A stretch of 64,000 nucleotides of DNA from Psammoneis japonica (lineage: Eukaryota): positions 517,607 to 581,606 of the forward strand of contig QPGO01000005.1 of the NCBI GenBank assembly GCA_008632985.1. The letters are read 5' to 3'. Numbering within the stretch: the stretch's first letter is position 1; each line of letters starts with the position of its first letter. The translations under genes were made by a program, and so were the position numbers. A model generated the notes under the pieces. That model saw nothing but the letters and a program-made list of their open reading frames with translations. It had not been told where the DNA came from and did no database searches. Shown one piece after another: positions 1 to 64,000 of this stretch.

Positions 1-1688
1 CTAAAAAGCAAAAAGATCCCGACATGCCTTCTTTGCACGAGGCCATGCGCAGCGATGAATCCGAAGAGTGGGTCAAGGCTGTGAAAATCGAAATTGACGT
101 GCCACTCCACCGACGTGCATGGGAAATGGTGCCAAGAACGGCAGATGTGAATGCACTACCCGGCACATGGGCTTTCAAACTCAAACGACTCCCGGATGGT
201 GCGCCCTTGAAGTGCAAGGCACGATGTTGCGTTCGCGGCGATTTACAGAAACACGGGATCGATTTTTTCGAGACCTGCGCGCCGGCAGTGCAATGGTCGT
301 CCATGCGCCTTCTCCTCACCACGGTGCTCAAGGAAGGTTGGACCACACGTCAAGTGGACCATGCCACAGCCTTCTGCCAAGCTGACATCAAGGAGAAGGT
401 CCATGTAGAGCCTCCAAAGGGTTTCCAACCAAAATCGGGCGCCGACCTGGTGCCAAAATTATTGAAAGGCCTGCACGGCCTACGCCAGTCTCCCAAGTGC
501 TTCCATGAAAAGCTGAGGGACGGATTGCTCGAAAGAGGATGGATTCAATCCGCCATTGACCCTTGTCTTTATTTCAAAAAGGGCATGCCATGTGTGGCAC
601 ATGTTGACGACACCGTGTTCGCCGGCGCATCGGCCCAAGCCTTGGAAGCAGAGATTGCCAAGTTGGGTGTCTCCAACGATGAGCAACGCCATGTCTTTGA
701 TCTACGTGATGAAGGCGAAGTCGGTAACTTTCCAGGGATCAAGATTCAAAAGCTCGAAGACGGCCGATTCCTCCTGACCCAACCCGGCCTAATTGAGAAA
801 GTTCTCCGCACCGCACAGATGACTGAGTGCAACGGCGCACCTGCTCCTGCCTTGCCTGCTCCTGCTGGCAGCGACACCGACGGGCCACCGTTCGAAGAGC
901 CTTATGACTGCCGTTCCGTGGTCGGCATGCTGATGCATCTAGCGTCCAACAGCCGCCCGGACATTGCTTGCGCGACCCATCAAGTCGCACGGTTCTCCTG
1001 CGCACCCAAGGCCTCCCACGCTGCGGCTGTCAAGCGCATTCTTCGTCACCTGAAGGACACAGCCGATAAAGGACTTATCCTGACTCCAACCGCCGATCAA
1101 CGACTCGACTGCTGTGTTGATGCTGATTTCGCGGGACTCTTCAGTGTTGAAGATGGACAAGATCCCACGTCTGTTAAGTCACGTGCGGGACATGTCATTT
1201 GTTGTGCTGGATGTCCGATTGTCTGGGTGTCCAAGTTGCAGACCCTCGTCGCACTCTCTGCCATGGAAGCCGAGCATGTCGCCCTCTCCCAAGCGATGCG
1301 TGATCTCATCCCCCTTCGCGAGATCGTGAAGGAAATCAACGCGCTCGTTTTCGGACAGCCGGACAGACAGACCGATATTTCGACACATTCGAAGGCTTTC
1401 CGACACGCCAACGACGGAACTGAGGATTCTCCCATTGACTCTACTAACCTCCCAGCATCCGTTGTGTACGAAGACAATGCTGCCTGCCTCCAATTCGCCC
1501 GTGTGCCAAAATTATCCCCACGAACCAAGCACATCGGCATTCCCCACCATTGGTTTCGCACTAAAGTTGAGGCTTTGGAGATCAAAATTGAGCCTGTGAG
1601 CTCAGCTGCACAGCTTGCTGACCAGTTTGCTAAAGGATTGACTGTTGATCTATTCCGTGCTGGTCGCAAAGCCCTCATGGGCTGGTGA
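1..1688 (+). mobile_element. Ty1/Copia (CoDi-type) pol, RT + RNase H, 5'-truncated by the window edge; inactivated by missense changes
   Basis: Copia motifs with Y>H/C changes: CKAR (YKAR), ETCAPAV (ETYAPVV), LHGLRQ (LYGLKQ), HVDD (YVDD), EAEH (EAEY); RNase H EDN...PRTKHI...ADQFAK. Only 3 Tyr in 554 aa. Confidence 0.95.
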
Positions 1689-1715
1689 CTGATAGTTCTC
1701 CTTCTCTTTTCGGTT

Positions 1716-1990
1716 GAGAGGGAGAGTCACGAGTCAACAACCGAGTCTGATTCACGGATGATGCTCCCGGTCATGGATCTCTTCTTCCGGAAGAAATGTC
1801 CGTTGAGTCTTGTAGCGACAGCAATCGGAGTGACACACACGACCGTTGGGTCATAATGTCATCTCCAATCCCTCGTGAGATCTTCTCACAATTCGCATCT
1901 TTAGCGTATCTCATTGTCCCAAAACCTACTTCTTATCATCCTCTGTTGTATTGTACAACCTCAAGAGAGTCCTGAACTCTCCATCCTACA
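1716..1990 (+). repeat. Polypurine tract and probable 3' LTR of the Copia element
   Basis: GAGAGGGAG tract just after the pol stop; segment ends ...ATCCTACA at 1990, where acetamidase similarity starts on the other strand. The LTR start is non-canonical (AGTC) and the partner LTR is outside the window. Confidence 0.5.
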
Positions 1991-2445
1991 CAGTGCATTG
2001 TTGCATCCCAAGTCGACGGAGCAATTTTTCCTCCAAAGCAGTCCAAGGTTTCCACGTGTACAACGTCGCCAGGTTCTATTTCAAGGACTGGTTCATGGGA
2101 TGCAGAGAACGAAAAGTGGTGATGTTTGTTGGACAAAAAGTGATCCGCTCGTTCAAATTCTCGCGGCAGATGTCGCAGCTTCGACAAGGTCTGTTTTTCT
2201 CGCGCTGGCAATTCTTCAATCGCACCATCCATCTCACTGGGAGAATCTTCAACGACCTGAAGAGCTGCCTTTTTGACACTGTCAATCTGGAAAGCCGAGT
2301 GAGCCTCGGAAACCGCAGAAGCTTTGGCTTTGTTGCGCTTTCTTTCTGCCGCCTCTTTTTCTGCCTTGGCGGCAGTTGCTTCTGCAGCCTTTTTCTTTTT
2401 CTTCTTGTTAAACATGAGCGACGCGTCAAACCCTGCACTTCGCAC
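1991..2445 (-). pseudogene. 5' part of an acetamidase/formamidase-family gene, apparently interrupted by the Copia element
   Basis: HHFSFSASHEPVLEIEPGDVVHVETLDCFGG matches the FmdA/AmdA N-terminal motif; the frame runs into the putative LTR and stops at 1936. Confidence 0.6.
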
Positions 2446-2704
2446 TGCTCTACTAGCAGAGTATATTCAAGGGGAAAAAGAAGAAAGAGAGCCCAGCAAT
2501 AGCAGCAGCAACAAGCAACAACAGCAACAACAAGCGATAAAGTGAAAAGTGATGAGTGATTTACGATTTGGTCGTCTCTCGCGGCTTTTTGACTTTTTCG
2601 CATTTTACTTTTGAATTTCGTATTTTTTCAATTCTTCAGCCTTTTCACGAAACTCGCATCAACCACACACATCTTTTCAACCTTGAACACAAAAACGACG
2701 GGAG

Positions 2705-3664
2705 ATGTATTCTGCCGGCATATGCCTCTCAAAACTGCCACGATGGAAATTGCAGTCCATTTGTTTTGTTCTAACCATAGCCGTGGTAGCAGCAGCTGGC
2801 CCTTTTCGGAATGGATTGGCGTTTGGAGGCGTCTTTGCATCTCGACAAACACACCGCACAGATCGCTCCACATTGTGCATCAGTAAGGCGTCTGCCACCG
2901 CCGAACAGGAAGGATTATATCGCCCTTTTGTAGAGCATGCATGGAATATGTTACAATCAAGCGGGTTGTTTGTTCCAATCAACGACTTGCCGTCGGATCT
3001 TTTGTTCAACTCTGCGCCCGCAAAAGGAATGCCACCAGACAGCGTCGTTCAAATGCAAGTCAAAGCCATGACACCAACAGAAAATGCATCTTCAGTGGTA
3101 AGATATGCACGATATGCTCTTTTGGAAACATTGGTTCCATCATCTGAGAAGAATTCGACAGCTGGCATTCAAATTATGAACTTGGTGGTATTCCCGTCGC
3201 AGTACGAGGCACTGCCGGTTTGGGGTGTCGATCTTGTGAGCTTGCCCGGTGGGCGACATTTGCTAGCCATGGATGTTCAGCCAATGTCAAAAGAGTATGA
3301 AATGGGTTCGAGCTGGGACAAGTGGCATGAGAAGCATGTACAGGACGTTTTTGAATGGGGCGGAGACGTGCCCGAGGAAGCGGGACGCTTCTTCTCCAAG
3401 AATGCGCTATGGACGAGGCTCAAGGGAGGCGAAAACGCCACCAGCATCATTCAGACAAAAGTGTGGGATGCTTTCTGTGAACACTTGGAGTTGTACTTGG
3501 AAATGCTTAACAACCACACGCCAACCGAATCATCACCAAATGTTCAAAAGGAGTATTTGCAGTATCGACTACAGAACGATCCAGCTCGACCAATGTTGCA
3601 GAGTCTTTACGGGCCAGAATGGACAGAAGAGGTTCTGGAAACTGTTCTTTTTCCATCCTTGTAG
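2705..3664 (+). CDS. pebB: Ferredoxin-dependent bilin reductase, PebB/HY2-like, probably plastid-targeted
   Basis: LPVWGVDLVSLPGG, WGGDVPEEAGRFFS, YLQYRLQNDPARPML..LYG.EWTE motifs; hydrophobic N-terminus followed by GLAF, resembling an ASAFAP bipartite signal. Confidence 0.85.
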   Translation: MYSAGICLSKLPRWKLQSICFVLTIAVVAAAGPFRNGLAFGGVFASRQTHRTDRSTLCISKASATAEQEGLYRPFVEHAWNMLQSSGLFVPINDLPSDLLFNSAPAKGMPPDSVVQMQVKAMTPTENASSVVRYARYALLETLVPSSEKNSTAGIQIMNLVVFPSQYEALPVWGVDLVSLPGGRHLLAMDVQPMSKEYEMGSSWDKWHEKHVQDVFEWGGDVPEEAGRFFSKNALWTRLKGGENATSIIQTKVWDAFCEHLELYLEMLNNHTPTESSPNVQKEYLQYRLQNDPARPMLQSLYGPEWTEEVLETVLFPSL

Positions 3665-4265
3665 TATTCAAGTACCTTAGATTGGCAGAAATCCAACGCG
3701 TCTTAGCAGTCAGTAGTTGTCATCTCGTTTTTGCAACGGGCTGTTTATATGTTGTAAAGGGATGACTTGTTCAACTTCATTGACGGTCAAGAGATACCGG
3801 TAAGAGTCTGGGTATTCATGAAGAGAATACCTGGGATTCTTTCAATACCTGTACACGGGATAAGGGCCTGGCTATTAATTTCGAAAGAGAATAGCTGAAA
3901 CCTGAGACTCCTTCGATGCTTCTGGCTTTCTCATGTGAGGACGGAGGAGGCGGTTCTCCCGAGAATCAAATCTACGATATAGTCTACATTTATGTTGGCC
4001 GCGATGAAAATTACATGCACACCATTCTTACAAGGGCCACTGCAAAATAACACAGAAAACAGATCGAAACCCAGACATGGGAACCAATCTGGTACCACGT
4101 GTTTGTTCACCGTCAATCAAACAGTTTTATTCTGTACCAGATCAACACGTTTGGCACTTCATTACTGAAATAATTTTTCAACATACCAATGTTCGATTCT
4201 CAGCACCAATACTAGTACGGTACCGGTACCGGTAGGCCCTAGGGCCTAGACATGCAACGGGTTAA

Positions 4266-4755
4266 GGTGGTACGGGTACAAAAGTGGGCCAGATTCTACG
4301 TATGTAGAGCTTAGTATGTTTTCTACACAAATCGCCAAAGTCGGCTCGCCAACTTGAACCCTCTCCAGGACGATGGAAACTTGGACATTTCACATAACAA
4401 AGTGATTCGACTACTTAATTACACTCTCCTCGACTTGTTTAGGGAAAGAAGTTACAAGTTTTCATAGGTTTCTGATAATATATAACGAATCTAATCAGAA
4501 AGGTGCCAAAATCGCGACGTTCGAGTTTTAAAGAGCCATACAAAACGAGAAACCCATGGAAACTTGTAACTTCTCTTCATAAACAAGTCGAGGGGAGTGT
4601 AATTAAGGAGTCGAAACACTTTGTTATGTGAAATGTCCAAGTTTCCATCGTCCTGGAGAGGGTTCAAGTTGGCGAGCCGACTTTGGCGATTTGTGTAGAA
4701 AACATACTAAGATCTACGCGCGTAGAATCTGGCCCACTTTTGTACCCGTACCACC
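4266..4755. mobile_element. Non-autonomous MITE with about 207-bp TIRs and TTAA target duplication (Kolobok-like GG..CC ends)
   Basis: 4266-4472 is a near-perfect inverted copy of 4549-4755; TTAA at 4262-4265 and 4756-4759; no coding capacity. Confidence 0.85.
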
Positions 4756-5027
4756 TTAAAGGGGAAACTGTCGCAGAAAGGCAGAAAAAGACAAAAAGTG
4801 AGACAGATCTCTGTGTAACAAATAGAGTGTCCAGTGATGTAGACAAAAATAAAGATTTTTCTTTATTCGAACATGAAGAAAAATTTAAAAGTTATATTAG
4901 AAGATCTACCTTTCAGATATAACATAATATGTTGTTGTCGTCTTGCAATGCCCGTCTTCAGAGATCGGCCATGAGCGCAACAACAAACAACAATTAAATT
5001 GCAACCGCACTATGAACAGTCGCCGCC

Positions 5028-7805
5028 ATGACAAAGTCTCATCGTCGTAACAAAGGAAAGCAAGCACATCAAGAAGAACCGCCTTCTGTGGACATTACTG
5101 AGAAGGAGGAAACGATGCCCGAGAGCAAGGACGGAATAAGTGACGAGAAAAACGAAACGGAACAACAAGTTAACCGCAAAGATCAAAATGCCAACGCAAC
5201 AGCAGCAGCAGCCGCAGCAAGTAGCAAAGACACTCCCCAACCACATCAGCAACCGCCTCCTCCCCCTCCTCCATCTACACGTGGTACTCTTGTATTGACA
5301 AGCGGCAAACGACGTGGTATCTACGAGTGTGATTATTGTCATTCAGATATTTCTCAAGTCCCACGAATTCAGTGCGCGAACTGCCCTGAATTTGATTTGT
5401 GTCTGGATTGCTTTGCCACGACGGATCACTCGGCCGCCATTGCGAGACTCAAGGCACGAGGACAAGTTCATGATGCCGTCGTTTCGACGATCAAGTCGGG
5501 AGTTTCGGCTGCAGCGGCTCATCATGATTGCAGTCATGGATACCGTGTAGCCGACAGCACGCGATACCCGCTCTTTCCTGCGGTTCGTGCCGTTGTCAAA
5601 CCAAGTGCGAGTTCCGACACTACTGATACAGCAACCTCCATAGAAAAGAAGGATGACGCTGAATCTTCCAAATCTGACTCTCCGCCTTTGAAGAAACTCA
5701 GGGTAGATGACGAAGGATCCAGCAAGGCCGAATCACCGGATGCTATGGAAATTGACACGCAAGAAAAGAAAACCACCACGGCTGTTCCAGAAGCAAAAGA
5801 AGTAGCTTCACAAGAACACCAAGATAAACCAATCACTGGAGCTCCCTCTACAGTGAAAGAGACCGAAGCAAAGACTGGTGAAAAGTCGCAATACGCGTCG
5901 CCGTCGGAGCTTATGGTTCTTCCCGACGACCCCAAGTCCATCTGGACCGTAGAAGAGGACCTGAGGCTCTTGGATGCCATTGAAACATGCGGAATGGGTA
6001 ATTGGGTCGACATTGCAGAGGCTATCCAGGGCAATGGCTCCTCCAACAAAACGGCTAAGCGCTGTATGGAGCGATACTTTGACGACTTTCTGGGACGTTA
6101 CGGTCACATTCTCCCGCCCTTTACATTTGTACAGGAGGACAGCGACGACGGAGAACAAAAGGGAAACGAAGACGTTCACGAGACTCACTCTGACACGGAC
6201 CTTGCCGGGAGTGCGAAGCGACGACGAGTGGAACGTCCCTTGTTTCGAAGTCAGAGTGTCATGTCCACCATGTCCAATGTCAACATTATGAAAAAGGCAA
6301 AGGTTGCGCCGACACCGTCATTGCCAGGCTATGACAAGATATGGCCAGACCCTTACATTCCACCCACTTCCAATGCAGCAATGGATCAGCAAGTTGGTCG
6401 GGATCTAACCATGAAGGCAGAATATCAATACGTCAAGACGATTGGAAATGCGGAAAGCAAGGCTGAAGTAGACAAGATACGTAAGGAATGGATGGAAGCA
6501 AACAAAGACAACAAATACGGACCAACCGTGTTCCCACCACGCACGGCTGATACGGCAGAATTACCGGGAGCCGAGTTGGCCGGTTACATGCCTCGGCGCG
6601 GGGACTTTGATATGGAATGGGACAATGATGCCGAAACCATACTGGCTGACATGGAGTTTTCGCCCGACGATTTGCCACAAGACCGCCAGCTCAAGATTCA
6701 AGTGATTGAGATCTACAATGCCAAGTTGGACGAGAGGGAGCGTCGCAAGAATTTTTTACTGAGTCGGAATCTTACGGATTATCGAAGGAATCAACAAGCG
6801 GATGCAAAGCTGCCGCGAGACGAACGAGATTTGGTTCGCAGGATGCGTTTATTCGAACGGTTGCACACGCCCGAAGAGCATAAGCAATTCATTGCTGATC
6901 TACTAAAGGCGAAACGTCTTCGTAAGGAGATTGCAAAGCTGCAGATGTACAGACGCATGGGTATTCGAACCATGGCAGAGGCAGAACGTTATGAGCTAGA
7001 CAAGAGTCGACGGGAGTATCACAAAGCTGCTCAAGTGCAAAAAGAGTTAGAGATCGAAAAAGCCAAGCAGGCCGCTGCAAGGGTAGCAGCTGCCAAGGAA
7101 GCCGATGTCGAGACTGACGGAGGCGGTGACGGCGTGACTTCCACTGGAGCTGTTGACTATGAATCAATCACTTCTTCTTCTTCGTTGTGGAAACAGTACA
7201 AAGCGAATGATCGCTCGAATCGACGAAGCATCAATCGTGGGAGTTCTTCGATCTCTATTACTTCAGTGCCATCTGCGTCGGGAGAATCCAATGCTGGCTC
7301 GCCGGCAAAAGAAGAGAATGACGCAAACGCGGGAGAAAACAAAGCTGAAGCTGGCAAACCGCAGGCAGAAGGCACCGAGTCAGCAGAAAACAAAGTAAGT
7401 GAAACCAACGGAGAGCCGATGGAAGTGGAAGTGCACGTTTCAGAGGCCCAGTCTAAGCCTGAAGCTGTAGTCGAGGCTGACGACAAGAAAGACGTTCGAG
7501 AAAACAAGAGTGATGATAAGCAGAACGCGACATCGTTCGACATTACTTCTTCTCGGGGGTACAAGTTGCTAACCAAGAACGAGGTGGGGTTATGCGAGAG
7601 ACTCCAGCTACTGCCAGCGCACTATCTGGAAATCAAAAAGGCGCTCATAGAGGAGTCCCTCACCCGTGGCCTTTTGGATAGGGAAGGGAACGCATCGCAC
7701 AAGCGTGCAATTGTCAAGATTGATGCGGAAAAGCGTGGCGACGTTATTGACTTTATGGTTCGCGCCGGGTGGATATCAACTTCAGTGGGCGCATCTAGTG
7801 CATAG
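5028..7805 (+). CDS. ADA2: Transcriptional adapter ADA2 (SAGA subunit)
   Basis: ZZ finger CDYC..C..C.EFDLCLDCF, SANT WTVEEDLRLLDAIE..GMGNW, ADA box GYMPRRGDFDMEWDNDAE, C-terminal SWIRM-like domain; intact 925 aa. Confidence 0.95.
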   Translation: MTKSHRRNKGKQAHQEEPPSVDITEKEETMPESKDGISDEKNETEQQVNRKDQNANATAAAAAASSKDTPQPHQQPPPPPPPSTRGTLVLTSGKRRGIYECDYCHSDISQVPRIQCANCPEFDLCLDCFATTDHSAAIARLKARGQVHDAVVSTIKSGVSAAAAHHDCSHGYRVADSTRYPLFPAVRAVVKPSASSDTTDTATSIEKKDDAESSKSDSPPLKKLRVDDEGSSKAESPDAMEIDTQEKKTTTAVPEAKEVASQEHQDKPITGAPSTVKETEAKTGEKSQYASPSELMVLPDDPKSIWTVEEDLRLLDAIETCGMGNWVDIAEAIQGNGSSNKTAKRCMERYFDDFLGRYGHILPPFTFVQEDSDDGEQKGNEDVHETHSDTDLAGSAKRRRVERPLFRSQSVMSTMSNVNIMKKAKVAPTPSLPGYDKIWPDPYIPPTSNAAMDQQVGRDLTMKAEYQYVKTIGNAESKAEVDKIRKEWMEANKDNKYGPTVFPPRTADTAELPGAELAGYMPRRGDFDMEWDNDAETILADMEFSPDDLPQDRQLKIQVIEIYNAKLDERERRKNFLLSRNLTDYRRNQQADAKLPRDERDLVRRMRLFERLHTPEEHKQFIADLLKAKRLRKEIAKLQMYRRMGIRTMAEAERYELDKSRREYHKAAQVQKELEIEKAKQAAARVAAAKEADVETDGGGDGVTSTGAVDYESITSSSSLWKQYKANDRSNRRSINRGSSSISITSVPSASGESNAGSPAKEENDANAGENKAEAGKPQAEGTESAENKVSETNGEPMEVEVHVSEAQSKPEAVVEADDKKDVRENKSDDKQNATSFDITSSRGYKLLTKNEVGLCERLQLLPAHYLEIKKALIEESLTRGLLDREGNASHKRAIVKIDAEKRGDVIDFMVRAGWISTSVGASSA

Positions 7806-7811
7806 ACAACT

Positions 7812-8101
7812 TTCATAAGACCTCTAGTTCGAGATATGATGTGGACAAGGAAGCTGTTAGTGATTGATACATCTTTAGTACTTCTACCGTAGGGTTCTTT
7901 GTGACATTCGTTGTCCGGATGAAAGTCTTGTGGATGTCTGCAATTTCAGATCGAGTAGGCGGATTGTGTGGCTGGTGCGAAAAGGCTACTAAGTGGTGTT
8001 GTCGGCTAGCGCCATAGCGTCTCACCACAAGGTACTACATTACGGCTCTCTCATGGGAGCCCCTATCGCCTGATAAATCAGTCGAGCTAAGTTACCGTAC
8101 C
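7812..8101 (+). repeat. 290-bp dispersed duplicate, copy 1 (TpA intact)
   Basis: Colinear, without indels, with 10205-10494. Confidence 0.95.
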
Positions 8102-8284
8102 CTGCTACATACCTCACTCTCCATCGTGAATCGTGAGTCTATGCGCGCGGTATACGGTCGACGCATAAAGACTCACGATGGAGAGTGCTGCTACCTAGCT
8201 CTAGCTAGTAACCCATGGCAGCCTTCACCTTTCTCAAATCGGACTCCTTCTCGTAAAAGACGAACCAAGTGTTGTCTCTGTTCC
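8102..8284 (-). repeat. Duplicate of the 3' end and UTR of the exonuclease-KH gene (TpA largely intact)
   Basis: Colinear with 46419-46601; encodes NRDNTWFVFYEKESDLRKVKAAMGY-stop. Confidence 0.95.
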
Positions 8285-8740
8285 ATCCTTCAAGTCGTGC
8301 ACGAGCCACGCTCTCGCATTCGGGCATAAAACAGGTTGCTGCCGGAAATGTTCGGCCGGGTGTGGAAATCACTTGAGGGGGCGGTTCCTTCATGTCACTG
8401 TTACCACCGAAATAGTCTACAAACAACTGTGGAGATGCAGCAGCCGACATGAGCACAATTTTGAGGTCCTTTTGTTTTTGAAGAAGAATCTTGAGTAGCG
8501 TCAAGCAGAAATCTGTGTTCAAGTCTCGTTCATGTGCTTCATCAATCACCAATGCACAACAACGAGAAAGAGACAGCCCGTCCCTGTCGGTCTCGTTTGG
8601 GTCGTTGACCAGCATACGAACAAGGAATCCCAACAGTACAGTGCACCAATTTCGTGGTGGACTCACTCATGGCTCGGTTGAGGCGCACCACATAAAACCA
8701 ACTTGTGACTCGGGTTGACCTGGGATTCGACAATGTGCGC
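8285..8740 (-). pseudogene. DEAH-box RNA helicase gene fragment
   Basis: VVRL...KLVHCTVG, LVIDEAHERDLNTDF, LKIVLMSA, PGRTFP motifs; frameshifted and truncated. Confidence 0.85.
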
Positions 8741-10204
8741 TGAAGATCTCATCCTAGACTAGGTCAAGGACTGCCTCGCCAAGAACCACTAAGAAGTAAC
8801 TCAGCATTAGAGCACTTAGGAGTCTCATAGAGTAGAGCTTTCGGCAACACTCTACTCCGCACTGGGGGGGTTGGGCAAACCCATGCCCTCCGCAGGGTCT
8901 CGAGTGGAACTCGAGGGCTCGAGAATGGGTTTCCCGGACCATGCTCCGGGCGCTTCCGAGGGGGCCCAGTGGGGGGTTCCTTCGGCATTACGTGACGTCG
9001 GCACCCCGAACTGGGGAATCCCCGAACTCGGAATTGATGGCAACGCCAGACGCCAATGGATTCCCTTCGTAGTTGGGCGTCGTCGAGAGCATGGAACGGC
9101 AGGAAAGCATCCTAAACTTTGCCGATAGACTCCCGCGGTCTTGTCTACAAAGGTGAGCACAAATCCAGGGAGTGGTGGGTGGGCAGCAAAAAATGGCCAT
9201 TCCAGTGCTTTGATGTGGTCCAGTCACGTTGATCAGGGTTCCTGTCTCAACAAAGATGGAAAAGTGAGAGAAAACAGGATGCCGATGAGTTTGACCGGTC
9301 ACAGTGACCGGTCATCTTGGCCCAGAGGTGCCCTCTTCCGGAAGAGGCATTTGTCGTTGGCCCAGCTAGATGAGAGGTCTTGCTTTGCACGGGTCGTCTC
9401 CATCTGGGTGAACTTGGGTGCGAGGAGTGCTGGACACGACCGTCAGAAAAATCCAACGGACATTTTTTTCCTCATGCCTGGCTGTACGTAGCACGTTTGG
9501 CACGGCGTCACACGCAAAGCACGAGCTCGAATTTAATGTTTTAGCAACCCGGAACGTTGCAATCGCTGCAATCGTTGCATTTGCACTTTTTTCCCCGTGT
9601 GAATGACACGTGTTTTTGTCAGGAGGTGGGGACATCGGGGGACATTTGGGGACACACCACCACGAGCTCTTTCGTGCAGAGCAGCACTGAGTTCCATGCA
9701 TGCACGACATTCGGCATTTTTCTTTTCACTGCCACCATGACAATTGGTTGATTTGCAGTGCCGCTCTGCTTGTCTAACGGCAGAGTGGGTGCTTCGACAC
9801 CTGCCCATTTTGAAGACAAAATGCAAACAGCCACAGCTTCCACTGCAGCACACTGCGTTGCAAACCACAGCAGATGCGTGGTGCGGTTTGAACAACATGG
9901 AATCCTTTCAACGAATTCTAGAGCATGCAACGCTGAAGCGTGCAAGACAAAACAAGAAGAAAAAAGGGCCAGCCGAACTCCGTTTGTACGAGATCAGAGT
10001 GTCTCCCACTTGCATGTTGGCACACAGCAAGTTCCAAATGTCGAGATTGAGCGTCCAGAGGCCGACCTTCTTCTTGACCTTGGCATCGGGCAGCCGAATC
10101 ACTGCGCTGCTAAAGATGGCATCAAACTCGTCAAAATCACCAATGGCCAAGTGACGGCATAGAGAGAACTTTCCTTGATCTTTGTCGGTGAACTCGCGAA
10201 GGAA

Positions 10205-10494
10205 TTCACAAGACTTCCAGTTCGAGACATGATGTGGACAAGGAAGCTGTCAGTGATTGATGCATCTTTGGCACTTCTGCCACAGGGTTCTTTGTGACAT
10301 TCGTTGTCCGGATGAAAGTCTTGTGGATGTCTGCAATTTCAGATCGAGCAGGCGGAATGTGTGGCTGGTGCGAAAAGGCTGCCAAGTGGTGTTGTCGGCT
10401 GGCGCCACAGTGTCTCACCACAAGGTGCTGCATTGCGGCTCTCTCATGGGAGCCCCCATCGCCTGACAAATCAGTCGAGCTAAGTTGCTGCACC
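10205..10494 (+). repeat. 290-bp dispersed duplicate, copy 2 (TpA converted)
   Basis: Aligns to 7812-8101; 21 of 22 TpAs replaced by CA or TG. Confidence 0.95.
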
Positions 10495-11560
10495 AAGACC
10501 GATTGTCAGTTGCATTGGTGGCTTCAACGAAATCTTTTCAAACTGGTTGGACAAGAAGATGAAAGAGCTTCTCACCCTCTCTTGCTCATGCATCCAAGAT
10601 TCGCATCAAGTTCTTTCGGATTTGCGAAAACTGGGAACCTTGCCTCAAGGTGCAAAGCTTTTTGCTGTCAATGCCATCAGCATGTGTTCGAACATCGACA
10701 CAAATCATGCCCTGGAAGTCTTTCAAGATTGGTTTGATGCCTGCCCTGAAGAAATGCCAGACGATTTCCCAACAAAGTTCTTCCTTTCTGCCCTCAGTGT
10801 CATCATGACATGAAACATCATCCAGTTCGATGACACTCACTGGCTTCAAACTTGCGGAACAGCAATGGGAACCAGCGCAGCTTGCATGCATGCAATGCTG
10901 TGCAAAGCTTTGCATGAGCGCCAAGCACTGAAGATGCACTTCGGCACCAACCTCATGTGCTGTGGCCGCTTTGTTGACGACATCCTCAGAGCATGGACCA
11001 GAGACCCCGACGCGACATGGACAGAATTCAAAAATGAAATGAACAACTCTGGCCCTCTTGCATGGGAAACTTCCCCGCTCTCAACCTCCGCCACATTTTT
11101 GGATCTCGAAATCCAATCGGAGCTGACGACAGAGTCATCACTCGCGCGTGCCAAAAACCGATGAATCTTTTTTTTTTACATCCTGCCGACTTCGGCACAC
11201 ACCCCAGGAGTGCCAAAAAGCATCGTGTGCGGCAATTTACGACGCTTCTGGATGCAAAACTCCAACGCAACAGATTGCATCACTGTTGCCAGGAACTTTG
11301 CGAACCATCTCGAGGAAAGAGGACATGATCGAGCCACGCCACGCGAAATCTTCATGGAAGCCGCGCAGCGCCTCTGCTCCTCCTTGTCACCACACCGCTC
11401 CAATGCTGCTGCTGACCCAAATTCTGCACCATTCTTTCATGAAGAATTTCACCCACGTGGGACACCACGTGTCTGCATCCGCCGGGTGCACGAGCAAACC
11501 TTGCAGGGCCACTCTGGCTTCGACCATTTCGCACTCGCTCACTCACGACCATGAAACTTG
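10495..11560 (+). mobile_element. Penelope-like retroelement RT remnant
   Basis: RPIVSC, AISMCSNID (SMYTNID), QFDDTHWLQTCGTAMGT, GRFVDDI, TFLDLEI, KPMNLF motifs across a stop and a frameshift. Confidence 0.75.
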
Positions 11561-12109
11561 AGAGACGCTTCAATGCGCACTCGAGTGCAAGAACCAGAAG
11601 GGCAGTGCGCATCCAACTGCATGGAGCTCTTAGATCTGGAGCTCTGAGTTGGCAACTTCATTGCAGTGACACATCTCCGGCAAAAAACTCCAGCGGGCTG
11701 CCTCCCGCGCCTTTGGCGCTTCGGCTTGTGCCCACTGGAGTTTTTTTAGGGTTGTGCCAAACCCTGACCCCACTCTTTTCATGCAGTCTGCCCACATGCC
11801 CCAGTCTTTTGCAGGCAATCCCAGTGTGTCATTGGGACCACCAATGCCCATTTTTTCTCCACTGGAGTTTTGGGCCGAAGACATGTGCGCTTTGCGCGCA
11901 TCGGCATTTTTCAATGGTCACATCCGAGCTGTGATGGCAACGACCATTGAAAATGGCCGATCTTGAAATTTTTAGCTCACGAGAAAAAAATGCCAACCAC
12001 ACTGATGAAGCAAAAAGCGAAAGCTCACATCGTCAAGCTTTGTGGGTTCGCAAGACTCCAGTGAAGTCTTGTCAGTGCTGCAGGCATTTGCACACTCGAA
12101 AACCTTGGT

Positions 12110-12560
12110 GGCAATGATGAAAACAGGTGCGTCAGGAGCGGCTCGACTCCACTCTTCTGGCCACACAATTTTTTGTTTCTTGAGTGCTTGTGTCTTTTTA
12201 ACATAAAACCAAACCCACTTGCGTGCCATGTTCTTGCAGACATCAAAAATGGCCGATTGGACCTCCTCTGTCTTGCAGAGTTTCAAGAAGTTAAGCGCCA
12301 TCAAGAAATGATCCAAGCAAACGTCGTCAGGATCAACCGGGGCCTTTTCAATCTCTGTTGTTTGGAGATCATGAAAAATTTGCTTGTGAACTTCAGGAGT
12401 GGATCCGTGTGGCTTTTTGAATTGTCGGATGTTGCGATCCTTGCCAGACCTCTTTTGGCAAAGCAAGTTGACGCCGTAAAGCTCCAGCCCCTTTCATCAT
12501 TGCACAGCCCAGCTCTCAGTGAAATGCAACAACCAAAAAAGTGGAGGAGTCAACAATGAA
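12110..12560 (-). mobile_element. PIF/Harbinger-like transposase N-terminal remnant
   Basis: HFLMALNFLKLC.TE....IFDVC..MARKWVWFYVKK.QALK..KIVWP...VFII, truncated where the first catalytic Asp (VDG) would follow; family recognised from memory. Confidence 0.6.
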
Positions 12561-12974
12561 ATTGTGGAGAAAGATTCTGCAAACACAGATCACGATGAGC
12601 TTTCGTAAAGGCAACATTGTCGATGTCACTGGTGGGAGACATTGAGGCCAGTGGGGGAAAGTTAAAAAGGTCACATCGCAGAAAGTGAAGGTTTTCTTGA
12701 TCGAAGACGACGACGTCCACTGCATCACGAAAAAGCATTGCAAAAAAGTGGATCCTGATGAGGAAGTGGAAAGGTTGTGCCTCAAGCTCCTCCATGTGGG
12801 AGTTGATGGCAATGGCATCAACCGCCTTGCATCTCATGTGGTCGCAACGTGCAAAGGGCTTGCCAAGAATGGCAAGCCCAAGAGGGCCAGGACTCATGAA
12901 GAAATGGAGGAATGGTTTCTTCTAAATCAGTGCAGTCATCCATCTCAGTGAGTGGCTGATTAATTTGTTTTCTG

Positions 12975-13750
12975 TCAGTGTTTTCTTCCCTTCTGCTTGC
13001 GCTCCTCCTGATGTTTGCACCACTTGATGCACTTGCATTTCCTGAGTTCTTGATGAATGTGCTTCCGGAACACTTCAAGAGCAAACACCTCATGCTCTTC
13101 ATGTGAAACATGGAGCTCTTTGGGCTGCAGAACCTTGTGTCTTTTGTTGTCAATGTCCTTTTTTAAAGAGGCCTCTGCCAAAGATCCCTCCCAACATGGC
13201 TCGCCGAGACAGTTGAATGCCTTCTTCGGGAAGAGGCACCTGTCGTGAGCAAGAGCTGTCTCTTGCACAGAAGATTGGCGATGATCTTCCAAAGCTTTTT
13301 CACCACAGTGCTTCGTGCACTCTTCAAAAAACTTGAAGCTGAAAACAGCAAATTCTGGTCATTGCAAGCAGATGTCGTTGGCACCCATGCCACTGTCGTC
13401 GGCAGGCATCACGTCTTTGTGTGGATCCCGCTTGAGGAGATCTTTTGCAATGCTTCTCCTCCAAAACAAGTTGCTTCATCCACTTCTTTTTCCTTCCAAA
13501 CAAATCCTTTGCTGTGAAGTGTTTCCAACAAATCTGCTTTCTTGTTGGACACGGCAAGTCCATGCTGTTGCAAGAGATCTTTCAGTTCGATGACTTTCAT
13601 CTTTGCAATGCCGCCCAAACGGATCTCCCTTTTCAAAGTTTCTGCTTGGCCATGGGCTTCCTCCTCCTCTCTCTTCCTTGCCTTTTTTTTAGTCTGTTCC
13701 TGTTTCTTCGAGGAGGAGGCGGGTGTTTTCTGACGACTGCTGTGGCCCAT
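12975..13750 (-). mobile_element. Second (DNA-binding) ORF of the Harbinger-like element, with SAP-like motif; frameshifted
   Basis: MKVIELKDLLQQHGLAVSNKKADLLE (SAP-like); GEPCWEGSLAEASLKKD...VFRKHIHQE; adjacent to the transposase remnant. Confidence 0.5.
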
Positions 13751-14864
13751 GGTGCATGTCGTTTCGTGTTTTCTCTTGCGCCGTGCTCCTGGCCTCACCT
13801 CGCCAACCACGACACACGACTCATTCAAAATCGTGCGGGATGGCAACACGATTCAAACAATCGTGCGAGAGTGGTGCCCAGCGCAGCTTGGTCATTCTAA
13901 AAGCCTGCGGTTCGACGCCCAGACTCTCCACCTTGCAAGTTTCCACATGGAAAGGTTTCGTGGAAAGGTTTTCACCTTGGAAATGCCGGAAATGCCATCC
14001 GTTGGATGATGACTTTTCCAATGACACAAATGTGTGTCTTTTCACACACATGCAAAATTCTGGGCAATTGCATTGGATGCAAAAGACATTTTTGGGTCGC
14101 GAAGCATGTCCAAAAAAAAAATCCAATGCACACATTTTGTGCGCAGTTTTTCGCATGCAGTGAGATTTGTGGTCACAACAAATCCTGTGCATCGCGTGCT
14201 TTCCACGCTTTTGAGGCGACTTCCTGGATTGTCTCACAAATGCAAAAACAAAGAAGCAGTGTGCCTGCTCTTTGAACGAAATGCCCTGCAGTCACACATG
14301 CCAGAGAGTGAAGCCAAAAAGAGAAAAGGTGTGACATCAGGGAATTGGCTTGATCCAATTTACACTCCATGTTCAGTCACTCCAGCACAACAAGGGCACC
14401 CTGATGAGTGCAAAGCGGTCTTCTTCTGGGCCCAGATGGGTGGCTCTGTTGTCAAGTTGAGACTCAAGTTTCTCACTGAAATTGTTGACCCCTTTGTTGA
14501 CACTGTCTTTGCTCACATGATCATCACACATCACATGCTCAAATGAGGTTGTCAACACCAGCTGTCCATTTTCAGCAACTGACCAACAGCACATCTGTTC
14601 CTGGAACCTTTGAACCTCGATCATGTGCTGTGCTGTTGATTGTTGATGATGAGTTGAAATTTTGTGCCCATGATGGCCCCAACATGTGACACATCGATGG
14701 AAAGCTGAGAGTCTGCTGATTCGAACAGACTGCAGAACTGAAGAAAATCATTGAGCAGTTGCCAAAAATGCATCGCTCGCTCAAACCAAGCTCACTGTCA
14801 AAAAATGTACAATGACATTTCTAAAATTGCGCGGGAAAAAAGCACTGTCAGATTTGATGCATTT

Positions 14865-15759
14865 TTAGTGACCGTTGGAATGATTTTCCCAGTGCAAGTT
14901 CCACGTGTCATGCACTGGCCCTGCTTCTTTCTTTGCCGCCATCTTTTCGTTCGACTCCTTGTTGTTGGCTTCAAGACAAGCCATGGCATCGGGATGGAGT
15001 TTCCCGCACCCGCCGCCACAATCATCCTTCGCTTGTTTGCGCTCCCGCTTGCCGCCTTTCTTTGTCGGTTTGTTGTCATTGTTCCTCTGCCGTTCCGCTC
15101 TCTTGCCCATTTTCCTTTTCAATTCCGTGTCAACACAGGCTCCATTCGCAAGACGAACCTCCTCCCAACCTTGTGGCACTTTCATCACATCCTGCATGAT
15201 TTGTTGTGGGATGGGGCTGGTTCCTGTCTCTGGATCCCAGGTGCGGCGGCAAGCAGAAACAAGTCGCTTTGGGGTTGACAAGTCAAACTTCTGCTTGTCA
15301 TCTGCTGGGAGCTTTGCCGTAGCCTGCTGGTTGAAATTCACGTTGCAGCGCAGGTCTTGATTGAGACAGTTGTCGAGTGGCATTGCCAACGGGGTGTCAC
15401 CAATTGGACGATGGCCGTGCATTTTTCTCACACTTGGATGGTCGCGATGCAGATCAAGTTCAGGTGAGATCCAGTGCTTGCAAACACCTTCTCTCTTCAT
15501 CCACTCAATTGTGTCCTTTGCTGTCATCAACGACAGAGTGTCATGCCAAAAATGCCAGTTGTCCTCGTGCACCGTCCCTTTGAACGCCTCCTTGCTTGCT
15601 TCGTGCATGTGCTTGACAACGTCGGCAATGCAAACACATCCTGAGAGGGCAACTGACTTGCGCATTTGTTCATCTCTGGTGTTCGGTCCATGCTTTGCAA
15701 GGTGCGGGTCATTGAATTTACGACAATCAATTGCTGCTGGTGTGTCTTCGTCAACAAAG
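14865..15759 (-). mobile_element. DDE transposase (IS630/Tc1-related), C-terminal part, split by the Copia insertion
   Basis: WHFWHDTLSLMTA, PIGDTPLAMPLD motifs; the frame rejoins 27033 onward (QQAADRF / VDEDTP) when 15760-27032 and one TSD are removed. Confidence 0.6.
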
Positions 15760-16106
15760 TGTGACAATGTTCGTGTTTGCATGTTTTTACAACAACATCG
15801 GACCTCCACGATTCAAATCAGAGATCCAAGATTCGAACCCCGTGTGTGATGCTCAGTCTCGAATCCCGCGGAAGCCGAGTCACGAATGCGATGTTTGTTC
15901 CCAGCTTCGCGCTTGTTTGACTTTGCATTTCCTTTAGATGGCAGCTGCATCTGCTCATAAAAACTGCTCACAATCTTTCTAACGTGCTGATTGTCACCTC
16001 TCAACTTTTGGCACAACAAAGTTGCTGATTGATTGTTGCATCGCAATTGCAGCTTTTGGTCACTGAAAGTGCAGACGAATCCTAGAATTCTGGCTACTTT
16101 CCCACA
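15760..16106 (+). repeat. 5' LTR (347 bp)
   Basis: Starts TGTG, ends CACA; 15803-16106 matches 26729-27032 with 13 transitions and no indel. Confidence 0.92.
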
Positions 16107-16181
16107 CGCTTCCTCTGCAAAATCTACAAGTTAAGTCAAATCGATCTCGAGCTCTCGATTCTACTTTACTCTGCTGTTGCC

Positions 16182-17664
16182 ATGGTCACGCAGACACGAA
16201 CCGCGGCTGCTCTAGCTGCCTCTGTTGCAGCTCCCGCTGCTGCACCCGCTGCAGCTCCTGCCACTGCTGCTGCTCCGGCAACAGCACCTGCTCCTGCAGC
16301 CGCTCCAGTTGCTCCTGCACTTCCTCCAGTCGTTCCTCCCGGTGCACCTCCAGGAGGAGGCGGGGGAGGAGGTGGAGGAGGAGGCGGAGGTGGAGTCCCA
16401 CCAGGTGGAACTCCGCCAGGTGGACCACCATTGGCACCTGTGCCACCACTGCCGATCTTCGCATTGACCCCAGGTCAACACCGTCCCAACAACTTCATCG
16501 ACTGCGGCACATCACAAGGCCTGAAGCTTTGGAACGCCGCCACTGCTCCGCTGCCGCACGAGTTTGACGGCGATTCAGAAGGCCTCAAACGGTTTTGTGA
16601 GACGCTCAGTCAACGAGCTGCCAAGGCAGGATGGAGGACAGGGGCAGGGAACACACTTGCCATTCCTGACGCAAATGGCACTCCCAGAGATCTCATCTCC
16701 AAGTGCGGACCACTCACTCTTCAGGATGTAAGAACTCACGCAAACACCTTCACAAATCTGCCTGCGCGACAAGCACAGAACAATGTGCAAATGGCCGAGG
16801 CTGTCTCTCAATCCCTTGTGGAAGAAGCAAGAGACAAGACACCAGCTGAGATTGATTCCTGGCACACTCTTCTTCAAGCTGCTTGCGCAGAAGGCCATCG
16901 TTGACACACGCTCCACCACCAACTGCTTCCGCGAGAACTTGTCAAGCCTGGACACGCACATGGCGGCTGTCAACTCGGACATCGAAGAGTTCAACAAGTG
17001 TGCCAAGCTCAATGTTGACGGACTCCAAGCTAGAGGAGAGCAGTGCGATGACCTTGTCATGAATCTGTTCAAAGGATGCGCCGCAGCTGCTGACGAAGCA
17101 TTCGTCAAGTGCATCATGTTGCACAAGGACAGGTGCGACGACGGCGAGGAATTCACGCCGACGCAAATCATGACGTTGGCACTGAACAAACACACTAACC
17201 TCAAACGCGAGAAGAAGTGGGGAGCACTGTCGCCGGCTGAAGAGCAAATCGTTGCCCTTGCAGCCAAGGTAGACTCCATCAAGGATCAGAATCTTCAGCT
17301 GTCCAAAGCATTGAAGGCCAAGGCTGGTTCAACCAAGGAGAGAAGCACAAGGTCAAGGAAGACCAAGACTGCTCCACGTCAGAAACAGAAGGCGGACGAA
17401 GCCTGGAAGAAAGTCCCACCTGAGGAGGACGCTCCCAAGAAGATGGTCAACAGTCATCAGTGTCATCACAAGCGCGTCAACAATCGCGACTGTCACTGGT
17501 GCCCATGTCACACTGCTTGGGTCATACACTCACCTGATGATCCGGGCAACCAAGGCTGTAGACTCCGCAAGCAACAGTCTGCTCCATCCACAGATGTGTC
17601 AGAAAAGAAAGTCTCCTTCGCAAGTGCCATCTCCACCATCCCAAACGAAGTGGATCAAGAGTGA
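16182..17664 (+). pseudogene. Copia gag (frameshift near 16860)
   Basis: MVTQTR start, Pro/Gly-rich N-terminus, FALTPG, KWGALSPAEEQIVAL, WCPCHTAWVIH..C zinc-knuckle-like motif. Confidence 0.85.
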
Positions 17665-17979
17665 CTGCTCCACAGGTTCACTCTGACACTGCTGCTGTCT
17701 TCACAGATGGCCGTCACTGTGTCAGTGCTCCTGACAGCGGTCGCTGGCATCATGAAATGTGCAGCACCGATCTGGATCATGCTGCTGTTCATGATGCTGT
17801 CCCTTCCTTCAGAAAAGTGTAAGCGCCTGTCACATGCCGCAATGACGCTGGGTGAGTGGGTCATCTCACACATCCTGGCTGAACTGGGCACAAGATGAGT
17901 TAAGACTCACCAGCGACGGCCAACGACGAGGCACTGCGCACGGTGTCACACGTCAACGAGGCCAGGTCACCGCTCCAGA

Positions 17980-20900
17980 GTGGCCACCAAGAAGGCTCAC
18001 TGTGTCATTGCGCGACACAAGACGGTCAGAGCATGCAATTCAACCACTCCATGCCGTCCTGAACGAACGGAGCCCACTTGCGACTCGGACTCATTCGCAA
18101 TCGGCGTCGACTCGCATTCTTCCTGCACCATGTCTAACAACGAGGCACACTTCATTGGTCCTCTTCGCAAATCCAACAAAGCAGTGCTCAGTGTCAAGGG
18201 TCACTTGCGTGCCAAGGGAGAAGGAACAGTGCAGTGGGCAATTGAGGACGACATGGGACGAGTGCATGGCATTAAAATTCGAGACGCACTCTGTGCACCC
18301 GACTTGCCTCATTGTCTGCTCTGCCCTCAGCAATGGAGCCAACAAGCCAATGACCACACGCCAGAGCCTCACAGAACTGCATCTTGGACCAGGGACGACG
18401 GACTGTCACTCATGTGGGATCAACGCAAGTGTCGTCGCCTGATTCCATGGTCCGCCAACTCTAATGTCGCCAAGATGCGCTCCGCACCCGGTCCCAACAA
18501 ATGCCGGACCTTTGCAGCCGCTGTCGAAGAACAAACCGACATCGAAACTATCGAGCACGTGGCCTGTCAAGCTCACATCATACCACCAGACGACGAGAGT
18601 GTTGCGAATGATGACGAGGCTGCAATTGATGCAGACGTCTTCAGAAGTCCATCCGAGACACGTCCTTCCGAGACGCAAGACGCATGCAACACTGCTGATG
18701 AGGAAGCTCCTGTCTCATTTGAGCCAACAGACGGAGCAAGTCGTTCAGACTCAGACGAGGAAAACCCAAGGGATTTCACGACACCGGAGGTGCAGCAGGA
18801 CTTGCCGGAACCCATCAACATCACACCAAATGATGACGCCCTTGCTGCCACAGATGACCAGGGTGAACTGTTGCGTTGGCATTGCCGCCTGGGCCACATG
18901 TCATTCAAAATGACAAAGCCATTGGCCGCCCCAGGCATTCTGCCGAAACGCCTTACAAAGGTGCACAACCCAAAATGTGCCGGCTGCCTGTGTGGTGCCA
19001 TGACGAAACGACCGTGGCGCTCCAAGTCCAAGCGGAACCGACGAATCCACTTGGCAACTTCGCCTGGAGAAGCAGCATCCATCGACCAGCTCGAGAGTCC
19101 CACTCCTGGATTGATCCCACAGCTCAAAGGGAGACCTGCGAAACAAAGGTGTCAAGCAGCGACAATTTTTGTTGATCATTTCAGCGGATTGGGGTGCATG
19201 TGTTTGCAGAAAGGACTCACCTCAGCCGAGACGCTCGACGCCAAGCACGCTTTCGAGGCATTCGCACGCCGGATGCACGTTTGCATTCGACACCACCATG
19301 CCGACAATGGAAGATTTGCTGACAATGCTTTCATGCAAGACGTCAAGAAGCAACAGCAAACAACATCCTGTTGTGGGGTCAATGCCCACTTCCAAAACGG
19401 CATCGCGGAGAAAAGAATGAGGGACCTTCAAGAGCAATCTCGGAAGCAACTCCTGCATGCAAAAGTGAGATGGCCAACAGCCATTGAGTTAAATTTGTGG
19501 CCAAGCGCTCTCAGGAATTCAAATGAGATCAAGAATCACTTGCTGAATCATGAGGATGGCTCTTCTCCATTGGAACGTTTCTCGTCCGTCAAGGTCCAGC
19601 CCAGTCTCAAACAACACCACACCTTTGGCTGTCCCATCTGCGCCTTGCACAACCGGTTGCAGGGAGGAGGCAGAGCACCCAAGTGGGACCCAAGAGCGAG
19701 GTTGGGAATCAATTTGGGACCATCAACAAGACACGCGGGTTCAATTGCCTTGGTTTTGAATTTGCAGACCGGACTCGTGTCGCCGCAATTTCACGTGCAA
19801 TTTGACGACTTCTTTGAGACCGTTTGCCCTTCTGCTGGGAATCCTCCTACGTTCTCACAGTGGCAAGGCATTGCAGGTTTCAGACAACTCAAGACAAGGA
19901 GCACTTTCAACATCTTTGGGAGATCAAGTGACGCACCGGTTGAGGGATCAGTCCCCACCACAACGGAGCCACCTGAGCCGAGTTCGGATGTCCCGTCTCA
20001 GCTGCTGCATCCCACTGATGCGTCCACCACTGATGACTCATTTGACAATGCCCAACCGGGTGATGAAATGCTGCACACGCCTCCAGATGATTCTGACGCA
20101 CCATCTGAGCCACAGCGCACTGTGGGTCAACCCAGTGCCAGCAGGTCTGGCCGACAACGACGCCCGATCGAAAGGATGCGCGAGAGCCAACTGCAACGGG
20201 CTCAAGGCATTGTTTCCTGCAATGCAGAGGCAGAGGCATGTTGTGACGCGATGCACGAGGATGACTGCAAACTGCAGGACGATGTGGACTCACCTGTCTC
20301 TTTTCTGGCGAGCTCGGACCCCGACACCATGTGCTTTGACCAGGCCATGCGTGAACCTGACAGAGACGAGTTTGTCAAAGCCTGTGTCAAGGAGGTCAAT
20401 GATCACATTGAAAGGAAACATTGGATGCTCATTCCAAGAGAGGATGCACCTGACGATGTTGATGTTCTCCCTTTGGCATGGTCTGTGAAGCGCAAAAGAG
20501 ACATCAAGACCCAAGCCGTCTGCAAATGGAAGTCCCGACTCAATGTGCACGGCAGGAAGCAAGAGCATGCTGTCAACTGCTTCCAAACCTGCTCTGCCGT
20601 GGTCTTCTGGTTCACTGTCCGGCTCCCACTGATCATTGCCATTCTCAAGAAGTGGCGCACACGCCAAGTCGACTTCGTTCTGGCGCACCCGCATGCCGAC
20701 ATCGAATGTGACATGTGCATGGAGTCACCTGCAGGAATTGAAACAAAGTGCGGCAATGGCAAGACTCATGTTCTGAAGTTGCTCAAGAACTTGTGTGGAC
20801 AGAAGCAAGCAGGGAGAGTGTGGCAAGAACACTTGCGTGATGGATTGTTGAGGATTGGTTTCGTGCAATCGGCGGTTGATGAGTGCCTGTGTTTTCGTGA

Positions 20901-21489
20901 CAATGTCATTTTTTTTCATTGTGTCGATGACGGCATCTTTGCATCCCCTGACAAGTCTGCCATTTGCAAGGCGATGCAGGACATCAGAGATGAGAATTTT
21001 GACATTGATGATCAAGGCACTCTGGACGACTGTCTCGGTGTCAACGTCGAGACACTGCCAGACGGCAGGGTGAAACTTGCCCAACCTCACCTTGTCAATC
21101 AGATGCTGGAGATGGCCAACATTCCAAACAGACCACCAGACAAGTCCACTCCTGCTCCTTCCTCCAAGATCCTCCACAGGCACATGAGTGAGCCTGCTTT
21201 CCAAGGGAGCTTTCATTGCCGATCCATCATCGGCAAGCTCAATTTTCTGGAGAAGAGCACTCGACCGGATGTCGCTTGCGTGCGCGGTGCACCAAGTCGC
21301 ACGCTTTTCTTCCGATCCCAAGGTTTCTCACGGTGAAGCCGCGCTGTGGCTCTGCAAGTGCCCAAGGTCAACCAGAACTGAAGGTGTTGTGCTGCAGCCC
21401 TCAACGGACAAGTCCCTTGAAGTTCATGCTGACGCGGACTTTGTGGGCAATTGGAACAAGCTGACTGCACCCGATGACGTTGGCACTTC
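17980..21489 (+). pseudogene. Copia pol (PR-IN-RT-start of RH)
   Basis: IGVDSHSS protease site, WHCRLGH...CAGC, HADNG, QNGIAE, RQVDF, LCGQKQ, HCVDD, HADADF; no Tyr found in 1118 aa. Confidence 0.95.
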
Positions 21490-21651
21490 TGCAAGGTCTA
21501 ACGAGACAAAGACTTCAGTGATGACAAAATTGTGAGCGAAAGACCAAGGCAACGAGGGTCGCTTTCAGCGAAGCCCGTTGCAACGGCTTCCGTCACATCT
21601 GACAGGTTCGTCAATGCCACACATCAGAAAAACAAGGTGCGAGACACTGCA
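21490..21651 (-). repeat. 3' LTR of the nested Gypsy (162 bp), with PPT at 21652-21663
   Basis: Minus-strand GGAAGGGAAGAG directly precedes it; ends read TGCA...TGCA; Copia similarity stops at 21489. Confidence 0.65.
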
Positions 21652-21764
21652 CTCTTCCCTTCCATGATTCGAGTGTCGAGAATCATGCGGGACTCAAAAA
21701 AATTTAAATTCCAATGGATGAGGATAGAAGGGAAACCCAAATGTTGGGGAGAAAACCCTTGACC

Positions 21765-24700
21765 TCAGGTGTGATGCGGTGCGACGCGACGCACTTTCAA
21801 TCGTTCTGTCACATGAGGTGTGCGTTGGACCGTGAGCGTGCCGTTGGCGTGCACTTGAACGACAGGATGTGGACCGTGAGCTCGTGGCTCGAGCTTGGTT
21901 GGGTCGACAGCCTTGAGCAGAACTTGCCCGCCAACTTGAAAATCGCAGGATCGGCGTTCAGCGTTGGCTCGATGGAGATTCGCATCAACAATCACTTGTC
22001 GGCGTTCTTGAATGGCAGCAAGATCGGCTAGGACCGGCAAGTCAAGAATCACATCACGTTGAAAAACCACAGCACCGGGTGAAATCTTGAGAGCACGAGA
22101 AACCGCACATCGCATTGCATGCATGGCAGTTGCCAATGCATTGTCCACTGGTTGATTGGCCTGCTCAACATTCTGTGGAGGATGAACATGAAGCAAAGTG
22201 CGTAAGATGTTTCCAACAGTTTGATGCATGTGCTCGCATGCCGCATTGGCTTGTGGATTTCGCGACGCAGTCGGAGCATCTTCCACTCCTGCTCGTTGCA
22301 ATGACATTTGAAAGTCCTCTCCAGTGAACTCTCCACCATTGTCATGGATGCACCGGTTGGGACGAGGATGACGAGACAACCAACAATTTTCAAATTGTTG
22401 AGCAATGTGAGACGAGGTTTTGTTGTCGATGCGAACAAGTTCAGTCACATTCGAAACGGTGTCAATGCAAGTCAAAGCGTTGAACTCGATTTCATGGTTT
22501 TGAATTTCAATTTTCCAGGGACCAATGAGATCAACCGCAACTTCCGTCCATGGCAACAAAGGCGCTTCCCGTTCAGGCAGGTCCCCATGTCCAGGGCCTA
22601 AAGTTTTCAAACGTTGACAATCAGCACAATGAAATCTTTCACAGGATTGACGAAGGGCAGGATGACAAAAATGTGCGCCAACAGTGGGATGCATTCGGTG
22701 CACTCCTGCATGTCCCAAAATCCTGTGATGCCATCGTATGACATCATGCAGCAACGCCGTTGGAACACAAATTTTCCACGCAGTCGAAGGATCATTCGGT
22801 CGAGCACGACAACAAATTACAGGACGCTGATTCACACATTCCACAACGAAGTGTTCTGGACATTGTTGTCGCATGTTGTTCAGCTCCACGTCGACGAATT
22901 GGTGTTCTTGAATTCGTTGCACAGTTGCAGGGTTTTGCATTTCCTCGAGAGAAGGACAGCTCAAAAATGATTCACACAGTTCGGGGTCGTTCACGACAGA
23001 AGAGTAAAATGGAGATGGTTCTTCACGACGATGGGAAAAATGAGACACACGGTTTTGGTCGTCCAGTTCTTCTTCATGCGGCAGCACAGCAGGGTCGATC
23101 ACCTTAAAATCAATCAGCTTGCCCTTGTTGGGAGCACACTTCCCTTCCGCAGGAGGGTCCACATGCGGCAATCTTGAAAAACAATCCGCCAAGAGATTGT
23201 CTTTGCCATCAACGCATTCGAAAGTTGGGGCAAAATCTTCCAAGAAGAGTCGCCACCTAAGAACTCGTTGAGAATTGAGCGCACGAAAGGTGAGATTTTT
23301 ATGATCCGTAAAAACAGTGCAGTCAGCTCCAAATGACATGCTTCGAAATTCTTTGAAACACATTGCCACCGCCAATGATTCTTTTTCAATCGCAGAGCAG
23401 TTCTGTTGTGCTGCGCTGAGTTTCCAGGACCAGTGAGCCACTGGTTTCCCGTCTTGCACAATTGCGGCTCCCATCTGACAGTCCGAAGAGTCAGCACAAA
23501 CATGGAATGGCTTGTTGTGATTCGGGTAGACCCAAAGGGTGTCGTCCAGCATCAAGGTTTTCACATCTTCAAAGGCTCGTTGACATTCAGGGGTCCATTC
23601 CAACTTGCTCTTGCCTGTCAACTTCGTGAGTGGAGCGAGCACGTGTGAGCGACGAGGCCACATGTTGCGACAACAAGTCACCACACCGACAAACGATCGT
23701 AGTTGCGTCACAGTTTTAGGTGGTTGCATTCGCAGCACCGCTTCCACTTTCTTCTTCCATGGTCGGACTCCTGCAGGCGTGAGCCAATGGCCTAAAAAAT
23801 CTGTCTCTTGGACACACCATTCGCACTTGAGTGGGTTAATTTTCAGATTGTTCTCTTCTAGTCTGGACAACAGCTCATCGAGTCGACGCATGTGAGTGTC
23901 AAACGAATCATCAAATTGAGCAATGTCATCGATGTAAGTTTCAACATCGATTCCTTTTGCCACTTTTTCAATGATGGCTTGAGCAATGTCGGGAGAGGTT
24001 TTCAAACCCATGGCTAATCGACAATGTCGAAATTTTCCAAACGGAGCAACAATGGCACACAAATCCTTGGATTCTTCGTCAAGCTCGACATGACAATAAA
24101 ACACAGTGAGGTCCAACTTGGTCAAGCACTTGCATCCCGAGCGTCGGTGAATGACGTCTTGAATGATCGGCAGAGGACAGACCTTTCGTTTGAGTGCCTT
24201 GTTCAACTCTCGAAAATCGGATGCCCATCGAACTCGTCCATCCTTTTTGGGAGTTACAAAAGTTCCGGCTGCCCATTCAGTTGGTCCCACTGGCTCCAGT
24301 GCGCCAATGTTACACAGATGTTGCAGTTCTTTCTTAAAAACGGCTTCATCCCTCTTGGACACTTCGCAAGCCTTAGAATGGAAGGGAACAGCGTTGGGAT
24401 CAACTTCCAAGTGAACAGTCTCATGCGGATGTTTGCCAAGCGTTCCATCAAAGAGGGTTTCATGCTTTTCAAGCACAGCCTGCAGCTCATCACGTTGTTC
24501 TTGAGCCAAGTGAGTTTGAGCTTGCGCCACTTTCGCGGACGACACTTTCTCGCATTTGGCGTCCATCATGAAAGATTGTCCGAAGGCTTCCTCATCGTCT
24601 TCGTCCTCTCCGTCGTCTTCCAGTGTATCCAACCAATTCTGAGCTGAGTTCCAATGATTGGATTGCTTCATTGGGATCGACGTTTCCAACCACTTTGTTG

Positions 24701-25247
24701 TTCCAAATCGAAAATCAAGCACGATTCCGGCTTTCAACAAAAAGTCTTGTCCCAAAATTAAATCACACTTGCATGGGGCATCAAAAACTTGAGCCGCAAT
24801 GCTGTCGACTTGTTTTGACTTGTCAAATTCTGGCAACATCAAGTCCTTCATGACAACGTGTCGGGAGGATTCATGTCGTCCGGCTGCCATCTGAAAGCTC
24901 AACCGTCCTTCATCGTTCATGGTTGGATTCGCTCCCTTCGGCAAAACTCGAGAATGAACAAGAGTGTCAGCACCTCCTGAATCCAATGGCACTCGCAACA
25001 CTCGCTTGCTCTCTTGATTTTGAATGGCACGCGCCACCATCAACGTCGTTGGCACCACATTCAATGGTTTGGGAGTCGCAGTTTTAGGGGTTGGTGCAGC
25101 GTGCTCCAAAACGCCGCCCAATTTTTCTTCATTCACAGCATGAGATTCCATCAGGTCTCCCACATTGTCATCAACATTAAAACACACATTTTCTTCACGA
25201 TCACGCGAAACATAAAAAGATTGAGCGACACACTCTGACTCGGGCAC
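21765..25247 (-). mobile_element. Ty3/Gypsy pol (PR-RT-RH-IN)
   Basis: LDSG protease, PKKDGRVR..DFRELNK, YIDD, KCEW...FLGH, ADSS, TDHKNL, VDLIG, HDNGGEF, PQANA. Confidence 0.95.
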
Positions 25248-25259
25248 TTCCGTCCCTTG

Positions 25260-26465
25260 TCAATTACGCCAACTTCGTTGGCCTTGATGGGTGCGACCGT
25301 TCTGATCGCACCCATCTCCACCTCGCATCTCACGAGGCCCTCCTTGATCAAAATGGTGCAACTCCATTTGCCAGCCACCAGGAGGAGCTGCTCCAGCCGG
25401 ATTTCCACAGCCTTGGGTGTCACCGTTGGCTTGGGTGCCATTTTGATTTTGGCAATGGGATCCATTCCCTTGAGAATTCTGGGAGTTGTTGTGATTGCCG
25501 TAACCTCGGCCTCCATGTCCTCCTTGATCACCACAATTGCCACGTCCTCGACCTTGGAAGTCACCACGACCGCCTTGACCTTGGGGTCCTCTGCCTTGGC
25601 AGTTTCCTCGGCCTCCACCACGACCTCCACTGTGACCACCACGGTCGGACCTCGGTCGACGGTTTTGGCTTTCTGGATTCAAAGTGCAATCCTTCCACTT
25701 GTGGTCGTGATTCGTGTGCACCGGGCATCCAGATTCTGGATCCGTTCCACCACTGTTGCCACGAGAGCATCTTGAAGCTTGAGACGAAGCACTGTTGCTT
25801 TTCCTCTTCTTGTCCTGCTTCTTGTTGCTGCTCTTGTCAGCAAAAGATTTCTCGTTGTTCATGTGACTGATGATCTCAGCGAGAGTGTCGTTCGCTGTCG
25901 CTCGTCCTGCTCGAGCACACATCTCACGCCATGGACGAGGAAAGCTGTCGAACATCATCTTTTTCTTCTGAGCTTCATTGACTTGAGGAGCATTTCCTAG
26001 AAGTTTGTTGGAGTGCCGAATCAAGGTTTCCATGCAATCTGCACGCGCCTGTGCTTCAGATTTGAATGGTTTTTTCAAGGTCAGCAAATGTTCAATCATC
26101 GCATCACGCGCTTCATCATCACAATGAGACAAGCAAAAACGATTGATTTCCTGATCAAAACGCTCGACAGTTTTATCGGCATCATCAATTGCATTGGTCA
26201 AGTTCGCCCACTTGTCCTCTGCAGTGTCCGCAAGCACTTCCTCGAAATTTTCGAACAACTCCTCGCCAGTGGTGTGCTCCAATTTCACAGCAATTTTACG
26301 AAAACGATCCTCAACGAATGACAATGCTTCAACACCATGAGTGCCATCAAAACGCGGACACTTTTTTGTACGAGCACTACCGTCATCATACGATTGGGTC
26401 AATTTCACTTCCTCCAAGTCAGAATGCTCAAATTTAGCTTCACAGCCAATGCAAGGCTCCTTCAA
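25260..26465 (-). mobile_element. Ty3/Gypsy gag, 5'-truncated
   Basis: Upstream of pol; CPVHTNHDHKWKDC knuckle-like motif and RGG-rich tail; 5' LTR missing. Confidence 0.8.
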
Positions 26466-26728
26466 TGATCACGGTCATAATGTCCCTTCCAAGACACCAG
26501 TCGTACATTGCAAGGCTTTTGAAGACAATTCTGGAGCATTGGAGATCGCGAGATTGCCCAAGATGCGTCCTCGGACAAAACACTTCAACCTCACTCTCCA
26601 CCACTTTAAAGACCATGTTTGCAAAGGTCTCATGTCAATCCCACCAATTGATGCGGCGGATCAGATTGCAGACATTTTCACCAAACCTCTGCCACAGAAT
26701 CTCTTTGTCAAACACAGGAAATCGCTCC
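26466..26728 (+). pseudogene. Resumed Copia RNase H C-terminus
   Basis: HCKAFEDNSGALEIA..PKMRPRTKHFN...ADIFTKPL. Confidence 0.9.
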
Positions 26729-27032
26729 CCTCCACGATTCAAATCAGAGATCCAAGATTCGAACCCCGTGTGCGATGCTCAGTCTCGAATCCCACGGAAG
26801 CCGAGTCACGAATGCGATGTTTGTTCCCAGCTTCGCGCTTGTTTAACTTCGCGTTTCCTTTAGATGGCAGCTGCATCTGCTCACAAAAACTGCTCACAAT
26901 CTTTCTAATGCGCTGATTGTCACCTCTCAACTTTTGGTGCAACAAAGTTGCTGATTGATTGTTGCATCGCAATTGCAGCTTTTGGTCACTGAAAGTGCAG
27001 ACGAGTCCCAGAATTCTGGCTGCTTTCCCACA
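26729..27032 (+). repeat. 3' LTR (PPT and first about 43 bp deleted)
   Basis: Matches 15803-16106. Confidence 0.92.
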
Positions 27033-27718
27033 TGAAGCGATCGGCGGCTTGTTGCATCCAACCCAAGAGCATTGCCTTTGATGTGCTTTTCAATTTCGAC
27101 AGAATCTCATCAATTTTGGTTTCATCTGCGTCTCGCAGTGCAACAAGATCCGTCAATGTCTTTGTTCCGCCGTTTTGCAGCATTTCTTTTCTTCCCTTTC
27201 CAAGCTTGTCGAGTTCGGTCAAAGGATCGTCGCGACAAAGCTTCCCTGCTTGTCTGTTGGTCTTGGACCAAAACTGGTTGGGCTCAAGATTCTGCACCCG
27301 TTTCTTCTCTGTCACCTCTTTCGCATCCCAGTCGCTTGTTGACACGATGACTTGTTCAGCACAGTCACACATGTCAAGTCGTGCACCCGTTGGTTTTGAT
27401 TCGTCTTCCCCGCCATCACTTCCAACAGCAGGACAATCAAGCTGGTTCTGGTGGCTCATCTCTGTCTTCCAACACTGAGTCCAAAGCAACGTCAACCTCT
27501 TCAATCTCACATGCATCTTCTTCTTGGTTGTCATCACCGGTGTCATCGTTGCATGTCTGCGTTGGTGCAGGCGTCGGCGTTGCTTGTGGCGGTGGTGGTT
27601 GGGGAGGGTCATGTGATGCAACAGTTTCCTCGCTTCTTTTCCTCTTGAGCTTGTGACCAATGCCACCCCTTTTGCCGCCTTTGCCGCCTTTGCCTCTGCC
27701 TTGTTTGCCTTTCACCAT
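27033..27718 (-). mobile_element. N-terminal part of the split DDE transposase (internally deleted or frameshifted)
   Basis: Basic MVKGKQGRGKGG start; joins in frame to 14865-15759 across the TSD. Confidence 0.55.
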
Positions 27719-28687
27719 TGCAATGGCATCGATTTGTCTAACACTTAGAAGAAAGTGCCGAACCGGTCGATGCAGTGTTTCACTTTTTTAGAAAATGTGG
27801 CGCCGAAATGACACCAACACGTCATTCATTTAAACACACAAATGTGCACATGTTTTCCCGCCAAATTTTTCATTGTAAAACGAACATCATGCAATCACTG
27901 TTAAATTTGTGTACCTCATTTCTTTGATCGGCGCTAGTTCCGTGTATCTGCGGGTTGTGCAGACACACGGTTTGGACAAAAAAGCTCCACCCATTTGAGC
28001 TTTTACATGCAGGGCAATCCTTGCTCCCTGTGACCGGTGTAGATGCTCGTCTGTGACAAATGTTGTCATTCCCAAGATCTTTTCTTCCATTTGTTTGTTT
28101 TCTGTGTGCTTTAATTGCCACGTGTTTTTCGTGTAATTTCCTCAAGTGGCAACCCCACACATTGTTCTGCGTCTTTTTCACGTTGGATTTCTGATCAAAT
28201 TTTCTCCCCAATTCATTCCTGCGTGACTTGGTCAATCTTGTCAACCGCCCCCCATGAGACTCAACATGTGCCAATTTTGACTTAACAAAAATGTCGTTTC
28301 ATGACCGCAAATCTACGACCACACGAATCCACGACCACACAAACACGACGCTAGAAGAAATCCATCACCCTTTCATTCCCTGCAACACCCAAATGACATT
28401 GTCCCTCTTGCGACATGTGCAACACCACACCCGGAACATTCTGCCCAATGCCAGAATGATGCACATGTTGTTTTTTGTCTGCATCCCAACGCACACCGGT
28501 GCAACCGATCCAACACCTTTTTTGGGTGCCTGTTCTTTTTCCCAGAATGTTCTTTGTCGAATGCAAGGTACGCCGACCATGATGACATGCCCAGAACAAC
28601 ACGTTCTTTCGTGTCACTGAACAATCTCACCCCGCAATTGCTGTTGCTCTTTTTGTTCTTGGAGACGAAGGACAGGATTTTGTTGTC

Positions 28688-31600
28688 ATGTGCAACAACA
28701 ATCGTGGATTCAACCAACGCCGGCCCAATGGGGGACGTGTTGCACCCTTTGGAGGTCGGCGTGGCCATGTTTGCACTCCTCGAGTTAACAATGGTCTCAG
28801 GCATGCAGAGGGTGGTGCTGCATGGCTAGCTGCCGGTGGCCGTCATTGCAGCATTTCTGTGGCGGGTGACAACTCGGACGGTTCCGACACCTTTGTTGGC
28901 TCAGGCCACCGTGGCGGTGGCCGTGGTGGTGGACATGGTGGCCATGGTGGTGGATGTGGTGGTGGCCATGATGGTGGAAGTGGCGCAGGTGGATTGGAGG
29001 GTGCAGGGGACTTTGGACACCGCAGTGGGTGTGCCTCGGACAGTGCCGCAAGTGTTGATGCCGGCAGCCGTCACGACAGTCGTCCTGCAGCAGGTGACAA
29101 CTCTGGCCGCACTGCATCTGTTGGTGCTCCTCAACCCAACAATGATCCTAGACATGCCGAGGAAGGTGGTGGAGAGGAGGGCGCAGGGGACTTTGGATGC
29201 CGCAGTGGATGTGCCTCGGACAGTGCCGCAAGTGTTGATGCCGGCAGCCATCACGACAGTCGTCCTGCAGCAGGTGACAACTCTGGCCGCACTGCATCTG
29301 TTGGCACTCCTCAACCTGACAATGATCCTAGATGTGCCGAGGAAGGTGGTGGAGAGGAGGGCACAGGGGACTTTGGATGCCACAGTGGGTGTGCCTCGGA
29401 CAGCGCCGCAAGTGTTGACACCGGTGGCCCTCACGACAGTCGTCCTGTGGCAGGTGACAACTCTGGCCGCACTGCATCTGTTGGTGCTCCTCAACCTGAC
29501 AATGATCCTAGATGTGCCGAGGAAGGTGGTGGAGAGGAGGGCGCAGGGGACTTTGGATGCCGCAGTGGACATGCCTCGGACAGTGCCGCAAGTGTTGATG
29601 CCGGCAGCCGTCACGACAGTCGTCCTGCAGCAGGTGACAACTCTGGCCGCACTGCATCTGTTGGCACTCCTCAACCTGACAATGATCCTAGATGTGCCGA
29701 GGAAGGTGGATTGGAGGGCGCAGGGGACTTTGGACACCGCAGTGGATGTGCCTCGGACAGTGCCGCAAGTGTTGACACTGGCAGCCGTCACGACAGTCGT
29801 CCTGCAGCATGTGACAACTCTGGCCGCACTGCATCTGTTGGCACTCCTCAACCTGACAATGATCCTAGACATGCCAAGGAAGGTGGTGGAGAGGATGGTG
29901 CACATTTTAGTGGACGTGGTGGACACGGTCCAGGATGTGGTGGCGGTGGCCGTGGTGGGGGCCGTGGCGGTGGCCATGGCTTGGGCCGTGGCGGCGGCCG
30001 TGGTGGTGGCCGCAATGATCCTAGACATGCCGAGGAAGGTGGTGGAGAGGATTGTGTGCATTTTAGTGGACGTGGTGGACACGGTCCAGGACATGGTGGC
30101 GGTGGCCGTGGTGTGGGCCGTGGCGGTGGCCGTGGCTTGGGCCGTGGCAGCGGCCGTGGTGGTGGCCATGGTGGTGGCCGTCGTGGCGGTTGCCGTGGTG
30201 GTTGCCATCACGGCGGTTGCCGTGGAGTGCACTCTGGCTGTTGCCGTGGCAGATCCCATGGTTCCATCCCTCGTGTGGGACACGGAAGCTTTGGCCATGG
30301 TGGTGGACATGGTGGACATGGTGGCCGTGGTGGTTGCCGCATTGGTGGACATGGTGGCGGAGGTCGTGGTGGACATTATGGTGGAGGTCGTGGTGGCGGT
30401 GGTTTTGGCACAGAAACCAGTGTCCCTCTAGGTGGCAGTCGTTTTTTGAGCACAGGACGATCTGATGTTGCTGCACAATCTGTTCCTCCATCGGTTGCAA
30501 CGGGAACTGCATCAGCCAGCACATCCTCTCTGGATGAATCTGTGCCAAGGAGGAGGAGATCACTTGATCAACGGCCAAGTCCTTCCTCAATTGATGGGCT
30601 CGGACCCGACCACCAGCTGCCCAATGTAGAGGGGCCCAATGCAGAGAGGATTGTCAACGACGACGACGATGACGACATCGATGCCAGTTGTGACCCTCTT
30701 CAAGGTCGTCCTGTTGACGAGGCACTGGATGAAAGTAACGACGAAGGTTTTGGTGACCTGTGTTGTGCGGCAAGGGCCCGTGGATGTCAGATTCTCATTG
30801 ATGAACCCGTCCAGCCATCCTCAAGCACCTCCATTGATCACACACAGACAACCAAGCCAACGCTTCAGTGCGAGAGCATCAATGTTGCTTGTGCCGACAT
30901 GAAGAATTCTCACCGAGTGCAAACCCACCTGTTGTTTGAAATGTGCGATGAACCCATTGCCGCCTTCAAGGACAAGGACATTTCCACTCTCGGGCATCTC
31001 AGCGCTCCCGGCACCCATCATGTGTTGTCATGCGAGAGAACGGATCATGGCTTTGCAATGGCGAACAAGCTAGAGTGTTCACCCCATTTTGCTTTGGAGG
31101 ATTCAATGCTTCACAATTACAAGACGAAATGCGACAGCATGAACATTCCATGTGCCGAGGCAAATGACGGCGAGGACCAAGTGTTGAAGGAAGGCGGCAA
31201 TGTAGTCTTTGCAACGCTTGGCCAGGACACATTTAAGGACGACACAAAAGCACTTGATTTAGAATCCGTGTGGTGTGATGTCATGGTGAAGGATGATGAG
31301 TCCGATCCTCGGAAGAAGAAGGTGGCGGAATGTGGCCCAAGGGGCAACCGGGGATTTGCCGTTGGCGTTTGTGGGGACCAATGTGTCATCTATGACGACG
31401 ATGGTGTTGCGACCCCCCAATTCAAGAATGGAGCCGCCCGGCACACACCCTTGATGGTGAAGTTCAATGCACTGTGCAAGAAAGCTCACGCCAAATTCCT
31501 CCCCAGTGACAACTTTGTCGACAAAACAAGGTTTCCAACAAGAAAGCAAGACTTTGCGCAGTGGACAAACAACAACATTTCCATGGAGTTTGTTTCATGC

Positions 31601-33642
31601 AACTTTCTGTTGCATGTAAACGACAGGTCGCATCTGGGACCGGACCGAGTAAAACATCACACCGATTCACAGGGATGTCCCTTTCAAAGTAACTTGCATG
31701 ACGCCTGGGACAGCTTTGTTTGCAAAAAACTGAACATGCGGGCAACAGCAGTGACAACGGGCGGCTGGAAAAATTCCATGAAAAACTGTCATGAGCGGTT
31801 GGACACTGTTGGCAGGGCAAGTGACTGCTTGATCCATCAATGCAACTTGCTTCCACCCGAACAACGTGAAGTGTGTGATGCCACCCACTGTGATGACAAT
31901 GCATTGTTCAAGACCATGCCCGTTCATTGCGATCCATTGGTCCAAATGGCGCCGTTGTCAAACGAGGCACAGAGAATCTCAGCGGAAGTCGAGAAGGACG
32001 GTCGCACCATGTCAGGCTGCCTCCTTCTAGAAATGGCCCATTCCTTTTTTGCATGCTCAAACAATTCGCATCGGTGCGAAATGTTTCGGCGTAAGCACGT
32101 GGAGGCAATTGCTGTCATGTGCATCACTTTTGCCTCATGAACACAAACAGAGCAATTCTTGCGTGTTGGTTTTTGCATTGTTGCAGCGAGGCGACATCAA
32201 CAGCGGCCACTCAGGTTGTTCACATGCCAATGAATGCCGCAACTTCCTTGGATGTAGCTGCCCGTCTTTCGATGGGTGCCGTGACTTCAACGGTGACAAG
32301 GAGGGCGGTGTTCGATTCCAGTCGAGCCAGTCTCAACCAGATGTGGATGCAACCATCAATGATTCTTGCCGAGAGTTGAACGTGCACATGGCTCAATTCA
32401 GGAATGTGTCCATTGCCAATGCAGCGCACAGGAAGCCAATCCGGAAATTGAATTCCAAGGTGGCGGGTGTGCAAGAACTCAAATCGCAGAAGGTGGTTCT
32501 TGCTTCCTCGGTTCTTGTCTCGGAACATGACTTGAACATGCTGAACATGACTCAACCCGGCAGTGACATGGGCATGAAAAAACTCCAGTCACTTGGATTC
32601 AACATTGAAAGCAGAGAGTCCATGACAATGGCTGTCCGGAGTGTTTCTAAGAAACTCAATGTGATGGTGTCGAAAGGGGAGGAGATGGCGTGTGTCACAA
32701 CTCGCTCGAGCGGCGACAGCACACGCACGGTCACCGAGGAATGCATCATCAAAGGCACTCCAATCCCCTTTGCAAAACTGAATGACAGCGGATCACCAGA
32801 GGTGCATCTGTCATGTGGTCCCCCCCAACAAACGAGCCGAAAAGTTCAAGCGGATTCGTGTTGCTTGGAGTGTGGATCCATCGACAAATCATTGCGTGCC
32901 GACGTGGGCCCTCAACCATCATCAGGAAAGCCAAAAGCTTTGTCTGGTTGCCAGATTGCCTTCCATGAAAAACTGTGAATGGTCCATCAAACCAAAAAAC
33001 ACATCAAAGGGAAAGGAAAAGGTGGAGAGCGACGACACTGTCACCTTGATGGATTTCTATGATGCCGTTCCAGTTTTGCAAAAAATGTTGAACAAGGGAC
33101 AACACCTGGCGCTGTGTGATCCCTCAGAATTCGCAGCGAACAAGTGCTTGGGCATCGAACGAAAAACATTGGTTGAATGCATGAGAACAAAGAAGCTGCG
33201 TGACGGCAACTGGGTCGCTTCTCTGATGCTTTCGTGTGATGCACCGCGACACGTGAAGACAGCTCATTTCCCGTCGCTTCACAAAGATCACCTGCCCCCG
33301 CTTGGACTTGCAAGCAGGGAACGGGGATCACATTGCAGCAGACGCGGGGCGGTCAGTGCTCTGTTGTTGACACTGATGTTTGAAACGGATTGCGGCGATG
33401 GCAAGAGCTGGCTGTGGCATTGCCTTAGAATGTGTCGGGAATTTTTGGTCATCATGCCAACGTCACAAACGAACCCTTCGGCGGTCCGGACAGTTGCAAT
33501 GGTTTGCCGCGAGTCCACAAACAAATCCAAGGAACCGAGGGTGCATGCAAGACACTTGTCGGAGGCAGATGGAAAGGCACTTCCTCCCTTGGAAGTGGCC
33601 AAAGATAGTCATGGTAGATTGGGTGGAGTGTTTTTGACATGA
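28688..33642 (+). pseudogene. Large frameshifted ORF of unknown function (Gly/RGG-rich N-terminus with 60-aa repeats), probably TE cargo or second gene
   Basis: Overlapping ORFs 28688-32140, 32049-32978 and 32782-33642; convergent with the MULE transposase; Tyr nearly absent. Confidence 0.55.
29001..29895 (+). repeat. Tandem repeat, about 180-bp unit x5
   Basis: Units begin near 29001, 29181, 29361, 29541 and 29718 (GCAGGGGACTTTGGA). Confidence 0.95.
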
Positions 33643-33899
33643 ACCAATGTTAGATTTACATTGTTGCATCAAAACAACGTTGATCGTCCCAACTCATCCT
33701 TGCGAATGTCTTGCAAAATGGTGACAGCCGCAGAAGCAACCGGCAAAGTGCATTGAGTGCACCATGCACATGCAGCAAGGAGGTGGATCGGGGCAGTGTC
33801 GGTTTCCAAATTCCGTTGACATTCCATGGCCAACCATGTGCGAATGCAGAGTTGCATCGTGCCGAGTCTGAGTTTCATTCACAGGATGGTGAGTCGCAT

Positions 33900-36758
33900 T
33901 GCAACGTGTCTCCGTTGACGCGCACAAATCCAGAACCCTCTTTTTCTCACGACGCTCTGCTGCTTCTTTCACGGCTCTGGCATCATCTATCTGGTCCTGT
34001 CTGGACCTCTTCCCAACTGGCAACTTGGTGGTTCTAGATGGCAAGATGTCCTTGCACTGCAGCGCAGCAGAGTGCGGGCATTTTGCAGTTTTGTAAAACT
34101 CTTCACAGTCGCCCATGTACATGGTTCGCCCATCAGGCAGATGTTTCATCGTCACTTGGCACAGACCAGTGGTGAGCTTGTACAAGGCATCATGGGAGTG
34201 TTTGCACTCGCCAACGAAGTGACCCCTGAGTGCATTCTCACAATCAACAATGCGGGTGGGGTCGATTGGAGTTCCAAAAGAATCCTCCATGTTCACAAGG
34301 CAACCACCCTTGTGCGGAACAATGTCTTTTTCTAAATCCATCTCACTGATTGCCGAAACGACAGGTGGGGTGAGGGCCTTGTCCTCGTCAAGAATGTGCC
34401 AACCCTTTCCAATGGCAGAGCGCTCTTGTGTGTGGGCACACACCAACCCGGGCAACGTTTCATTGAGGGCACGGTGCATCGACATGCCTGTTGGAAGCAA
34501 ACCAACAAACTGGTTGCTTCCCTTCATTTCAAGATTCATTCTGAACAACAACAAAAAAGAAGACAGTGTGAGCGCCGGTCTAGGATGTGACGTGTTGCAT
34601 TGCAGGAACAGCAGGTGGGCGCTTGCCTTTCGTGTGAGTTGTTCTGGGGAACGCATCCAGGCTCCCCAAAGGTGGAATGGTGCCAGCGACAAAAATCTTC
34701 ACTCTCGACATGCTGAGAATCAAAAACTTCCGCAAGCTTGGTCTCTCTGGCCATTTTCCATGAATGAATGACCATCTTGGCCATTGGGTAAAAAAGGTCC
34801 CAGGTCTTGCAGCGATGGAGCTTCCTCACGTCTTTGATGGCGACGCTTGAGAGGAAGCTTTGGTCTTTTACGTGCTTTCGGCATTGTCCATTTTGATTCC
34901 TGATGAAGTCGGTTCGGAACTTTCGTGTGAGGTGTGGGCAGCAGGTTGCAAAATTGTCTTCGGGAAACAACAGTTTGAATGCGTTGCGGAAGGGGCAGGA
35001 GTGATCCGAGCACAGACCGCCGCCGAAGTGCAAGTCGTGCACACCGAACAAATCCGCTGCAGCCTTCTGCACTGCAAGGAGCAAGTGCAATGCACCCTCC
35101 TCATGCTCTGCTGTTGTGAGTGCATAACCCAAGGGCTTGAATGAGGAAGAATGACACTGCTTTCCCCCCCTTTCTCGTTTCGAATGATCCGCAACTCCAA
35201 AAACTGTGAGAATGAAATGGTTTCCGACAACGCCATGTGCACCGTCTGCGGTTCCGACTGTTTTGAAGTCAAGACCCTTGCAGTCGCATGTGTTGCGAAG
35301 CAAGCCCAGGGAGGAAAACACAACTGTGTTTTCCTTTGCAGGCAAGAACGGACCCTTGCTTCCCTTTTTCTTCTTGTGGTTGTCTTCCGCCTGTTGCTGA
35401 CACAGCAGGATCCGTTCTCGCACATTCTTTGGCAGATCGTCTGGGTCTGGGATCGGAAGACAAAACATGTCTGTGTGCGGTGCTCCCTCTTCCGAGTGTC
35501 TTTTTCCTCGGCACCCGGCTGCGTGCAGATCTTTGGCTGTCTCGTTCACATGCACCTCGGAGGAGACAACTTGTGGATCACAGGACGATGGCAAATTTAG
35601 TGCGTGGCGTCGACAAAACGAAAGCAAGTCTTGTGTGCACTTGATCTTGCCAGGTTCCGTCTCTGGTTCTTGCTTGCACGCACTGTGACATTGGTCAGTG
35701 CTTTGTGTGTTGGAGTTGAGCAAGTGACAAATCTTGTTGCTCACTTTGTCTCTTAGATCTTGGGTTGCAAACAAGGTGGCAAGAGACGGGTCATCAGAAA
35801 CAGACAGCTTGGCAACAATTTTGCGGGCGACATCCTTTGGTTTGAGGGACGGGTTGTCCTGTTTCAGCCTCTCAACATGTTGCTTCACAAGCGGCGGGAG
35901 ACCTCTCGAATTGGTAGAAAGCATGTGGTCGACCCACGTGCGATGGGCGTGGGTGGAGTGCTGTCGGAGGACTCGACATTTGCAACGATCCTTGCCCGGC
36001 AACGTGATGATCTCAGCTTTAAAGGGACAAGCCTTGTCAATCTTGCAGCTGTGTGTTGTCGTGACTGGCTGAAGTGCATCACGTCTTCGTAGAGCGGTGT
36101 TGTTGTTTCTGTCCGTCTTGGCGTCAGGGCCCAGAAAATGTTTTGCCTCATTTGCGGAAGACATGAGGTCCCCCGGGAGGAGGTCCAGGCTTGGGGCAGA
36201 TTGATGCTTTGCATCGGGAGCTGATTTTGCATCTAGGAGGCTGTCGGCTTCATCGGGACAAGTCAACTTGGGTGGAACTGCCTCCCTGCCGAGAACGAAG
36301 GATTCTCCTGAAACCCCAACGGAGGATGCTTTCTTTTCTAGAAAGTCTTCACAAACGCCGGCAAGCAGCTCGTCGCCCCTTTGTCCCGAAATGGAGGCTC
36401 CAATGCAGTGGACGCGCTCTGCGAATGCCTTTGACTGCGGAGAAAAAATGGAACAATCCTCGGTGCTGATTTTCCGAGCAACAGCTGCAAGACATGAATC
36501 TCGGACAGGACCGGGACCAACCCCTTCCGCCAAAGCCCAGACGCGGGTGGCGGGAGATGGCAGGTCACCGTCGCTAAGACCAGACATCAAAAGAGCGGTG
36601 AAAAAGAAAAACGCCATGGCAGATGTGCCAAAATGAAGGAAGCGGAACAAAAAGAGCATCATGGGGTGCCAGTGCTCAGTCGTGTGACACAAAGTTTCTC
36701 GCCAAAACCTCAGTCCCACAAGATCCGTGGGTCCCGCCAATGCCGCCAATGACAACAC
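33900..36758 (-). mobile_element. Mutator (MULE) transposase with SWIM-like finger, frameshifted near 34620
   Basis: TADGAH, SDHS..FRNAFKLLFP....TCCPHL.RK (MULE core), NNSHE, DCEEFYKTAKCPH (SWIM-like). The start is uncertain. Confidence 0.75.
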
Positions 36759-37817
36759 TCATTTCCGTTCAGGGAATCAGCTTCTTTTGCCATGAATGAG
36801 TTTGGGAAATTTGAAACAAAGTTGTTGAACAAATGTTGCCAATGCTGCCGAAAGTGGGGCAAGATCGGGGGCGGGTCGACTCGATCAATTTCAAAAAACA
36901 GGGCCGCACCAGCTGGCTTTCACAAACCCAGATTCGAGAGCGGCAGAGGCGTCCACAAGATGCGGGAGCGAAAGGAAATGCATCGCAGAGCAGGTGAGTG
37001 ACAGGCGGCGTCGATCGACCTGCACAAACATGAGCTGATCCTCCATTGTCACGTCTTTCGTTGCACAGGCCAAAAAGGAGCGGATCCCCTCCTGCAAGAA
37101 GCGTCCATCGCAGACAGTGCTTTTTCCGACCGAGGCAGCGACCCAGGATGATGATGGTGCTGAGACGACTGTGACGTGACTCCGAAGGTCAAAAGCGAGG
37201 CTCGATGAGTGAGATTGTCGGAAAGAGGGGCGGGTCTGTGTCCACTGACACTCAGACTCCTGATGCCGCCACTCGAGGAGCCGATGGAAGGGCGAGGGTG
37301 ACCGGAACATCAACCAGCAGGGTCCGTCGCCCAACCACGCAGACATTCCTCAAACATCCATGACACCGACCTGCTGTCTACAAGGATCTGCGGCGACTTC
37401 CCAGAGAGTCAAAGGGAAGGAAGATGAAGGACCTGTGGGCATGATGGGAGACCGAAGAGCGACGCCAGCACGAATGGACAGATGATTCTTGTTTGCGCTG
37501 TTGGGCATGACGGCAATGATCTGGGAAAGGCGAAGCAGGATGGAACGATCATGTGATGAAGGCACAACGTCGACGTTTGTCAGGGCCGATCAAGGTGAGA
37601 CGAGATTGCGTTTTGTTGACTTTCGTGCCCAAAAAACACCGAAAAATTGCGCTCACCGTCATGTCTGGTTGTGTTGAATCCAATTTTTGAATGTTTCCGT
37701 TGGGGTGTCTTTCGGTCATTTACGTTAAATTTTTCTTAAATGTTATAACGGCCCGTAGATACACGAATGACCACATTGTAGGGCTAGATACACATGGCGA
37801 GCGATCGGCGAGGAACC

Positions 37818-37965
37818 GAAACTGTGGAACACTTTTGAGATGCTGAACACGATTTGATTTGGACCGTTGGTATTTTAATGCATTCTACAGACATGTGGGC
37901 GTGCATTAAAATAGGTCCGGGGGTCAAAAACTCAAATGCGCGACCTGCAAGTGTTCCACAGTTTC
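37818..37965. repeat. Imperfect 148-bp palindrome/hairpin
   Basis: GAAACTGTGGAACACTT / AAGTGTTCCACAGTTTC (17 bp perfect) plus inner TATTTTAATGCA / TGCATTAAAATA. Confidence 0.85.
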
Positions 37966-38068
37966 AAAGTCATTGAAATTATCCAAAAACACGGTAGAAT
38001 GCTCCAGGACCTAAACAAATTTCATTAGGGCCCTATTGGATTTATGATGCGTCCCTTGCCGCGTAAAG

Positions 38069-38902
38069 CTATTTGTCCTCAGATTTGGCCTTTACAGATG
38101 GGCTTCCGGACGCAGAAGATGGAGCCGTTTTCCTCTTCTTCCTCTCACTCTGCGCAGCCGACAAAAGCGTCCACAAGGAGTCAAACTCTGATTTGTCCTT
38201 TTCGGTGGTTTGGAGGGCTACAAGATTCTCCCAGCTCGCACAGCGGGCGGGGCAGCTCAAGTTGTATGATCCGATCAGGCAAATGTCGTGTGTAATGACC
38301 GTCTTAATGTGCATTTGAGAATAGCGCGAACAATGCATAGTATCCTTCATAACCCACTGCACTTGAATGCGTTGTTTGAAAGCATCGCCCGCCAAAGCAC
38401 CGAACTTGTGGAAGAATTTCTTAAGCGCTTTTTGGTTGAGGTCCTTTTCATCCTTGTACAGAATTAGTCGAACAGGATTGCTCTTGCCGTAATGAATCAA
38501 CATATCGATTGCGAATGGATCTGTTAACATGTAAGCATATACACGAACAAGGGATTCATCCGCGGCATCGTGGAGTGCCTTGGCAATCGCTCGGAGTGGA
38601 TGATCTTTGGGAAGGAGAGGAGACATTTCAGAATCATAGGGTCTTGGTGAGGTCGAGTAGCGAGAACCAACCGCAAGCGTTACATCGGTGTGCAAGTCAT
38701 TGAGGCCTTTGTTGAACCAGCCCGAACCAACATCCTCCGGAGCCAACGACTCATAGTACGCATCTTGGAGCTCCTCATCATTCTGCATTTCCGTTCCCCC
38801 GGCATCATCCTCGTCAGGGTTTCGGGAGACGACAACGGCGTCCTCGAAGAAGGAATACTCTCCGTCAGATACAGAGAGGTCGACGTCCACGTTGCCGCTC
38901 AT
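38069..38902 (-). CDS. Single-HKD phospholipase D-family protein (Nuc/Zucchini-like nuclease fold)
   Basis: VRVYAYMLTD, QMHIKTVITHD...IGSYNLS...WEN; intact with normal Tyr content; start placed at MSGNVD (upstream ATGs to 39109 possible). Confidence 0.75.
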   Translation of the reverse strand: MSGNVDVDLSVSDGEYSFFEDAVVVSRNPDEDDAGGTEMQNDEELQDAYYESLAPEDVGSGWFNKGLNDLHTDVTLAVGSRYSTSPRPYDSEMSPLLPKDHPLRAIAKALHDAADESLVRVYAYMLTDPFAIDMLIHYGKSNPVRLILYKDEKDLNQKALKKFFHKFGALAGDAFKQRIQVQWVMKDTMHCSRYSQMHIKTVITHDICLIGSYNLSCPARCASWENLVALQTTEKDKSEFDSLWTLLSAAQSERKKRKTAPSSASGSPSVKAKSEDK

Positions 38903-39194
38903 GGTGTCAAAGTACGAGTATGACTGTCCCGGTTCTGGTGTTCTACTGGCGTGGATTAGCGTGAACAGCGCGAGCGCACTGGGAGTGGTCGCCTCATTTC
39001 CGTTGAAACAATCATACGGTACGTAAATAAAATGTATGACTGGGAAAGTCAGCATAATATGATATTTAATTGCTTTTAAGATTTTATAAGACAATATAGT
39101 CTTGCCCATTTATTAATATAGACAACGTTTAAGTGATCATACTGCCATTTCGCTTTTACGGTAGGTTGTGCGGAAAGTCATAACGGCTGACATT

Positions 39195-39313
39195 CGTTTC
39201 AACAAAAGAAAATTTGAAACTGCATGTTGAAACCAATTTGGTTTCAACAATTTTTTATAGTTTCAACAAAAAATTGTTGAAACCATTAGTTTCAACAAAA
39301 AGTTGTTTGAAAC
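39195..39313. repeat. Cluster of GTTTCAACAA motifs in both orientations (transposon subterminal-like)
   Basis: About 6-8 copies of GTTTCAA(CAA) or TTGAAAC within 120 bp, abutting the truncated LTR. Confidence 0.6.
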
Positions 39314-40959
39314 GGAGATGATCCGATCTGACAGAAATTGAGTGGAAATGGGTGGAAGAAAAACAACACTCATTGCTGCTGTCGAATGGCAGGTGAGTCT
39401 CCACTCCAGAGACCGTTGCAGGAGCCGAAAGACAGGTGTCGCATGATCGGGCTGTTGTCATTGTTCTTGTGAGCCGAGTGGCTCGAGAGCAAAACTCTCC
39501 GAAAAACTGCACAGCGCGACATGCGCGCGGAGCTGAAAGCGCGCACAACTGTGTGTGACAAACACAACACAGCGCGCGACAAAGCGTGCACAACCAAATC
39601 CTGTTCAAATCCTGTCACTCCCCATTTTGCTTGAGGAAGCCACGAGATCTGAGCAGATCCATGTCTGAAGGCGACCTTGAGATCGAAGTCCCAAAGACAT
39701 GAGGGAACAGAGAAGGCTCCAAACCTGGGCATGACCCCAACGCGTGCTGAGAGCATCAGCGGGGTTGTGGGAACCTTCAAGTGCCTCTTCTTCACAAACA
39801 TGATGAAACGCAAGGGTGGTGTGCCATTTGTGAAACTCGGAGTGCGTGATGGTGGCACTGTCCACAACCAACTTGTTGTTGCCAAACATGGAACTAGTGT
39901 CATGGATCGGGACACCAAGGCAATGCAGCGCGGTGCACAAAAAGACAATCATCTGCTCCACACAAGTCTTTGCAGTGACAAATTGAGACTCGCAGGTCGC
40001 AGACTTGACAGTGACTTGCTTGGCAGATGCCAGGGCACAAAAGAGTCTTTGTGGTGGTCACAACCATGGAAGACAAAACACTTGTCACATGGAATCACCT
40101 CGAGGTCCGTTGCATCTCCCCATTTGCATTGGACGCATTCCAGATGCAGGTGGGAATCCCTGCGACATTGGGCCCGTAGAATTCTGCGTGCGAGCTCCGC
40201 AGCAAAACCACACGGCAATTAAAATGCCAATGATCGCCAACAGAAAATGAGGCAATTTTGCGAACGCACAAACTCGCCCATGATTGCATCACATCATTTT
40301 TTGCTCAGCCAGTTGCAACTGGCACATCATTTGATCTGCAAATCCGTTGCATGAAACGTCTGGGGCTTCGCAAAACAGTGAGTCTGGATAAAAATTGTTT
40401 GTGTCACACGTCAGCACCACGAGCTCCCACCCAGGGCTGGAACACGTCATTGGCCATTCTGCAACTCATCTAGAGTCACGGCATGCTGGCAGTTGCAAGG
40501 GACTCCACATCCATGTTTGCAACAAGGCACACTGTGAAGGAAGCAGAGCTCAGTTTGATTGGCCATGCGGCACAGCTCCTTCATTGTTTTTGCAATGCCA
40601 CAGAAATGTTTCCACCCAGTGTTGAAGAGACCACTCACACGTGCATCGATTGCCCCACTCTCGGCGCATCCAGCAATCTTCGCAGGATTGAGAACTGGCA
40701 CTTCAGGCATCCTGATTTCCTTGTCAGACAAATCAGAAGCTCCAACATGATGGGACTTGACAATGGCTGCAGTGCTCTCCCCATCAGGAGGATCGAAATG
40801 CAAGTTGCAGGCCAAAAGGTGTGGGCCCACTTGCCCGGCAATGTCAACAGAGTGCTTGGACTGTGTGAGATGCACCAGGGTTGGGTTGGCATCCATCACG
40901 CTGGCCTTTGCAGAGGGTGCAGGAATCAAAGCATTGTCATGAGGACTTGCAGACAAGTT

Positions 40960-41215
40960 TGCATCACCATCGCTCCCCACATGAAGGTCACAGAGACTGA
41001 CAACAGCCGAGGTGGCAGCTGCATCGTGAGCCATTGCAGACAAATTAATGTCGCCATCACTCCCCACACGAAGGTCACAGACACCATCGCTCCCCACATG
41101 AAGGTCATGGAGACTGACAACAGCTGAGGTGGCAGCTGCATCATGAGCCATTGCAGACAAATTGGTGTCACCATCACTCCCCACACGAAGGTCACAGAGA
41201 CTGACAGCAGCCGAA
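40960..41215 (-). repeat. About 120-bp tandem repeats inside gag
   Basis: Repeated VSL(C/H)DL(R/H)VGSDG peptide, 4 copies. Confidence 0.8.
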
Positions 41216-43574
41216 TCATGGAGATTGGCAGAATTGTTGAGATTGGCAGTGCGGGGTGCATGGCGTCCAAGGATTGTGGCCTCAGTGAACTGCGGTGGAG
41301 TGTCTGGCATCTTGGTCAACCTGATCTCCCCATCATTTAAACCAGCAGTGTCATCATGATGGAACTGAATGATGGGCATCATGCTCTCCCCATCAGGATG
41401 GTCAAGATGCAAAGTGCAAGCCAAAGGACTCAGAGACAGGAGGTGACACAAATCACCAGGTGGCAAAGGCTTGTGCTCAACAAGATGGGCTGAGAGAGGA
41501 CCATCATCCTCTGCATTGACAGCGGGCATGTCTGCATCGGGTGGTTCAAGAGCCGATGCATTGTCAGGAGACATGACGTGCAATTTGACATCACCGTCAC
41601 TGCCAACACGAAGCTCAGAAAAATTGGCAGTGGGACGCAGAGCTTGGGACTTGGAAACAATGGCCTTGGCAGATGGAGGCAAAGCGCCCCAAATGCACTG
41701 GTCACCAGGAGGGATGCGACGCCACTGTTCACCGGCAAGACCGGGGGCACGATGGCGGGGCGCATCTTTGGTGCGAGAGGCGCAGGCTTGTGCAACATCA
41801 ATGTCGCTGTCAATGTCAAAGAAGACATCATCGTCAGCATCCACAGGTTCAATGTTGTGGGCGCAGATGGAATGACGCGGAGCTTTGGATGCTGCTTTGG
41901 GGTTGAAAGTGCCATCATGCTGAGCAGCTGCAGAAAGCAGCAGACCACAACACTGTTCGTAAGTGAGACTGCGACCAGTCTGAGTGCGGAACTGATCAGC
42001 TTGGTTTTTGACTGAGTGAAGCTCATCAACGGCATGGACTGCATTTTCTAACATGATGCACTTCTGGCCAGCAGAAAAATGATCTGCAGCCGGGATGAGA
42101 GCATCGCACTTGCGAAGTTGGTCTTGCCAATGGAGTGCAAAGGCTTGCGTGGAACCCTTCCACGTGCCATCACCAAGACGTGCAGTGGTGAGGTGCACAA
42201 GGAGCGTGGATGACTCAAGGGAAGCATGAGCAGATGCAAGGGCATGCTCGGACAGTTCCCGAAATGCCGTTTGAGCATCCGAGAGGGTGACATGCTCACG
42301 AACAAGAGCTTTGCCCTTGTCAGTTTGCAAAATGCGCTCAAAGACGGCGAACATGTGCTTCTGCTTCTTGTCAAACAATTGCTGGTCAGCAGAACTTGAT
42401 GGCTTGTACTTTGGATCAAGAACATGTGCCACGTCTTGTGCACGAGCTTGAGCAATGATGGGCGCATGCCATGTGTGCCACTGCTCATCAGACTTCAGGG
42501 TCATGAAAGCAGTTGGATCGCGGTTGATGCCACACTTGAATTCGTGAACTGGGTCACGTGGTTTAGGAGGCAAGGAGCCTGGTGCAGGAGCAGAAGGTGC
42601 CGCACTTGAAGAGAGAGAGATGCGATGCACTCGGGACTGACACGGTGTTCCTGAAACTCGTCGCACTCAATCACATGAGGGTTGTTGGTGACATCGGCAC
42701 CGCCACGACCTTCAACAATGTAAAAGCCAATCAAAGCAGATGGGAGGCATTGACAACCGCGTGGCAGGGGAGCGTGATTTGTGCCATCATCGCAAACAAG
42801 AGCAGCGACTTGTTCGGGCATGAAGGTGAACAAATTGGCGCACGAATCAGTGCCATCAATGCCCAAAGCAGATCGAAGGGGACTGTCGGCCTGTTGATCG
42901 AGTGCAGCACCGACAATGTGCTCAAATCCATCGGTTTGCTGTTGCCTGGTAAGAACCATGTTCGCGACTCCTGCTGCTTGTTCCTGCTGAAGCTTTCAAA
43001 GCAGCCGAGGTTTGATCCTTGCGGTTCTACAGAACACACTTCCAATGACCAGGTCAATGAAACTGCCACAGAGATTTGCTCTCTTGCAGCAAGCAGTTCG
43101 ATTGCACAATTGTCCTCGCAAACCTTGAAGCTTGCCAAGTGGCCAAAGTTCAACATCCGTCTGCCCCTCAGAACACACTTTCATGAGCAATGTCAGAGCA
43201 GGACTCTCGACAACTAGCGTGTGCCAGATCACCGAAATTGCACCAAGTGTGCATGCACTGTTGGCACGCAAAAACATTCGTCACGGCACAAAGAAACTCC
43301 GACGGGATGCGAGGGAACAATGAAGGGAGCGATGACAAGCAGCGCGTCAGGTGCACTCTAGTCTGTCACTGAACCGCATCCCTCAGTGTGCACTTGCCTG
43401 TGCAGGGATGGAATCCAGAAATGGGAATCCGGAGCTTCGATGGGAGGAAGATCTGGAAAATCGTTCCGAAACAATGTTCCGAATGAAGAACTTCAGCAAT
43501 GAAGGTTCTTGAACAAGCTTCCACCACAAAAATGCGCGTCGAATGGAGAAATGATGATGACGCTCGAGAGCTCA

Positions 43575-44510
43575 GGCCAACCCTGACCGAGCGAAAAAAG
43601 AAAATGAAAAAGACGAAACAGCTCGAAAAGCTCGAACTTACCCGGATTTTCACCCTCGACTCTTTTTCAACTCGGCAGAAATGAAAAAAGAGTCCGACTC
43701 TTTTTTCACAAACCCGGAAGCATGAAAAAAGAGAAAAGAGTGATGTGGGCCGCATGCTGTCATGCATTTCGTACATGCGTCTTGGTTTGCGTAGGACACC
43801 AGTGAAGCAATCCAAAGTTCGCCTCACGCACCGCATCATCAAGTCGCCATGGCGGTCTGTGATTGTTTTTGACAACTTCTTTCAATGTCATGACTGCAAA
43901 AGTAACACCAGTTGACAATTTGAAGCAGGTGTGACATGAATCTTGAAGGAATTGGTGAAGTGTGCAGCAGTTCTTCTACAACAGACCTTTTGTCTTCAAA
44001 TGATGTTGCTGGTCTTGATGTGCATCATAGAAAGTCGACACATGAGGTCCCCAAAGCAGATCTGCATGACACAGAAATGACCATGCTGACCAATTTAGAT
44101 GCAACTTGTTCAATGGTGCCATTCTTGTGTTGTTTGATTTTAGATTGGGGGCTCGAAATGGCCCGAGAAGTGCACAAAAACTTTCCACTTGACAACCACT
44201 TGAGTCATCCCATGAGCCTGTTGCATTTGCACTGAACAAAAAAAGAAATGGCACCCACTGATTGAGAAAAAAAATGGAGGTTCTGATGGTGTCATTCTCA
44301 TTGTCACAAGGTAGAACTTCGATGCCGTTATGGTCGTCATCTTCATTGTCGTGTGAGGCCTCTCGCTTTGCTCATCATCAGCATGCCCAAGACACCCGGA
44401 TGTTTGGCTTTTTAATTTTCACGCCGGTTGGGTCACCAAAACGAGAAAACGAAAAAAGAGTTGAGGTTGGCTCTTTTTCATTTTCTTTTTTCGCTCAGCT
44501 GGGGTTGGCC
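43575..44510. mobile_element. Non-autonomous PIF/Harbinger-like TIR element inserted in the Copia 5' region
   Basis: About 38-bp TIRs GGCCAACCC..GAGCGAAAAAAGAAAATGAAAAAGA; 3-bp TSD TCA on both sides. Confidence 0.75.
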
Positions 44511-46521
44511 TCAGTGGGTCAACAAGCAGTTCGAGACTGTCAATCTGACAGAAATTGAGCGGAAATGGGTGGAAGAAAAACAATGCTCCTTGCTGCTGTC
44601 GAATGGCAGGTGAGTCTCCACTCCAGAGACCGTTGCAGGAGCCGAAAGACAGGTGTCGCATGATCGGGCTGTTGTTGTCATTCTTGTGAGCCGAGTGGCT
44701 CGAGAGCAAAACTCTCCGAAAAACTGCATCGCGCGACATGCGCGCGGAACTAAAAGCACACACAACTGTGTGTGACAAACACAACACAGCGCGCGACAAA
44801 GCGCGCACAACTAAATCCTGTTCAAATCCTGTCACGATCGGCGATTTTTGACCTCTGTGAAAACACGAGAGAGAGGGCCTTGGAGATGTAGACTGCTGGT
44901 TCAGCAAAAATGGCCTCACTGTCATCCAAGTCAAGCAGCAATTTTGCCGCAAGCTCACAATCACACTCTGCTGCTTGCACAGGGCCGTGACATGAGTTCC
45001 TCGTGCATGTGCCAGGGTGAGTGAGATCAGCTTTGGCCATGGCATTCATCCATTTTTTTCCATTTTCTTTGCAGCACTCAGTCACTCTCCTTGAACACAG
45101 ACAGCACCCAATCCAGTCATCCAAAAGCAACAGCACATCCCCTGCAAGCATGCTCAACATCGCCAGCAAATTGTGCTTGTGTCGCCAGCAATCCCATGGG
45201 AGCATGCACTGTTCGTCCCAAACCCATCTGCAGACACAGGCCCCTGAGCAACACTTCTAACTTGACCATCATCTGCACATGTAAAAAACATGTCACCTTC
45301 GTGATCGTCTTGAGCACGGCAAGCAGCATTGTGCTTGCGATGGTTTTTGCAAAGCCTTTCCTTGGAGATTGGCTTTGTTGCTTCGTGCACTTTTTCAAAA
45401 AGATGCTGTAAGTTGTTCTCTGTTGGAGAGTGAATCCCAACCTCAGCACAAAATTCTGCCAACTTTGCCGGCAACAATTCAGCCTTGAATGTGGCCAGCG
45501 CTGCACTCAGGCTCAGCTCCAAAAACTGGCAAGCACCCGTGTTGACAGAGGCATCACTGTCAGAACGACAGGTGAGTGTTTCCCCACAAGTGTTGCAATG
45601 CCACTTCTCTGCACAGTCCCATCCCCACCATGTTTTTGGCTTTTGAGCATCATTTTGTGCCGACACACAAGCGCACGCTGCTGCAGCCCATCTGAGAAAT
45701 CAGTTGACACATCAATGTCAACCAATTTCTCACCCGACTCAATGGTCCCACCACGCTGACTGGTTGCAGACACTGGATCATGCAAAGGCATTTTTTTGAG
45801 CTGTCAGACACATTGGGAGCATCGCTGCCATTGTTGTTCTCCTTGTCATTCTCCTTGTAGCCTGCTTTCTGACAATGTCTGAGTTGCTTCCACGATGGCC
45901 GTGCCGTCCTTTTCTCTGGCTTCACTCAAGAAGTGGTTGTTCCCAATCCCATGAGGTGGGCACTGTTCAGACTCCTGAGCTTGACAGCAGCTGCACTGGA
46001 GTTGTTCCCCCACCAAAGCAACAGTGCAGCAGCGCATCCCTTGGCACGTGTCCACTCACAGAGCAACTGAATTTGAAGTGCCTTGGAGAGCAGACAAGAC
46101 ATTGGACTTACGAAGCCCTGGAAAGCCACCACATTGCAGGGCCTCATGTGTGAGGTCACTGTCCATCCACATGCATTGCAAGCTAGCCGGAAAGGCAGTG
46201 ACAAGAAGTCGCATGGCTTCCGTAATCTCCATGGTCATTTTTGTGTTTTTGTGATGGAAAAAATGTTGTGCTTTTGTCGCTGAGGTACAGACTTGCGGGG
46301 GATCCACATTGAGCATCATGATGCGCAGGCCATGAGATCATGATTCACTTGCATGTGTTCCCTTGTAAAAGAAAACCCTTGAGTGCTTGTCTTTGTCCAC
46401 ATGATGTCACGTTGGCGACTGCCACACACCTCACTCTCCATCGTGAATCGTGAGTCTGTGCGCGCGGTGTGTGGTCGATGCACAAAGACTCACGATGGAG
46501 AGTGCTGCTGCCTGGCTCTAG

Positions 46522-47394
46522 CTGGTGACCCATGGCAGCCTTCGCCTTTCTCAAATCAGACTCCTTCTCGTAAAAGACGAACCAAGTGTTGTCTCTGTTC
46601 CTGTCTTCCTGGCAGATGAGTGCACCCGTGCGTTTCTGAAGGTTCCGCAAATTGCAGCCACGCCGTCCGATGAATGAGCCCACATTTGCCTTGCAACTGA
46701 GACCACTTTCCACCTTCACATCCTTTGCCATGGTGGCACACTTGGCAGACATGTTTTGAGAGGACGAAATCTCACTAGAGTCAAGATCTTCCAGCTGCGT
46801 TTCGGCCAAGCGGACAAGCTTGTCAACATCCGAAGCAGCCCAATCGATCATCCTTGACGTCAGGGGCCTCTCTGCCCAAAATGCTGGGTTGCATTGATGG
46901 ACAGATTTGTCCCTCGCCTCATTTTCGGCGGCGCCATTCCAGGAAAGGACATCGTTTAAACTCTTGTCCTCCATGCCAGTGATGACCGAATGGAAGCAGC
47001 TTGTGTCATGGACACTGTGAGCAAGAATGCCACAGTGATGGTGCAAAGCATCACAGTCCATGCGACAGTCATGAATGATCTTTGCAATTGACTCACACTC
47101 AAAAAGCTTCTTCAGTGCTGCTGGACGCTGCTTTCGAAGGCTGGCATCACCTTTCTTTCCCACGTCTGCAATGAAGACGTCATCTGCAGATGTCTCAGAT
47201 TGGGGGAAAGAGACGGAGACCAGTTCGATTGTTCCCAATTGACTCAGATTGACTCCTTCGCAATCGAATGCGACGCGCATCTCATCTGCTGCTTCATCAG
47301 CCGATGCCACAGCACGATCGACGTTGGCAAAGAATGCAAGTGCGCCCGCACTGGAAGCCCTCTGGGCTTCGTCGTCGACAACAAGCACTGGCAT
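46522..47394 (-). pseudogene. DEDD 3'-5' exonuclease (EXD1/Egalitarian-like) + KH domain gene, hypermutated copy
   Basis: VAFDCEG, KIIHDCRMDCDAL, VHDT, FW..RPLT..MIDWAASDV; KH VGSFIGRRG.N; ancestral stop at 46522-46524 inferred from the duplicate at 8205. Confidence 0.8.
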
Positions 47395-47676
47395 CCTTCT
47401 CGTTCAACAACTTATGCGCCGATTCGTCCGTTCAGTTGATCGCAACTGCAGTGGTGCTCCAAGGAAGTAGCACCCCCACAGGATTTGAACTGAAATCTTT
47501 GAGATTTGATTGGTCCGCGAAAATTTCAACGGCACGCACAAGAGTGACGGTATTATCGCGATTGAGCTTCTGGACTTTTCTATGATGCGTGAATTCATAC
47601 ATACATACATTCGCATACGTTCATCATTCCTTCAACTCTCTATAACGCAATACGGAGAACGACGAAGAATCCTATC

Positions 47677-48759
47677 TTACTTCTTTGTTGCAGAATAAGA
47701 AGCACCTTCATCCAAACTCTCTCGGTTCGGCATATCGGACGAGTATGACCGCCAGTATGGAAAGGCCCCATTGCGGGTGAGTTGCCATGCCTCGTCAAAA
47801 GCATTCAGCAAGTTGTCAGAGAGAGCATCCTTGGTGACTGCAGCATGGCACCCCTGCAGGTTTTGTTGTAACTGTTCGAGAGAGGATGCTCCCAACAAGA
47901 CGCCATCAGTTTCATCCAACACAGAATGGCGCAACAGCCACCGGTAGGTTGCCTCCACCATGGAAATCCCACCGTCTCCTTCTTGCTCACACGCCTTTTG
48001 AATAAAACCAATGGCATCAAAATTTTCCTTGGTATAGAACCGCGGTAGGTAGTTTTCATTGTTTTTAAATCGTCCCTCTTGCACGTCACTTTGCATCTTG
48101 TGCTTTCCTGTCAAGAGTCCAGCCGCCAGCGGATTGTACGCAACAAAACTACACTTGTGCTGTTTCAAAAGCGGCAGCAAGCCCTGTTCCACTACACGAT
48201 TGAGCGGATTGTACAATCCCTGATAGACCGATGGCTTTGTCAATCCGTTCTGTTCACACAATTCAAAGGCTCGAGCCATTTCGCTTGCGTGGTAATTACT
48301 CATTCCAATGGTATCAACAATACCTTCTGACACTAACTGATGCGTACACTTGAGACTTTCCAACAAGGAGTGCTCCTGATCTGGTTGATGGAGATAGTAT
48401 TCTCCTATGCGAGTGACACCCATGGCTTGTAACGATGCTTGCACCTGTCCTCGAATACCCTCTGGAGATAAGCCTCCTTTTACCGACGGATGAGCCTTTG
48501 TTCCCAACACAATTTTCTCTCGTTGATCAGCACTGGCTTGTTGGAGGGCATGGCCCACCATGGGTTCTGTTTTTCCACCGGCATAAATACGTGCCGTGTC
48601 GACATGGTGAACATTGGATTCGAAATTGGATTCGTTTGAATTGCAAAAGATATTCAACATTTCAGTAGCAACCCCTTCATCCACCATGGACGACGTTTGA
48701 CCGCTCCAACCAAACGTCATGGTGCCGAGGTATAAGCGAGGAACGACCGTGACTCGCAT
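47677..48759 (-). CDS. Aldo-keto reductase, AKR7 (aflatoxin aldehyde reductase)-like
   Basis: LGTMTFG, DTARIYAGGKTE, TKAHP, YYLHQPD, GMSNY, YQGLYN, YNPLAAG. Confidence 0.92.
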   Translation of the reverse strand: MRVTVVPRLYLGTMTFGWSGQTSSMVDEGVATEMLNIFCNSNESNFESNVHHVDTARIYAGGKTEPMVGHALQQASADQREKIVLGTKAHPSVKGGLSPEGIRGQVQASLQAMGVTRIGEYYLHQPDQEHSLLESLKCTHQLVSEGIVDTIGMSNYHASEMARAFELCEQNGLTKPSVYQGLYNPLNRVVEQGLLPLLKQHKCSFVAYNPLAAGLLTGKHKMQSDVQEGRFKNNENYLPRFYTKENFDAIGFIQKACEQEGDGGISMVEATYRWLLRHSVLDETDGVLLGASSLEQLQQNLQGCHAAVTKDALSDNLLNAFDEAWQLTRNGAFPYWRSYSSDMPNRESLDEGASYSATKK

Positions 48760-49158
48760 AGTGGTTCAATAACCTTAGAAACTTATTGTATTATGAAAGG
48801 GTTGAAAGTTCAAAGAAACGAAACGATGTCAGCGGTGATGTTCGATAAAGTCAACAAGAAAGAAGCGTGAAAATCTCCGCGAACGACGAGCGAGCGTCGG
48901 ATGCAGTCAGACATCAGAGAAAAGATCTTCTCTCTTCAATCGGGCACCTCGCTCATTCATTTCAACTCACAGCCAAAGCATCATTTCTAAAACAGTATTC
49001 ATCGTAGTAGCTTTCTACATACGAACTTTCTACGGTATCACGTTTCTCTGTACGAATTTTTGGCGCGAGACTTCCGCCTCATTTTTTCACTTCACTTCAT
49101 CGCGAGAACGCTTGTTGGTGCCCTGCATATCTTTGCATCTGATTCAAAGAACTGTATC

Positions 49159-50409
49159 ATGGTTGTCGGCAACAACGACGAAAATACACCTATGGTTATG
49201 GTGTTGGACTGTCCGACAAAACCATCAGAGACCGGTGGTGAAATTAGCCGTGACGCTACACCAAGTCAAATCAGCGGTGTTTCCAAAGCATTATTGAACG
49301 CATCCAAAGTGGTATCTCTCATCGATCCGTCAAGTGGTCAAGAGCGTCAATATCTCTGCGTTCCGCGCTCCAAAGAAAGTGACGACAAGAGCTGTGATTT
49401 GTTGGAAATTCAGCGCATCAAACCGTCTGCGTACAGATCATACTTTGTCGGTTCCCGTGTTGTATCAGACGGAGCTCTTTACGTATCGACTCGAGTAGAT
49501 CCATTGTATTTTGTATTGAATGCGCTCACAACCGCCAAAACGGGCGAGTCGTTTGCATCGACAAACAAGTGGCAACCCCTCGAGCAAGTGCTTGCTCATG
49601 TTCCTGACGTTGTCGTGGACGCTGTCAACGAGTCGCAGTTGCGTCACTTGTGCGAAGCCACCAATGAGTTTGGAGACGACTTGATCTTGTACAAGTTTTC
49701 TCCAGACTGTGCTCTAGCTTGGCTGAAAAAGAAACAAGACCGAGCATTTCAAACCATTCATGATCAAATGGTAGCGTCCAAACGAGAAAAGCAGAAATTG
49801 GATGCAAAGAAAACGCAAGAGAGTGGCGGTGCTGGAGCATACAGCTCTACCTTTCGGCTTGCTCAAGAAAGCGATGACGAACATGAAGAAAAGAATAGCG
49901 GAATTTCAAGTGGCGATGCTTCTCCAGTCTCGACGGCCACCACGATTACAACCAACGATACGAAAACAAGACTATCCAAGCAGGAAGAAAAGGAAGCCAT
50001 GGAGTCAAGCGTCCAAGTGGTTTGTGCATACTTATCACCCGAATGGAGTGACAAGTTGGTCAAAGCATGTAGTCTGGATCAAGATGTGCTTCTTCCCTTG
50101 TCAGAACAAAAGCAGAACGACAAAACTGCAAAAGCAAAGAAATCGTCGTCGTCCTCTTGCGCTTGGGACGGGCCACCGGGTGCCAAGGAAGCCAACCAGC
50201 TTTTGCATTTTACAATGGGTGGAGCACCGACCGACAAGGACGATTCGGAAAAGCCAAAGACAACGAAGAACAGCAAGCAACTGTCCAAGACGGCAAAGAC
50301 GGCTGGGTTGAAGCGACTCGCCAAGGTCAATACCAAGGGTATGAAGAGTCTCTCCTGTTTCTTTGGTGCAAGCGCTCCAAAGAAACAAAAGAAGGAATCG
50401 TCAAAGTGA
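49159..50409 (+). CDS. RNASEH2B: Ribonuclease H2 subunit B
   Basis: RSYFVG..VVSDG.LYV.T.VDPLYF, LAWLKKK, C-terminal PIP-like KGMKSLSCFF. Confidence 0.85.
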   Translation: MVVGNNDENTPMVMVLDCPTKPSETGGEISRDATPSQISGVSKALLNASKVVSLIDPSSGQERQYLCVPRSKESDDKSCDLLEIQRIKPSAYRSYFVGSRVVSDGALYVSTRVDPLYFVLNALTTAKTGESFASTNKWQPLEQVLAHVPDVVVDAVNESQLRHLCEATNEFGDDLILYKFSPDCALAWLKKKQDRAFQTIHDQMVASKREKQKLDAKKTQESGGAGAYSSTFRLAQESDDEHEEKNSGISSGDASPVSTATTITTNDTKTRLSKQEEKEAMESSVQVVCAYLSPEWSDKLVKACSLDQDVLLPLSEQKQNDKTAKAKKSSSSSCAWDGPPGAKEANQLLHFTMGGAPTDKDDSEKPKTTKNSKQLSKTAKTAGLKRLAKVNTKGMKSLSCFFGASAPKKQKKESSK

Positions 50410-50557
50410 TTATACTAATATTATACTAAGTCAACGAAGACAGTTTAGGGATTTGATTAATGTCGAGAGCAATTAGTGTACATTTTAAGACAGTATGTAT
50501 GCGTAGTGGGAATGCGGTTTAGCTCGTTCTTTACCCAGAGCATGCACAACGCACAGC

Positions 50558-51454
50558 CTAGTTTGCCTTTGACATTACAATTTTCTCCTTCATTGCATCG
50601 GCCAGCTGACTTGAACTAACACGCCCCTGCTCCTTTATGAAAGCAGTCATTGCTTCTAGCTCTTCCGGGGTAACGTGGATAAATCTAGTAGGTCCACCCC
50701 ATATGCCCGTCACTACATCCAAATCTTCAAGCTTGTGTATGCGGTCCACAACTTGCCGAGTCGGTACCCGTAACCGCTCAGCGTATTCCTCTACATCGAC
50801 CACCTTGTCGCGTTTGAGTGTTTCTAGGAACTCTTTCACCGACACTTTGGTATTTCCGTCTTGACTTAAAAGAAAGGTATTCCACTCTTCGAGTTCGGCT
50901 CGTTCCAGTCTTCTTTCTTGTTCTTCCCTATCAAGTTTTCGTTTCAGTGACTGCTCCGCCTCTTGCATATCTCGTTCTTTCTTTTCACGTTGTGCAGCCT
51001 CCATCGCTTTTCGTTGAATTTCACGGCGCTCATCCTCAAACAGACGCCGCTCCTTTCGTTCCGTGGCCTTGGCGGCTTTTTGACGTTCTTTTCGAGATAA
51101 GTGCCTTTCCTGCTGATTGGATGGTTCGGCGTCATCCTCTCCATCCTCGGCTGGAGGACCATCAGCTGGAGCTATTCTTCGTTGTTTCTTCATTCGGTTC
51201 TTGGCACGTGCTCGCCGTTGAGCTCTGTTCAATTTGGATACATCTGCTTGATCCAACATTTCGTCGTAATCTACTTCCTCCTCGCCATCCTTCCCATCTC
51301 CGGCAGCAGAGTCATCAAGTCTCATCCAAATCAAGGAATAAATCGTAACAGACAGCATGATGAAACCAATCACGGAAACACCAAGCAGCACGGCATCAGA
51401 AAATCCTACGCTTGGCGCATCTTCCATGACTGGATGAAAGCTGTCTTTCTCCAT
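50558..51454 (-). CDS. DDRGK1: DDRGK1/UFBP1-like protein
   Basis: N-terminal TM, charged coiled coil, C-terminal winged helix KVV..E..A...VVDRI..L...TGI....RFIHVT.EE...FIKEQGRVS; the DDRGK motif itself is diverged. Confidence 0.8.
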   Translation of the reverse strand: MEKDSFHPVMEDAPSVGFSDAVLLGVSVIGFIMLSVTIYSLIWMRLDDSAAGDGKDGEEEVDYDEMLDQADVSKLNRAQRRARAKNRMKKQRRIAPADGPPAEDGEDDAEPSNQQERHLSRKERQKAAKATERKERRLFEDERREIQRKAMEAAQREKKERDMQEAEQSLKRKLDREEQERRLERAELEEWNTFLLSQDGNTKVSVKEFLETLKRDKVVDVEEYAERLRVPTRQVVDRIHKLEDLDVVTGIWGGPTRFIHVTPEELEAMTAFIKEQGRVSSSQLADAMKEKIVMSKAN

Positions 51455-51880
51455 AATGTGATGAAATGGTGATGTGCTCGTTTTCTTCTGGGTAGACTCT
51501 AGAGTAGGTGTTCTTCAGCTCCTCGAGAAGCACAGGCAAATTGAAAATGCAGTACGGTAGACTCTAGGAACGCAAAAGCTATGGCTCTTGCGGTCATGGC
51601 GGCAGTTTTAACGCGACACTCTGCGAATTCTGGAGCTCGGACCTCGAAGAAGACGTCATCAAGGGGGTCTGGGTTCGTTCGTCAATTCAAAATTCAACTC
51701 AATCCTGCTCACACTTGGCGCTCAACTCAACAAAGACGTTGCTGGGAGAAGAGCCAAGGTTTCCAAGAGCAGGAGCGCTTCAATGCCCAAGGATGGCATG
51801 CCCCCCTCACATCATCTTGGCCAGCCCCCCAGCTGTTTGCCCCACTTCTTTGTGACAGAGCCCTTGTGCCCACCCACACC

Positions 51881-52107
51881 NNNNNNNNNNNNNNNNNNNN
51901 NNNNNNNNNNNNNNNNNNNNNNNNNNNNNNNNNNNNNNNNNNNNNNNNNNNNNNNNNNNNNNNNNNNNNNNNNNNNNNNNNNNNNNNNNNNNNNNNNNNN
52001 NNNNNNNNNNNNNNNNNNNNNNNNNNNNNNNNNNNNNNNNNNNNNNNNNNNNNNNNNNNNNNNNNNNNNNNNNNNNNNNNNNNNNNNNNNNNNNNNNNNN
52101 NNNNNNN
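51881..52107. other. Assembly gap (N run), followed by a (TG)n tract at about 52128-52163
   Basis: Seen directly. Confidence 0.99.
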
Positions 52108-55100
52108 GGCGGTGCCTTTTCTCCTCTTGTGTGTGTGTGTGTGTGTGTGTGTGCACATGTGTGAGGGTGGGCTGTGCAATGGCTTTGTGCTGCACAGCAC
52201 TCCTTGACCCCTGAGACACTCCTGAGCCTCTGATTGAGGATGCCATCATGGAGAAGAAGAGCCAAGGCTGCCAAAGTTGAGCTCTTTGATGCCGAAGGGT
52301 GGCTCACCTCAAAAATTCTGGCACTTGCCCTGCCTTCTTGTTGCTCTTGGTGGCACTTTCTTCCTGCTCCAGACACCAACGTGCACAAGAAAGTTGTGGC
52401 ACAACTGGAAATGTGCCCAGTTGGCAAGGCAAGGGAAGAGACTGAAGCTCCTTTTCAGCAATTGAAAAACAAAGATTGCACATCAGAAATGTCTTCCTTG
52501 TGTTGGCGCAGGAGCTTTTTGAGAGAGAGCATTGTGGCAACAGGCTGTTGTCAGAGACGTGCAATGCACATGCAGTGTTGCAGCTGCAGCAGCGCCCTGC
52601 TGTCTTGGCCACCAGGACAGCATGTGGGGTTTGCAGCTGGCAAAGCAGCCAGTGTTGTTGCTTCTGCTGTTTGTTGGGTGGGGCACAAAGAGGTCGTGTT
52701 CATCCCCTTCTTCATGCTTTTCATTGCACACAGCTGCTCAGCAAGCCAACAACAATTGGATCCATCAATGATCTCCCTGCAGGTGGCCAGCACACCTCCA
52801 CCCTCAAAAGGAGAAAGTGCTGCTCCCTCAACCATCTGCACATTTGTGCCAATCTTTCTGCCAACAGTCAGGAGAGGTTGCTGCTTCTTTTTTGTGGTTC
52901 CCAAAATTCTTGCTTTTTCTGCTGGAGGTGACTGCTTTTTTTGTGCTTGAGAATGTTGCTCCTTGCCTTGCTCCATTTTTCATTGCAAGACTTTTGCCCA
53001 TCACTTTGGCCTTTTCAGTCACTTGTGTCACTGCCTCATTTTCCATGATTCAAAGCTTGCAATGACATGCTTCATTTTCCTTGAAGCTGCTCTTCTTGAG
53101 GCTTGAGACAGACAAAACAGATCCACTGACTCATCAGGAGGCCCCTGACTCTTCCCATGTCAGCATGGCTGTCCCACCACCAACAGCTGGAGACAAAAAG
53201 AGTTGCTTCATTGATGACATCTGTTGACTGGTCTGTGTCAAACTCTTGATCCATGCCATTGGCATCATCTGATGCTGAAGCATTTCAAAAAGCATTGTTT
53301 CAAAAACCCACAAGAAGAAGTGGGCAATCATTCATGGCATTGTCCAAACCAGGCTGTGCAACCAAGACAAGCACAGCAGTGGTCAAGAAAAATGGCCAGC
53401 CACAACAGCCCATTGAGATCAACAAGATTGTCCTCTGCAGACAACAGAGGCACAGAGGTCATCTGCTGAGCCCTGTTGGGTTCTTCAATCTGCTTTTGTT
53501 TTGTGATGGTGAGATGCCACCAAAGCAAAGCTTGTTCAATTTGGAGCAGACGGCCATGTTTGTCAGCAGCAGCTTCATTTCCAGCATTGTGGTTGGCATG
53601 GGCAATTTCTTTTGTGGTTTGCTTGGTGGGGTGTCAGAGTTGGAGCTGCACTCTGTCTCTTCATCAGAAGACTCAGACTCTTCACTTTCTCCTGATGCCA
53701 ACAAAATGGCACCATGATGCTTCTCAAGCTTGCCAGCAGCAGTTGAAAATGTTCCTCAAGAGCAAGCTTCTGTTGCTGGCAATCTTCATTGATGGTGACA
53801 GTCTGTTGCTGATGCTGATGTGCTTCCACATCTTTTTGTCACCAGAGTGGCAGATTTTTGGCTTTGCACAGCAGATCAAAGCAGCGGCAATGTGGTTGAG
53901 GGTGTTTGGCCCACCTGCTTCCTTGGTGCCTTCAAGCAACCAACCTTGCATGTGTGGAGCAAAAGTTGGAGATTGTGAAGGTGCTGGAGTCTCTCTCTGG
54001 CTTTTTTTGAGTGCGGGCATTGTCAGCACTGCTGCCTTGTGTTCTCCAGAGAGTCTTGGGTGATGCAAGGGCAAGTGCAGCTGTGTTGCATGCAATGAAA
54101 AATGTTGCATTGGTTTTTGAGCAGCATTTTGTTTTGACAGGCTTTTCGCTTTTCCCATCAAAGAGCCACACAGGTGCAGAGTGATTGTGCCATGGCTTCT
54201 GCTTTAAAGCAGCACATTTGCTGAGTTTGTCAGAACCCACAGTCTGCAAACCGTGAGAGTTGCACACCAAATGATGGCTTTGATGATGCCAAAGAGTGCA
54301 AATGCTGACAGTGAATGTGTTGGGAATGCACTTTCCAACTGGGTGCATGGTGCATGTTGGTGTAGAAGGTTGATGCTGGGGTTCAACACATGCTCTCTCC
54401 AACATGACTCTGGCAATTTCTTGGGAAATGAGCTGACAATGACTGCATCATCAGAAAATCATGTGTTGATGACAACATGACATGAAGATGTTGAGTGGCC
54501 ATTGACGTGCTTTCCACCATGGCTGACAGGTTGATTTGACATGAAGGTTTCTTGCCAGCCACGGAGCAAGAAATTCCATTGGGCACAACATCTTTGTGGC
54601 ACGATGGTGTGCGGCAATTGTCAAACGGCAAGTGGGAATTGACTCCCATTCTCAGCAACATTTTTGTCATTGAGTCTAGTGGCTTCTTGCATGCAAACCA
54701 AAGATTTCATGATCCCCAGACTCAGCTGACAATTCAAGCAGAAAGAGGGGCCAGCAACGGTTGACCTCATGTCCACCATGGACAACATGATGTCAGACAT
54801 TGGGGTGAAAACCATTTCTTGAGACATGTCAGAGAAACACATTTCAAAGCTGTTTTGTGAGAGGCCAAAGCCTGAAAATAAAGACAACCAAGACTTGCAA
54901 CTAAGGTGAGGTTCCACACCTCCAGGTGTTGGAATGAGGATTTCAGCATGTGCATGAAATGAGCAAGCAAGCTGCGCGCAGATGGCATGAAATGAATTCA
55001 TTGGCGCCAATGAGTTAAGACCAGTCAACAGAAGAGTGCACCATGGTGACAGGACTTCCACCAATGACAAGGTGACAGAGCTCGACAGAAGAGTGACCTC

Positions 55101-58100
55101 CGGAGCCTCTGGAAACAAGAAACAAACTTGTTTTCATGAGACCTTGCGCTCACAATCTAAGAGATGTCAGGATGCAATGAATCTGGCAGAACAGTCACAC
55201 CTTCATCAATTTTTTCACCGTGTTGCATTGCTGATGATCAGACTGTGGTGATGTGTGTCTGCAAGCAATTGATCTTGATTGTGTCTCTAGGATCCAAAGA
55301 ACTGCCACACACCAAGAGTTTTCCTGGCAGAGCAACGTGTGATGAGTGGCTTGTCTTGATTTGACAAGTCGCTCACTTCACAATTGGTTGGTGATGCGCT
55401 TCATCTTGTGACATTCAGAATTCAACCTGACCAAGTGTGTGCAGATTTTGGACATGGAAGGCTTGCTGTTTCATGGAGGAAATCCAAATTGTGACAGCAA
55501 AGGAGCACTGTGCAGACTTTTGGCAGTGGGCATCACTTGATTTGTTGAATCCCCCTCAGTGTTCCAGGATGCGGAGGATTCAATCTCTGTTCCAGCAGAA
55601 GGAACGAGAGAGTGTTCAAAGGATCACCAAAAAGCAGGTCTCCTGGTGTCTCAATCACTGTCAGATGGTGTGTCAAATTGAAGGGTCAACGGGTGTGTGA
55701 GTGTTTGTTTGTCTTTGGATGTTTTTGGACAAAGCCAGAGGCCAGAGAGCATTGATCAGTTTTCATGATGTTGGCTCTGCAGGAACAAGCATGAAAGCAT
55801 GTCAATTGAGGGAGCATTGCACAGGAGAACACTCTGCTTGCTGCTGCTTTTGATGTCTGTGGAACTGCCAGTGTTGTCTCCATGCACTGGCAAAGAAAAA
55901 GCTGCTGGCAGGCAATCCCTTTTTCATGAGAAAGTGGCTTGGTGCGGGACTTGGACATGGAACACATCTTGACCAAAGGAAATCAAAAAGAGAAGTGCTT
56001 TTTAAAGAAAAGTGCTTTTTTGTGACATTCAGAGACATGAGCTCACTGTGAATTGTTGATCTGATGACCCCTGAGTCTGCACAGAGCTCAAGATTCATGG
56101 CTTCAGCATGCATTTCTTTCACCAAGTGCAGCCTTGCAGAGAGCATTCATTGTTGAAAAAGACACGTCAATTTCAGGCACAATCTGGGGCATGAAGGTGT
56201 TGCTGTTTGATGTGAGCAATGAAACAAACCCAAAAGAAGCAGGGGCATGTGGGTGCCAACAGGAAAGCCAGTTCAACGTGGAGTGGGTGTGTTTGGCTGC
56301 ATCACAAATCTCAAACTTGCAAAAAAAAAGGTCTGTGAGGCCAGGTGCATCCAGCACTTTGTTCCTGGTTCCTGGAGGCAATTGCCATCCTCAAATCCCA
56401 ACAAAAAAATCATGACCAAGTCATTCTTTTGTGGTCCATGTTTCCACTGCAGCTTGACCAAATCAATGAGTTTGATGGCAAACAGCAGATTTGCATTGTC
56501 GACAATGTTGCAGAGACTGCAGTCTCCATGTTGAGTGTCTCACACTGAACAGGTTGGTTGCAGCTGCACCATGGAGAAAACAGGGAAACGCATCAGCTTC
56601 TTGGGAGACAACGCTGGGGCAGAAAGAATTGAGGGTGCAACAGCATTCCCCAGAAAGGCACTTGCAGACAAGAATTTCATTGAGAAAGCAGAGGCAGGTG
56701 CTTTTTCACGCAAGATGGCATGGTCAAGAAATGAAAGGCAAGGCTGCCCCGACTTTGAAGCTGGCTTGAGAACCACACTAAAGCAGCTCAAAAGTCCATG
56801 TCAAGACAATGAAATTCCAGCAAATGCCAAACATGTGAGGCAGAACATGTTTTGGTTTTCAGCTGTGCATGGATCAAAACTCAAACAATGAGATGTTGCA
56901 TCTGCTCCAAACACACCAATGCACCCAGAGAATCAATCTCTCTGTGAGTTTGCATGTTTGGCCTTCACAATGGAAAAGACAATGCAGCAAGATGGACATG
57001 CTGGCTCTTTTTGGGTTTGTCTGTAGATTTGTGCATGGCAAGCAACTTTGACTTGAACTTTCTAAAACATTGGGGTGGTGGATGAGTGCGAGGCACAGCA
57101 TGCCCGTGTTGCCCAACTCTGCTTTGGGGTGAGCACATTGCTCAATGGATCAGTTGCTTTTTTTTTGTCACAGCTGACAGTCAAGACTGCCACCAACAAT
57201 TGCAGGGCTGCAACATGTGGTGCTGTTCCAATGCAGTGCAGCGTGCAGCCGCTCAGGGCGCCTGTTGAAAACGAAGTTGGCGAGGTTTCTCTCTGTCTGT
57301 TTCTCAACTGGAGCAGTTTTGTTCAAGCATGACAAACTCCCTTGAAAAACTTGTGAAGTTTTCAGGACTGAGTGCCATCAGAGGGTTTCATTTGACAGAA
57401 GCTGATGAAGGGAAGGCAGTGGTCAGCTTAGTGGCACACCGCCCCAGGGGCGGGCCACCGCCCTGAAGTTTTGCAACAATGTGCACCCACCTTTTGCGCC
57501 TGCAGCAACCATCCCAGACAACACAGAAGGAGCCAGCGAAACTCTGGTCCTGACCACATGGTCAATTTTTGTGTGCTTGGATGGTCGATCCCCTCCTTTT
57601 CCCCCTTTTCCTTTTGCCAGGCCACGAACGAACATGAGAAAACTTCCCAAACGCAACATCGTCTGCATGTCACACAACAAAAGCTTTCCTCGCCGCTTGC
57701 CGCTCGCCGCGTGAACGACACACACCATGGCGTGTGAGACGGCGTGCTCTGCGACACCCGACACTTGACAGCATCCTCAAGAAACAACATTCGTCCTGTT
57801 TGTTTGCGTTTTGTTTGTTCAAAATGAGGGGCTGTGGAAGGTAAAAACGGCACTTTTTCATTGTCAAATAAATCGTCTGACGTCAAGCGTCGTCGGCATG
57901 AGGTTTCGGGTGCTGCAAGTGCAATGGAACGATGATTTACATCTAAAATGCCTGTTTTACCCTCATGAACCAGAGCAAGGCGAGCTCCCGATGCATCTTC
58001 AGTCAGCAAAGAATCATCAAGAAGTTGACAAAGAGATGGCATGTTTTACTTGCCGGCACAGAGCCATGAGCATCAGAAAGAGTAATTCCAAGAGAAGCTT

Positions 58101-59900
58101 CTTGAAAAGGTGCAAGTCTTGCGATTTCATCGGGGTGGACGGGTTTTGCCAAGACATGCAGTGTGTGGAGTGCCGCTGCCTCACGGTCGGCATCATTGAT
58201 TGACTCTGTTGGGTGCTGCACTGCACCTTTCTTCAGCATGTTCCTCATGTTGTTCCATGAAGGGTGACGTCATAGGAGCGGGTCAAGCACTTTGGCGGGA
58301 CAAACTTCGGAGCCGCGCCATGGGACCAAGGACCAGTGTTGGGACAAAATCAACCAATTTTGTTCAGAGGCTTCTTTGACATGTTCAAAGGAGAAGACAG
58401 GCGCGCTGGGCAGTCGAATGGGTGTGACCATGATGACGTGGATCAGCTCGATTAAGTCGGAGCCGCATCTGGTTTTGTCCCATCAGCCCCCTGTGCGGGG
58501 TTTCTCGAGTGCGAGTGGGCAAGCAGCCAGCCTCGTGGGCCTGCTGAAAAGGAGCATGTTCGGTGGGCGTTGCATCCATTGCTTGAATGTGGACTGCTGA
58601 GGAATCCTTAAGATGAAAAAGCCATTTGGTGGGCTGTGCTGATGTCTCCTGAAAAAGGAGTCGGTTTGTCCGCCCGAATGTCTCTCGTCGTGAGACTCGA
58701 GCTGCTGTCGCCGCCGTTCGAGTGAATAGTTCGCCGGGTTGGGTGAATGCTTGCCAAACGTTTTGATTGCTTTTTGTTGCTCTGCCAACCGTCTTTCTTT
58801 GTTGTCAAGGCTTTCTTGGCGATCGGATGATCACAGAATGGAGGCGTGGGAGGAGGGAGGGGCTGGCGGATCGAATTGTCCACCAGGAGTGCGAGCTTAA
58901 TTGGGGTTGGGACGTTGAACGGCATCAAGATGCGCTTTGAAGGTGCTCGTGGGTTTTGGGTGGTGGACGTGCAGGTCCACCTAAAATTGGGTCGCCACTG
59001 TCAGGCAACGACCGTGCGTTCTATTCTTGCTTGGGCTCCTGTCCGACGCTTCTGCACTTGGCAACCCAGTGGTCCATTTCTTGTGGAATTTGCGACAAAG
59101 TGGGGTGTGGAACTTGGGCATTGACCCTGCCTTCGAGTGGGGCACTTTTCTGTAATCTTGCTGCTTTTAAACGCATCGTGTCTGGGACCAAGAATGTGAA
59201 GCAAACTCCCATTTCTAAAGGTGCAACAGCACATGCATTGTTTCCACAACATTGAGGCACTTCGGGAGAGGGGAATGTTAGCGGTTGGGGTGATCTGCCA
59301 AGGCTTGGGCACTGTCCAGCTCTCAAGAGGGACAAAAGCCTGTTTCTGCACGACTCCGAACCGATGGCGTGGCTCTTTCGCATTGGAGTGTCGAACCGTG
59401 AGCATCACAAAAGACCTGTGGATGTCAACAGCTTGAACACCCTCATTCCACTTCTCTTGGAGCCTGGATCTGGCCAAATTGATGAAGCAGGGAGTGCGTC
59501 AACTCCGTCACAAGGACACCAAGCATGGGAATGTGGAAACTCTTGCTGTGGTTCTTGGCAGCTGGACCGCACCGGACGGGACTGGCAATCGCTCCCTGAT
59601 GCTCTTGTCAGTGACATTTGGGTTGCTGTTTTGACGATGAAAGGCACTCGATGCCGCACATTGTGTCCTGTCAACGAGCGTCTCTAGCAGGTGCTTCTGA
59701 CAATCAACAGGGTGCGTGGTGCCAAGCGGAGTGTTCTTTGAACATGTGTTTGTTTGTGATGATTTCTTGTTTGCACTCTGACGATTGTGGAGCTTGTCTT
59801 TCCCACTCTCTTCCTCCCCTGGGATTGCGTGACAGATCGCATGAACTCTCGGAACCGATGGGTTGCGCGACTCGACAGAATCGTCACTTTGAGTCGCACC
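52108..59900. other. Heavily decayed, unassigned TE-like region, TpA-depleted throughout and also CpG-poor to about 57300
   Basis: No long coherent ORF; TG/CA-rich composition. Confidence 0.55.
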
Positions 59901-60012
59901 ACCTTAGCATGGTTCGGGCATCAGAGACACCGACCTCGTTTGAGTTCTTGGGCACATTCCGCGATTCCAGAGGTAAGAAAGAAAACCGGTTAGACAAGCT
60001 CCACGTAATTTT

Positions 60013-61926
60013 TTACAACATCTCACTCTCCATTGCATCCTTCTCCTCTGCGTTCATAGGGTCATTAGTCTTCAATGGTTTGACTCCAATGCCACGAAGC
60101 TTGCACATCTGTTCATGTTTCCTCTGGCGTCGGATCTTTTCAATGGACTTCCGTTTCATTGTTTGAATGTTCTTTTTGATGTTCTCATTGGACTTGGGAG
60201 GGGACCGCTTGAGCTGATGACGGGGTGTTGGTGCTTTCTTTCGTCGAAGCAACTCAAGAGCAAACGGATTTGGTTTGCCGGGCTCGTGGAACTCAAGCTT
60301 TCTCCTTTTTCTTGGAGCTTCCTCAGCTTCAATGCAATGTTTCAATGACTTGAGCTCTTCATTTAAAGACGGCTTTTTGGCTTGGGACGAGCTTGTTCCA
60401 GGTTGGTCGTGGAGCGATGGAGTGCTTGTTTCAGGCTGTGTTTGGAGCGGCGGAATCCTGTTGCTTGCTGCGAGAAGTGTTTGGATCATCTCGGCAATTG
60501 CTGCAATGCTTTCCACGGTGCTTTTCTTGGCGGGCATTTTCATTGCCAAGTCGTCGTTGGACTCACTCTCTTTGTCTGTGCCATTCAAGCAGGGAGTCGA
60601 GAATTCATAAAAATTGGGATGATGGGCGCTGAAAATGCCACCGGAATCCCTCCAACAGTGGAGTTTGAAAAGGCTCTTGAAACAGTTCAACTTCTCCTCG
60701 TTCTCGACACGGGTGCGATGTTGTCGGCAAGCGATCTGGATCCTCATAACGGCGGCGAGTTTCTTCTCGTGTTTGCGGCCCTTCACAATGAAGCTTTGGA
60801 AGGCGACCTGGATAGTTGCAGCAGCACCGTTCATCGCAGCAACTTGCAGCAGGATGTTTCGGAAAGCGCAATGTTTTCGGCAAGCGACCTGGATCCTCAC
60901 GACGGCGGCGAGTTCCTTCTCGTGAATGCGGCGCTTGACAATGAAGCTTTGGAAGGCGACCTGAATAGTTGTAGCAGCAGCGTTCATCGTGGCAACTCGT
61001 TGCAGGATGTTTCGAAAAGCGCGCTGGATTGTTTTGAGCGTGCTCACCTTTTCGTTAACCATGTTGAAGGCTGCAGGCACGGAATGGACGATCGTGGTTG
61101 ACGAAACAGGTGGTGGAGCCTCGATAAGGGCAATCGGATGGGTGGCGTTCCGGCGGATTGGACGAGCTTGAGTGTTGAGCGTGAAGCTCGCATCGAATGG
61201 GAGGGAGGGCGTGCACTCATTCCTGTTGAATACAACTTTGTAACTTTGGTTTGGCGTTTCCACATTCGTGGCGAAGTCGCATGTTGAGAGCTCGAGGATC
61301 GCCATCACATCAATGGATGGACCCGAGGATGTGTTGCTGCTCTTGAGTAAAATATTCGCTCGAACGCCTGGAGCGAAAATACGAAGCTTCTTCTTGAGGG
61401 TGTCAATCACGACGACTTCGAAATCGTCAGGACGCGAGTCGGAGGAGGAAGGCTTGAACACGAGCTCAACAAGAACTGAGTTTGTAGAATAAGAAATAGC
61501 AGCACTCTTAATCATACCGGATTCAGTAGTGGCCATTTCCTGCTTGTAGGTGGGAAGTCTTTCCGTAACGGCTTGCGCAGTGGCTTCGTTGGCGGCGGCA
61601 GGAAAAACGTAGATTTTCTCAAGACGAGTCTGGACGACAAAACGAGCAAGATTCTGAACGTAACATTTGAACCAAGGCTCTGTCAACTTGTTGAAGAAGA
61701 CAGTATTGCCATTGGAATACGGAACAATCGAAAGAACCTCTTGAACAGTTGGGGCCAGATCAAGTTGAAACGTGCCGACTTGTTCATCGTCGAAAAGCTT
61801 CTTCGAAATCGACTTCAAAGCAACGAAAGCCGAGAATGCGGCAATGTCAACATTGCCGATTAAAGCAACGCCACCGGCAAGGATGGTAACAAAGAGAACA
61901 ACAAAGATCATAAGGGAGATCGACAT
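60013..61926 (-). CDS. Unknown 637-aa protein with N-terminal TM/signal and IQ (calmodulin-binding)-like repeats
   Basis: IQRAFR, IQVAFQ, IQVACR, IQIACR motifs in a 153-bp tandem duplication (about 60725-61030). Confidence 0.65.
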   Translation of the reverse strand: MSISLMIFVVLFVTILAGGVALIGNVDIAAFSAFVALKSISKKLFDDEQVGTFQLDLAPTVQEVLSIVPYSNGNTVFFNKLTEPWFKCYVQNLARFVVQTRLEKIYVFPAAANEATAQAVTERLPTYKQEMATTESGMIKSAAISYSTNSVLVELVFKPSSSDSRPDDFEVVVIDTLKKKLRIFAPGVRANILLKSSNTSSGPSIDVMAILELSTCDFATNVETPNQSYKVVFNRNECTPSLPFDASFTLNTQARPIRRNATHPIALIEAPPPVSSTTIVHSVPAAFNMVNEKVSTLKTIQRAFRNILQRVATMNAAATTIQVAFQSFIVKRRIHEKELAAVVRIQVACRKHCAFRNILLQVAAMNGAAATIQVAFQSFIVKGRKHEKKLAAVMRIQIACRQHRTRVENEEKLNCFKSLFKLHCWRDSGGIFSAHHPNFYEFSTPCLNGTDKESESNDDLAMKMPAKKSTVESIAAIAEMIQTLLAASNRIPPLQTQPETSTPSLHDQPGTSSSQAKKPSLNEELKSLKHCIEAEEAPRKRRKLEFHEPGKPNPFALELLRRKKAPTPRHQLKRSPPKSNENIKKNIQTMKRKSIEKIRRQRKHEQMCKLRGIGVKPLKTNDPMNAEEKDAMESEML

Positions 61927-62633
61927 GGTTGATACTTGATGATAACAAAAGACGAGTTGTCCGTTTTGTGAGATGGAGTGCGAAAGCGGAAAGCGTGGAG
62001 CATGATCCGCGTACTGGCGGCTACGTGGTTTCTACGTAGTCCCAGAGATCACAAAACCGGGACACGTTTTTTTTCTGTTATCAAAACCTGACCAAAACAC
62101 CGTTTAGCGTTCCTCGGCGCCAATCTCAATATCGTTTCGGAGGCTAACGACGTGATGAACTGTTGCGATACCGACAGGTGATGATTTGAACTACTGTGCT
62201 TCCGACGTGTTTATCGTCCTACAACTTCTACTACCATTACAACCCAGGACAAACGTTCTCGGTATCATTGCCCTACAAATAGCTAGTAAATTACTCTTTC
62301 AAACTTTTCATTATGTTCCTGTTTGTTTTGCTTAAAAGCACGAAAGCTAGAGCTTAAGCCAAGTTCCTGCTTGACTACATTCGTGCGGGATAGGAGCTAG
62401 GAGCGAACGGTCTACGACTCATATGATACCTCATTAAGTGGACAAATGAAAAGCTATTGGTTCGAACGTACTTCACATACTTCAAGCTTGACTATTATTT
62501 ACAACATTGTCAAGACTATTCTTTCTCTGAATATCATGGATATACACCAACACAAATACACATATACTTGGAGACAGATAGGATGATTCGTCCCCAGCTG
62601 AAAGTGGCGTTGAAAGTATACGCAAGCTGGACT

Positions 62634-64000
62634 CTATCTGCCCAACTCAGCCAAGTTGAGCTTGGAAGCTCCCTTTGGAAGAAGCTTGGTGCCTTGCGGG
62701 GCAGGCTCAACATGCTCATCAAAGATCCACTCCTCGCGATCGTCCGTATCCGAACCCTGGGCCTTGAGGCGACGGCGGAGCGCTTTCTCGGCCTCCATGA
62801 TCAAAAAGACGGAAACCATCATCAAAATGGTAATACCCCACTGGGCTCCGTCCATACCGGACATGCCAAAGATGGTGTCGTTCAAACCGGGGGTGTAGGT
62901 TGTGAAGAGCTGGAGCACAATGACAATAATGGCGGAATACCACAGAGACATGTTGCCCTTGAAAATACGGGGGTGGATGAAACTGTTGTAAGTGAAACGA
63001 GCACTTGCAGTGATGGCAATGGCACCAAAGTCCAAGGTGTTGAAGGCCTGGGCACGCTGTTCCTCAAGAGTGTAGTCAAGAGAGCGAGCCCAAAAGGACG
63101 ATCCAACGACTGCAGCGGTCAACGCAATGGTTCCGAGAGCGATACGAAGGAAGCGGTAGCGTCCAATGAGGCGTTTTCCAACGCGGCGAGGAGGGATGTT
63201 CATGATACCATCTTCGGCAGGCTCGACGGCGCACACAAATCCAAGAGTCACGGCGCAGATCAAGTTGGAGTACGACACCTGAATGGCGGTCAACGGGGTA
63301 TCTTCAAGGCCGAAAGCAAAACCAAACAGAACGGAGAGGCCCTGAGAGTTGTTGATGGGAGTGTTCACCAACAACACCTTACGGAGGTTATCCCACACAG
63401 TACGGCCCTCACGAACGGCGGTAACGAGAGTGGCAAAGTTATCGTCAGCAAGAATCATCTCGGAAGCTTCACGAGCTACATCGGTTCTCTCTTTACCCAT
63501 GGCAGCACCCATGTCGGCGGCCTTGAGAGCAGGACTGAAAGTAGAATACGAAACAATGGAACAATAGTGTGAGAATGAAGCCCAAGAGAAAAGGATACAA
63601 GAGAAAACAAAAAAAGAAGTCCAAGCACTCACGCGTCATTGACTCCATCTCCAGTCATACTGGCAACCTGTCCTTCGGCTTGGAGGGTCTTCACAATATG
63701 AATCTTGTTCTGAGGGGAAGCACGAGCAAACACGTTGTGGGCCATGACAGCCTTACGGAGCTCGTCGTCGTCCATGGCATCCATCTCGGGTCCAGCCACA
63801 GCCTCGCTGTATTTCTCGTCGACAATACCCAACATGTGTCCAATAGCAACAGCGGTATCCTTGTGGTCACCGGTAATCGCTTCGGAAATGGCGGCAACAC
63901 ACTCTTGACGAAGAGGATCCATGATGGCACAGAGACCAACCATGGTAAACCAGGGTTCTCCACGTTCATTGACAAACTTGGGACCAAGTTGTTCGCCCTG
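62634..64000 (-). CDS. Type II P-type cation ATPase, 3' part, one intron (63535-63632); possibly a decaying copy
   Basis: [39 protein letters not shown]; a 98-bp GTGAG...TTTCAG intron restores the frame. Confidence 0.9.

Follow-up and report, generated by a model that had tools for sequence, protein, structure and literature searches.

Enzymes of the TadA/ADAT2-3, ADAR and APOBEC type act on RNA or single-stranded cDNA and leave strand-biased marks, and RIP needs RID and a sexual cycle. The closest described system to the locus analysed here is that of the rhizarian alga Bigelowiella natans, for which the available part of a preprint describes how integrated NCLDV and virophage DNA is hypermutated at TpA (Mettrop et al., bioRxiv 10.64898/2026.01.13.699255). 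According to that text, 231 of the 302 nuclear changes in mutation-accumulation lines fell in two integrated viral regions, where almost all changes were TpA to TpG or CpA at about 1000 times background (bioRxiv 10.64898/2026.01.13.699255). The larger (NCLDV) hypermutable region is described there as single-copy and silent and the process as active in vegetative lines and on in some lines only, while an ADAT2/3-like adenosine deaminase is proposed as a hypothesis for the enzyme. Among diatoms, Phaeodactylum DNMT5a maintains methylation, and its loss depletes methylation and derepresses young transposable elements, as reported in the accessible part of PMC9998398. A Phaeodactylum mutation-accumulation study describes a GC-to-AT bias, TpA being unmentioned in its accessible part (PMC6604790), and our literature search, conducted outside most subscription journals, returned no report of TpA hypermutation in a diatom.

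Here, we analysed a window of 64,000 bases of diatom DNA (the whole stretch under study), in which two-state segmentation placed 47,899 bases, about three quarters, in four TpA-depleted blocks (Table 1). Our main reading is that a locus-targeted mutator would turn the A of TpA into G in silenced, transposon-rich chromatin domains of the diatom, while genes and a margin of a few hundred bases would be spared. For this model as a whole, a domain-targeted TpA mutator with adenine deamination as its most economical chemistry, our rough probability is 0.55.

Table 1. Coordinates of the features discussed, in window positions; o/e, observed/expected.
Feature	Position	Strand	Remarks
ADA2-like transcriptional adapter, intact frame	5016-7805	+	ZZ, Myb and TADA2A-like domains; weak SWIRM match
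Copy 1, unconverted	7812-8101		22 TpA; starts 6 bp after the stop codon of the ADA2-like gene
3' end of 3'-5' exonuclease/KH gene, unconverted	8102-8291	-	Tyr-TAG end, stop codon at 8205-8207
Edge zone, partly converted	8292-9146		DEAD/DEAH helicase fragment and ends of high-depth repeats
Two captured fragments left of copy 2	9781-9964, 9979-10203		relatives at other loci (contigs with loose ends)
Copy 2, converted	10205-10494		21 of 22 TpA now CA or TG; 1 kb inside the largest block
5'-truncated reverse-transcriptase remnant	10495-11551	+	adjoins copy 2 on its right
Gypsy pol	21765-25259	-	in the island; basis for polarity
Exonuclease/KH gene copy, full-length, converted	46345-47403	-	in depleted block 39288-47550
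Depleted block	1-1441		TpA o/e 0.22
Depleted block (the island)	9147-37720		TpA o/e 0.10, CA/TG 1.50, CpG 0.74; captured fragments, reverse-transcriptase remnants, copia and gypsy elements
Depleted block	39288-47550		TpA o/e 0.09
Depleted block	51610-61230		TpA o/e 0.08
Intact genes in normal stretches			bilin reductase, ADA2-like, PLD-like, aldo-keto reductase, RNase H2B-like, DDRGK, cation ATPase

Structurally, the window alternates between these blocks and stretches of ordinary composition. CA/TG is raised in all four blocks and CpG is lowered in the three large ones, which carry, together with the smallest, copia, gypsy and other reverse-transcriptase remnants, while every sizeable normal block contains an intact gene. 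Tyrosine makes up 2.1-4.9% of the five intact genes measured versus 0-0.8% of the frames within blocks, and the named protein homologues come from Seminavis, Chaetoceros and Thalassiosira, which points to a diatom. The transition is visible downstream of the ADA2-like frame, itself normal in TpA and Tyr content: TpA is intact to about 8290, thinned up to 9146 and nearly absent beyond. The edge zone, whose DEAD/DEAH helicase fragment has a weak Pfam match (E 0.003) and 0.8% Tyr, may be a graded transition or a mosaic of pieces that had already been converted. The first reading of the sequence had left unseen that the whole 28-kb island is converted and that the duplicate described below is part of a stack of captured fragments, as well as the B. 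natans precedent (known to us from the accessible preprint text).

At the centre of the analysis stands a 290-bp duplicate, whose copies the earlier note had taken as the before and after states of one sequence. The copies align without gaps and differ in 26 of 290 columns. At the 22 TpA of copy 1, copy 2 reads CA 12 times, TG nine times, TA once (the GCTAAG site) and CG never, counts identical to those of the earlier note's manual alignment. The note's other tally, of about five further differences with three CpG transitions among them, proved exact: 5 of 246 positions outside TpA differ, and from copy 1 to copy 2 these are three CpG transitions, one C>T outside CpG and one T>A. Changes at 21 of 22 TpA versus 5 of 246 other positions (Fisher test, p = 1.7e-25) uphold the claim of a TpA mutation far above background, and a rough, indirect estimate puts the per-base TpA rate at 376-fold background (104-3101), from two background differences. 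The 12 CA and 9 TG are compatible with a 1:1 ratio (p = 0.66), so both strands of the one copy were hit, as had been asserted. CpG was altered as well, 3 of the 14 sites of copy 1 being changed in copy 2, and each of the 11 CpG in copy 2 has a CpG counterpart in copy 1. No TpA or CpG is present in copy 2 yet absent from copy 1, and all polarisable hits lie in copy 2. Outside TpA and CpG, the two copies, of the same age and 2.4 kb apart, differ at 2 of about 243 positions (<1%). The only long frame of the 290 bp, 73 residues on the minus strand, had no homologue among 1.84 billion representatives and, in copy 1, no Pfam match; frames in copy 2 are longer because TAA and TAG have been erased.

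This spectrum bears on whether error-prone repair synthesis by a polymerase eta-like enzyme in methylated heterochromatin might have produced the changes. The polymerase eta-like motif is A>G at TA and AA, and the accompanying decay of CpG in the copy that lost its TpA (3 of 14 sites) would fit repair tracts that start at deaminated 5mC. Such synthesis is nevertheless very improbable, given that none of the 110 A/T positions outside TpA turned into G/C, that the islands show no depletion of ApA (1.22 vs 1.28), and that the 290 bp hold a single transversion.

The order of the two states was read from an adjoining duplicate, from contigs of other loci and from the gypsy pol, and all of these bear out copy 1 as the before and copy 2 as the after. 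Directly next to copy 1, positions 8102-8284 have a converted partner at 46419-46601, a second before-and-after pair of 183 bp, in which 10 of 12 TpA are CA or TG in the island copy. The exonuclease homologues side with the unconverted state, as 77 of 120 end exactly at the Tyr that precedes the TAG of the flank copy, where the island copy carries His-Gln and the stop is read through. Furthermore, Tyr169, present in 120 of 120 homologues, is His in the island copy and Tyr264 (92%) is Cys; one A>G at CpA, changing Val287 to Ala, is an exception to the TpA restriction. Immediately left of copy 2, 24 listed differences separate the island fragments (9811-10166) from other-locus contigs, whose letters read TA in 13, CG in 8 and something else in 3; none of those listed is reversed, one of the eight CG cases (10085) recurs in the island's own contig, and one reversed case is listed at 8756 in the edge zone. 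The contigs assign the minus-strand frame 9980-10249, left of copy 2, to a different captured fragment, so its Trp-versus-stop difference inside the duplicate is not evidence on direction; this frame had no homologue among longer proteins and no Atlas match.

The gypsy pol provided a further measure of polarity. In comparison with 120 homologues, its 19 conserved Tyr columns comprise 10 Cys, 5 His, 3 Tyr and 1 Phe, and among 52 mismatches in 383 conserved columns, restoring one TA undoes 31, a CG 4 and neither 17. Low TpA is not a trait of this family, since related gypsy-bearing metagenome contigs show a TpA observed/expected of 0.46-1.04 in 78 of 78 cases versus 0.12 for this element, although this set derives from the best 80 of 455 stretches, does not include the contig of the one Tyr-poor homologue (P0190), and may have excluded converted copies through a search pattern with conserved Tyr and the choice of best matches. 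Ordinary CpG decay alone was discarded as the cause, as it cannot turn Tyr into Cys or His.

These comparisons also decide against conventional RIP of copy 1, under which CA/TG would be ancestral and TA gained by C>T at CpA. In formal terms, RIP would yield just these 21 differences, 21 of the 61 CA/TG of copy 2 reading TA in copy 1, and DNMT4 enzymes related to RID are described for diatoms in the accessible part of PMC9998398. Nonetheless, copy 1 is ordinary in composition (TpA observed/expected 1.08, CA/TG 1.03), while copy 2 is the outlier (0.06 and 1.69), the other-locus contigs retain TA, and for both the adjoining pair and the gypsy pol the homologues agree with TA; in the gypsy pol, RIP-type changes (C:G to T:A, mostly at CpA) number 0 of 52 and conserved His, Cys, Trp and Gln are kept in 42 of 42 cases. 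RIP is thereby refuted for the neighbouring sequence, and for copy 1 we give it next to no credence. A change from TA to CA/TG is nearly certain in our judgement, on the basis of the neighbouring proteins and other-locus contigs, the 290 bp themselves being without an outgroup.

We further considered whether the duplicate and its altered letters could have arisen from assembly or sequencing. Three coded sequencing runs of one sample were available, and the comparison with their contigs refers to the matches listed (16 of 266 pieces, 40 of 154 differences). Among these, contigs of run X1 match the copy 1 region without differences (7500-7920 and 7926-8271) and the copy 2 region with one difference over 9864-10313 (at 10085) and two over 10319-11043, those two lying further right, so that all three fall outside 10205-10494. 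X1 contigs span all four junctions of both copies, which, together with the different flanks, rules out an allelic or assembly duplication; as X1 is possibly the source run of the assembly, this agreement is a consistency check rather than independent support. Contigs of run X2 leave most of copy 1 and all of copy 2 uncovered, and run X3 contributed no contig. Contig depth is 52-65 over both copies versus 59.5 at the ADA2 gene, and this equality means that no third close copy is evident among the matches listed. A misreading of a modified base at TpA in heterochromatin as G or C would be favoured by the fact that the only run covering copy 2 may be the assembly source and that its platform is not on record. 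Against such an artefact, which we regard as highly improbable, every site of copy 2 has the same letter in the long contigs and in the window, each being fixed as CA or TG, and long direct repeats within the islands differ by CA/TG swaps, one in 304 bp and three in 293 bp; changes of this kind were Sanger-confirmed in B. natans, according to the available preprint text (bioRxiv 10.64898/2026.01.13.699255).

Both copies are pieces of mosaics. Copy 1 probably represents the ADA2 gene's native 3' flank and the donor of copy 2, and the simplest history would have copy 2 captured nearby by a composite mobile element, although its conversion might have taken place elsewhere, before arrival. The reverse-transcriptase remnant that adjoins copy 2 holds 1 Tyr in 354 residues and had no Pfam match and weak Atlas neighbours (RVT_1 in 19% of one cluster); from its motifs and these neighbours, it may be Penelope-like. 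The stretch 7500-12500 gave no Rfam match at E up to 1.

The contrast between a copy 1 that shows no hit and a copy 2 that took 21 favours targeting by position, that is by chromatin, over the pairing of repeats, and we hold targeting of chromatin domains to be highly probable. The competing explanation is a pairing-triggered reverse form of RIP, in which repeats would be recognised by homology and mutated at TpA. The targets here are indeed repeats, and the DNMT4 enzymes of diatoms are related to fungal RID in the accessible account (PMC9998398); 290 bp may also be too short for pairing, in which case copy 2 might have been hit by spread from longer repeats. What makes this explanation improbable is that copies 2.4 kb apart and less than 1% diverged outside TpA and CpG received 0 and 21 hits, and that a hairpin at 8115-8187 keeps its TpA at high contig depth, within the unconverted exonuclease end. 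Moreover, conversion extends to an exonuclease gene that appears to be of host type and to the 3' half of a frame at 60013-62031, and the B. natans target is single-copy as described in the preprint text at hand (bioRxiv 10.64898/2026.01.13.699255).

Sequence context offers hints toward the chemistry. Relative to a baseline of the 78 contigs, which come from other organisms, the survival of TpA is 0.024 if TAY is read on both strands, 0.089 if it is read on one and 0.254 if it is read on neither; the single TpA left in the 290-bp pair falls into this third group. Among asymmetric sites, the A that changed belonged to the TAY in 10 of 11 cases for the 290-bp pair (p 0.012), 3 of 5 for the second pair, 5 of 10 for the contig differences, 16 of 23 for the gypsy pol and 2 of 3 for the exonuclease, which pool to 36 of 52 (p = 0.008). 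Without the protein sets, which carry codon bias and for which the conservation thresholds were relaxed to 0.7 and 0.6, the ratio of TAY to TAR was 18:8 (p 0.076). TAY is thus favoured over TAR on the strand bearing the changed A, a bias that appears real but moderate, and uneven across sets. To our knowledge, the tRNA target of TadA/ADAT-type enzymes always follows U. A TAY/YAC preference of TadA would form a parallel, for which a literature source was looked for and not found.

An A>G change and a T>C change on the other strand are indistinguishable from sequence, and a different chemistry with the same domain targeting therefore has to be weighed, namely a thymine lesion pairing with G (T>C in RTA) or a TpA adenine that is methylated and then deaminated. 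Oxidised thymines and N6-methyladenine deaminases exist, and all the sequence results fit T>C at the T of TpA equally well. We nevertheless consider these chemistries unlikely, as the present data hold no positive evidence for them and a 5' U/T preference is a known habit of adenosine deaminases, as illustrated by the 5'UAG hot spot of ADAR (PMC10661471) and by the discussion of B. natans (bioRxiv 10.64898/2026.01.13.699255), each in the part of the source available.

For adenine deamination, the proposed sequence of events would be as follows. The domain would be marked by CG methylation or heterochromatin, as the decay of CpG alongside TpA loss suggests a methylated domain. Within it, a TadA/ADAT-type enzyme may convert adenine to hypoxanthine, which would be fixed as G at replication; both strands were targeted, with one hit per site, and of the two copies only the one inside a block was hit. 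One hit removes the TpA of both strands, and a near 1:1 ratio of CA to TG, an absence of CG products and saturation would follow from this. CpG decayed in the same copy as well, at a slower pace.

Taken together, the locus appears to represent a near-saturating diatom variant of a process that we found reported once, in B. natans, with an adenine deaminase as the putative enzyme. A mutational defence that our searches found in one alga of the Rhizaria would in this way be extended to a second of the major eukaryotic lineages, and would be far stronger there; should its enzyme prove to be a DNA adenine deaminase, that enzyme would be one of the rare natural editors that change A to G in DNA. 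A more ambitious proposal, which we offer tentatively and think rather doubtful, is an ancient defence pathway common to diatoms and chlorarachniophytes, in which a TAY-preferring DNA adenine deaminase rewrites CG-methylated silenced chromatin to saturation; if true, the pathway would be an adenine-based counterpart of RIP that reads chromatin rather than homology, and its enzyme a native A-to-G DNA editor acting in double-strand context. In practice, the locus provides a natural control, with same-age copies 2.4 kb apart of which one is spared and one saturated, and exact sites for assays. Because Tyr is turned into Cys or His and stop codons are removed, dead elements keep long open frames and gene callers over-predict, and repeat ages derived from divergence are inflated by the conversion process.

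Among known systems, TadA/ADAT2-3, ADAR and APOBEC share with this locus A>G changes with a 5' U/T preference and defence by deamination, and differ in that here both strands of chromosomal DNA are hit equally, including sequence that is not of retroelement origin. RIP (RID/DNMT4), as known from Neurospora and other ascomycetes, likewise hypermutates by transitions at a specific dinucleotide, destroys mobile DNA with hits on both strands and leaves blocks of altered composition behind. Its chemistry is the opposite, as RIP makes TpA from CpA in the accessible description (PMC2621366), and it acts on aligned repeats and changes both copies, whereas one of two close copies is untouched here. As regards B. 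natans, the comparison refers to the available preprint text, which makes no mention of a diatom or stramenopile, the group concerned here. The process was seen de novo there and is known here from its footprint; TpA is reduced to 0.08-0.10 in the three large blocks, near saturation, versus 0.45 in the NCLDV region; and the present targets are retrotransposons and captured pieces of host genes. CpG decay and a 3' pyrimidine preference are found here, neither being described for B. natans in that text. The rate lies about three orders above background in B. natans and is estimated at 100-3000-fold here, from two background differences. Both systems share A>G/T>C transitions restricted to TpA and yielding TpG and CpA (with one CpA exception here), the direction from TA to TG/CA (here taken from neighbouring sequence), TpA-depleted clusters enriched for transposon domains, and a confinement to foreign, mobile or silent DNA that spares host genes.

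A 672-aa frame spans the boundary of a TpA-depleted block. The 5' part of this frame contains 30 TA/kb and 3.0% Tyr, its 3' part contains 8 TA/kb and 0.2% Tyr, and the frame also carries a 153-bp tandem repeat. Here, the end of conversion, the TpA-specific change of TA to CA or TG, seems to be intragenic. In a full-length, host-type exonuclease/KH gene, conversion extends as far as ~47400; an intact aldo-keto reductase lies 270 bp away. In the block at 51610-61230, which includes an N gap, near-complete loss of CpG was observed alongside that of TpA (CpG observed/expected 0.0-0.3 per 500 bp, chiefly within 52001-57000), whereas CpG was just mildly lowered across much of the island, the largest block (9147-37720). 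This difference indicates that the CpG and TpA decays are not tightly coupled.

Features discussed in the text (window positions)
Feature	Position (strand)	Remark
Inverted repeat	4262-4759	212-nt arms, 94%
Hairpin	8115-8187	18-nt arms
Long direct repeat	15803-16106 and 26729-27032	flanks gypsy and inserted copia
Gly-rich open frame	28586-32140 (+)	1184 codons
Long direct repeat	39326-39618 and 44543-44835	
Exonuclease/KH gene	46345-47403 (-)	
N gap	51881-52107	
672-aa frame	60013-62031 (-)	
153-bp tandem repeat	60715-61020	

Within the blocks, both members of each long direct repeat pair were TpA-poor. Members of the gypsy-flanking pair, probably LTRs, differ by only one CA/TG swap and those of the other pair by three, most converted letters being common to the two members; either the parent had already been converted yet was still copied, or the repeats contained few TpA. 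The Gly-rich frame inside the island, which contains five 180-bp tandem units and had no match in a Pfam search, may owe its length to the erasure of stop codons.

The inverted repeat, situated between two intact genes, retains its TpA (13 of 16 shared), as does copy 1, the unconverted duplicate adjoining the ADA2-like gene. At the hairpin, contig depth was 911 as compared with 50-60 leftward; an Rfam search of 7500-12500 at E up to 1 returned no match, and the hairpin may be a terminus of some small element of high copy number. Over positions 7500-11200 of the window, the sequencing run X2 covered the ADA2 gene up to 7833 and gave no coverage of copy 2, the converted duplicate, or of the adjacent reverse-transcriptase remnant, while its contig for an other-locus relative of 9979-10203 reached a depth of 1479. 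The coverage pattern of this run, recorded as DNA (a guessed label) and left out of the evidence, resembles that of a transcriptome.

Among the 120 homologues compared with the window's gypsy pol, a single one displayed Cys or His at more than two conserved Tyr columns. This gypsy pol (P0190), a JGI metagenome protein of 751 aa with only 52% identity to that of the window, carries Cys/His at 11 of the 16 conserved Tyr columns, and may originate from another organism with the same TpA-converting process.
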